Assembly: GCA_050273025.1 (NCBI GenBank)
Contig: CP158635.1
Location: 14,508,001 to 14,572,000, forward strand
Origin: Cenococcum geophilum
Taxonomy: Eukaryota
DNA: 64,000 nt
Direction: 5' to 3'
Below are positions 1 through 64,000 of this stretch, piece by piece; position 1 is the stretch's first letter, and the number at the start of each line of letters is the position of its first letter. Below the pieces are notes generated by a model. That model was not told the DNA's origin. It did no database searches and was given only the letters and a program-made list of their open reading frames with translations. Made by a program: the position numbers and the translations under genes.

Positions 1-2302
1 TATCCTTCCTATTTATTAGTTTAGTGTGGCGTCCGATATCCCTAGCTTTCCTTTATAGCTTTGTAGGGTTCTCTATAGGGAACTTAGCTAGGTCACTACC
101 AACTTCCTAGGTCTTTGGTGTAGGTGGCGTAATATAGGTAGTTTAAGGGCGGCGTAGTATATGGATCCGTTATGGGTTAAGCTATACGTCCTTCTTAAAG
201 GCCTGGTCTCTGCGTATAGCATCGGCCTGGTAAATAGTATTAATCTAGGGCCGTATAAGGTTTTCTATTATAATGCTAATTTTTTTTATAAAGGAAGGGG
301 TCAGGGGTAGAGTTTTGGGCTAGATAAGCCGTTTACTCCGTACTTTAAGCTGCAAGCCTAAATAGGCTAGCTATTTTCTTCCTAAGATTATATCGTGGCT
401 TTTTAAGTCCGTAATGAGAAAGGGGACGTTATACTACCTTCGTCCGTTAACGCGGAGGTGGATCTGTAAGATAGTTATAATAGGTAGCCCTATCCGTCTG
501 TTATAACCGCAAATAGGGATTAGTTTGGGCAGTTCTTTAAGGGGTACATTTAAAAAGTCAGCCAGTTTTATAGCGCACTTTGTGTTAATTAAGGTAAAGG
601 CATTTGCTCCTAAGTTAGCTAAAGCAGAGGTTAAAACTTAATATCTATTGCAAAATAAAGTATAAGGGATAGTGCAGCTTCTTCCACTAACTAGCTAACC
701 TAGATTAATATGTAATATATCAATCCCTTTTAACCCTAGAGAGGAGTCTTCCTCTAGGGTTCCTCTTTTTCTGGCTTTATACTATCCTCCTAAATTAATA
801 AGACCTTGTTTATTCTTACCTTTATCGGGCAGTTCCTTATAGGGTGGCCTATTTAACCGTATAAAAAGCAAGCTCCTTAATTACTAAGGGCCTATATATA
901 GGGGTTACTATATATAGGCCGGGTATACACCGGGCCTATAGTAGGGGTAGCTACGCGGCTAGCTACTGGGTTAGTTATAGGAGTTGCCGATTATACCAGG
1001 GCACTATAGGCCGTATTTATAGTACTTACGGCCTAGTTTATAAGGTTTCTAGTTTTTAGCTAGTTAGCGCGTGCCTTAATTTAACGGAGGCCTTAGTTAA
1101 TAGCTAGGCAATAGTCCATAAGTTCCTTTAACGTCTATGCCGTAGTATAAGCTAGTAATACGGCCCGCTATAGGTTTAGGGTAAGCTTATTAAAGAGGTC
1201 TGGTAGTAGGTTTTCCTAGGGGATCTAGGCCTGTCTGGCCAGGTATAGAAAGCGGGTTTAGAAGGCCAAAAAGGTCTCCGTTATTTTTATATTTAGGCTT
1301 TTATAGCTAAGGCGGGCGTTTTATACTTTAAAAGGGTCTTTATAAATAGAGGATAAGTATTTAATTATTTCTTCTTTAGAGATAAAGGGGTCTATTAAGT
1401 CTTCTATGTATTGCGGGCGTAAATACGTCTGGGCGTCTCCGCTAGTACGGCCGAAGATATAGGCTATTCTGGCTTAGGCGTTAGGGAAGTGGTCTGTATT
1501 AACTTTAAGCTTATCCCGTAATTAAAGCTTCTAATTATTAAATATAGGGTCGGTTCTATCTATAAGTAGTAGGGGGTCCGCGACCTTTACTGACCGCTTT
1601 AGTGCTATATAGGCCTTAGTAGATCCACTAAGGCGCTAGGATAGGGCCTAAAGGACTATAGTAAGTCTTCAGTTGTCTAATAATGACTTATTATTAGATA
1701 TAGGGGTATCTCTAGCTTTAAGCAGCTCTCACAATTGTTTAATTTCGGTATTAGTAGCCGCAAGCTCCGCCTAGGGGGTTAAAACGTTAATTGTTTCTTT
1801 ATCTGAAGTATTTAAGGGTCCTACAGCTGCTTTACCTGCTGCTGTGGTTTGTGGCATAGTAGTAGGGGTATTGGGTAATTTTGGGTAATTTCTTTAGGGG
1901 TTCTGGTCTATATATGTCTTATAGGTCCTTTTCTTAGGGTTCTGTTCTTTTCTTTTAGGTCCTATCCTTGTGGTCTTAGTAATATCCTTAGGGTCCTATT
2001 CTGTGTTCTTATAGATATATTTAAGTTCCTTCTTAGGAAGAAAGAGTAGAGTAAGCTTTAGATAATATTAGCGACTTAGTTAATCGAGATATAAGCACGG
2101 TAAAAGGGTCGCGCAAGCCTATACGATTGGATTGTCTATAAACGAGAATCTAAAGCTAAAGAAAGGAAAGGAGAAGAAGGGGAGCGCCGCTCGAAGCTAT
2201 ATACGATCTTCGCGTCACGTGACCGCAATATGCGGCAATCTGTGGCAACTTGCCGGTGCGTAGTTCTGCCAAGTTCTGCCAAGTTCTGCCAGTGCCGTAA
2301 CA
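1..2302 (-). mobile_element. Ty3/Gypsy LTR retrotransposon, 5' part (5' LTR, gag, protease), RIP-degraded; continues off the left edge
   Basis: LTR about 2066-2302; the minus strand starts TGTTACGGC. The minus strand near 585-630 reads SALA(D)(S)GANAFTLI, an aspartic protease motif with RIP changes. Stops are frequent TAA/TAG. Confidence 0.8.
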
Positions 2303-2889
2303 ATATCTATACTCTAGTGCGGCTAAAGTTAAGGTAATACTTATAGAGAGGCATAACTATATAGACGGGGGCGGTAGTATAGCTGTAGTAATATTTGCCT
2401 AGCTTTAAATGGCTAACTATAGGCTTCTGCTTTATACGGTAGGGAAGGGGGGAAAGGGAGGTAGCTATCTCTTAGTTATATTTAATGTATTTAACCGTTC
2501 TTAATAGCTTTTATTTAGCGTTTAAGACGTATAAGGGTCTCTTTTAGTTTCTTTCTAGTAGGCTATTTAAAAGCCGTTTTAATATACTTTAACACTAAAT
2601 TAAAGAAGGGCTTATATACCCTATACAGAAGGGCCTTCCCGTCTATTTTTTTTATGCGGCGGAGCGCTAAATTTAAAAAATCTCGGCAATTTTAACCGTT
2701 ATGGTTTGGGTTAGCGCGTCCTACTTTAGGCCACTAACCCTTCTTTTTGGCTATCTCCGGATATTAAATAATAGCTAGAGGGCTTGCAAGAAGAATATAG
2801 CTTAAATTAAAACGCTAGGGGTTATGGTTGTAGAGTTATTTTAAAAATTTAATTTTTGTAAAGATTTATATTTTTTAAATAGTAATAAC

Positions 2890-3480
2890 TATTACGGAGT
2901 AAGTATAAGTGATAATAATATATATAAACTGTGTAATAAAGTTAAGACGTTATATAAGGAAAGAAGGTAGGAAAACGGGAAGAAAGAGTATATATTATTA
3001 GCTTAGTTACTTAGTTAATATATATATAGAGCAGGATAGGATTTAGGAAGTAGTCCTAGCAAAACTAAGTAAGACTTAGTAGAACTTAGTAAAATATAGC
3101 AGGATTTAGTAGAACTTGGCGGAATATAGTAAAATATAGCAGATTGCCGTTAGATTGCCGTAGATTACTATCTTATAGTTGGTCTCTAGTTGCTAAGTTA
3201 GTAGAAATAGGTAAACGTGTATAAGGTATTACGGGAGTATCCTATAATAGTACCCCCCCTTTAAACTTAAGCTTCTGCGAGATAGCTTTAGGGGCTATAT
3301 ACTAGAAAGCTCTACGTATACCTCTACTAACGCCGAATTAGGGTATATGGTATTAATAGAGAGGATTTCTATAGTCCTTTAGAGTTCGTAGGAGCTCTAT
3401 TAGGCTAGTTTTAAAGGGGTCTTTTTTAGGCGATTGCATCGTGTTATTGTTTTTGTATTAACAGGATAATAAGACACTAT
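2890..3480 (-). mobile_element. 3' LTR (2890-3249) plus polypurine tract and short internal remnant of a Gypsy-type element
   Basis: Ends TATTACGG...CCTATAATA are RIP forms of TGTTACGG...CCGTAACA. It is followed by GTACCCCCCCTTT (reverse-complement PPT), a flank resembling the one at 20342. The inner boundary is approximate. Confidence 0.6.
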
Positions 3481-4200
3481 AGTTAGCTTTAGCGTAGTAT
3501 ATATATAATATAAGCATTTATAAAGTACTGTTTAGGGTAAAAGTAAATAACCCCTAGAACATTAAGGACATTATTCCTAAAAAGGAGGCACTAGCGGCAT
3601 CTAAGAGAATTAAGTAAATAAGAATTCGTAGAAAAGAACTTAAGAAGTATTTACTAGACGCCTAAGCCGTATAAAAAGGGTCCTATAATAAAAAATATAT
3701 ACTAAAGGAATTTGAGATAGGAGACGAAGTCTTACTATTTATAAAAAAAAATCTAAATAAAACGTATTAAGAAGAAACTAAATCACTAACAGCTTAGACC
3801 CTTTAAAATAGTTAGGAAAACTAAAGGAAATTAAGCCTATAAATTAGAATTGCCGAAATTATATCTAATATATTCTATATTCTATGCTTCCTTATTAAAG
3901 CTATACTAGAGAAAAGATAGTGCAAAACTGCCCCTACCTAGTAAGGTATATAGGGAACTAGAATAGAATATAGAAGATATTTTAGACCAAAGACAGCGTT
4001 AAAAGAAGTGTAAAAATTTAGTTTATTAGGAAGGATACTTTTAAGTGTATAATAGTTAGGAACCTAAAGAGTACCTTTAGCTAGGATATAATATAGTAAT
4101 TAAAACCTTCCTAAGAACTAAAATAGAAGATTTAATAACAGTTCCGGATATACCATAAACAAGATAATAAAAAAGACCCTATAAATTAAAACTATAAAGT
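3481..4200 (+). mobile_element. Gypsy pol 3' fragment: integrase C-terminus and chromodomain, RIP-degraded
   Basis: Plus-strand translation gives EFEIGDEVLL (3708), QL(G)PFKIV...AYKLELP and (H)SIF(H)ASLLK. The chromodomain reads E(W)N(V)EDILDQR...V(H)(W)EGY...NS(W)EP at about 3961-4070. Confidence 0.75.
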
Positions 4201-5759
4201 TAAACATAGGCATTAAGAATAAAAACGTTTCGCCATTATAACAGGGGTCCTAAAATCCTATAAAAGAAAGCCTATAGGGATCTATATAAGAACCACTAGG
4301 GATACTATTTAAAGAAGACGCTATTTAAGAATAAGTAGTAGTACTAAAAAAAAGAAACCCTAGGAATAAAAGAAGAGTATCTAGTCTAGCATTAGAGATA
4401 TATAGAAGAGTTAATAGTATAAATAGGAGTAAAGGGGCAGCCTATAAAGAATTAGAAATTTTAAGAAATTATAAAGTACTTATAGGAATATTACCTGTTT
4501 ATTATATACGGGGATTATAGTAGTAAACTGCTTCTATATAAACTATTACCAAAGCTTAAAGTAAAGGCATCCCTAAAATATAGAGTTAATTTCTAATATT
4601 AGGCCATTCTAGAGGTACTAGAGAGGCACTATAAAAAGCTATTCTATAAGAAGAAGGAAAGAATAAAAGAATAACTTAAATACTAGAAGTAGTAATAGGA
4701 GCCTTCTCTTCTATCTTAACGTTATTATTAGTAGTATTATTAGCACTCTTATCCCTAAAAGTATTAGCACTTTTACTAATATTTTTTATATATAATAAAA
4801 ACTAGATGGACTACTACGGGAGGGGGGGGGGGGGGGGGACTAACGGGAAGAACGTTTATCTCTACTTTTATTACTATCCTTAGTATTATCTCTAGGTTTC
4901 AAATTGGTATCTAGGTAGGAATTAAAAAGCTATTAGCTAAAAAGTTAGTATAGTTCCTAAACGTATTACTAAGGAGACCTCCCTACTTAAATAGTTTTCT
5001 TCTTTATAGTAAATCTTAGAATATAATTAGAGTTAATCTATTAGGCAACCTACTCTACTAGTTATACTTATATTATTAACTTTCCTATTTACCTATATAC
5101 CTAGCCTATTAATAAGTCTACCGTAGTATTTTCTATAAGGCTTTATTATAAGAGGCTTTTTAATAGAATTTTAATTGTTTTAAAGGTCCTAATTATCCTA
5201 ATAGGCTTCTACTAGGATCTTTAATTTTTCTAATTATCCTATTAGGGCCCTATTAGGGTTCTAGTAGAAAACTAATATTTTTTAATAATTTTAATAAAAA
5301 ACTAGTATTTCCTAATTATCCTAGTAAGTTCCTAGTAAGATACCCCCTAAACAATACCCCTCCCTTAAAGCAATACCTATATATACCCCTTAAGCAATAC
5401 CCCTTAATATAATCACTCCCCTTTAGATACGCGCGTGCGCGCAATATATAGTACTATTAGGCGCGATATATAATGCTATTAGATTCTAGAGCTAAACAAC
5501 TATTACTAAAACTAGACGACTGTTATTAGAACTAGATAACAACCTTTTAAATAACTAGCTAGCGAATACTACGAACGATTTAATTAATTAATTAATTGAA
5601 TTTAATATTGGTCTATTACCAAATCAAATTAAGGCCTCCTAGGGAGGCAGCCTAGATAACTACTGTTTAAATATACAGCTAGCGAACGGCTATAGAACAC
5701 GATCTGGATTAATTAGAGCCCTTAATTGGGCCAACCTCTTTCCCAAATTATAGATATAG

Positions 5760-5870
5760 ACAGGTAGGTATAGATAGGTAGGTATAATAGGCATAGGTAG
5801 GTATAAATAGGCAGAATAGGCAGAATAGGCAGAATAGGCAGGATAGGCAGGCAGGTAGGCAGTCAGGCAC
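5760..5870. repeat. Degenerate AGGT/AGGC and AGAATAGGC simple repeats
   Basis: Visible tandem runs such as aggtaggta, (ggcagaata)x3 and aggcaggcagg. Confidence 0.8.
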
Positions 5871-6150
5871 TAGGCCTAGTTAGGAAATTAGTATACAGCC
5901 GGCGGATTATTAGAAACACCGCTGATTGGTAATTTAGAGCCTCCGCGAGAAGCTCCTTAGTTAATTGCTTAACGCCCAACCAATTATAGAGCTCTATAAT
6001 AGATATAGGCAGTAGGTAGAAAAGATTTATTTAGATTATTTAGATTATATATAATTAAATTAATTATATATATATATATATTTTTAACTAGCTATAAATA
6101 CTAGAGTGCTAGTATACCTTATTTTTAAATTTAGAATTTTTATTTGTTAT

Positions 6151-6258
6151 CCTAATAGTCCTAATAGTCCTAATGGTCCTAGAGGTCCTAGAGGTCCTAG
6201 AGGTCCTAATAGTCCTAAAGGTCCTAGAGGTCCTAGAGGTCCTAATAGTTCTAATAGT
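6151..6258. repeat. 9-bp minisatellite (CCTAGAGGT/CCTAATAGT) x12
   Basis: Twelve consecutive 9-mers read directly from the sequence. Confidence 0.9.
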
Positions 6259-6847
6259 CCGGGCGACCTCCTAATAGGTTCCTAATAAAATGCTAAATAT
6301 AAGTGTTTTTTAAAGCTCCTAATAGCCCTAATAGGAGCTATTAGGAGCTGTTAGTACTATTAGAAGACGGAAATATTTTGCTAATAGTCGCCCTATATTA
6401 CGATCTTTTACTTAGCGTTACTATTACGGACCTTATATTAGTAGTAGTACGACTAATTAGGGAAAATATAAATGGACTACTAATAGAAGCGCGGGAGGCG
6501 CTAGAACTAGTTAAACTATAGAATAATAGGTAGCTAAAGTTAATTATATAATGGGTTATAGGACTAGTTTAGAATATAGGAATATAAAAACGTAGAAATA
6601 TAGAAACACGATATACCGACATTCTAACGTACTAAAGTACTTAGCATATTTCCTAGGAGTTAGGTTATATATTTAGAGGACTATAGTCTCTCCCTTAGCT
6701 AGTTCTCTCTTTATAGTAAATCTTAGAATATAATTAAAGTTAATCTATTAGGTACTTTATAGTAAAGCTTACTTACCTTATTCTATTTATATACCTAACC
6801 TACTAATAAGTCTACTATAGTATTTACTATCCCTTATATTAATAATA

Positions 6848-7826
6848 TTTATTTATTACTTAACGTCCAATTTAAATCCCTATTAGGCCTATGCTAACTA
6901 CTCCTTATACATATATAGGGAGAAAACCCTATTTAAGAAAACTCTATAATCTATCTCCCTGCCTTTTAAAACTTACCTACTTAACGCCTCTAAGTTACCT
7001 ATAGTGCTCTACTACCTTACTTTTTAACCTTTTTAAGAACTACTACTGCTGTAATAAGTCTACGGACCCGCTAGTATTGTAAACTTTACGCTACTACTGT
7101 AGAGTTATTAAGGGGCGCCAAATACTCGCCCCTTTACCTTTTATTACCATTTCCTTTACAATCTAAAACTAGTTTAGTATAATTTAGCTAATAAGCTACT
7201 GGATAACCACCTTAAGACCTTTTATATTAAGAGTAGTATATTATAGTTCTCTATATTAGCTTTTAAAGTATTGCCTCTTAGTTAATATATAAGGGATATA
7301 ACAGTATTACGTATTTAGTGTCTGTCTTAGCCAGCTATATTTACACCTTAGGCTACTTACTAGGATATCCACCCAGTAAAGCTAATTTTTTAGTCTTATT
7401 ATTCCTGCCCTTAAGAGTATTGCTATTATATTTTCTACTTTTATTAGGCCTTTTTAAAGCCCTTAGGTATTTACCTCCTATAGTATTAACTACGCTATAC
7501 CTTAGATTCCTCTTACCTAAATTAACCTCTATACCTTTAACTTATATATACCTCTCTAGCGTTAGTCTAACTAGTATTATATTATAGTAAATAGTTTCTT
7601 AGTATTCTTTTATACTCTACTTTAGCTCCTTTCTCTCTCTTACTATTATCTTTACTAGCCTCTTACGCGTCCCCCTTTCTTCTCTATATAGGCCTAGGCC
7701 CTAATATAGCACTATTCTTCTTCTACCTTCTCTATCTATTTTTCTAATATATCTTCCCTACTTTAGGGTTATTAGTTTATTCTCCTATAGGATACCCTAA
7801 GATCCCCCTCTAGTTTATTTAGGCGT
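6848..7826 (-). mobile_element. 3' fragment of Tad1-like LINE family L1 (same family as 43171-47025), RIPed
   Basis: Colinear with about 43185-44170; the antisense ORFs 7318-7587 and 43658-43864 are near-identical. An AAAT-type tail lies at the left end. Confidence 0.85.
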
Positions 7827-7829
7827 AAT

Positions 7830-8482
7830 TAAAGCGGCATTTATAGAGACTAGCCTTTACCTATTTAATAAACTACCTTTACTACCTAAGGCTACACTAG
7901 AGAAGGACCTATAGTTAATAACTATTAATATTATAACACTAAAAACACTTAGGTAGGCAAGCAACCTAGCTTAATATATTAGGCTAGATTAGGAGAAGTA
8001 GGAGAATAAGGACCTAAATAAGGTTATATAGAAATATATATACGGAGTAGAGATTTAGCTTTAGGTATTTAGATCTCTTAAATAGCAGCTAAAAGAGACT
8101 AAGGCTAAGAATAAGCAACGCTAAAAGCAGAAGGCTAACGCTAGAAAGGTTATATAGAAGTTTAGGGTAATTACAGTTACAGAAGGTCGTTTACTGGCTA
8201 AAAAGAGAAAGATAGCCAAAAAAAAAAGCTCGTAAATAAGCGTAAAAAGCGGGCTAAAATACTAATACCAGAGCCTAAGACTCCTAATAACTCTAAGAAT
8301 AAATATAGTAAATGGGATAAAGCGCGTAAGCGGCAGGAAGACTTATAATTATTACTGTAGTGTACTATAGAATTGATTCTTTTAAACCCTGGCGATTGAG
8401 CTGTCCTGGCGATCCCTTCGTCTGGCAGAAGTCACTTTTCGTATTGGGCGCTTTTGGCGCTTTTGCTTGGGTTAGCATGCTG
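7830..8482 (+). mobile_element. Probable 3' end of a pogo/Tc1-mariner-type DNA transposon
   Basis: The plus strand reads a Lys/Arg-rich stretch ...KANARKV(V)(Q)KF(G)VITVTEGR, resembling fungal pogo transposase C-termini. It ends ...GCATGCTG|TA with a doubled GGCGCTTTT subterminal repeat. The partner TIR was not found. Confidence 0.4.
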
Positions 8483-10410
8483 TAGGCACCCTAGCTAGCG
8501 CGATTTTATTAGCAAAGCCCACTAAAACACCTTAACATTGCGATGCCGACAAAATGATGCCAAAGGCTACTACTAAAAACACCTAATATATATTATTTTT
8601 GAGGAAGTTAAGTAAAAAGTTGTAATGTATGACGTTACGGTTGTACGTTTCTACCTTTCTTCTATTAACTAGCTGCTAATTATATAGGAAAATCCTCCAT
8701 TAGAGTCCTCTAAAGTATTACTACCTATATACTTTATACGCGTTCTTAACGTTAATAAGGATAAGCTAATAGAGGAATAGCTTAAGGTTATAAGGGAAGA
8801 CGTGTTATACACGTTAAATAAAATAGGTTAGGTATTGTAGGTAGTTAAACGGTTTAACTAGTAATTATTTAGTATAGAGGCCCAATTAGAGGCAGTAGAG
8901 GAGGGCTTAAAGGAGGCTAAAAAAGACGCTGCGGCAAAGGCTTAATTAGCTTAAAAGTCTTAATATTAGAGGCTTAAGAAAGTAGAGGATTAAAAATAGT
9001 TACCTAATTATCGCCTATTAAGTAAAAGTTGTTAAAGCACTAAAGGTATAAAGGAAGCCTATAAACCTTGCATTTATATACTATTCGCCTTATTTTTACT
9101 ATAAACTTCTTTACCTCCTTCTATCTACACATCTAGCATCTTAGTAAGCCCTTATAGCCATGCTTCTTTATAAAGCCTTTAATACAGCAATAAGTTCGCG
9201 TTTTACACTATTAAATCGCAGGTAGTAGGGTTTTAGTAGTAATATAGGTAGTCTTTTAATTTGTTTTAATATTTCTATAACCAGGCCTAACACCAGGTTA
9301 ATATTGCCTATATTTTAGTAAGGAGTTTAAACAAAAAAGGCGCTTAGTATCTTGCTTATTTATGCCCATCTACTATCTACCTATAATAATAAAGTTCTAT
9401 ACTAATTATATACGGAAGCAGCGATAAGTTTAAAGGAAGTACTTACTTAATATCTAAAAGATCTTCTTACTAATAATATAGGCGTTAATTATAGCCGTAT
9501 TAAGCGCCTAAAATAATAAGGGTATCTAGGTACACATAGTAGTAATCTAGGTGGCATAGTAGCTTCAAAGTTAATTATGGATATTAACGCCACCTATTTA
9601 GTTATTGTAGTCGATAGAGAGCCTAGAAAGTATTAACTTCTTAATTAGATTATTACCCTAAATATTAGCTACTAGCTTCTTAAGGAAGGAATTATATACT
9701 CGCGGTTAATGCTAATTAACTTTATTAACATCCTTATTACTATATAAGTAAACTATTATTGAAAACCGTACTAAATTCTTGTCCTGCTATATAATTAAAA
9801 GTACTAAATTAACTACGCTGACGACTACTCCTATAATAAAGTTAAACGGTAGCCTTTCCTTCCTTTTATTAGCCCTTTTATACACCTCCAGATAGTCCTT
9901 TAAGTTTAATTAAGCTATGCCAGCTATAGCAATTCCGAGTTATTAAAACACCTAGAGCAACGGAATATTTATAAAGTAGTTATCTAAAAATAGGCAAAAT
10001 CAACAAGCCTAAAGAGGAAGTTATTAGGTAAGGTAGATAATACACTTAAAGGTATTTAAGAGAACGATATCTTAATAATCTGTTTAAGGAGAAAGCCTAA
10101 AAAAGCAGCTAAGTAAGGTAAATATAAAGCTATAGCAATATCCATATTAACAAAGGCTTATTATCTTAAAGCCCTTAGGTACTAGCTTATTAGGCAATTT
10201 AATTATAGCTATAGATTATCTAGTAAACCTTACTATTATTTTATTAAAGCTAACTATAGATCTAGGTATAACGTACTTTCTAAACGCCTTATCTAAAGGA
10301 GTTATTAACGGCTTAATTTTCTTAAAGACCTAACGTTTAACGCCCTCTAGTGGAGGTAGTAAGATATAGAAGAAGCACTTAAGTTACTCCTATCTTTTTT
10401 GGCCTATAAA

Positions 10411-10856
10411 TGTAACGTGGCCCGCCTCCACGTCGCCATACGGCCAAAAAGACTGAGAGTGCTTGCGAACTTGTCGCAAGCGCGGCGGGACCTAATATAT
10501 ATACTCTTACAATTGCCCTCTCCTCTGCGCGCTCGTCCCCGAGCGCTCGCAGGGATTCCTCTGTGCGCCCGTTCGGGCCTCCACAGGGATTAAACGCCAA
10601 GAGTATCACCATATTAGTTAGTCCCCAGTAACGTAAGCAATTGGACTCAGCCAACCCGCCTCATCGCACGGATGTGTGTTAGACTGTACCAGAGCGAAGT
10701 AACCGATAGGGATCAAACCCACGACACCTGGCCCCAGTAAGTTCGCAAGCACAATTGTAACGTGGCCCGCCTCCACGTCGCCATACGGCCAAAAAGACTG
10801 AGAGTGCTTGCGAACTTGTCGCAAGCGCGGCGGGACCTAATATATATACTCTTACA
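10411..10856 (-). mobile_element. TRIM (terminal-repeat retrotransposon in miniature), 446 bp, no visible RIP
   Basis: Two identical 101-bp LTRs TGTAA...TTACA (10411-10511, 10756-10856). 5-bp TSD ATAAA (10406-10410, 10857-10861). PPT AGAGGAGAGGG on the minus strand next to the left LTR. The 244-bp interior is non-coding. Confidence 0.95.
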
Positions 10857-11808
10857 ATAAATAAGCTAATTAAGTGTTTAGGATATTTAGGATTTATAGC
10901 CTAAAGATCTTAGACCTAAGTACCTTTAAAGACGCCTATATAGATAATAAGCTCTACCTAAATCATTAATTTACTAGCAGAGGTCTCCTTCTATGTCCGT
11001 AATTGTTTACCCGTATATTATCCTAATTAGTAATATCCGCTAGCATTCTAAAAGGCTATATATAGGTTCGTATTAATTACAAGCTTCTTAAATACACTAA
11101 CACTAAAGAATAGTAGAAATACTTAAATTAGCAGGTCTTATCTAAATCTATACCTATTAAACGCCATACTAATCTAATTTACTAGCGTATAGTAAGCAGA
11201 GCGCTTACTATCCTTATTTTAATTAGGAAGGTTATTAGATTTAACGTCCGCATTAACGCCGCTAATAGGCTTACTAGTACGCTAAGCGGCGAATATTAAC
11301 TTATCTGGAAGGTTAATAACCTTAAAATCTAGTTTAGGAATAGCGGCTATAGGCTCCCATAAAGTAGGAATAGCAGAAAGGCCTATTCTTTTAACTTCTT
11401 CAGCTAACAGCTCTAGTAGTTTAGTCTTATCTACCTTATCTACCTTATCCTTAGTAGTCTCGCCATAGGGCTTAAAAACGGCTTATAATTCGTTCTTAAT
11501 ATTTTCCATCTAGCTGCTTAGCCAAGCCTCCATAATATTCTTACTTAGCACCGCCGCCTACTATATAGCTACTAAAGCCTTTAGAGGCTATATAACTACT
11601 ACTAACAAGTTATCGTGTATATACTGCGTTGCTTAGAAGGATTATAAATAGGACTCCTAGGTATAAAGTACCTTTAGAGGCTTTAGAGGCCTTAAAGGCT
11701 TTAGAGCTAAAGACGCATAACGTTTTCTAGGTAGCATAAGAACGATATTTTGCTAACAATTTAAGGGCCAAATAGATGGCAACAATAATAAAGCTTTTTA
11801 ATTAACTA

Positions 11809-13677
11809 TTGTATTACATAAGCGAGCTGGCCGTATAAGCGAGCTGGCTACCTTACTAAGACTTAACGGCCTCGCAAGCTAATAGTAACCCACTACTACT
11901 ATCTATTGCTATAATAATTTAATATTAGCTAGATAGACTAATCCTTAGCCTGTTTATATATTCTTAAATTATATCTAGTCTCCCTACAGCGTCCGCAGCG
12001 CCTTTACTACGACGCGTTCCCACTTTTACGCCGCTTACCCTCGCGCGTCTCCCCTTCTACCTACTTATTAACCTTAGCCTGAGCTATTAGATCTAGACCC
12101 TTTGCTACTATAAGAATATCTTACTTTTATAGGCGCTTTTTTTTACGCTTCTTGCGCTGTAATAGAGCTTTATTAGCCTTCTATAGGCTAGCTATCTATA
12201 CGCGCATTAGGGTGGCTTTATGCGCTATCCGCTTAGCACCCTTAGATAACTAGTCTAGCTATTCTACTATTAAGCTAGGTAAACTATTCTAGTAATTTTG
12301 AATTTAGCTATATAGTAGAGCTATCTAATTACCTAGCTTAGTAATATTACTAGGTGTTTTAGGTTCCTATAGGGCTACCTCCGTAGGTAGTATAGGTATT
12401 TAAAGCTTAATATTAAGCTTTAAGAGTACAGCCTTAGGATTAAATGGTACTAGGCCTATACCTCGAAATCCTACGCGTATATTATCCTTAGTAATTAATT
12501 GCTGGTAGGCTGCTTTAAATGCTAGTAAGAATTCGACCTTTTATAATGTAGAAGATATAGCTATAAATAAGGTTATTAACTTACTATCTATACGCGCGCT
12601 TAAGAGGCGCAAAGCAGCCTATATCTAGCGGCTGTAGTAGATGTAATGCGTATACTAGCATATAAAGCGTAAGAATATTCTTCTACTTGCAGAGCTGTTA
12701 AAATTCAAGAGATTAATAGCTCTTATAGCCGTTAATTACTAGTAGGCGATATATACCTACTATACGATGCTATATATGCTTATTAAAGTGCTCTAGCCAC
12801 TTAATACCTAGCTAATTAGTCGTCCAGCCATTCTCGCTTAGCGCGATAGCCTATTCTTATGGTATATTATGGAACTAAGTAGTATAGTGGTACTTTCCAG
12901 CAAATATAATAAATGGTGGAATTGGCCAGCCCTGCGCATTTACACCCTAAATTACTATAACCCATTCTTAATTGCCTGGCTATACAGCTTTAGGCTGGCT
13001 ACGTTACTTAAAGCCTATAATAACTTTAGCAGTTGCTATAACACCCATCTAAAATCTAGCTTTATTAAAATTGTATATGTCTTTATTAAGTATACTATGC
13101 TTTGCCTTAAAATTGCGTACTAGGTTAAACCAGGGCTCGATAATCCTAGGATCCTTATATAGAGCTCACTAATAGTCGTACTTTCAATTATATTGTAATT
13201 TTACCTTAGGCGTCCTCCCTATGTAGTTATATAGCTAGTTAATGCCAACTTTACTAGCAGAGCTAGCAGGGCGTGTAGCGAGTAGTTAATCAGCCATTTC
13301 TCTTACATAGATCAGCCTAGGCGCGAATCCTTGTAAATCTAGGTCTAGAATATGCCGGGTAATAGCCTCTTCTTCTAGCTTAGTAAGCTTCTTTGAATTG
13401 GCTTCGCAATTACGTCGTGAAGTTACACTAGCGTGTCAGGTTTGTAGAGTGCTTTGGGGCACGTTATAGGTTGCTGCAGCGTGTCGCACGCTCTGGAATT
13501 GATTCTTCTTTAAAGCTGAGATAGCTAGAACTAGTCTACCTTCTCTATAAACTGATTCAGGAACGTTGGGTTGAGGCATAGTGGTTGAAGGTTAACGCGT
13601 TGAGTTCTCTTGGCAAGGTGGCCAGCTCGCTTGTATGGCCAGCTCGCTTGTATGGCCAGCTCGCTTGTGTAATACGT
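11809..13677 (-). mobile_element. Fot1/Pot2-like pogo DNA transposon (about 1.87 kb), RIP-inactivated transposase
   Basis: TIRs (AC)GTATTACA(C/T)AAGCGAGCTGGCC contain 17-bp internal repeats; the right end is ACGT|TA. ATG at 13579 gives MPQPNVPESVYREGRLVLAISALKKNQFQSVRHAAATYNVPQSTL (HTH). An NF(DE)xGF-like DDE motif lies near 13050-13075 and an RRCGRC knuckle near 11985. Confidence 0.9.
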
Positions 13678-14482
13678 TACACCAAATATCATATAAGCTT
13701 CCTAGCCACGTCGCTGCTGTTTACCGCAATATTCAAGCGTCAAAGACGTCAATGAGGCGCCAGCACCCCTGCCGCCGAGCAACCGCATTGACCAGAGGCT
13801 TTAACACCAAGCTCTAGACGGTATAGAGCCTCTAGATTGGCTTATGAGGCGTGCATATACGAAAAGTGCAAGAAAACTTGCCATACGAAGGGATTTGGAT
13901 GTCCACCACCCACTCTTCGGGTGGGTGGTCAAGGCGCAGCTACGAAGGCCACAGATAGATAATAAAAGTACGTGCACCTTCGTTTGGTCGTGCAGCAGCT
14001 TGCGGGGTATGCAGGGGTGGAGGAGTATTGGTAAACATTGCATTTGTATGGCGTTTACTAGTAAAATATGTGCCCGAGTAGTACCTTGGCTACCCTTACC
14101 GCCTGCTAGGCCGCCGCTGATTAAAAGATTCGGGCAGTAAAGTTACTGCCAAGAGTTACTGCCCGGATCCTGTCCGTTGAATTAGACTCTCTACTTATCG
14201 TCCTTATTGACCTCTCTATCCTTATCGCCGTTGTCAGTATCGTCGCCTTAATTAAGAATCGCCTTAATAGCGGCGAACTGCACCTCTAATGCCCTCTCCT
14301 TACGCTCACGTTATGTCGGTGACGTTCGCATTTTAGTATTTTTAGGTGCCTTTATTAAGGCGTGACACCGAATATATTACTTACCGTTTAGCTTAAACTC
14401 CACTTTCCTTAACGCGTTAGTTTCGCTCGGGTTAATTTCTTTAGAAGTAATAAGGATATTATCCAAGGCAGGTGTGCGGCTA

Positions 14483-14709
14483 ACGTGTTCCACCACTCAT
14501 CCGGCCACCCCAGTCATCCGGCCACCCCACCAGCACCAAGACACGTCTTCGTACAGTTATTCCACTACACGCCAATAAGTAGTCTACCCTCTTTCTGGGG
14601 TGATTTAGAGTTCTGAATTGATGACATTATTGTTTTGGTACGAAGACACGTCTTGGTGCTAGTAGAGTGGCCGGATAACTGGGGTGGCCGGATAAGTGGT
14701 GGAGCACGT
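14483..14709. mobile_element. pogo/Fot1-type MITE, 227 bp
   Basis: About 70-bp imperfect TIRs ACGTGTTCCACCACTCATCCGGCCACCCCAGT... and ...GTGGCCGGATAAGTGGTGGAGCACGT, with TA on both sides (14481-82, 14710-11). Confidence 0.9.
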
Positions 14710-14990
14710 TAGGAAGAATCGTTCTATATTAATCAGCGAGGAACAACACTAAAAGGGTAAGTGGGGAGGGGAGGTAAAAAGGGCGATGGCTAGGATGGAG
14801 GGGCTAATGTATGACTAAAAGTTCCAGATTTGGTGGCTGATACAAGCTATTAAGAACGCTAAGCCATTCCGCAAGCCCCCGATTGGCTAATCCTATCCTG
14901 GAGCTCCATATTGGCTCCAGTCCAAAAAGATCACTGGTGGTAATGGAAACAAGGGGTAGGTGACCGAGTCAATGACTGAGTCAATGGGTA

Positions 14991-15239
14991 CAGGGTATCC
15001 GACCTCCGGTGTCCCCCCCTGTGTGCGCGCGCAACACGCACAGCAATTTCGGTAATCACTAGTCAAGTGCACCATCTAGCGTAGATACTGTGCGCTTGCC
15101 AAAAGAACTGTGCACCCGCAAGAGGGGTAAAGCCTTCAATTTTTAAGCTTAATCACAAGAGTTAAACTTGAAATTCTCTAGCGCATACGAAGCGAAATTG
15201 TTGCGCGCGCACACGGGACACCGGAGGTCGGATACCCTG
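14991..15239. mobile_element. Tc1/mariner-type MITE, 249 bp
   Basis: TIRs CAGGGTATCCGACCTCCGGTGTCCC...GTGTGCGCGCGCAACA and the reverse complement; TA TSD (14989-90, 15240-41). Confidence 0.9.
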
Positions 15240-15274
15240 TAGGTAGCTGAGTCGGGGTGACAAGACAAACTGAT

Positions 15275-16530
15275 TCAGGTCGACAGGACCTCAGTACTTG
15301 AATCAACCAAATCAGATGTCGAGTTGTCAGGCAAAGCCTTGGCGGAAAAGTCTTGTAATTGAAGGAAGTTTTGGTTCGTGGAAAACGAGCGTCTGAAAAT
15401 TTTGGACCTCGTGCTCTTCGGGCCCTGGGATGGAGAGCTATGATTCGTTTGTGAATGGTCTGGAGTTCGGGAATTCCGGAATAACGGGCGGAAGGTCGGG
15501 AGGCAGGCAGAGACAATGCCAAGGCAGGCCTCGGCAGCCGACCATATCGTAGGAAGTGTCAAATCCCCTATTTTGTAGCGTCAATATCTTTCTATAGGTA
15601 CGCATCAAAGAATGACTCACAAGTGAGGTCAATGCCATGAATTTGGAAAAGAGAACACCATCTAGCCAGACTAATAGCACAAGTTCTGTTGTGGTAAGTC
15701 TAACGCTCCTGATTTGCGTTCAGGAGTACTCACAAAGAACCAAGGAGGAAGACGCCGGTCAGCTGAAGCTTCTGTTGAATTGATGATTGCAGATACCACA
15801 CAGCATGTAAAGGTAGAAAGAGGATTATAAAGTCAGTTATAACGTTGAGTCCAGAGCCGATGATATAAAACACTGTTGCATTAATGCAAGAGCCTTCGCC
15901 ACTCTTATCCCAGGTATATTTCAGTGGCCGGCACGTCAGGGACACAACGAAGACAACCATTATACCCCAGAGGACTGAGAACACTCCGAGAATATATGCA
16001 GTGTATCGGAAATAGCTCAAGACCCCGAAGATACGGATATAGAGTAGGAGGATAGATATCTTGATAATCGGTATGGCCACTGCCCAAAGAAGCTGGGAGG
16101 CAAAGAATGTCTTGGACCCTCTTCGATTAGGGATAAATCGTAACGGGAGTGAAGCTATCTTACCTGTGCTTCACGGATAAGGTCTGCAGAGCTTAGGGTG
16201 TCGATGTGTCTTCCAAGCCCGTATGTCGAAGCTGGTAATTCGGAATTCAGTCATCAAACATACATGTGAGAACCCTTTAACACTTAACATACCCACAATA
16301 TTGCAAGCGCATATTGACCATGAGAACGGCTGTCGAATGTCAAAATTAAGGTGAATAACTGGGAGTGATTCCATGATACTGACTAGAGCTGCAATAATGG
16401 TCATGTCGTCAGACTTGAGTGGCAAATTCCTTATTCTTCTAGCCAAAACTCGAAGAATGACAGCAATTCCAGCCAAAATGCCAACCAGAACATTCACCGA
16501 CACAATAGTCGGCTGCTGATTGTCCATCAT
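15275..16530 (-). CDS. Pth11-like (fungal rhodopsin-domain) integral membrane protein, 6 exons, about 328 aa, intact
   Basis: Exons 16530-16384, 16329-16293, 16231-16164, 16110-15734, 15685-15621 and 15567-15275 join in frame (987 nt) across GT-AG introns of 48-61 nt. Family motifs: LRxxxR...DD, YGLGRH, IKISILLLYIRIF, CRPLKYTWD...C, NVITDFIILFLP, WSAAEACLGIVSACLPTFRPLF. No CFEM domain. Confidence 0.9.
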
Positions 16531-17104
16531 ATTCTCTAGAGATTGAGATTCTGCCGTCGACGGATAATAGGTAACCGAAAGAGCGAAATATTTGTCAAAA
16601 AGAGCAGAGAAGGAGGTTTGATATCGAAAGAAAGTGAATCCGCTTTGTTAACCTATTCTCTATTAGGATCGCAGGTCCGAGCGCTGTCCCTGTCTCCATT
16701 GGCTGAGATACGATAGTGGCGTACACCCTTCGCCACACCGCTTTACCATTAAGGTTACCGGTTCCTAACCCTACCGAGCGGGGTCGGTTAAGTCTGTGCG
16801 TGCAGCGCATATTTAGCGAGTCGCACTTCTAAATTCAACACTATAGCTCCTTCAACACCCCCTCGATCTCACCTTCCTAACTAGGAAGTCCTTACGAAGG
16901 TCGCGGTTAAAAGTTATGAGAATACAGGGCCTTTAGCGTATCACATCCTGTAATTTGGCCCTGTAGTCTGCAAGGGTCCCTGTAAGTCCCCTATCCCTTC
17001 GGGTACGATTATTATGGCACTGGTTTGGTATGGCACCTATGGCATCAATCGGAGTAACTTGGGCCGATTAATCTCGCTTTCTCACGTAGCGCTTTAAGCG
17101 AGCC

Positions 17105-17902
17105 CAGTGTGGCCAAAAATAACGCGTTTTAAAACGATTACGATTACGATATCGTAAATTACGATAAAATATCTAATAAAACCCAATATCGATTTTTTTT
17201 GCCACTGCTATACCCCTACTCGCGCACCCCTAATTACTGCGCGTACACCCCCCCTAAACAGGCTCAGATTCTTTCTCTTTAGGTTAAAATATTACGTATA
17301 TCTAACTATCGCGCGCCTATACCTAAATTAACACCTCGTATTTATATACCTTTCCCTATATCTACTACCTACCTCTATTAAAGCTATACGATTGCGTAAA
17401 TTTTGCCCTTAATAATATTAATAAGTTCGCGAAAGGACAGGGCTATACGGTATTAAAATTCCGCTTAAAAACTAACGCTGTGGGCGTAGGCGCGGGCGTA
17501 CCTATAGAGGCAGCTCGTAGATAATAAGTAGAGGTATAGTAGGCAAATTAGTTTATATACTACCTTATAAGTTACCGCGCAATCTAATCGATTAACTTTG
17601 GAGTATAGAGGTAGTATTATAAGTGGTATTACAGGTGGGCGGAAATGGTAGTGGAAGTCGAGATGCCTCTGCGGATAGCTTGCTAAGTATTGGCGATTTT
17701 ATAGGCTTACAGCGGTCGTGGGGCCTTGCCCTTTTTGCACAACTTTACTAAGGTCCTTTAGTGCATTGTGGTATACGCGTAGTAATTATAAGTGACCAAT
17801 ATATAAAGTAAGAAAAACTGATATTTATTATATATATTGGATAAATCTAGTATTTAATATCGATTTATTTCAATTCGCTTATTATAATTTTTGGCTATAC
17901 TA
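17105..17902. mobile_element. hAT-type non-autonomous element (MITE), 798 bp
   Basis: TIR CAGTGTGGCCAAAAAT and its RIPed complement ATTTTTGGCTATACTA. 8-bp TSD AGCGAGCC (17097-17104, 17903-17910). Subterminal ACGAT repeats. Confidence 0.85.
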
Positions 17903-18895
17903 AGCGAGCCAATTATACGGGTGTACGTGCACTTAGAGCTTAATTACTCTGTATTTACGTCGTTTACTATAACCGCTTTACCTTAGCAAGCTTAGACTAT
18001 AGAATTAATTAGTGGATATCGCTAACCTTTTTTATTAAAAAGTTAATTCTATAGTATAAGAGACTTTTATAAGATTTATTAAGCGGTTTAACTTGTTTTA
18101 TATCTAGAGCAGTTACCTTCTTTAACGAAATTAATCTATACTCTTATAACAGCTATTATCTTAAAAATACCGTTAAATTGATCCGTAGAAGTGGCTCTAT
18201 AATTAATCAATATATCTACCCCATTAGCCCCTATAATGTTAAGCAGAAAGCGCCGCCAAATAGATAATATATTAATAATTAAATCGCTCACTCCTACTAT
18301 AAATATCATACTAGTTAACCATTAGACGCCTATTTAAATGCTAGCTAGAGTATTTATTAAGCGGATATTACTGTAACGGGACTAGCCCAGTTATAGTACA
18401 GTCCCTCGTCAAAAGTGTCCGTGCTAAGGTCACGCCGAAAATGACACTTTTTGCTAAAATGCTATATAAAGGTCATATAATTAATTCTAAAGCTTAAAAA
18501 AAAATCTACTTATAGATATATAATCTAGTAATCGCGATACTTTTTTAGTATTTAAAATCTATAGTCCTTTATTAAAAGTCTCTAGGTTTTACCAACTTCC
18601 TACTAAAACTTACTATATTTGGCATACATTTTCTATTACTAGATATTAAAAATATCTCTTAAAAATCTAATATCTTATAGGGATTTGCTTTTATTAAAAC
18701 TTTCTCTACTTAAAATTTTATTTAAAAAGTATAAAATATTATTATAAGGTTATAAACTTAAGGAGTAAAAAAATGCAACTCCCTATACAAATTTTAAAAA
18801 AATAAGGGTTTAGAGGGTTATAATAATCTTTTTACACTTTTAAAATAAAAAATTAAATAAAAAAAGTTATAGTAAAAGTAAATATCTATAAGATA

Positions 18896-21800
18896 GGCTT
18901 TGTTGACAATATAAACCCAATTATATATGGGCTAACAGCCGCAGAGAATTATAGAACACTAGAGAAAGCTTATAATACCTATATAAAATAGGCAAGATGA
19001 TATAGAGTCCAATTCTCACCAGAGAAATACTAGCTAATCCATTTTATAAGAAAACGCAACCAATCTACAGATCTTTAGCATATAATTTATATTTAAGGCT
19101 TTAGGGGTTAACTAGTTTAAGGCCTAAGAGTATTAGGAGTATAGGTAGATAGTAAGCTTTAATAGAGCGCACATGCGGTATAAGCGGCCCGTAAAGGCTA
19201 AGCACAATATATCGCATTATTTAGGATTGTTAACCCTATATAGGGTCCATGCTTTTAGAGGTTACGCCTACTATATATAGTAGTCGTCCGGCTAACCATA
19301 ACGTATAGGTCCAGTATTTGGGCCATTAAAGAATCTGAGAAAGGCCCCCCTAAATCGCTTCTTAAACCACTCTAAAAGGTCTAAATAGCCTACCTCTAGA
19401 GCATAATAGGCGGATATAAGCAAACGGCCACAGTACTGCTTAAGAAGGAAGCTAATATTCCCCCCCTATAACTATATATTAAAGCCGCTGCAATATAAAG
19501 GGCGCAAAAGAAACGTAACTTTAATGTTATAAAGTATATTAAAATACGCCTAAATAAACTATAGAAGGACTTTAAGGCGCCTTATAGGAGAATAAACTAA
19601 TAACCCTAAAGTAGGGAAGATATATTAGAGAAACAGGTAAAGAAAGTAGAAGAAGAATAGTGCTGCTTTAGGGCCCAGGCCTATATAGAGGAGGAAGGAA
19701 GACGCGTAAGAGGCTAGTAAAGATAATAGTAAGAGAGAAAAAGGAGCTAAAGTAGAGTATAAAAGAATGCTAGGAAACTATCTACCGTAATATAATACTG
19801 GCTAGACTAACGCTAGAGAGGTGTATAGGAGTTAAAGGTATAGAGGCTAACTAAGGCAAGAGGAACCTAAGCTATAGTATAGTTAACACTATAGGGGGTA
19901 AACACTCTAGGGCTCTAAGAAGGCCTAATAAAGGCAGAAAATATAATAGTAATACTTTTAAGAATAGGAATAATAGGACTAAAAGACTGGCTCTACTAGG
20001 TGGGTATTCTAGTAGGTAGCTTAAGATGCGAATATAGCTAGCTAAGATAGATACTAAAATATATAATACTATTATGCCCCTTATACACTAACTGTTACGG
20101 AAGTAGGCACGAGCTGGAATACAATATACTAAATAGGGTAGTAATTAAAGAAGGCTACGTACGTGTAACTATACGTAGTTAATACAAAGACATTTAGATA
20201 AAGAAGAAGATTCTTTATATGCTAGGTTGGGTATAAATAGGGGTTATAGGGGAACGTGCGTAGGTGTTTCGGGATAAACGTAAGCATGGGTTAAGAATGT
20301 CAAAACGCGTAGGGACGTAAGAGCGTGTGAGTTCCGTAACAGTACCCCCCCCTTACTTCTGAGCTCCTGCGAGGCGTGTTATATTATATATACTAGAAAA
20401 AAACCTAATATAGGAAAAAAAAAAAATTTTATTAGCTTTCTCTGCCCTTCTACGTCCTCCGTTACACAGGCTCCTTTAGTTTGGTCCTTCTATGTTTAAT
20501 TATTAGGCCACTAACTTGTTAGGCCTAAAGCATAGCCTAGCTTCCGTCGCCAGCTACACTCCTATCCTAGCCGCTTAAAGACGCATTGCTAAAGCTTATA
20601 TAGTCCCTTTCTTGCTTCTAGCAGCTCTACGGCCTTCCCTTCCTATACTCCAGGTCCCCCTAAAAAATTACCCTAATTTTTGGTCTAAAATAGGCGTTTT
20701 AGGCAGTATTTATCGGCCTAAACGGCAGTATAGTACGGTGTTCATGGTCGTGGCAAGGCATATTCTTAGCAGGTTCTTGTCGATGCGGTGCAGTATTCGT
20801 ATCGTAGGTAGGTTCTTATCAGTAGCAGTATGGTGCTAGCGTCAGGTTTAGGTTCCGTAGGCATATCGGCACGGGATCTTATCAGATTCGGGTAGCAGTA
20901 TGGTGCTAGCGACGTGTTCGGGTTCCGTAGGCGAATCGGCACGGAGCTTATCAGTTTATGTGGTAGCAGTACGGTGCCAGCGACGGGGTCGTCTTGTAGG
21001 CATATCGGCACGAGGCTTGTCGGTTCGGGTAGGTAGCAGTATGATGCTAGCGATGGGTTCGGGGGTCTAGGGAGCGAGGCTCTACCTAGTCGTGTTCGGG
21101 TCAGGTCGTAGGCTTATCGGCACAACGGGTTATTGGGTTCGTTTCGTAGGCATAGCGGCGCGAGGTCTTGTCGGTACGTAGGGCAGTGCGTGTAGGTCGG
21201 TAGGATAGTAGTAAGATACCAGCTTCCGTGTTCGTGTTTGTGTTTGTATAGCAGTAGGATGCAAGCCATCAGGTCAAACCGAGGGGCAGTAACATGCCTG
21301 TTTATAAGCGGTAGCAGTAGGGTGCAAGCCATTAAGGTCACAGGCGTATTAGCGCGGTATTTTATTATTAGGTCCGTATGCAAATCGGCGCGGAGACTTA
21401 TTATACCAGTTTAGAACCCTAGCGTCCTAGTCTACCCGTAGCTAGTAGCTCCTATATCTACCCCATAGGCGTAGAAAGGCATGCTCCGCGACTAGTAGCC
21501 TATAGGCCCGCTAGGTACGTTAAAAAGGGATCCAAATATAGTGTTACGGAAGTAGGCACGAGCTGGAATACAATGTACTAAACAGGGTAGTAATTAAAGA
21601 AGGCTACGTACGCGTAACTATGCGTGGTTAATACAAAGACATTTGGATAAAGAAGAAGATTCTTTATGTGCCAGGTTAGGTATAAATAGGGGTTGTAGGG
21701 GAACGTGCGTAGGTGTCTCGGGACGAACGTGAGCACGGGTTAAGAACGTCAAAACGCGCAGGGATGTAAGAGCGTGTAAGTCCCGTGATACTAACCAAGG

Positions 21801-22235
21801 AGTAATACTTTTAGTAGCTAGCATAGAGAACTATAAGACACTGCTCTTAATATAAAAAGGCCTTAAGGCGGTTACCTAGTAGCTTATTAGCCAAAATATA
21901 CTAAACCAGTTCTAGGTTATAAAGGAAATAGTAATAAAGGACGGGGGTGAGTAACGGGCGCCCCCTAATAACTCTATAGTAGTAGAGTAAAGTTTATAAT
22001 ACTAGCGCGTCCGTAGGCTTATTACGGCAGTAGTGGTTCCTAAGAAGGTTAAAAAGTAAGGTAGTAAGAGTACTATAGGTGACTCGTAGGCGCCTTATAG
22101 GCGAGTTCTAAAAGGCAGAGAGATAGATTACGGGGTTTTCTTAAATAGAGTTTTCTCCCTATATATATATAAGTAGTAGTCCGCGTAGGCCTAATAGGGA
22201 TCTAAATTAGACGTTAAGTAATGAATTATTATTAT
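18896..22235 (+). mobile_element. 5'-truncated LINE family L1 copy (starts at the RT F-V-D-D motif), interrupted by a mini-LTR element
   Basis: Reverse-complement match to about 43185-44820. Begins GFVD(D), has a CCHC-like motif near 20025-20080 and an (ATT)n tail. Flanking direct repeat TAAATATCTATAAGATA (18879-18895, 22236-22252). Confidence 0.9.
20093..21790 (-). mobile_element. Non-autonomous mini-LTR retrotransposon (large TRIM), 1698 bp
   Basis: Two 249-bp LTRs (20093-20341, 21542-21790) differ by transitions. TSD CTAAC (20088-92, 21791-95). Reverse-complement PPT at 20342. The interior is non-coding with about 70-bp tandem repeats. Confidence 0.93.
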
Positions 22236-23180
22236 TAAATATCTATAAGATATTAAATTTTTTAAAAAATATATATTATAGATTATAGATTTTAGTAAAG
22301 AATTAATAGGATTTCTAAAGAAGTTATAGGTTTTAAATTTAAAAAAAGGGTATAATAGCTAGATTTTATATGTAATATAAACTCAAATTTTTTTTTATAG
22401 CTTTAGAATTAATTATATGGTTATTATATAGCAATTTAGCAAGGAGGGTTGTCTGAAAAATGCGCTCGCACGGAGACTTTTGACGAGGGACTGTAGGAAT
22501 GTCTCGGTGAAACACTCGATAAATAAATTCCGACGCTTTGACCGAATTCTGCCGAATTCTATTAGCTTGATTGACTTCTGCTAAGTTCTGCCAGATTAAA
22601 CGAATTCTACTAAAGTCTGTCGAAGACCGCGTGCGTATATGCGTACGTATCGACCACCAAGACCCCTAACTATTTAATTATATAATTCTCTCGTTATTCC
22701 TTTCTCTTCTTTACGCAACGTCTTGTTCTCAGCAAGAGCTATATACCTTAGATTTAGATAGGATTTATATTATTCCTTTAAATCTTCCCTAAAGTCTCTT
22801 CGCGCCCTTATAATTACGCCTAGTAATAAAGAAAGAAAAGGTTAAAGTTATTATAGAGCATTTATAGGGCTAGGGGTGGTCCTTTAGTAACCTTTCTTTA
22901 GCGTAGCTATAGTATAGTATTAGTAAAAGACAATACTTAAAAAAGAAGGTAAAGAAGCTTATTATTACCCTTTTAGGGGATAAAGAAACTTATAATGTAA
23001 TTAAGGAGGCTGCGGATATTTATTTAGAACTAGTTAATACGGTTATAAATATCCTTTATAAGGAGCTTTGTAATCTTTAGTAAAAAACGGTTATTTTTAG
23101 CCTATAGAAGTTAGATCTTAAGTTTAATAATATTTAATTCTTATAGGGCTATAAAGTAATTAGCTAATATACCCCTTTGC

Positions 23181-26100
23181 CCGCGAAGCCCTACTGCACG
23201 CGTCCACGTCGCCGCGGGTGGAAACATCATCTGGAATTCGTTCCTCTTGATGGCTAAGTGCAGAGGCGATGGTAGAGAGCCGTCGCAGCGCGCGCAGCGC
23301 TGTCGTGGCGACTCTGTGGTGTTGAGCCCGCGACGCGTATGATGTATCGTACGAAGCATCGCCCTTAATAACACCAGGAGACCTACTGCCCCTGCTTGGG
23401 GCTCCTGCTATACCATCCAGGGGGGCCATTAAGGGAAACTGGGATACGAAAACCGCCTGACGTATGACTACCTGGCTCGTAGCCAGGCCCGAAACTGGCC
23501 TTATCCAGCTAGTCGATGTAGATGCGCCCTAGGCGTACGATAGGACACCCTTGGGCTTACACTAGCTCTAAGATTGTAAAGGGAACGCGGTGAGGGCGTA
23601 GGGATCCTCTTTTTATAAGAACTTGTTAAGGTTAACGCGTCGCAGATACTTTATACAAAACTTATTAAGGCCCTAAGGCCACCACGAAGAACTTGTTAAG
23701 GCCCTGCCTAGAGAACTTGTTAAGGCCCCTCTATAAGGGCCTATCTAGTATCCAGTATACCTAGGTGACTCAGAATAGGCGTGGTGCGCGCGATCTGGAT
23801 GGCAGCGACGCGATAGCGACGTGACGGCGACTAAACGGCTTAATGAGGTGGAAACATGGGTAAAGCTCTAGGCAGTGGAAACATAGGTTAGCTTTAACGG
23901 CCCTATAGCGTTTAACTAGGTGACTTACAGAAGGGTTTTAATAGGCGTAGTGCACGTAACCTGACGTATATTATATGGGGGAGGCTTTAAGGAAATATAG
24001 GCTAGTCGGACAAGGACTTAACAGTTAGAGACATAGGCCAGCTTATAGGAAGGGGGGACATAAGCTTAGTTAGTAGGAGAGGGGGGAATAGGTCGCCTGG
24101 CACGGGACCTAGCGTCTCTATAACCCCCTCCTGTAAGATACGGTCGGCCTGTTATAAGGAAACTCTTATAGGCAACGTAAAACAGGAGCTGGTAGTATAT
24201 AGGGTATTGCGCCCCTATATTACTACTGGCCTCCTATAGGGCGTAGTGCGTAGTTAGCCACTACTGGCCCTAGGGACCTCACCCCTTAACTGGGCTCTAA
24301 CCCCTGGTGTACCTGGTAGGCAGGCAGGATTACGTCCTAGCCGGAGAAACTACTACGTGGCTTAAGAGAACGGATGCGCGTGTTGGTACGTCAACAGATG
24401 GAACCGTTCAATAGGATGGTAAGCTAGTGAAATATGCTTAAGGAGCAAACAGGAGTCACCCGGGCGTGAGGGGTCTGGTCCACCCTAAGAGTCGCATCGC
24501 TATAAGCGTAAACTAGGGTAAGGGCCTAGATAAGTAGGCATATAAACCTCACTATTAGCCATTTAGTTATATAGCTTCCTGTTGCACCAGATAAATACCA
24601 GCTTATCCACTTTATAAGGAAAAGAAGGGCAAGTAGTAATTTAGCCTTAATAGTGAATATCTAGGGCTGCGAAGCAAAACTAGAAGCCACCCTTAAGATC
24701 CTAGGGGTCTGGGTAGACTCTAAACTAAACTGGAACGAGCATATCGCACAGGCGACTCATAGGGGAGCAGCTACATTCTCGGCAGCATTACGAATTACCG
24801 CCTTAACATAGGGACCCTCATTTAGACTTACACGCCTACTATACACAGCAGTCGTAAGGCCAACAATGCTATACGGCTCCTAGGTCTAGGGCCTAGGACT
24901 AAGCGGCAAGGTATAAGTAAAGAGCGCCCTAGCGCCACTAGCTAAGCTATAAAACAAGTGCCTATATAGAACTATAGGGGCATATAGGAGAACACCACGC
25001 GCCGCACTCGAACGTGAAGCGGTAGTTCCACTACTAGACGTATATATTAACACAACCGCAATATAGAGAGCAGTCATAGTATAAGGCCACCTAGTAGAAG
25101 AAAAAATCCGCTAAATGCTAAAACGTATATGAGAAACGAGACATATATAAAGAGCGAGGGCTCCTTAAAGGGGAGATACGCCTAAGTATACTAGCCAGGA
25201 AGCCCTCTACCTATAAGTGGTAGAGAGAGAAAAGGAAATACGGAAACTACTAGCCCACTAAGTAGAGACCCAGCGCCATACTGGTAGAGCGCTATAACGG
25301 CGACAGAGGATAGGAGGCCACCAACATAAGTGGAGAGCTACTATACTAATTGCAAGATAGGCAGATCTTAAATGGAAGCAACGATAGAAGGAAGTAGCGG
25401 AAATATAAGACGCAACTATATGGAACACCCTATAGTTAATACTAACTCTCCCCCTATATAAAGGACTAACAAAAGCGGAGTCTATAGCCACCTTCCTACT
25501 ACGGATAAAGGTCTTAGGCCTAAACGCATAGCTTGCAGGTGTCTATGTCCTAAGTATTATACCTCAGTGCATATACGGATGGCCCGCTTAGACAGTACGC
25601 TATATACTACTATTTTATAGCCACCGCTTAGTAAGGGACTAGCTACTCGCTAGTATAGGCATAAATAATATTAACTAAATGCTCTTTATAAGTAGAGGCC
25701 TATAAGCAGCAGCAAAATGGCTTATAGGATAAGGAGTTCTTTAGCAGTTCTAAACTGCATACAAGATCCAATAGGAGGACACTATAGGACACGCCCCCCT
25801 CCAGCCCCTTAGAGACTGGTTACCCCCCGCCTAGCTATAGGCGGCATACTAGCAAATCGCCAGACCCTCCTACTACTTCCTCCCCCTAGATCTTCTAATA
25901 TACCTAGGAAGTATGGTATATAAGGCAGACAAAAGATATAAAGATATACTAGCTAGGCGAAGGCGGAACGCGTATTACTAGCGGCAAGGAAATACTTAGG
26001 TTTTTCCCCCTTAAGGGGATTTTTTTCCTATATAGATAGGTAGTAGCCTATATGGACCTAAAAAGGGACCGAATCGGGCAATAAATAGAATTAATAATAA
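23181..26100 (+). mobile_element. LINE family L2, internally deleted or chimeric: about 1.4 kb GC-rich head joined to the 3' part of ORF2
   Basis: TSD TAATATACCCCTTT(G/A)C (23165-80, 26101-16) and a (TAA)n tail. ORF2 remnants: APDKYQLIHF (about 24584), LKILGVWVDSKLNWNEHI, RLLYTAVVRPTMLYGS, GAYRRTPRAALEREA and a C-terminal CCHC (about 25565-25625). Confidence 0.88.
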
Positions 26101-26854
26101 TAATATACCCCTTTACTCTACTAACTAATAGAGGATTATTAATATAATTAAGAAGTAATAAATCGCGAAATCCGCATATAAGATAGGTTATTCTTTTTAT
26201 ATCTATCCTTTTATTAGGCCGCGCTTAAAGCCCTACTAACTATTTTAGCTTTTTAGTTTTTATCTTTAAGATATAGATATAAAATATTAGGTTCTATTAC
26301 TGCTTTATAAATTAGAACTTATTAACGGATATTAAATACTTAACTTTTAGAAGATAGGATTGGCTAAACGCTTTAAGGTTATAATACTAATAGTAGATAT
26401 ACTAGCGCTAATGTTATTAAAGACTTACCTCTAATTAATATCCGCTTTTAATAATATCTATATTATATATAATAATTTTAACTACCTTAAGCGATTGTAA
26501 TATTAGTTAGTTAAAGATACTAGTGTTTTCCATTTCTATATTACTAGAAAACTTATCCGTGGATCTTATATTCCCCCTAATAGCCTTCTTTAAAGTATAC
26601 TATATAATTAGGTATAGCTTTAGATTTAGGATATTACTAAGGCACTAGGTAATATATATAATAGCGTTTAAAATTAAATATTAATTTTTATAATTATAAA
26701 TACTCTCTAAAGCGTGTATCCGGCTGCCATAAATAGTATTTTTAAATTTAACACCAAGATTAAATATCCGCGTATGCCGGAGATTAATATTCTACTATTT
26801 ATAAAGAAAACCTATATAAACCTAGGCCTTATTATAGAGAGCGAGGCTTCTATA

Positions 26855-29800
26855 TATTACGGCACTGACCTAATATATACTGTTTTATACCGTCTTGTAA
26901 TGTTTCCTATTATTAGCTAGCCTACTACTAGTACCTTAGCGGCCGGCACTACTATTTATATACAATACCCCCTTTCTACCTTCTTCTCCTCTTTATACTA
27001 TAATGTAGTTATTTAGTCTACTTTATTGCAGCACTATAATAGTTTATAGTATCTTTAATTTGCGTCTTATCGCGATTACTAATTCCCCGTGCCCTAGCTA
27101 ATTAACCTTTACCCTAGAGTAATTGCAACCTACGCGCGCCTCTACTAAAACTAATATATCCCTAGTATAGTCCTAGAACAATCCTTAGTTTTTACCTAGT
27201 GCCTAAATAGGCGATACTAACGACGCTAAAATAGCCGAAACCTAAAACCCCCGCGATGTTTTTATAAACCTCTTTATATAAACATACTGCATAAATAATC
27301 TACCGCTCCCTACTATACCCTAAAACCTTTAAGCCTAGTAAAGCTTACCTTACCCTTATTAACTATACCAACGAGTTCCTTAATAATATTAAAGTAGGAC
27401 TATAGTATATATATAACACAAACACCACTAATAAGAAAGCCAACGAAAACTTTAGTACTCTTATTGCTTCCTAGATAGGAACTATTAACTCCTAGGTAGA
27501 GATTATTACCATTCTAAAATAATTAACCCCTATAACAATAGTAGTAACCTAGTAAAAAAAAACGGAGATCTAAAGACCCGCTAATATTTAGTGGAAAAGG
27601 CACCCCGCTAGAATAATAAGCTAATTTTAAGACCTAGCACATTAAGATTAAGGGAGTCTTTAACTAGGACTAGGATTACTTTAATATAGTTTAGTCCTAA
27701 ATTCTTTATATCTTGGATATACTAGAGGATAAGACCTATAAGTTTATTAAGTAGGGCCTAGAGCTTATATATAAGAACCTAAATAATATATCTATGTAAA
27801 AATGGCCTACTAAGGAAGATATGCTTAAAGACTTTACTACCTACTATAAGGTCCTTAATATAACCTAGGTCGTAAAGAATAAGCTTAACTATTTTCTCTA
27901 GGGCGAGCGTAATTACTAGTCCTAGAAGGGAGAGTTTAATAAGCTAATAGTCTGCGCTAAGAAGACAGATAAATAGAAGGTAAACCTACTCTAAAAGTTT
28001 ATCTCTCTAAAGATAGAAGAGCTAGTACTTAAACTTACCTATAAAATTAATAATAGCAACTATATAGGTTAGAGTAAGTAAATAAATATATTTGCTAAGA
28101 ACCTTGCGAACTATATATACTAAGCTAACCTTAAGAAAAACGCTAACTACTACCTACCTACTTAAGCCCCTGCCCCTATATTAACCCTAACCCTAGTAGT
28201 AACTAAAGAACCTATAAACCTTAATAGAATCTTAGATATAGAGCGTAAGCGCTATATTAATAATAAACTATACCTTATCTATAGCCTACCCGGCTACTAG
28301 AAGAACGCCTATAACCCTACTAAGATAATAAACCTAGTTCTAATACTACTATATTAAATAACGTAAACTAATAACCGCGGACGCAGTAACTATAGAGTCT
28401 ATTATAGATGTGGCAACCATAAAGCCTATTATAGCCGCGGCAAATTACCCCCCCCCCCTTTAACCCTATGGCTTAGCTACTTTAAATAATGCCCTATATA
28501 GCAGCCCAACCTATTAATAACACCTAGTATTAGTAACTCCGCGCTAGCAAATATAAACACGGCCACGTTATTAGCGAGGTATTATCTTCTTATACCCTAA
28601 CTAAGACTAAAACTAATACCGCTAGCTAGACGGACACTAGACTGCCCTACTAAGATAGCCCTATACCCTAATTATTAAAAGGTAAACCCTTAAACTAAGT
28701 CGCGTTTAAGGGTTTAAACTATATAAGAAGGAAGACAAGAAGATTAGGTCCCTATTACTAGATTAATTAGTCCTTTTTATTAGTAAGCTACTACTTAATC
28801 TTAAATTAGCAAACAGTAATAAGAAATTAATTCTTATTTAAACTTAACTCTCCTTATTATATAACCTATACCCCTAAGTTTATATTAATATAATAAGCCT
28901 AGTAGACTCCAGTAGTACTATAATGGCATTTACTAACGCAGAGTCTATTATAAGAAAGTATAATATTATAACTAAGAAGCTGCTAGCACCTAGGCTACTA
29001 CGCCTTATAAATAGTATCCTAACTTCGCTTATTATAGACTACTTTACCACCTAAATATTAATTAGCCTCTATACTAAAGCTATACTCTTTTTTATTACCA
29101 AATTCTTGCCTACTACCTTAATTATCTTAGGTATACCTTAGCTTTAAAAGCATAAGCCCTACCCTAGCTTTAGAAAGCTTAAGATCCACTTTAACTTAGA
29201 CTACTACTTTAGGCACTACCTCCTATAGGGGATAACTAATAGTAGTAGGGATGCCCTATATAGATACTCGGCACTATTAAGCCTAGTACTTAGAACTATA
29301 TATAAAGCCTTAATAGTAAAAGACATTCCTAATAAAGGGGAGCCTATATAGCTGTAAAGTAATAAGATAGTAAAAGACTGGACTACCTTAGTACTTAAGA
29401 CTGAAATAACGGGCTAGCTAGCCCTACTAAGACTAAGGAAGAAGGTCCGCTTTACACTACTACTACTAAAAATCTAACCCTAATATAGACACTATTTAAA
29501 CACTAGCCGCCTAGCCTAATACCTAAAACTAAGCTATATACTATATACGCATACTATAGCTCGCGTTATAGTAAGGACTAGCTATAAAACTACTAAGACT
29601 TATATAATAAAAACCACGCCACTATAACGCCTAACCTTATATCCGTCTCCCGCGTATACTATATAGGGCCACCACCTTATTTCCGCCCCCCTAGGCTAAC
29701 TAAGCTATATTAGCCTAGCTATAATACTAAAAAACTAAATACGCCCTAACCTAGACAATATTAGATATACTTATACCGTTAATTTTACCTAGTTCTATAA

Positions 29801-31772
29801 ATAAAAAGACGTAATAGTAATAAGGATCTATATAGCGGAGCTAGTAGAACTAGTTAAATAAGAAGAGTACTAATAGCTACTTAAGGAGCTGCCTATAGGC
29901 CTAATAAAAGTACTAAACCTATTAAAAAGGTCTTTCCGCTAGCTAGTAGAAGGCGACTATATAATAAAGGAAGCCTATAAAGTGCTACCCCCCTATTTCT
30001 ACGACTTTTTTTTAAAATAAATCTAAAAACTAAGCCCGAGCTTTTACGCTAGAAGATAGTTAATACTAATATTAAAAAATTCCTAAAAGACAAACTAGGA
30101 TTAACCCGCGAAGATATTCTCTAACGCCTACTAAAGGAGTTTCGTAAATATATTAAGCACTTCATCCCTAAAAATATAGATAAGCTGCCCCCTTACCAAT
30201 TATAGGACTATATAATTAAGATTATCCCTAGAAACCAAGTCCTATACTATAAAAATTGACTACTCTTACCTACTAAACTTAGGTATATAAAGAAATGGAT
30301 TAATAAGATACTAGATAAGGGTTTTATCCACAAATTAACCTCACTAGCTACTATATTACTCCTCCTTATTACTAAGCCCAGCGGCGGTATATAAGTTTAC
30401 TATAACTACTAAGGCCTAAATATAGTTACTATTAAGAATTAGTACCCACTACTACTAATCTATAAAATACTTAACGCACTTTATAGTACTAAGTACTTAA
30501 CTAAACTTAATATAATTACTGCGTTTAACTGGATCCGGATTATAAAGGGCTATAAATAGCTTATAGCATTTATTACCCGATTCGGACTCTATAAGATACT
30601 AATTATACTATTTAGCCTCTATAACGCACCCGCTACATTTTAAAACTATATTAATTATATTTTATATAACGCCCTTAATAACTACTGCACTGCCTACCTT
30701 AATAACGTCCTTATCTTTTCTAAAATACGCGCTAAGTATATTAAGTATATAAATAAAGTTATCCAAAGACTTAGTAATGCTAGACTTTATATTAATATTA
30801 ATAAGTCTAAGTTCTACTCTACTAAAATAAAATACCTTAGCTTAATTATCTTAATTAATAGTATAACTATAGACCCTAAAAAGGTATAGACCTTATAGAA
30901 ATAGAAGGACCCAATATTAATTAAAGAACTATAATAATTTCTTAACTTCGCGAACTTCTACTAATAATTTATCTAAGGCTACTCTGCCGTTGCTATACCT
31001 ATAATAAAACTCCTAAAAAAGGATATTGGATGACTATAGGGACTAAAATAAGCTAAATCATTTAAGACCCTTAAGGGAGCCTTTACCTTAGCACTAGTAC
31101 TAATATACTATAACTATATAAAGAAAATAGTAGTAGAGATAGATGTATTAAATTAGGCTTCTAGCGGAGTCCTTTCCTAGTATAATAATAACGGTAAATT
31201 AAGACTAGTTATATTCTTTTCCGCAAAGCACTCTATACTAAAGTATAACTACAAAATCTATAATAAAGAACTCTTAGCTATTATTAAGGCTTTAAAGGAA
31301 TAGTGTCCTAAGCTATAAGAGACTAAGGAGCCGTTTAAAATTATTACTAACTATAAGAACTTATAGACGTTTATAACTACTAAGCAGCTAAATTAATGCT
31401 AAGTCTAGTAGGTAGAGTTCCTTTTATGGTTTAACTTTATAATTATATACAGACCTAGTAGTAAAGCCACGCTCCTTAACGCCCTAAGCTAGCTACTAAG
31501 AATAAGGCCTAAGGACGCTAATAATAAACGCCTCTACTACCGAGCCTAAGTTATTATACCGCCCTAGAAAGTTAACCCTATAATCTTAAAAGAATTACTA
31601 TATAAGTCCTATAACTTTAATAACGCAAAGTTTATAGCCGCTCTAGACCCTAAAATAGCTAAAAAGTTACTAGATAAGTTAATTTAGTTAGGATACTAGG
31701 AGAACAAACTTATAAGAGATATAGTAGCAGCCCTATATAATTAGAAAGCTTGCTAGTAGCTAAAGAAGATTA
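26855..31772 (+). mobile_element. Gypsy LTR retrotransposon (5' LTR, gag, PR, RT, RNase H), truncated before integrase, RIPed
   Basis: Starts TATTACGGCACTG (RIPed TGTTACGGCACTG). Motifs: LVDS protease (about 28899), KL(D)IITAFN and YL(DD)VLIFS (about 30693) in RT, VE(T)D...ASSGVLS in RNase H (about 31130). Confidence 0.85.
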
Positions 31773-32492
31773 GTATAGAAAAGAACGTATTGATAGGATA
31801 TAAGGGATAACCTTTAAAAGATGCGATAGAAGCTAAAAAAAGTAATAATAACGCTAGTAGCCTAGAAGTCCCTAAAGTTACGTACGTCCCTATTATTATA
31901 TAACCCCCCTACAGTAAATATTGCCGTAATTAGTACTATAGCGTTTTACTTTAATATATACCGGAAGGATAATAAGGTCTTTATAATAAGCCCATATAAG
32001 ATTAACCAAATTATTAATAATAGGGAGGAAAAGCTAGCTAAGGAAACCGATAAGGAACTAGTTAAACGCCTTCTTTTTACTCTCTATATAAACTATAAGG
32101 ATATATTCTTAAAAGCGGCCTTAGATAAGTTACCCCCTTACTAGATATACGATTATAAGATTTAATTAAAAGCCAATAACTCGCTAGGCTATAGCCCCCT
32201 TACTAATAATTAATAAATAAGCTAAAAGTAATAAAGTAGTACTTAATTAATAACCTAGATAAAGGGTTTATTAAGCTAAGTTAAGCCCCTTTTACTTCCC
32301 CTATTCTATTTATAAAAAAGCCTAATAGAGGCCTTAATTTTTATATTGACTATTAAAAGCTAAACGCTATTACTTAAAAGAACTAGTATCCTATTCCTTT
32401 AATTAACGAGACCCTTATATATCTAAGCTAGGTAAAAACCTTTACCAAACTTAATATCTGCTAAGCTTTCTACTAAATTAGAATAGACCCTA
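31773..32492 (+). mobile_element. Internal pol fragment of the Gypsy family at 47392-55953, fused to the preceding element
   Basis: Colinear with about 52056-52775, for example GTATAGAAAAGAAC(G/A)TATT... through ...ATAGACCC; differences are mostly transitions. Confidence 0.85.
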
Positions 32493-32730
32493 TATAAGGG
32501 GACTTTATAAATAGGGGGTTATAAGGACACGATTATGGAATAGGATAGATTAGTAAGAGAGATAAATCCTTAAGGAGGTAAGGCCTTTAGGATCGTAAAG
32601 ACTATATACTACGGGTATATGCCTTTAGTACGTAACCGGCGACTATCTAAGGGGCATCTAAGGGTTATCCTAAGGGCAACCTAAAGTGTCCGCAATAATA
32701 TCCCTTATATTACCCCCCTCCCCCCCCCTT
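32493..32730 (-). mobile_element. 3' LTR (32493-32709) with adjacent PPT of another LTR element
   Basis: TATAAGGG...CCCTTATA (RIPed TGTAAGGG...CCCTTACA), followed by TTACCCCCCTCCCCCCCC (reverse-complement PPT). Confidence 0.6.
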
Positions 32731-33489
32731 TTTACGGTTAGCCCCTAATTGCTATTACCTTACGGTAGGGAGATTATAAGGGCTTGTCTTAGAAGGGGTT
32801 TAAAGAAATATTAGAGAGATATTAGTATATCGCTGTATATTATCTATCTATCTAACCCCTACTTTAAACTCCTAAAAAAACCTTAATAAGGAAAAAATAT
32901 AACTAGAGAAAAGATGTAAGAATTATTAGGAGACCTATTAAAAGCCTACTAGAAGTATACTAGTAACTACTTAGGCTAATATAGGGATTCTTATACAACT
33001 CTACTTTTAAGCCTTTATGCTAGTCTATAATCAATTATAAGTATTATAGGCAATTTAGTGTTCTAGTATAGTTTTATAAAACCTTTTAGTATAGGATTTA
33101 ATATATAGAGCCTTAGCTTACTATCGTCTTTAACTGCTAGAATATAGTCTATAATCCTTTCTTACAATCCTTTTCTTATAATCCCCTGCGTTACTTTTTA
33201 TTTTATTTTATTTTTTTATATCCGTTGTATTATACTACGTATAATACTACGCATGCAGCCTCTAGGCTATGGCGCTATAGTTCTATATATATAAATCCTT
33301 TTAGGCAGCTTAATATATACTAGCAGCTATGTCCTAATAGTTTATAAACCTCTAGACTAGGGGTTTACTAGTCCCTAGTAAAATACTAGGTTGTTAACGA
33401 CTAATAGGTAGTTTAGAAAAAATAGAAAAGACTATAAGAAATTAAGAAACCCTAACGCCTATCTATGTCCTATTTGTAGTTTATTCTGT

Positions 33490-34065
33490 CCTTTTACTCT
33501 CTAATATTTATCTACTAGAATCTTAGTAGGAGTTACCTCCTTCTAAGGATCCTATTGCTATTAGCCACTTTCTAGTAGCTATTTCTGTCCTATTTAGAAA
33601 TAAAAAGAGCGCCTCTTTTCCTTTCTTTATGCAAAATAGTTTCTTTAGAGAGAGAGAAGATCCTAGTTGCCTTTACATCTCCTTTCTCTTTCCTCTATAT
33701 AGGTCGCAGTCTAGTAATAGATATTTAGGAGTTTATATAGCTCTATATTCTCTAAAGAATCTACCTTCTTTATCTTTTCCTATTGTCTTTAAGAAGGACT
33801 TAAAGTAGCCTTTTCCTAGCTTTAGTTGAAAGAAAGCCGACTATAGCTTTTTAGGATATCTATCCTTAGGGGCTTTAAGAGAAAAGGAATAGTTTCCTTT
33901 ACAGATCCTAGTATAGTATTTTCCTTTGTTTTTATTCAGTTGCTAATTATTTTTCCACTGTTCTAGTATATTTTCTCTTGCTACCCTCCCTATGTAGGCT
34001 AAGGAGGTATAAAAAGACTGTATTTTTCTTCTAGAAAGGCCCTTTTTAGCCCCTGCGTTACTAAG
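33490..34065 (-). mobile_element. 3' fragment of a third LINE family
   Basis: The minus strand reads SAFFQLKLGKGYFKSFL...(Q)TPK(H)LLLDCDLY, typical of the C-terminal region of fungal LINE ORF2. Boundaries are approximate. Confidence 0.6.
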
Positions 34066-36699
34066 GTATTACTTTTATATTACATTTTAGGCTATTAAAC
34101 ACGGTTAAGGTATTAATTAATTAGTTAGTTAAAAAGACTTATCTCTTAAGATTTAATGTATATACTTTTAAATCTAGTAGTCCTATACTATATATTTAGC
34201 GTATCTCTACTACCTAGTAAATAAGGACACTTTGTAATAGCAACTATAGCTATTATACGATTATTAAGAACGTCTATAACATTAATCTTTAATACTATAA
34301 TATCGTTTTTAGGTATAATTTAACCTATATACGTTTTTAATTAACGTCTTAATTGCCTTCCCCTAGCCATGTTATTAGTTTTTATAAGAAAGTAATGGCT
34401 AGATAGCTTATACGCGTATTTTCTTCCTTTTAAATAGCGCTATTATAACGGAGTTATATTAGTAAGGTTGCGGCTATTTACTAAAAGGGTATTGGAAGGC
34501 AAAGTATAAAGATATCTTGCTTATTAAGCTTAATCCTTTTCTTTAATACCTTACTTTCTATTACTAACCTTTATCAAATTTTTAGACGTATCTTTAATAT
34601 ATTATTAGGAATTTCTTCTTTTTTATTAATAATTTAATATAATCTTTGTTCTCCTGCTAACTACTCTTTTAAGTAAATTCTATAGCGTATTCTAGCCCTA
34701 CCTTTATATATAAAACCCTAACCTCCGCTAACCTATAACTAGTGCTAGTTCTACCTAAATAATTTTGCCTATATATCTTTAAAAGACCATAAATCTAATA
34801 ATAGGATTCTGGAGGCTTATAATAAGACGCACTATATTAGATCTAATACCTTTAGTCCTTATAATTAATGCATACGTATTAAGAGCGGCAGTTATATTAA
34901 GGTAAGCTTTTCTATCCTTAATAGCTTAGGCCTAAGTAGCGACGTTCCTTTAATATCCTTAACTACTATATCGCCCAGGCTCTCTCCTATTTAAGCGCTA
35001 ATGCTAAATATTTAGGTCGAATTTAAGATTATACTATAGCCATCTATACTGCCTATAACTCTTAGTAAGCTAGCTAGTAACGCTTAATATAAGAGTAAGA
35101 TTAGTATACTAAGGATAAGGTAAGAAATATAGATAATAAGAAGAAGGTTGCCGTCTACTATAGGAAGGAGTTTATATATATATATTAAGTTTTAAAAGAG
35201 CATAATATAATGCGTTATTAAGTAGGTTACCCTTCGGGTACCTAGCGGATAGGTAACTAATAGTTACCGTAGTAAGGTCTTAGTGGTTTTAGTTTATACC
35301 AGCTAGCTAATATCTCTATTTATTCTAGGCTTAAGCGTATCTTTATTAACTATAAGCTTACGCTATAAGAGCTTCGTTAATAATAGTATTAAGCGTTTAA
35401 GGATCTCTGCCCTAGCTATACCTTATTATCCTACCCCTATTTTTATGCCTACTTATACCCCTACTAAGGGGTCTAGATCTTATTCTTGTTAACCATTACT
35501 TAGTAGCCCGATAGATACTAATCCTACTCCTAAGGATAAGGTATAGTGGCTTTTTAGATTAGGTATTTAGGATTTATTCTTATATATCGTTATAATTAAG
35601 GACCTTAATTAAGGTGCTTAAAAAGGCCTTAAAAGGCTTTTAGAAAGGGCCTAGAAGCCCTAAAAACAATATTTCTAGTATAGATTAATTAATAGGAATG
35701 CAGTTCTAGTAAAATACCCTATTAATTCTATACTATATAATAATAGATTCAATTTACCGTCCGACCTGGTCCCCCTAATGGGTCCACACAGACTAATTCC
35801 TATGGGAAAAACCTCCTTATCTAAGAAAAACCCCATTTTTTTTAGTGTATAAAAAACCTCTAGGGGAAATATGAGAGGTAATACTTCCAGGTAGCATCCG
35901 TACTACATTAATAAGAGGAAAAACACCGTCAGGTTACTGCTCTAAGACTCCGTAAGAGTGTCCATAATGCCTATCTTGCCCCGTCTGCCACTTAAACCAT
36001 TTTTGCCACGTCTATATATTGTCTATATAAAGTCGTATGCCTGTCCCTAGCTCCTTTTCCAAGTCTCCTGTAAATATCTCCTAATAATAACGCTTGCGCT
36101 CCGCCTGGGCCTGTATACTAAGGTCTCTTATCCATTCCTTTATTAAAAGGTTTCTATAACGGGGTGTATATAACTTGGTATCGCTTTTGCCCTAGGGCCT
36201 AAACCTAGGCCCTTGCACCTATTCATAAGGTATAGGAGGACGCTCTAGTATCTAGGGGGGACCAGTCCCTATAACTAGATACCTAGGTTGCCAGGTAATG
36301 TTAAAATAGGGGGCGTCTACTACGCTTAGGGCGCGGATTGTTTGCGTATGTGTATGGTTGCTATACAGTATATATAGTATTTGTAGGAGGAAGGGGGTAC
36401 GCCGGAGGGATAATTGCTTATTAATTCGAATGACCGAATGTGTATAATAGACATGGTAGCTATATTCAAACTTTTTACTAGGGCTTACCCCCCAGTAAAA
36501 AAATTTCACCCCACCACCACGTCGCTGCGCAGCCGTATATACGTCTCTGCGTTTGCTCTGGTAGTCTATTAACACAATCCAAATGGAATATTAATAGTAG
36601 CTGCTAGGTTCCCGGGCTCCACCGCGTGGAGGTATAGAGGCCGATTTCATTGAGCCCTTCTATACTATATATGTAAAAAGGCTAAGGACCTATTCTACC

Positions 36700-39600
36700 T
36701 TAGGCTATAGCCCTATCCCTATAGTTTCTAAAGTATAACGGAACCTTATAGCAGGTACTACGATAGGCTTATTATTAGGCTAGGTGTATAGGTAATGCAA
36801 ATTAAAGTTAATAATATAATAATAACTGGTAGAGTAGTTGCCCAATAGATTAACTCTAATTGTATTCTAAGAATTACTATAAGGAAGGAACTATCTAGGT
36901 AGGGACTAAGGGTCCTTAAATATATAACTGTACTCCTATAAAATCCTTCTTATATATAATATATATATACTCTATCTACTCTATTATGGATTATATAAAT
37001 CCTATAGATTATATAAATTACGTTATATAACTTTAGTTACTATTCCTCGTTATATAGCTCTATTGGCTCTATTCTGGACTATGCCTAAATTAACTAACTA
37101 GCTTCTTCCAACTCTTTTCTAAGTAGTTATAATATTATACTTAAAGCGTCTGTAATACTATCTCCCTCCTTTCTATCTTCGTCCTTAAAGATTTCTAATA
37201 TCTCCAAGTTGTTTACTAGAGGTGTAATATCCGTTTAATTAATTTAGTTAATATTATTGCTTATTATACCTAAAGCAATTTCTTCCTCTTTAACTGCTCG
37301 TTGTACTCGCACTATTGCTATAATATTGTCTCTTAGTGAGATTATACTATCTCTATATTCTTACTGTTTAAAAGAGGGGCTAGTTTATATTATATTGGTA
37401 AGCCTATTTTTATAATAACCGTCCTCTTATTTAGAGTGTATTAAAGCAAATATTTATTTGTCTTACGATGTTTGCTTTATCTCTAATGCTAAATATATAT
37501 AACCTATTACTCTTAATAGTTATTTAGTTCCTTAACTAATTTATTTTAAGGTCTTATATTTAATCTATTACTACGCGGCTAGATAATAAACTGTTTATTA
37601 CTCTAGCGGAGTTATACTATTCTTATAACGCTAAACGGAAGGCCGCTAATGCTTAGTAATAGGCCCTTAAGTCTTACCTTACGGCATTCGCTTAGTTAAT
37701 CCGTCTTAAAAAGGGTTATAAGAAGGTCTATTTTAAGGAGTAGAAACTTATAGAATAAGGTTTATAGGAACTTAGTAATAAAAGAACGGATCCTCTTCTG
37801 GCTAAGAAGGAAATAGATCTAAGTAATTTAGTAACTGCTCTTTTTAGGTCCCCCTTAGGTAACTTATTTTTTAGCGATCCTTTTTTATTAATACTGCCTA
37901 ACTTAATTTCTTCCAATATTCCTATACCTTTTCTATAGCGTTTTTTAGATTTTCTAATAGCTCCTAGGTAGTCTTATTATAGCCTATCTACTTTACTTTA
38001 TACTATATTTCGCCGTTAACGTCTTTATAACAAACAACCTTTAAAACTTACTATTTATCTTCTTCCTATCTTTTATACGTGTCTGCTTTATAGGCTAATG
38101 GCTTAATATTCCTATATACTAGCTCTAGTATTATAATATACTATATAGGGTAGATCTTTATTTTGGCTAGTAGGTTTAACTTAAATATAACTAGTAAAAT
38201 CCTTTACTTAATTTTAAAAGGTTTTAGTCTAACGTAGTCTAACTTCTTACTTAGTTATTAACTTTTAAAATTTTTATATAGTAGCCATACTTTATCTCCC
38301 TCCTTAAGATCTAGTCCCTTAGATCTCTTAGTATTATAGTACTTTTTTATTCTCTCTTCTACTTTCTTTACTAATTCTATAAGGTCTATATAAAGATTTA
38401 TTAATTTCTTTATTTTTTCTTTAGCTGTGTTACTTATTTTCTTTACTTACCGTAATAATAATAATAATAATAATAATAATATCCTTAGCTTATATCTATA
38501 ATTTGCCTTAAATAGTAATATACCTATTCCTTTTTATAGTGTTATATTATATATAAACTATATAACTAGTAACAATAATACCTAATTATTCTGCGCGTAA
38601 TTAATATAATATCTTAGGTACTGTTCTAGTATCTAATTTAATCTTTCCGTATAACTATCTGTCTGCGGATAATATATAGTAAAAGTTACTACTTTAACTC
38701 CTTGTTCCGCTAAGAATATCTCCTAAAATACTACTATAAATCTTAAATATCTATCTAATATAATCTTGCTTAGTACTCTATGTCTTATAAATACTTCCTT
38801 AATATAGATTCTAGCGATATCTTCTACTAATATTTCTTCTATGCATGCTATAAAGTATCTCCACTTTATAAGCTTATCTATTATTACTAAGATTGTGTTA
38901 TAATCTTATCCGGTAATAGGGTCTCTTAACTTTAGTAACTTAATAATAAAGTCCTATAATATAACCTCCTATAGTCTTTCTGGTATTTTAATAGGTTGTA
39001 GCCCTTTATATAGTTTATGCCTTATTAGTTTATTCCTCTAGCAATCTAGATATTCTTTTATAACTTTTTATGCTAAGCCCTAAATTCCATTAATAATGTA
39101 CTCCTCTTAGAGTCCTAACACTAAGCCCGTAGCTCTATTATGTCCTTAAGTTAATCCCCTACAGAAATCTTCTATAAAGTATTCTGCTATGCTTTTTAGG
39201 ATATACCTTACCTCTTAATTTTTATATATATCCATCTATAGATCTTCTAGTTATACTTTTAGAATTCTTTATACCTAAAAGCTCTCTAGTAACTCGTAAA
39301 TTCTATCTAGTTTTTCTTAAGTTACTATAATTTTTGGATAATTATACCTAATTAGTCTATCTATATCTTTTCGCAGTAAAGCCCCTAATAGCTTTTTATT
39401 ATTTTATAGTTTAGCCTTTTAACTTAGAGCGTCTGCTTATATATTATCTGTTCCCTTAATATACTAAATCTTAAAATAGTATTCTATAAGTATCTCTGCC
39501 TATCTAACCTATCTTTAGTTAAGTTCCTTTATTATTAGGAATCCTATTAGGTTCTTATAATCTATCTTAACTATAAATAGTTTCTCTATACCTTATAAGA

Positions 39601-40445
39601 ATGCTCTCTATTCCTTTAGTGCTGTAACTATACCTAATAACTCTTTGTTATAGATGTCATAGTTTAACTTTAGTAGTGTTATCTTCCGACTATAATATGC
39701 TACTAAGTGCTATCTATCTTAATATTTTTATATAAAGCACGCCCCTAGTATAAAGTCTAATATATCCGTTTTTATAACCGTTTCTAGCCCTAGTTAATAG
39801 ATTTTAAGAACTAGCTCCTAGGTAAATAACTTTTTAACTTCCTTAAATAATTTTTATTGTTCCTCTCCCTATGCCCATAGTTCTTTTTTCTTTATTAATT
39901 GCGTAAATAGTTTAATATCCTTTAACTATTGCGCTATAAACCGTCTACAGTAATTACAAAACCCTAGGAATAATCTTAACTGCGTAACGTTCTTTAGTTC
40001 TTGCTAATTTACTATAGCTTTAATCTTTTTTGGATCTATACTAAGTTGGCCTAGTTTAATAATAAATCTGATAAAATTGGTCTTCCTGGTAAAGAACTCG
40101 CATTTCTTAATTACTACTAGCATTTGTTCTTCTTATAGTCTCTTTAAGACCTATTTAACGTGTTTTTCGTACTCTTCCTTAGTTATTAAGTAGATGATAA
40201 TATCGTTAAGATATGCCATAATAAATTCATCTAAGTGTTCTTCCAATATATTGTTAATACGTTTCTAGAATGTCGCTAGTGCGTTTATAAGCCCGAATTG
40301 TATAACCAATAGTTTATATAGCCCTTCCTTTAACCTAAAGGCTGCTCCCCACTCGTCGCCTTCTTTAATCCTAATCTGATGGTACGCCTATCTTAGATTT
40401 ATCTTTATAAAGATTTACGGTTAGAGCCATTACCATTAGTTATTA
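36700..40445 (-). mobile_element. Gypsy pol fragment (RT, RNase H, integrase, chromodomain-like end), RIPed
   Basis: Minus strand: [18 protein letters not shown]...[11 protein letters not shown]...AYL(D)DIIIY (40190-40390) and integrase (H)PQTDS(Q)TERLN(Q)ILEQYLR (about 38610-38675). The left boundary is approximate. Confidence 0.85.
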
Positions 40446-43170
40446 ATCCTTAGAAGACTACGTTTTTAGCCTTTAATAAAGGCAAAAAGGAAGAGCTTTA
40501 AGCTTTACAAAAATATTATAACCGTGCTTATAAGCGGTATAAGAAAAAGGAAGCAGCCCTTAAGTCTTTACGCACCTATATTATTAGCACTATTTCCTAT
40601 AACTATATTAACTATACCTTTAAAGGAAATACCGTCTACAATATCTTTATATTACTTAAGTAGGTAGTTACTCTAACCAATAACGCTTAAAAGGTTAATC
40701 TAGCTACCTAATATTTAAAAATAAAGAAAGCCCTAAAGAGTTAGAATATTAAAAAGTAGCTCCGTAAGTAGGAGAAGGTATATAATAACTATAAGAAGGT
40801 TAAACTACCTAAGGTAGATAGCGATTAACTAGTTAAGGACTTTATATATACCGTTAAATCTATCTTATTAGGATAGTTAAAATACTAGAAAAACAAATTA
40901 TAGAACCTTAAGAGGAAGAAGGAAAAACTACCTACCCTTTAAGTTATTATTAAGGTCTATTAAAATTATTATTAATTAGACTTAGCTTAAAAGGCAAGGA
41001 GCTAGTAGGGCTCCTATATAGCAAGCTTTAAAAGAGAGCTAATTAATAAGCCTAAATTAGAAACTAAACCAGAAGCTAAATCTTTAAAAAGGTTAGATAA
41101 GGAATAGACAAAGCCGTGCCTATATAGATTGCTATACCTATAAAGGAAATGCTTCTATCTTATTAAGTTAATTTAACCATTAGGTTAAAAACTAAATAAC
41201 TTAAAAATATAGTTAGTAGAGCAGAAGCTTGCTAAGGCTTTATCTAAATTTAAGGCCTTAATTAACTAATTAAGGAGCCAAGCCTTATCTAATAAGAAGT
41301 TAGAAAATATAGAGAATATAGAGTAGAAGAGCTTACCTAGTAAACTACATAGAAGCTTTGCAGTTAATTAAGCTAGAGCTTATATTATATCTAATTACAC
41401 TCTCCGTAATAGTATAATTTTTAACCCTATAATAACCCTATATATTATTAATAACTAAGTAAAATTTATAGGTAATATCTAACTAGCTAGTAATTAGTTA
41501 TATATAGGATCTAATATAGAAACTATTAAAGGCTTTAGAATAGCTAAAGTTACAATTATTACCCTATTAGGAAAGTAGAAGATTTATCTAAATAAGGCTG
41601 CGTATATATTAGGATTTTACATAAATCTAATCTATAATTAAAGACTTAATAAAAAAGGTGTCTTTTGGCATAATAAGGGCAACTACCTTTACCGTCATGG
41701 TGGCGAGAAGTTTGTATATTGTAGATATTACTATAGTTAGATAACCCTTAAATATAACAAATTAAAGCCAAGGACGGAGGACGCATTCTTTACGACTAAA
41801 TTAACGGAACCTTTACCAAATTAAAAGGTAGACGGACGACTTTAGCATAGTTAACTCGGATATATAGGAAGTACTACTATTAAGCAATTACCTAAGGAAG
41901 TGACTAAGGCGATTCTGTAAGGCCCTATAATAATTAAATATAAGACCTATATAGCTAGCAAAGCTTATAAGATTATATTAAGAAGGATACCTATAAATAA
42001 GGTAATAAGGCCCTTCTACCGTATATACATAGATTTAATTTAGGAAATTAAAGCCTATAATAAATATAAATACGTAATATATTTTCTTAATAATCTAACA
42101 TAAATAAATAAGGTTAAGATATTTGCGTAGAAGTTATTAACTACCTAAGCAATTATTAAGTATTATAATATAATTAAGCAACGCTACAGCTTTAAAGTTG
42201 CTATAATTTATATTAATAACAAGTTATCGCTTAGAAATAAGTTCGATAACTAAATAGCTAAAAAGGGTATTACAGTAGAGTACTTAGCTCTAAGTATACT
42301 AGAATAGAATAGTCTTATAAAACGTTTTAGGGGGGTAATTATAATAAAGTCTTAATATATGCAAATTAAAGTATAACTACTAGAAGAACTCTGGCCTAAA
42401 GTCTTTAAAGTAATAGTGTATATAATAAATAGAACACTAAGCCAACGGCTTAACTAAAAGACGCCCTTTAAAAAGCTTTAATTAGTAATAGGTCTCTTAC
42501 TAACTAAGCTAAATATAGCTTACTTATATGCCTACGGCTATAGAGCATACCTACTTAAATATAATATTCTTTATACCTAAAAGCTTACTCCTAGAGCCCA
42601 TATTAGGTATCTAATAGGGTATAATTTAACAAATATCTTTTAAATATATATACTAAGTAAAGGGAAGGTAATTTATATAAGAGACGTTATATTTAATAAA
42701 CAACTCGTTTATAATAATAGCTAGCTAAATCTAGTAAATTTGCTTTAGGAGAAAGCTAATTAAATACTAGAAGTAATTAATATAATTAACCCTAATAGGA
42801 CGCTCTAGGAAGACCTAGCAGATAATATAAGTAAAGATAATAAGATTCCAGATAAAATTTAAGTTAAAAATAATAAAAATTAACGCGTAGATTCTTGTAA
42901 AAATTAGGACCGTAAGGAGCTAGATACTTAAGGCGATGACGTAATTATAGTAGATACCTTTAAAACCAATCTACCTAGCCTTCCTATACTAAAATTAACG
43001 CTAGAGCCTTAATTGATTCCTATTAATATAGAATCCTTAAGCACACTAAGTACCTCTAGATCCTCCGCTTTATTAACCTATTAACGCCCTAGTTTTAAGT
43101 ACATTAAAATTAACCTAGAGAAGTTAAGGAAAAAGAACTTAGCTAAGGTCTCTAAGAACAATATTATATA

Positions 43171-46100
43171 TTATTATTATTTATTGCTTAACGTCCGATT
43201 CGGATCCCTATTAGGCCTACACGGACTACTCCTTATATACATATGGGGAGAAAACTCTATTTAAGAAAACCCTATAATCTATCTCCCCGCCTTTTGGGAC
43301 TCGCCTATAGGGCGCCTATAAGGCGCCTGCGAGTCACCTATAGTGCTCTACTACCTTACTTTTTGACCTCCTTAGGAACCACTGCTGCCGTAATAAGCCT
43401 ACGGATACGCTAGTATCGCAAACTTTACTCTACTACTGTAGAGTTATTAGGGGGCGCCCGTTGCTCGCCCCTTTTGCCCTTTATTGCTATTTCCCTTGTA
43501 ACCCAGAACTGGTTTAATACATTTTGGTTAATAAGCCACTGGGTAACCGCCTTAAGGCCTTTTTATATTAAGAGTAGTATGTTATAGTTTTCTGTGCCAG
43601 CTACTAAGAGTATTATTTCTTGGTTGGTGCGTAAGGGGCATAATAGTATTATATATTTTGGTGTCTGTTTTAGCTAGCTATATTTACATCTTAGGCTACC
43701 TATTAGGATACCTACCTAGTAGAGCTAGTCTTTTAGTCCTATTATTTCTGTTCTTAAGAGTGTTGCTATTATATTTTTTGCCTTTGTTAGGCCTTCTTGG
43801 AGCCCTAGAGTATTTACCCCCTATGGCATTAACTATGCTACGGCTTAGGTTCCTCTTGCCTTAGTTAGCCTCTATACCTTTAACTCCTATACGCCTCTCT
43901 AGCGTTAATTCAGCCAGTATTATATTGCGGTAGATAGTTTCCTAGCGTTCTTTTATGCTCTACTTTAGCTCCTTTCTCTCTCTTACTGTTGTTTTTACTA
44001 GCCTCTTACACGTCTCCCTTCCTCCTCTATATAGGCCTAGGCCCTAAAGCAGCACTATTCTTCTTCTACTTTCTTTACCTATTTCTCTAATATATCTTCC
44101 CTACTTTAGGGTTGTTAGTTTATTCTCCTATAGGGCGCCCTAGGGTCCCTCTATAGTTTATTTAGGCGTGTCTTGATATACTTTGTGATATTAGAGTTAC
44201 GTTTATTTTACGCCCTTTATATTACAGCGGCTTTAATATATAGTTATAGGGGGGGAATATTAGCTTCCTTTTTAAGTAGTGCTGTGGCCATTCGCTTATA
44301 TCCGCCTATTATACTTCAGAGGTAGGCTGTTTAGACCTTTTGAAGTGGTTTAAGGAGCAATTTAAGGGGGCCTTTCTTAGATTCTCTAATGGCCCAAATA
44401 CTAGACCTATACGTATAGTTGGCCAGATAACTGCTGTATATAGTAGGCGTGACCTCTAAAAGCATAGACCCTATATAGAATTAACGATCCTAGATAATGC
44501 GATGTACTATATTTAGCCCTTACGGGCCGCTTGCGCTGTATATACGCTCTACCGGAGCTTGCTATCTACCTATACTCCTAATACCCTTAGGCCCTAAACT
44601 AGTTAACCCCTAAAGCCTTAGATGCGAATTATATACTAGAGATCTATAAATTGGTTGCGTTTTCTTATAAAGTAGATTAACTGGTATTTCTTTGGTAAGA
44701 ATTAGACTCTATATCGTCTTGCCTATTCTATATAGGTATTATAAGCTTTCTCTAGTATTCTGCAATTCTCTACGGCTATTAGCCTATATGTAATTAGGTT
44801 TATATTATTAACGAAGCCTATCCCTTAGGTCGCCCCTTCCTTGAAAAAGTTAAGTAGGTTGCTTATAAAGAAAAGGAAGAGTATAGGTAAGAGGGGTAAT
44901 TCTTGTGGTATTTCTGTTATAACTGTGATAGGGGGGCTCTAGTATCCGCTAAAGACTAGTAATATTTCTTTCTAACCTATAAACCCTTAAATAAATTGTA
45001 TAATCTATTCTAGGAAGCCTTTTGCCCTAAGGATGTATAGGAGACGCTTATAGGGTATATTATTATAGGCGCCGCTAATATCTAGGCTAAGTATTAATAC
45101 TATAAAGTCTCTTCGCATCGCCCATACGGATTTAATAGTGGCAGTAAGTAGCGTAAGTGCTAATAGTGTTAAGCGGTTCTTTCTTGCCCCCATTTAGCTT
45201 TGTGGTAGTAGGTTGTATTCCTTAGCCGTGTCTATTATATAGTCCGCTATTACCTTTTCTAAGATCTTACTAAGGGTGTTTTCTAAGGCAATAGGGCGGT
45301 AGCTTCCTGGGATTAAGTAATTTGCTTTACCTTCTTTCTATAAAACAACCGTCATTATAGATCTTCCGAGTTGTAGGTAGTAGCCTATAGCAAAGTATGC
45401 CCTAGCTATATTTATAAGCTAGGGTGCTATAAATAGTTTATAGGTTTTTAAGGCCTTATTTAGAATCCTATCTAGTCCTAGTACTATATTATTTAAAAGG
45501 TGGCTAATAGTTCTAGCCATTTCCTCTGTTGTTATGTCGCTGTTGACCCTTAGGCGAGTCACCGGTGTTTTACCTGTGATGTCGCTGAGGTCTACCGGAG
45601 CCGGTTGGGGGAAAAACCTCTCTATAAGGATCTTTGCCTTCTTATCGTTGTTATTAATAGCCTATAATTCCCCTACTCTTTATAGGGGTGGTAGGTATAG
45701 GTCTTCTGCTAAGCGCCCTACCTTTTTCTTTACCCATTTTGCTATAGCCCAAAGGCCCTTATTATAGGGGAGGCTCGGGTTAAAAGTGTGCTCGTTTATA
45801 AACCGTCTCCAGTTGTTCCTTACTTCTTTCTTTAGGGTATTCTTTAACTAGTTTCTCGTGTCTTTATATCGTCTCTCGTCTTTAGGGTTATAGCTGCTTA
45901 TATATTTCCTTCTTGCTCGTCGTTAGCTAGTAATAAGAACTGTATATTATACGGACCATGCGTATTACGCATAGGGGCCCGGTTTTAAGACCGGGCAGTA
46001 CTCTTCTAGCCTATTTTTAATTGCTACCTAGATCCTTTTTAGTCTTTAGTTAATTTCCTTAGGGGTGGCTAATAAGCCTCGCTTGTTTGGAATTAGGTGG

Positions 46101-47025
46101 ATTTCTTCTAGGTCTTAGAGTTGTTATTTAACTATATTAAGGAAACTGTCTATCTTAAGCTTCCTTATTGCGTATCTTTTACTACTTAGTTACGCCTTAA
46201 TATCCAAATCTAGCTGTATCTAGATAGGGATATAGTCTAAGGCAAGTGCCTATTCTTCTTTAGGGTTATACCTTTTAAGTCTCTAGTATAGGCCTTCGTC
46301 CATAAATATAAGGTTAATTATACTTCTAGAGGTTCCTCATTACTATATAGTTGCTCCTAGGGGGGTAGCCAACTTAAGGCCCCAGGTGTCTATAGCTCTT
46401 AGTAGGCACTCTACCTATTAATTAGCAGCAATATGGATACCCCCCCACCACGGGTGGTAGAGGTTTATGTCTCCTAATAGGATAGACTCTATACCTTCGG
46501 TTTCTAGCAAGCTTATTACTGATATAATATTCTCTGTTTGTGGGACTCCTTTAACCCTAGGGTTATACACATTAATGATTTGTACCGGTCCCCTATATAT
46601 CTAGATTATTACAACTGCAATATCTAGGTTAACTGCCTGCTATAACTATAAGGATAGGCTGATAGCCTTACTAATTATAAAGTATACGCGTATAGCTGCT
46701 TTTAGTTCATATAGGAGCTGGAATCCTTAGGGGCAGTATATTGATTATATATAGGTATTATAGTACGGCTCTTATATGGCAAGGATATGGTGTTTCTCTG
46801 GGTCTAGACTGTCTAGTAAAGGCCTTGCAAGACGGTGGTTTGTGTTGCCGCAGTTGTACTATATAATGGATAGGTGGCGGACCCCCGGCAAGGGTCCTTC
46901 GCCTCTCCTTCGTTCCTCGCTTCTTCTATTTCTACTTTCTCTAGGATATTCAGAACTTCTGTCTCTTGTGTTTATACCCTGGTTACTACTCATTTTGTGT
47001 AGAGCTTTCCATTCCCGTATCTTGT
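43171..47025 (-). mobile_element. Tad1-like LINE family L1, 5'-truncated (whole ORF2: APE endonuclease, RT, CCHC), RIPed
   Basis: TSD AACAATATTATATA (43157-70, 47026-39) and a (TAA)n tail. Motifs: IIQYNC-like and ILAI(Q)EP, ILLGDINL(H)HPWWGG (endonuclease), SYRPIALENTL, SLDISGAY, IPQ...PL(S)PILF, GFV(DD). Confidence 0.93.
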
Positions 47026-47391
47026 AACAATATTATATAAGGAAGAAAATTAAAGAAGCCAATAAAGCAAAATAAAGCTTATTTAACTTACCTTAAAGAA
47101 GTAAACACCTTCTAACCATTTTAAGCAGCCTTTTATACAGGGCTTAAATATTAAAGGAAAATATATTATAATAAGCTTCTACCTCTGCCTAAGAATTAGA
47201 AGGAGCTACTAATTTACTAATATAAAGTAAAGTTCTTAGCAGCTACTATAAAGGAGTATATAGACCTAGATAATTGTAAAACGTTTAAAGCCGTAAATAA
47301 GATACTATTTATTAAAACGGTACCTATTATATAGGTATTTATATATAAAACGGACACTAATAGATACCTAATAAAATTTAAAGCCTGACTT

Positions 47392-50300
47392 TGTAACGGC
47401 GCTATCGGCGCTATCGCACGTTACCTATCAAATTCTGCCATATTCTGCCGACCTGCAATTAGCCCGCCCAAAGCTAGCGCCTTAGCGGCTCACCCTATAT
47501 ATTTATTTACACCGGCCTTAGCAACCCCTTTTCCTTCTCTTTAGCTTAGTATCTTCGTAATATAGTATTCTATAAGCTTTAGTTTAGAGGCATTTATATA
47601 AGCCGTAACATTATACTAAGCTTACCCTACCTTGCCTAGGAAGGCCTTAATAATATCCTACCCCAAAAAAAACTTCGTCTGCAATGACGCGTTAACGCGC
47701 TATACTTAGATACTAAAACAACTCTACCTTACCTAGGAAGGCCTTAATAATATTCTACCTTATAAGCCAGATAGGACTGGATCTATACCCCCGGAATTAA
47801 AACTAAAGCGTATAATACTAATAAACCTTAGGAAGCTAATAATGGCACTTAAAGTAAGCTTATTTAAGAGAGCTACTTTTACTTAAGAGGAACCTAAGAT
47901 CTAATTAGGATTAGAAATTAAAGATAATAATAACGTTGTAGATGTACGTAAGTAGATTCGCGCCCTTATAGCTAGCTAGAAAGCCGATTATTTTAAAGTA
48001 AGAAATATATAAGAGACTCTATAAGAGATCCTAAAAAGCCTTACAGCCCTATAAAATAGCCTAGCTTTCCCTTTTTAAAGCCCTAGCTAACCTAGTTACT
48101 TTACTAAATATAATATACTAGGGAGTATAGATATAATAATAAAGTAATTAAAGTCTATTAAGCCCCCTAACCCCCTATTACTATTTAATAGGATAGACCC
48201 TACTTTTAAGAATTAGAGGATTTAAGTATAAGGAAAGCTCCGCGTTAATTATAACTATTTCCTTTCTAAAGAAGCTAAAATACTCTACCTCTTTAGCCGA
48301 ACCACTAGGGACGCCTAACAGCACCTCTAAGCCAAGTTTAAGGATAATTCCCCTGTCTAATTTATATCTATTAATAAGATAATATAGTACCTAGCGGCTA
48401 TCTATATTAACCTAAACAAAGAATAAAATGCCTAGTATAACTATAATTACCTAATAATAAAACTAAACTAACTCTTTACTAAATTTTAGACTTAATTCCT
48501 ACACCTTACGGAAGAAGGCTAGGTTTCCCTTAAGAACTACCGATTAGACCTATACGATAAGCTAATAATTTAGCTATAAGAGAAGATTGCTATAACCTTA
48601 GATAACCTACTAACTTATAACAGACTCGCAGCTTATTGCCTATTATTAGACTTAGAACTAAAGCGGATTAAAGCCTATTCTAATTAGTAGAAGCAACTCT
48701 ATAGCGATTGGAACTCGCTAGCTATATTTATAGGAGCTAGAGTAGAAAGATAAGTTACGATTACTTTTATACTAAAAGTGGTTATAACTACGTACTAGCG
48801 AGCAACGCCTAACTAGTTATGTATTACGCCATTAACTAATATTTGCTGCAATACTCTAATTAACTCTACCTTGGCTATATGCTATAACTATAATAAGGAG
48901 GGTTACTTTGCCTTATTTTGCCCGGAGCTAAAGGATATAGGCGATATTAAGGAGATAGAGGAAGGAGAAACGTTTAATAAGTTGGGAAATGTAACGGGAC
49001 TAGCCTAGTTATAGTAGGAATGTCTCGGTGAAATACTTAATAGATGAATTCCGACGCTTTGACCAAAATCTGCTAGATTAATCGAATTACCGAAGTCCGT
49101 TAAAGACCGTGTGCGTATATGTGTACGCATTGACCACTAAGCCCCTGACTATTTAATTATATAATTCTCTTGTTATTCCTTTCTTTTCTTTACGCAACGT
49201 CTTGTTCTTAGCGAGAGCTATATACCCTTAGATTTAGATAGAATTTATATTATTCCTTTAAATCTTCCCTAAAGTCCCTTCGCGCCCTTATATTATGTTG
49301 CGTTAATATTAATACCCTTAAAATGGCAAATAAACTTAAATCCGCTACGTTAACTATTATGGCCCTAGTTAGGGAATAAATGACTATAATATAATAGTCC
49401 TTTATGGATGCCTTGGCCTAGTAACGAACTATACTAGAAGCTTAGTATTAGTAATTAATTAAAGTAATATGTAAAGAACTCTATAACGCTAAAGTACTCA
49501 CGTTAGAGACCCTAACAGTAACACCTATAAATGAAATTAAAATAACTGTATGCGAATTTAACCTATCGAATACGAACCCTAAATTAGTAATAGTAGCTTA
49601 ACCTATACCTACAATAAACCCGGTACCTACTATAAAATCTAAAAAGCTCCCCGACCCTCTAATGTTTAATAGAAATTAAAATAACCTATATCCCTTTATA
49701 ACTAAGCTCCGTCTTAAACTTTTAACAAACTATAACTAATACCCTACTAAAGCTAGCAAGATTAGCTATAGAATATCCCGTTTAAATAAAGACGCTATAT
49801 AAACTATGGACCTATTCTTCCGTAATAGCACCTTTATTAATTTTAAAATCTTTATCTCTCTACTAGAATGAATGTATAATAACGCTAGCTGTAAATATAC
49901 AGCTATTACTAAACTTAAAAACCTATAATAACGGAACTAAGACTTTACCAGCTTTTTTTCGGAATTTTTAGGCCTTATTAGTGAACTGGATTAGAATAAA
50001 GCCGCTAGAGTTACTGCTCTCTGCTAAGCTATTTTAGATAAAATTAGAGTATAGTTAGTAGGTAGAGAACTGCTAAAGGACTTACCCAAATTTGCTATAA
50101 TATGTTAACGAATTAATAAGGACTTTTAATATAATAAATAGACTCGTTCCCTAAAGCCAACCATATCTTATATTTAAAACTCTATAAAACCGGTATATAC
50201 TTTAAAGCGCGATCCGTTTCTAAGACCTAAAAGCCCTATATATAACCCTATAGACCTTAATGCCACCCGATCCTATATACTCTTAGGAATTAATAAATAA

Positions 50301-53300
50301 AGAATATGAGCCGCAAATAGAGAATATTTTAGATATGGAAAAAAGGGATATATTTAAAGGGATTGCTAAACTTACCCTTTTAAAAAGGTCCGCCGTAGCT
50401 CCTTTTAGTCCTTAAGTCGTACTTGTTTTATAAATTATACTTAGTTGCTATAAAGCATCTTGCCTTTAGTTAACTTGGAAAATAAATTATTCTAGGGCTA
50501 AGTCGCGCCTTAAAATAAGAAGTGGAAGAGTATAAGTATCTAGGCTCTTCTAGCGCTGATATACGACACGACTCCCTTAATGTACTTAGCGAAATTTAAA
50601 TACTTAGAAAATGGAAGGAAGTATAAATCCTAATAGATAGCGGAGCCACTAGTATGGGCTTTATTAATATAAACTACGCAAAAACTTAATACTTAAATTT
50701 AAAGAAACTTAATAAGCCCTAAGGCCTATAAGGCTTTAATAGTAAGCCTTTAATATACGGTGAACTAACGTACTACGCTCTTATAAAGATGTGGATAGGT
50801 AAATACCTTAAATATATTTCCCTATTTGTAATACCCTTAAAGTATTATAAGGTAATACTTAGATATAGATAGCTAAAACAATATAACCCTTTAATTAGCT
50901 AGGTTAAAGAAATACTAAAATTCCGTATAACCTACTGCTAAAGTTATTACTTAAAATACTACTTGCCCTATAAATATGTATATAACTATTTAAATTTAAT
51001 ACAATATAAATTGCCCTTGCTATAAACCTTAAACTAATATAATAAAGTTATAACTGCTAATCGTGGTAAGGAATGCGAAGATAATATATTAAAACCTCTT
51101 AAAATTTGTATAATATAAGCCGCACCCTTTTATTTGTTAGCAAGAAAACCAGATTATAAGATCTTTATTATAACACTGGAAGATATTAAGAAGGCGTTAA
51201 AACCAAAGCAATATATTAACCCCCGACCTCTTATACCTAAAGAATATTATAATCTAATTAATATATTTAAGAGATAATTTACGGACTAACTACCCCTGTA
51301 TTAAGATGAGTACGATTTTAAGATAGAACTTGAACCTGGTATAATGCTAAAGTTTAGCCCATTATATAGTATGTCGCGAGAAGAGTTACTTATAATGTAA
51401 TAATACCTTGAAGAGCACCTAAAGAAAGCATTTTATAGTTCTATATATAGTATCTTAAAATAGATATAGAGTTAATATAACTGCCCTTATTAATACTAAA
51501 GTAAATAGCTTCGCCTTTATAAATACTGCCTATATAAATAATATTACTAAGTTTCTAAATATAGAAGCTATTTAACTAGAGAAGCCTATCTAGGTAAAAG
51601 GCTATAACGGACAAGCTAGTTAGCCCATTACCTACATCTTAAAGTTATATATTGCTCTTAACGGACAACACTAATATAGTATCCCCTTTTGCATTCTAGA
51701 CCTAGGGTCCTATAATATAATCCTTAGACGAAAATAGATGTCCTATTTTAATATTTAGTTAAATATATAATAAAGATAGTTTATTTAGCTAGAGGATAGA
51801 CTAAGGTTACCCTTTTTTATTAGAGAGATCTAAACTAACTGCAAGATATTAGCTGTAAGGGCTAACCTTATTTACTAGTAGGATGTCCAGGCCCGTAACC
51901 TAGCCTTTACCTAAAAAAACGCCCGCCGCGAAGCTAGAAAGAACTCTATACTAATAAAGATACTCTCCTAAAGCGCTACGTTTAAAAAGGACTTTATATA
52001 TAAAAGTGGGACAGATAGTAATATAGACAATATCTAAATTATATAAATTTAACCGGTATAGAAAAGAACATATTAATAGGATATAAGGGATAACCTCTAA
52101 AAGATATAATAGGAGCTAAAAGGAGTAATAATAACGCTAGTACCCTAGAAGTCCCTAAAGTTATATACCCCCCTATTATTAGGCAAACCCCCCACTATAG
52201 ATATCGCTGTAATTAGTGCTATAGTGTTCTACTTTAATATATACCAGAAGGACAATAAGGTCTTTATAATAAGCCTATATAAGATTAACCAAATTATTAA
52301 TAATAGAGAGGAAAGGCTAGCTAAGGAAACCGATAAGGAACTTGTTAAACGCCTTCTTTTTACTATTTATACAGATTATAAGGATGTATTCTTAAAAGCG
52401 GCCTTAGATAAGTTACCCCCTTACCAGATATACGATTATAAGATTTAATTAGAAGCCAATAACTTACTAGGCTATAGCCCCCTCTACTATTAATTAATGG
52501 ATAAGCTAAAAGTAATAAAGTAGTACTTAATTAATAACCTAGATAAAGGGTTTATCGAGCTAAGTTAAGCCCCTTTTACTTCCCCTATTCTGTTTATAAA
52601 AAAGCCTAATAGAGGCCTTTATTTTTATATTAACTATTAAAAGCTAAACGCTATTACTTAAAAGGACTAGTATTCTATTCCTTTAATTAATAAAACCCTT
52701 ACACGTCTAAGCTAGGTAAAGATCTTTACTAAACTTAATATCCGCTAAGCTTTCTACTAAATTAGGATAGACCCAATATCTAAAGATTTAATAACATTTT
52801 ATACCCGTTATAGTTCCTATAAATATAAAGTTTTTCTTTTTAGACTAATAAACGGACTGGCTACGTACCAAAGGTATATAAATAACGTTCTTTTTAATTA
52901 CCTTAACGAATTCTATACGGCATACCTAGACAACATTCTTATATACTTAAACGACGAACTTAAGTATTAAGTTTATATTAAAAAGGTCCTGGAGAGACTA
53001 CGGAACGCGGGCTTATAAGTTAATATTAAGAAATATAAGTTTAGGGTAAAACGTATAAAATACCTTAGGTTTATCGCGACTATAGAAGGAATTAAGGTTA
53101 ACCCTAAGAAGGTAGAGGTAATCTATAATTAGAAGCCCCCCTATATAGTAAAAGAAATCTAATCCTTCCTTAGCTTTTATAACTTCTACTACTAGTTTAT
53201 CTATAACTACGGAATTATAGTAAAACCTCTTATATAACTAACTAGGAAGGATACGCTTTTTACCTTTAATAATAGCTATATAAAAGCCTTTAAAGAAATA

Positions 53301-55953
53301 AAGAATTAGCTTATCTCTTCCCTAATTCTTTATTACTATAACCTAGACCTTAAATTAATGCTAGAAACGGATGCCTCTAATAGGGTTATAGCGGGAATCT
53401 TATTATAATTATATCTAGATAGTAAATAGTACTCTATTACTTTCTTCTTAAAGATAATAAACCTAGCTAAGTATAACTATAAAGTACATAATAAAGAAAT
53501 ACTAGTTATTATTTAATTACTTTCTTAATAGTGTATAGAGCTTAAAGGTATAAACTCCTGGATTAAGATATATATAGATTATAAAGCTTTAGAGTACTTT
53601 ATAACTATAAAGTAGCTTACTAAATAATAAGCCTAATGGGCCAAAATACTCTCCCAATTCTTCTTTACGATTATATATTATTTTAGTAAGTAAAACTCTA
53701 AGGCTAATACCTTAACCCAAAGAGAATAAGATATAGGACCCTAGGATAAGCTAAAGACCTAATATTAGACGTGTGCCCTCCTCTATCTAGAATAGCTTAA
53801 CCTATAAATTCTTAAGGAGCTAGACTTCTAGTAAAACGAGCTAGCACTAATAAAGGAGTCTTTAGATAAGCTAATAGGGCTAATTAACTGCCTTTTAACT
53901 ATAAACCGCACGGCTAACGCCTTAAGGGCCCTCCGCAAATAAGCTGTAAAAAAAGACCCTAATTTTAAAACAGAGGAAGGATTGCTCCTATACTAGAAGC
54001 GGCTTATAGTCCCTAATATTAATAACCTATAGACTAAATTAATCCGCGAAGCTTATTGCTAAATCTCTACGGTATATTCTAGTAAGAATAAGACCCGTAA
54101 AATTATTAACTGCCGCTACTACTAGCCGAGAATGGTTGTGGATATTAATTAATATATATAGAACTATAAAGACTGCTAAAGAGCTATAATCCCACGGGAT
54201 AAGACCCTAGGACTACTTAAGCCACTCCTAATACTAAAGCGCCCTTAGTAGTATATCTTTATAGACTTTTATAAACTACCTATAGACCGTAACGGATACG
54301 ATATAGTTATAGTTATAGTTAACTGCTTTAGTAAACGCCCGTTCTTAATTCCCTGTTATAAGAATATTAATGCTAAAAAGGTAGCCTAGCTATATATCTA
54401 TTACGTCTACTAAATCTATAGACTACTAGATACTATTATATCTAATTATAGGCTATAGTTTATATCGGCCTTCTAGAATAAGTTTACCTAGATCCTAAGT
54501 ATTAAGCTAAAGCTTTTTACGGCTTATTACCTCTAGATAGACGGTTAGACGGAGATTATAAATTAGTACCTAAACTAGAGGCTTAGGCCCTTTATTAACT
54601 ATTTCTAGGACAACTAGTCTAAACTACTACCCTTAATAGACTACGCGTAAGTAACCCTACCCTATAACTCTATAGGGTTTGCCCTAATTTAGCTAAAAAT
54701 GGGATACTTACCCTATATAAGCTTTAACTAGAAAAGGCTAGAAGAACCCTAGACTGTATAAAAGAAGCTATCCTATACTAAGGCCTAATAGTACGCTAAA
54801 TAATTAGAGGAAGCCTAGATGGTAGCCCATAAGAACCTAAAAAAAGCTTAGAGGTTAATAAAACAGCAGGCAAATAAACACTATTAAGAGCCTAACTTTG
54901 CCCCTAGTAATATGGTCTAGGTTATAATAAGGAATTTAAAGACTAAACGACCTAGCCGTAAGCTGGACTACTAAATAGTAGGACCGTATAAGGTTCTTAA
55001 AAAGATAGATAACTTATACAAAATAAAGCTCCCAGATTTAATTAGGGTTTATTCTATCTTCTTATTAAATAAGTTATAGAAAGCTGTAAACGACCTATTA
55101 CCTAGATAAAAGAACGAGCCTCCCCTACTAGTTTAAGTAAACGGTGATAATAAATAGGAGGTTAATAAAATACTAGCCTATAAGATAGTATGGGGAACGC
55201 TAAAATACCGTATTTAATAAAAGGGCTATAATTCTAACCCAACCTAGTACCTTACGTAGAACTTTATAGGCTGCCCCTAGAAGCTTAAAGAGTTTTATAA
55301 TTAATACCCTAATATACCTAGACCCCTAAAGTACCTAAATAAATAGATGGAATACTAGTATAATAAAGACAATAAGTTACTAGAAGAATATAGGGACAAA
55401 AACGCCCTAAAGCCCTAATGTAGCTGTCTGTCAAATTCTGCTATATACTGCCGTTTTCTACCAGTACTATAAAATTTTAAATATCTAGGAACTTTAACCG
55501 CCGGTTAAAGTTATCTAATTAGCTAGATCCGTGCCAAGACTTTTAGCAGCTACTCTTTCTAGCCTAGTGCTTCCACTTAGCCTACAATCGCCCTTTGTAC
55601 TTAGTCTGGACATACTTATATCCCCTTTATCTCCTTATCTTATATTTTTTTTTATAATCCTACGTTTATAAGCCTAGTACTACCCTATTTCTAACTAAGC
55701 CTAAAGGCAGGCTTTCTTTTAAAGAGGGGGGTGATGTAACGGCGCTATCGGCGCTATCGCACGTTACCTAATAAATTCTGCTATATTCTACCGATTTATA
55801 ATTAGCCCGCCCAAAGCTAGCGCCTTAGCGGCTTACCCTATATATTTGTTTACACCGGCCCTAGCAACCCCTTTTCCTTCTCTTTAGCTTAGTATCTTTG
55901 TAATACAGCATTCTATAAGCTTTGGTTCAGAGGTATTTATATAAGCCGTAATA
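47392..55953 (+). mobile_element. Full-span Gypsy/chromovirus retrotransposon with both LTRs, RIPed, containing a nested truncated Gypsy
   Basis: 219-bp LTRs at 47392-47610 and 55735-55953; TSD GACTT (47387-91, 55954-58); PPT AAAGAGGGGGG. Motifs: gag zinc knuckle (about 48880), YLD(D)ILIY (52923), ETDAS (53364), DG(Q)TE (54540), chromodomain (about 55150-55270). Confidence 0.93.
48990..51428 (+). mobile_element. Nested Gypsy element: 5' LTR (48990-49292), gag and protease; remainder deleted
   Basis: The LTR matches the split solo LTR at 18372-22812. The interior has gag-like KLPDP(P)MF and IDSGATSMGFI protease (about 50632). The host protease resumes abruptly at about 51429. Confidence 0.85.
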
Positions 55954-57729
55954 GACTTTATATTAGAGGTAACCTATAAGAATTAATCTATAAGGACACC
56001 TATATAGTAACTCTAGCAGCTAGAGTCTTTAGAGCTCTTATAGCAATCATCGCAGTATTTAATTTAGATATTTAGTAAGGTAACGCTGTTAACGCGTTTA
56101 TAAATAGCCTAATTAATAAGATAGTCTACATTAAGTATCTAGATAGATTTACTATTAAGGGTAAATATCTACTACTACGTAGAGCTCTCTATAGAATTTA
56201 ACAATTGCTACGTCTTTAGTATAATAACTTTAGTAATTAACTTATTAAATTAGGGTTAAAGCCTATTAGTAGAGAGCCGTATTTCTACTATAATAACTTA
56301 CTAATTATATTCTTCTACGTAGACGATATCTACGTCGCCTTTACTAAAGAAAATTAATTAGAGCTTTAAAGCTTTAAGGAAGCATTTATAAAGAAGTATA
56401 AGATAAAGAACCTAGGTAAACTATTCTAGTTCCTAGGAATTTAAGTCTTAAGAGATAGAAGTTAAAGAAAGTTATAGCTCTGTTAAGACTCCTATATTAA
56501 GAAAATTGCTAATATATTTTACCTAACTAATATACACTTAGTTAGTATACCTATAAGCACTAATAAGCTCCTACCTAACCTAGAGGAAGCTTTAAAGTAG
56601 GAGATTTACATCTACTAAAGGATAGTTAGATTACTACTTTATATAACCTATATTATAAGACCTAATATAGCTAGAGCTTTAAGTAAGCTATTAGAGTTTC
56701 TATAAAACCCCTTACCTCTATATAATGCCGCGGCCTATTAAGTAATTACCTACCTCTATTAGATAAGGACACTTGCGATTAAATACTTAGGTTAAAATAT
56801 AGGGAGTTAAGCCTTTATAGGGGTAAGTAACGCGGCGTTTAGAGATAATTTAATAAGCAGACGTAGTACGGAAGGATATTTATTTACCCTATTTAGAAGA
56901 GTAATTAATTAGCGCTCTATAAAGCAGACGCTAGTAATAAAGTTAAGCATAGAGGTAAAGCTTATGGCTCTATCCCATGCAGGAACTAAGTTAATTTAGT
57001 AGAGTTGCTTCTTTAAGGAAATTAAATTATCCTTAGATAAGGAATAAATAATTAGCTATAATAATTTATAGATAATTAAACTACTTATAAAGGACAGAAA
57101 AGAGCTCTCTATAAAGCTTTAACATATTAATATATACTACTACTAGCTACGCTAAGAAGTACGTAATAGTTGAATTAAAATTAACTAGATACCTACCGCT
57201 ATAATAGTCGCAGACGGCTTAATAAAGGCCCTACCGCGCCAGAAGCACGAAGCCTTTATTTAATAATTAAATCTTATTAATATTAAGGATCTAATTTAAT
57301 TTAATCTGGATAATATTAGATAAGGCAACTATATGGATTTCTTTAACTTAATACTAAATTAGTATTATAACTTTTTCTATTTTCTATTTAGCTACTTAGT
57401 CTTAACTAAGCAGCTAGGGGGGTATATTAAACGTTAAGGTCACTGTCAAGTACCACCTTATGACTTACACCCTGTTTCTTGCCATTGTATGTCTTACTAT
57501 CTATTTTCTATTACCTATTCATTACCTATCACCGACTAAGTGGCAATGTCGACCTGGTGGCGATTGAGTAATAGTTCCAAATCGTCGTCAGTGTCGTCGT
57601 CAGTGTCGTCGTCAGTCCTTTGCCCCGACCTCATGTATATAGAGAGCTTCTAGAGCCAGCTTTAATCGACGGAGTTCTTATGAGTGACTTGTCCGTCCGA
57701 CACCTCCACATGCGTCTACACGCGTTTCC

Positions 57730-57954
57730 TGCTTATAAACGGTCGTATAAGATACGTTAATAGCCCTCGCAATAGCTAACACCTTCTTACCAGCTTTAAT
57801 TCTAACCCTAATTCGATATACAACCTTAGGCGCGAGCCCCCCGCCCATTTTAGGCAATAAGTAGTGGATTAAATGCGTTACATTGCATTTCATACAAATT
57901 TTGGTGGGGCTGTTCGTGGGCTTAAGCGAGTCCACGATCTTTTGCGGATGACTG
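57730..57954 (-). mobile_element. Truncated 5' end of a Tc1/mariner-like transposon
   Basis: The minus strand begins CAGTCATCCGCAAAAG (Tc1/impala-like TIR start). ATG at 57848 gives MGGGLAPKVVYRIRVRIKAGKKVLAIARAINVSYTTVYK, which is HTH-like. The flank is CA rather than TA and no partner TIR was seen. Confidence 0.5.
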
Positions 57955-58842
57955 CAAAGGAGTTTAGGGTGGGACGCAGACTGGGTTTTTGAAAAAAAAA
58001 ACCCTAAAAATTACGGTCACAACCTCTAGATTCAGCAGGCATTTCGCTACCTAGCGGTTTTATTATATAAATTTATTTTCTATATATTAAATAATTATAT
58101 TAATGGGTTTTTTTAATTATATTATGTCAGACGCTGAGCAGGCTGATGGGAATGATACATATGATGCTCTATGAGGAAGAATCTCAGGGGCTTGAAGGCC
58201 CCGAGAAGGTATCTACACGATGGCCCGCGCGCTGTCACGTGACACGTCGCTGAGCTCAAAGAGACTGCCCAAGTACCCCCTACTAACATATTATTTATTA
58301 GGGGGGTATTATTTAAAGATAAACTGTCTCGCTTGGGGGGGGGGGGGGTGTCTGGGGTCTGATGTTACGACTTAAGTAGATTTTAGACGGATTTTGGCCA
58401 TAACCCGACCGACTGCCCATATCCAGCTTTTTATAAAATATCGCTACAACGTTGTTATTGGATGCATTAGATGGAGAAGCTAAAGAACTCCCACTTTATA
58501 GTTTTTTCATAATAATTAGACGCTAAATAAGGGACGAGATACGGCAGTGAAAAGATAAGTTTTGGGTGTATTTTGGGCTTGGGTACCACCAAAGCTAGGA
58601 CCATAAGCTCTCAGACCCTCCGTGGAAGATTCGTTTGGATAAGGAGCAGTATGCCCACACAAACAATCCATGAGATAAACTTTAGCAGCATTGTTGCCTA
58701 TAACACGTGATAATCTCCATGCACCCGTTCTCTCGTCCTCCATTCATTTCCTAATTCCTTTCTTTCTCCTTCTCTACTGATTCTACTGATATTAGACATC
58801 CTCACTGAGGCCCCGAGCAATACTACGTACCCGTAGACCAAA

Positions 58843-60986
58843 ATGCCTAGGAAGGGTTCCAAGACAGCCACACCACAGCTACTGATTGGGTGCCACATTG
58901 CACTAAGTGGCACTTTTACAGGCACTACTCATGCTGCAATTCAAGGTCAAATTACATCCCTTGGGGGTTTCATAACCAAATCGATCACCGACGACACTAC
59001 CCATCTCGTCACGACCCAACGTGACTACGACAAATCGTCTACCAAAGTGAATGCTGCTCGGGAGCATAATCTGCACATTGTCAGCCTTGCATGGATCGAG
59101 CATTGCCTCTCAGCAACGTCTAAGGTGGCCGAGAAAGCCTATCTCTTCACATCATCGCCTGCCGATGTCCCTTCGCAATCGAACGGTCCTCCAAAGCGAA
59201 ATGCTTCACCGGACAGCTCTGCTGATGAGAATGCGAGGTCTCGACTCAAGAAGCAGAAGACTGTCAATGGTTCCAAGACCAAAGTCAAGAGCGACCAAAT
59301 CGCGGACGGACTGATTGTCAAATCATCTAATGTCAAGATTCCGCTCGACGAAGGCTGTCCTCTCACCACCTACGAAGTCTACATTGATGAAAACAGTGTT
59401 ATTTATGATGCTTCCTTAAACCAAGCCAACGCAACTGCCAACAACAATAAGTTTTATCGCATTCAGGTTCTTGCCATTTTCCAAGATATTTTCGAACCTT
59501 GCTAACTTGCTGCAGATTCTTCGAAATCCCACCAATGGAGATTGCAAGACCTGGACCAGATGGGGCCGAGTTGGCGAACATGGCCAGAGCGCAGATCTTG
59601 GCGATGGGACTCTACACAATGCCCTCCAACTGTTCGATAAGAAGTTCAAGGACAAGTCCGGCCTCAGATGGACTGACCGGAGAAATGACCCTAAGCCTGG
59701 CAAATACGCTTTTATCGAACGTAACTACAACCCTGACTCTGATGATGAAGATGATGCCGGCGCCGGCAGAATGGATGGGACCAAAGACGCAACTCAGGAC
59801 GAGCCGGGGACTCCTGAGCCCACGATTCATCCCGCAACTCAGCAATTAATGGAGCTAATTTTCAATCAACAATACTTTGCCGCAACAATGAGTGATCTCA
59901 ACTACGATGCGAACAAGCTCCCTCTCGGAAAGCTCAGCAAAGCCACAATCAGTCGAGGTTTCCAAACCCTCAAGGACCTCTCTGCTCTTCTGGATGACCA
60001 CACATTGGCCGCTCACTATGGCATGCCTCTGGGTGCTGCCACTGAGCATCTTTCGAACCTTTACTACACCGTCATTCCCCACGTGTTTGGTCGTAATCGA
60101 CCACCCATCATTCGATCTCCGGATATGCTTAAGAAAGAAATAGAACTTCTGGAGAGCCTAGGAGATATGAAGGATGCAGCTCTCATCATGAAGACCAAAC
60201 AACAGGACGTCAAGAAAATCCATCACTTAGACAGGCAGTTTCAAGGGCTCGGAATGCAAGAGATGGCCCCTCTTGATCCTAGCGGCACCGAATTTGCCGA
60301 GTTGGAGAATTATTTGCTGAGCACTCGAGGCGCAACCCACAATCTCAACTGCAGCATTCAGCAAATTTTCAGGATTGAACGTCAAGGAGAAAAAGAACAG
60401 TTCGAAAAAAGCAACTTTGCCAGCACGTCTCGTGACCGACGTCTGCTATGGCATGGCTCCCGTTGTACAAACTTCGCTGGGATTCTTAGCCAAGGGCTGC
60501 GCATCGCTCCACCAGAGGCGCCGGTATCAGGATACATGTTCGGAAAAGGCATCTACCTTGCAGATATGTCCTCCAAGTCAGCCAACTACTGTTGCCCGTA
60601 CATCTCCAACGGCCACGCTCTCCTTCTTCTATGTGAGGCAGAATTAGGCAACCCCATACAATCGCTGACGTCCGCCTCTTACAATGCCGGCGAAGATGCC
60701 AAGAGCAAAGGCATGTTATCGACGTTGGGCCAAGGCATGACTGGCCCCAAGGCATGGAAGGATGCGAAGTGTGTGCACCCGTCCTTAGCAGGGGTTCTCA
60801 TGGTATTTCAAAACTTTACTTGGTCCCTTTTTATATTCCCTGACTGACTCCTGCCCTTTACAGCCTGACACGGCGACCGCGCCAGGACCTACCGATGTTC
60901 CAAATGCTGGACTTTTGTACAACGAGTATATCTGCTACGACATCTCCCAAGTTCGACTTCGATATCTCCTTAGAATCAAGATATGA
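58843..60986 (+). CDS. Poly(ADP-ribose) polymerase (BRCT-WGR-regulatory-catalytic; fungal PARP, PrpA/NPO-like), 3 exons, about 677 aa
   Basis: Exons 58843-59466, 59516-60802 and 60864-60986; introns are 49 and 61 nt with GCTAAC/ACTGAC branch sites. BRCT (THLV...IVSLAWI), WGR (NNNKFYRIQ...WTRWGRVG), LPLGKLS and the catalytic H-Y-E triad (WHGSR, GIYLAD, YNEYI) are all present. Confidence 0.97.
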
Positions 60987-61633
60987 AAACGAGATAATCG
61001 GCTGGATGTATTCCTGAATGGGAGCCGGGAGGCGAGGCATCCAGGTTTAATTTACAGCATGATCATCGTTGTTTTGCTCTACTCCAAGCATAGACCCAAT
61101 ATAATATGTTTCGTAGCTATTTCATCTCAACTCCGTTCACAAGGTTTAGATACTGGATTGTGTGGATGAGTATCAAGATACTTTTGTAGAAGTGGTCCAG
61201 GAGCAGCTGTAGGACTAAGGACGGCAAATCAATATGGCTAACGAGAGTGATGTTGGGCAAGGCATTGTTAGTTAGGCGTACTCTGGGTAACCGTCTAAGA
61301 GCGAGGTCTATTCTGAAGACTAGAATAATCATTACTGCATCACTGGAAAGGGGTTTAAACCCCTTTGTCTTAGTGTTAAGTGAGGAAAAGTCCTTAGGTA
61401 AAGCTTTCATAGAGCCGTCGAACAATACAAAAGTGGTTTCCACATCATCTAAGATGAAACCCCCCCCCCCAAATATCGTAAAGCCCAAACAAGCCCTTTA
61501 TTACCTGAATAGCCACAAAAATCTACTGCAAAAGCCTGCAACGACACTTTCGCTGGTTTACTATGTCAATCCATCCCTGAGATCATCAATGCAAATGACT
61601 CCCAACCCCCGGAGGATACAGGTGTCCTGTTTT

Positions 61634-63133
61634 TCACTCGCCGTCATCCGTCCCGTCCTCGTCATCTGATATGGAATCTAAAAAATTGTGGTCATTGTCA
61701 CGCTTAGAGGACTTAAGGCAAAAAGAGGATAACATACCGTCCTCACTATCGCTAGAGGCTTCTGGCCAGTCAATAACCATATCCGATACGAGATTATCGG
61801 GAAAATGCCTCATATCGTACCCAGAGTACTCCTTTGTGAGGCTCATTTCCCCAGACTGGTCCGCCGGAAGCTTGAACTTGACATGCTGGGTCTGGTCTCG
61901 AAGCACCTGCGAAAGATAGCCAACGGAGATATAATCTAGGTCGGAGAGTTGACCGAAAAACTCAGCCCACATATTGGCTCTCGGATTGCGGTGATGCTGT
62001 TGATCTTGAGGGCAGAGGGTTATCTTCCAAAGACTGAGCGCCCGAAGCGTCGGCTTAAACTTGTGGATAGCAGCAAGCAGAGTGCGCGGCGACACGAGAA
62101 TCATGCCGAAATCTAGCCGTCGGAGCTGGGATAACGCAACCAGGTCTGGAGACTTGGGTATCGGAGGGCCCGAAGACGAGTTAATAGAATCGACTTGCGT
62201 CACGGGACGACTCAGCCAGAGCAAGAAATCCTCGGCGCGAGGCGGCTGCGCATTCTGGACGTTGAGGCGGAGGTGGGTGAGATTCGGAGTGCGGCAGAGA
62301 AACTGCCTTAGGAGATAATCAGGACGCGTGACGTCTGGGCTATCGTCGTCACCTGTAGCGAGCAACATGGGCTCACTTGAAAGATCAAGAACCAAAAGAA
62401 GTGACTTGAGGTTAGATAGGACAGGCGTAACCGAAGGCTCAAGGAACTTGGGTATATTGAAGGCATTATCATTGAGCCCTAAGCGTCGCTGTCGCAAAAG
62501 GACCTCGAAGGTGTGCGGCTTGGCTCCCGATTGGCCAAGTGCGTAAAGAATGGTAGAAAATGCCCGAGCGGCAAAGCGTGTTTGTTCGTCTGATGCAGGC
62601 AGACGATGATCATTGATCAAACGGAGTCCTGTTTCTTGAAAGATAGTGGTAGCACCGTAGCTGGTCCATTCACAGCCATCACGGACGCGGCCTCTAGAGT
62701 TGAAGTTCCTCAAGCCTATTGTTTGGAGATTGGGTAGATTTCGGAAAGCTTGGGCAAGCATTTCCCGATCTTGACCCGTGCTAAGGAAGGTGAATTGATC
62801 AGCGCGCCCGGTGCAGAACCGAGGTGTGCGTAGAGTTCGACCAAAATTAGATGCCTTGCAACAGTTTTCGTAGTTATCCAAGCCGATGATGACGTGACTG
62901 AGGCATTGTGACAGTCTTGGGTGGTTAGATATGTCGACCAAAGCCTGGAGACTCTCCTCGGAGAGCATAAACTGCTTCTTGGTGAAGAACTCTCTGAAAA
63001 AGGTCTTAGACAGCGACGTCTCGATGTGCATGCAGGTCCGACGCAGCGAACAAAGATCGCGGGTGGGAAGATAAGCTGTAATGAGAAGGAGAATCTCAAG
63101 GGGAACTTTCGTGAGAGGAGATTGAGAATCCAT
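61634..63133 (-). CDS. F-box domain protein with LRR-like repeats and acidic tail
   Basis: A long open frame with likely start MDSQ at 63133. N-terminal F-box motif LTKVPLEILLLITAYLPTRDLCSLRRTC; repeated LPNLQTIGL/TPNLTHLRL/LSQLRRLDF segments. Probable in-frame 60-nt intron at 61678-61737. Confidence 0.85.
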   Translation of the reverse strand: MDSQSPLTKVPLEILLLITAYLPTRDLCSLRRTCMHIETSLSKTFFREFFTKKQFMLSEESLQALVDISNHPRLSQCLSHVIIGLDNYENCCKASNFGRTLRTPRFCTGRADQFTFLSTGQDREMLAQAFRNLPNLQTIGLRNFNSRGRVRDGCEWTSYGATTIFQETGLRLINDHRLPASDEQTRFAARAFSTILYALGQSGAKPHTFEVLLRQRRLGLNDNAFNIPKFLEPSVTPVLSNLKSLLLVLDLSSEPMLLATGDDDSPDVTRPDYLLRQFLCRTPNLTHLRLNVQNAQPPRAEDFLLWLSRPVTQVDSINSSSGPPIPKSPDLVALSQLRRLDFGMILVSPRTLLAAIHKFKPTLRALSLWKITLCPQDQQHHRNPRANMWAEFFGQLSDLDYISVGYLSQVLRDQTQHVKFKLPADQSGEMSLTKEYSGYDMRHFPDNLVSDMVIDWPEASSDSEDGMLSSFCLKSSKRDNDHNFLDSISDDEDGTDDGE

Positions 63134-64000
63134 GATTACTGTAATTGGCAGTAGAATTGAATAAGAGGTGGTTTCAATGAGATCATTATATAAGTAATGG
63201 TGCTTCAAAACAACACCAGGCAGAAGTGTCAGCCTAATGGTTACCGAGGGCGATGCTGATTAACCGGGTTAGACGGTTATGACTTAACGTGTCGGGCCAC
63301 CTTGTGCACGGACCAACATTGTGCAAACCACCTGAAATACCATAAAATATTAATATAGAGCCTCTTTTATATAATGATAAGGCTTTATACTACCCTAGTA
63401 ATATTATGATGCTATGCGATGCTTTGTACTAGTATGCCGACTGTCATAACCCTATCGCTCACGTTATGGGCGCGCGACCGTCGCGCACTGATGCAGATGT
63501 AAACAAGTCAACCCCACGTGATGTTCTAACCTGAACAGGAAGGAGCGAAGCCTGCTTAGGAAGGGTGTGTATGCGTAGCAATTCGGGGGTGTACGATGAG
63601 CAGCGCCCTATATAAGTTCTAAATACAGCGATACCCCTGATATTACGACACGCTTGGGCTGAACAAACGGTATTGTACTAAAGAGGTTTTACTGTAATAG
63701 CTATCTCGGCCCTGCTGCGCATGTTTTGTATACCGCCGAAACACATTCAAATGACGTATATTTATCATGGTTGAAAAGGTGGTGAACGATATCGGAATCC
63801 CTTAATCAGCGCAAAGGTCAAGATATTGAGGGTATCGAGTAAGGGGCTTGAAGTTGAAATATCAACAGGAGGTTCGAAAATGAGTTCCGATTCCAATGGT
63901 CTGAATAATTCGACGTTGCTTAAAGGTTGTCAATAATACGAAGCTTACTACATTCTCAAAGCCTCTCTCAACCACCCGAGAATCCCCACGCCAACCGCGC

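Follow-up and report, generated by a model that had tools for sequence, protein, structure and literature searches.

A 446-bp TRIM and its family in a RIP-competent filamentous ascomycete, most likely self-primed in the manner of Tf1

Introduction

The element located at positions 10411..10856 of the window, i.e., the whole 64,000-nucleotide stretch of Cenococcum geophilum DNA that was analysed, is a TRIM-type non-autonomous LTR element devoid of coding capacity. With good confidence, it can be regarded as a young copy of a multi-copy TRIM family which most likely primes its own reverse transcription as Tf1 does, resides in a RIP-competent filamentous ascomycete, would be served in trans by a helper of the Ty3/gypsy type and enjoys no general escape from RIP. 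The Tf1-like self-priming put forward in a preliminary description of the same DNA is well supported by the pairing observed throughout the family, the conservation of the primer segment within the LTR, a relative (L027) in which both pairing partners have changed together, the covariation of a U5 hairpin, an integrated fossil (L035) and the RNA evidence, the start of the RNA itself being a prediction.

In classical TRIMs, the primer-binding site (PBS) complements the 3' end of a tRNA, whereas the PBS of the present element matches its own LTR. The arrangement occurring in Tf1 is reportedly the subject of a paper by Lin and Levin in 1998, as suggested by its title. According to the account of Tf1 priming in PMC7175516, the 11 bases at the start of the RNA anneal to the PBS, the RNase H cut falling between bases 11 and 12, and the same arrangement is described for Tj1 of S. 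japonicus in PMC4600332. Other self-priming Ty3/gypsy elements from filamentous fungi, as listed in PMC6934838, comprise Maggy, Skippy, Cft-1, Boty, Grasshopper and Afut1. Self-primed reverse transcription has been elucidated in a single yeast element, and it is predicted in many relatives of full size. A search for self-priming non-autonomous LTR elements in fungi yielded, within the literature library covered, TRIMs from bivalves only.

Structural Organization of the Element

The purine run occurring upstream of the 3' LTR on the minus strand (plus 10516-10526) identifies the minus strand as the sense strand of the element, and the following features can be recognized along it:

10406..10410, unstranded: left copy of the ATAAA target-site duplication (sequence comparison)
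10411..10511, minus: 3' LTR in element sense, with TG..CA ends, 101 bp, no difference from the 5' LTR
10459..10472, minus: 14-nt primer segment, 3' LTR copy, complementary to the PBS; U3/R border in the model
10512..10526, minus: polypurine tract (10516-10526) together with the CAAT tetranucleotide that borders on the 3' LTR, conserved in a 34-row alignment
10529..10546, minus: 7-bp hairpin immediately upstream of the polypurine tract, with a two-sided pair change
10657..10697, minus: internal core of 41 nt common to all subfamilies (alignment and RNA reads of run X21)
10706..10722, minus: motif resembling a tRNA T-arm or B-box (by eye)
10739..10752, minus: PBS, 14 nt, without TGG start (complementarity to the LTR segment)
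10753..10755, minus: spacer ATT, 3 nt, between the 5' LTR and the PBS (sequence)
10756..10856, minus: 5' LTR in element sense, 101 bp, identical to the 3' LTR
10759..10779, minus: U5 stem-loop, 7 bp, in the loop separating the primer segment from the PBS (folds and covariation)
10804..10817, minus: 14-nt self-primer segment of the 5' LTR (complementarity, conservation), with the transcript predicted to begin at 10817, LTR position 40
10840..10848, minus: 5' LTR TATA box, with hardly any variation among 46 rows
10857..10861, unstranded: right copy of the ATAAA target-site duplication (sequence comparison)

Over the 446 bp of the element, the two LTRs are identical along 101 bp and display TG...CA ends, reading TGTAAG...GTTACA; an ungapped LTR repeat reaches 106 nt at 99% only by way of chance matches in the flanks. 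Sequence comparison places both LTRs, the ATAAA duplication and the polypurine tract exactly where the preliminary description had located them. The TATA box of the 5' LTR corresponds to the TATATATA run at 10841-10848, and the primer segment begins 23-24 nt past the downstream end of this run, in agreement with the distance of about 24 nt given earlier, and 31 nt past its first T.

A single stop-to-stop frame, 93 aa in length, overlaps the element, and the internal regions of the subfamilies differ by indels which do not keep to multiples of three, e.g., 17 and 27 nt. A further copy of the element was looked for in the 64-kb window and none was found. Among the internal features, the 41-nt core at 10657-10697 may represent a packaging or dimerisation signal, and one pair of the hairpin at 10529-10546 consists of C-G in 23 and T-A in 10 of 33 rows, both sides having changed together. 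The T-arm/B-box-like motif, located about 25 nt past the PBS, looks decayed in the window copy and cleaner in relatives when inspected by eye. It was rejected as a tRNA: ARAGORN detected 0 tRNA genes in the window and a single one in 51 loci, outside any element, and Rfam returned nothing relevant in the element (best E 4.3), in the window or in 4 loci.

The Family of Relatives

Relatives of the element were searched among metagenome contigs with a pattern of 19 nt, made of the last six bases of the LTR, the spacer and ten bases of the PBS. The scan delivered 54 matches in 53 loci. Two of them (L029 and L040) are chance matches devoid of any LTR, and the remaining 52 all occur in an LTR context, as miniature elements or pieces of such elements. 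Complete relatives number 33, with a length of 421-486 bp; all possess two direct terminal repeats ending in TG...CA, the LTR pairs differ at 0-22 positions, and the polypurine tract is conserved among them as well. Perfect 5-bp duplications surround 29 of these 33 copies and their flanks are all different. The count of 33 includes L052 twice, a near-perfect palindromic contig which carries two inverted copies with the same flanks; this palindrome may be an assembly artefact and was treated as one copy.

Depending on the internal region, at least three subfamilies can be distinguished. Most of the loci (46 of 53) belong to two contig series, one of which contains all nine copies of subfamily b and the other every one of the 13 metagenome copies of subfamily a. 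Such a split is indicative of recent amplifications that took place separately in related hosts, and suggests that different host lineages have amplified different subfamilies.

Complementarity between the Primer Segment and the PBS

Read as a reverse complement, the PBS (plus 10739-10752) matches plus 10804-10817 perfectly, as it does 10459-10472. It starts 3 nt (ATT) past the 5' LTR and no TGG occurs at or near its start, two points already made in the preliminary description and confirmed here together with the exact 14-nt match. Since the PBS lacks the TGG start, the 3' end of a tRNA is excluded as the primer. When the 40 nt following the LTR were shuffled, a complement of 14 nt was reached in 0 of 2000 trials.

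The distribution of changes among the relatives has to be read with the search pattern in mind. The primer segment lies outside the pattern and was thus free to vary in the recovered copies. Conversely, the pattern itself imposed ten of the 14 positions of the PBS, so that their invariance is uninformative, and the ATT spacer, invariant in 46 rows, is likewise part of the pattern. Among 41 distinct rows, the primer segment shows 1.14 differing rows per site vs. about 3.7 in the adjacent LTR segments, in spite of the RIP-prone CpA sites it contains; with 1.15 differing rows per site, the TATA region shares with it the position of least variable part of the LTR. Of the 46 copies that possess both a 5' LTR and a PBS, 36 retain 14 Watson-Crick pairs out of 14, i.e., 35 with the reference pair and one, L027, with another. 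In five others, a C>T change leaves 13 pairs and one G-U, which brings the fully paired copies to 41 of 46 when G-U is counted.

These figures bear directly on the idea that the complement is a chance match, or the relic of a dead ancestor, without any present function. A single copy in the window and a short LTR are compatible with it. Against it stand the outcome of the shuffles, the retention of the complement through many transpositions, and the low variability of the primer segment relative to its neighbours despite its RIP-prone sites, so that such an origin appears extremely unlikely.

The copy L027 harbours a two-base variant of the primer segment in both of its LTRs, associated with an exactly compensating two-base change in the PBS. 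Its closest relatives, L024 and L032, share the LTR variant but keep an unchanged PBS and form 12 of the 14 pairs; the three other copies exhibit one or two mismatches between the primer segment and the PBS. Two-sided change in the primer helix is accordingly a matter of a single copy, L027. The contrast between L024/L032 and L027 may mean either that the primer serves to rewrite the PBS when the element replicates, or that some copies have been sampled ahead of compensation.

The compensated change is also relevant to the possibility that a host RNA, either a tRNA fragment or some other small RNA containing the 14-mer, serves as the primer, the LTR copy simply mimicking it or serving another purpose. 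Half-tRNAs are known to act as primers in copia-type elements (as reported in PMC6317226), the host tRNAs available for comparison form a tiny set (none in the window and one in 51 loci), and a T-arm-like motif occurs 25 nt past the PBS. On the other hand, the absence of the TGG start excludes a tRNA 3' end, ARAGORN and Rfam recognize no tRNA in the elements, and the element itself supplies a perfect and conserved complement at promoter distance. Moreover, LTR segment and PBS have changed together in L027, which would not be possible with a host primer of fixed sequence. Priming by a host RNA is considered quite unlikely.

RNA Folding and Covariation

The pairing inferred from the window copy was compared with the whole alignment. 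Of the cells involved in the named structure, 97.3% are paired, vs. 21-37% when the partners are slid, and the covariation score amounts to 0.077 vs. 0.041 in shuffles, none of the 500 shuffles reaching 0.077. RNAalifold predicts the 14-bp helix formed by the primer segment and the PBS unaided. When a model transcript of 366 nt is folded, both the MFE and the centroid structure retain this helix (z -3.34), and the fold of a 98-nt segment displays a modest gain over shuffles (z -1.95, with 8 of 200 shuffles as good).

The loop closed by the helix contains the U5 stem-loop. Among the 41 distinct rows, one of its pairs occurs as G-C in 25, U-A in 6, A-U in 4 and G-U in 3, i.e., in three Watson-Crick states. 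This stem-loop is placed as in the structure of Tf1, to which it may be equivalent.

The pairing of the two 14-mers and its conservation are thus observed, and their use in priming is inferred. In this respect, the 14-mers could pair for the sake of another step, such as RNA circularisation, packaging or dimerisation, or the control of transcription, with another primer at work. The fold of the full transcript leaves some room for such alternatives: the LTR segment located at the 3' terminus of the modelled RNA pairs locally with the adjacent U3 arm over 8 bp. However, this U3 arm decays freely among the rows. The palindrome it forms with the primer segment, tried as a conserved structure and rejected, is broken in 12-16 of 41 rows, and its pairing is no better than that of shuffles (394 of 500). 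In addition, the 14-mer on the PBS side occupies, 3 nt from U5, the very place required for the binding of a primer, no other candidate PBS is available there, and the primer segment, the U5 hairpin and the PBS follow each other as in Tf1 according to PMC7175516. A role restricted to some other step is unlikely in view of these data, and self-priming by the 14-mer of the LTR, with an RNA predicted to start at 10817, remains the well-supported model.

Occurrence in DNA and RNA Sequencing Runs

A stretch of 1046 bp around the 446-bp element was used as a query for sequencing runs. Among the 24 runs listed, 20 runs from 14 studies hold part of this stretch, and six of them are on record as RNA. 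The shares of the stretch found in the runs cluster near 0.41, which corresponds to the fraction of the stretch occupied by the element.

The DNA runs X1 and X5 contain the element in highly repeated form, and its flanks likewise. Some contigs join position 10405 to 10857 and skip exactly 451 bp, i.e., the element plus one duplication (one contig in X1, three in X5), and nine contigs in each of the two runs pass directly from the left flank to the right flank. The contigs that skip the element represent host-repeat copies lacking the insertion, with which both alleles and paralogues are compatible.

A different picture is offered by the metatranscriptome X8, in which the depth of contigs ranges from 130 to 3356 over the element vs. 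0-2.2 on the flanks. Since the flanks are also deep in the DNA runs, a carry-over of DNA does not explain this contrast. The RNA contigs of X8 cover the element, contigs being by nature unable to show transcript starts. In the raw reads of the RNA run X21, approximately 800 reads match the element only along the 41-nt core at 10657-10697 and continue on both sides into diverged sequence of the family which, by eye, resembles the subfamily with a longer internal region. Over the core, the mean depth reaches 611.7 for pairs with the first mate on the plus strand vs. 9.26 in the opposite direction, which means that these reads correspond to sense RNA of the element, assuming the usual stranded chemistry. 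The reads of this diverged member show no pile of starts or ends, and few of them fall on the LTR. The small-share RNA runs X18-X20 were left out of the evidence. Taken together, X8 and X21 establish that the TRIM family is transcribed.

A drop of the X8 depth near 10460 was considered as a mark of the R/U5 border or of the poly(A) site, and was discarded in this capacity: it may reflect the divergence of subfamilies, and the reads of X21 cross ~10460.

Aberrant Integrated Copies

Two copies are of unusual structure. The first one, L035, consists of a unit of 157 bp in which the LTR (1-101) and ATT are followed by LTR (1-53) in exact reverse complement; the unit lies at oriented 6906-7062 on the minus strand of its locus and is flanked by TTATA and TTATG. 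Such a unit would be produced if the plus-strand strong-stop DNA (U3-R-U5-PBS) folded its PBS end onto the 14-mer of its own LTR, and if the annealed end were then extended to the end of U3 and the product integrated; integration is suggested because the 5-bp duplication is near-perfect. With this presumed origin, L035 shows that annealing of the two 14-mers takes place in vivo at the level of DNA, and it provides indirect support for the self-priming of the RNA.

In the second one, at ~6964-7372 of L013, the 5' LTR is replaced by the inverted last 35 bases of the LTR joined to its last 8 bases, and the aberrant copy is flanked by a perfect duplication, GAACC. It probably represents a product of reverse transcription that turned on the U5 palindrome.

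Proposed Mode of Replication

According to the self-priming model, RNA polymerase II would start about 31 nt after the TATA box of the LTR, on the opening base of the 14-nt segment or close to it. The resulting RNA would read R-U5-ATT-PBS, followed by approximately 240 nt of non-coding signals and by PPT-U3-R. As suggested by both structure prediction and covariation, its first 14 bases would fold back on the PBS located 51 nt downstream, with the U5 hairpin lying in the loop. By reference to Tf1, the RNase H of the helper reverse transcriptase would then cut at the end of the duplex, thus freeing a 3'-OH beside the spacer. Reverse transcription and integration would both be performed in trans by a helper of the Ty3/gypsy type, the integration giving rise to the 5-bp duplications.

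The resemblance to previously described systems can be appreciated at several levels. Similarly to Tf1 and Tf2 from Schizosaccharomyces pombe and to Tj1, the PBS next to the 5' LTR complements a segment of the LTR downstream of the promoter instead of a tRNA, a U5 stem-loop separates the primer segment from the PBS, and the target duplications measure 5 bp (as these elements are presented in PMC7175516 and PMC4600332). Unlike them, the TRIM possesses neither gag nor pol, totals 446 bp and uses ATT as a spacer; its complement extends over 14 nt vs. 11 in Tf1, and its RNA start and RNase H cut are those expected by analogy. Because it encodes no protein, it finds no place in the Tf1/sushi clade of chromoviruses: it can work like the Tf1/sushi elements, yet it is no member of the group by protein descent. 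With TRIMs in general it shares two short LTRs, a PBS and a polypurine tract, the lack of coding sequence, a size below 1 kb and the many copies, and with the TRIMs of a RIP-competent fungus the recent activity and the relatively high GC content. The family joins kinds of elements already known and reveals no new mechanism.

A transcribed, many-copy element of 446 bp reduced to its cis-signals would represent a compact natural substrate for the identification of the RNA features needed by the helper enzyme. The natural variants already sketch a test of the pairing, with one doubly compensated copy, two copies at 12/14 and a U5 hairpin occurring in three states.

RIP and the Host Repeat

The preliminary description considered the element as free of RIP and inserted in a heavily RIPed piggyBac. 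The first statement is roughly correct, with a GC content of 54.7% and RIP indices of 1.27/0.93; 6 of the 13 sites at which the window copy differs from its subfamily consensus are C>T/G>A changes. As for the host, its flanks have a GC content of 33-36% and RIP indices of 1.79/0.49 and 1.78/0.53; the element is surrounded by a RIP-mutated and highly repeated sequence, as claimed. The identity of this repeat as a piggyBac was not confirmed, none of the 21 stop-free ORF fragments of 8000-13000 matching Pfam at E<=0.1. The flank of the host repeat has almost no relatives among the metagenome loci.

Recent activity of the element, also put forward in the preliminary description, is plausible with regard to the identical LTRs, the unmutated state of a copy located inside a RIP-mutated repeat, and the transcription of the family. 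The window copy would be younger than the RIP episodes of the host repeat, or not yet hit.

Compactness as a means for short TRIMs and MITEs to escape RIP has been suggested in Parastagonospora nodorum (PMC8549362), and the same reasoning had been applied to the present element, although 446 bp is not below the limit of approximately 400 bp cited in that paper. To evaluate the mutation spectrum, 23 copies of subfamilies a and b were each compared with their subfamily consensus. They exhibit 288 C>T/G>A changes vs. 38 reverse transitions (T>C/A>G) and 85 transversions, and nearly all of the C>T/G>A changes occur in the contexts CpG (131) and CpA/TpG (129). Four of the 23 copies (L001, L021, L026 and L028) carry 30-33 such changes each, and in the more diverged copies the two LTRs differ at up to 22 positions. 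Such a heavy load in several copies deprives the size-based escape of support, RIP-mutated copies being the very outcome that the preliminary description had set in advance against it. The family is subject to RIP-like mutation, the window copy being little affected, and it offers a direct counter-example to the escape of TRIMs by shortness as suggested in PMC8549362.

The Helper and the Neighbouring Ty3/gypsy Elements

The preliminary description regarded the element as the parasite of a chromovirus and called for an autonomous partner sharing its LTR ends. No coding element carrying the LTR, the PBS or the internal sequence of the TRIM occurs in the window or in the approximately 450 kb of the 53 loci, which leaves this part of the earlier proposal unsupported, and a scan of viral contigs gave 0 matches. 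Two candidates were dismissed: L048 is a truncated copy and no long element, and L012, which contains the sole intact RT frame, belongs to an element cut by the contig end and shows no visible similarity to the TRIM.

Fragments of Ty3/gypsy-type RT occur frequently, in the window as well as in the vicinity of the copies. In particular, a RIP-mutated Ty3/gypsy element occupies 47392-55953 of the window, with LTRs of 219 bp (92% alike), the target-site duplication GACTT and an RT fragment at 52356-53174. Its PBS of 10 nt, 2 nt past the LTR, complements a segment of the LTR, a match reached in 3 of 2000 shuffles. A second Ty3/gypsy element with both LTRs, at 6571-12987 of L013, presents the same kind of PBS-LTR complement of 10 nt, again 2 nt past the LTR (0 of 2000 shuffles). 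In both elements the complemented segment of the LTR lies downstream of a TATA-like run, but the two families use different 10-mers, and the self-priming signals of the neighbouring Ty3/gypsy elements, 9-10 nt long, differ in sequence from that of the TRIM. These complements indicate that self-priming Ty3/gypsy elements live in the genome of the window. Elements of the Maggy/Skippy type are accordingly present in the window (47392-55953) and in related contigs; they share with the TRIM a fungal host and a self-priming predicted in the same way, but elements of this type are autonomous and measure 5-8 kb, and the gypsy elements seen here have no LTR or internal sequence in common with the TRIM. 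The neighbouring gypsy fragments that were scanned contain no chromodomain; they yielded a weak, sub-cut-off match to a Tf2-1-like SH3 domain, along with RNase H and RT fragments.

A possible, though rather doubtful, interpretation of these data is that the TRIM family has become an orphan, mobilised by an unrelated self-priming Ty3/gypsy element of the same genome which would recognize the shape, and not the sequence, of a module of about 80 nt comprising the primer segment, the U5 hairpin and the PBS. If this were true, self-priming would act as a portable minimal cis-signal, allowing a TRIM to outlive its parent, and self-complementarity would have a cost in the form of integrated snap-backs like the 157-bp unit of L035.

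Genes located elsewhere in the window bear the mark of a fungal genome. Its GC-rich end contains intact-looking genes, namely a BRCT-WGR-PARP gene at 58837-60847, in two frames that are probably separated by one intron, and a gene for an F-box protein at 61634-63259, and a fungal rhodopsin domain is found among the other genes of the window.
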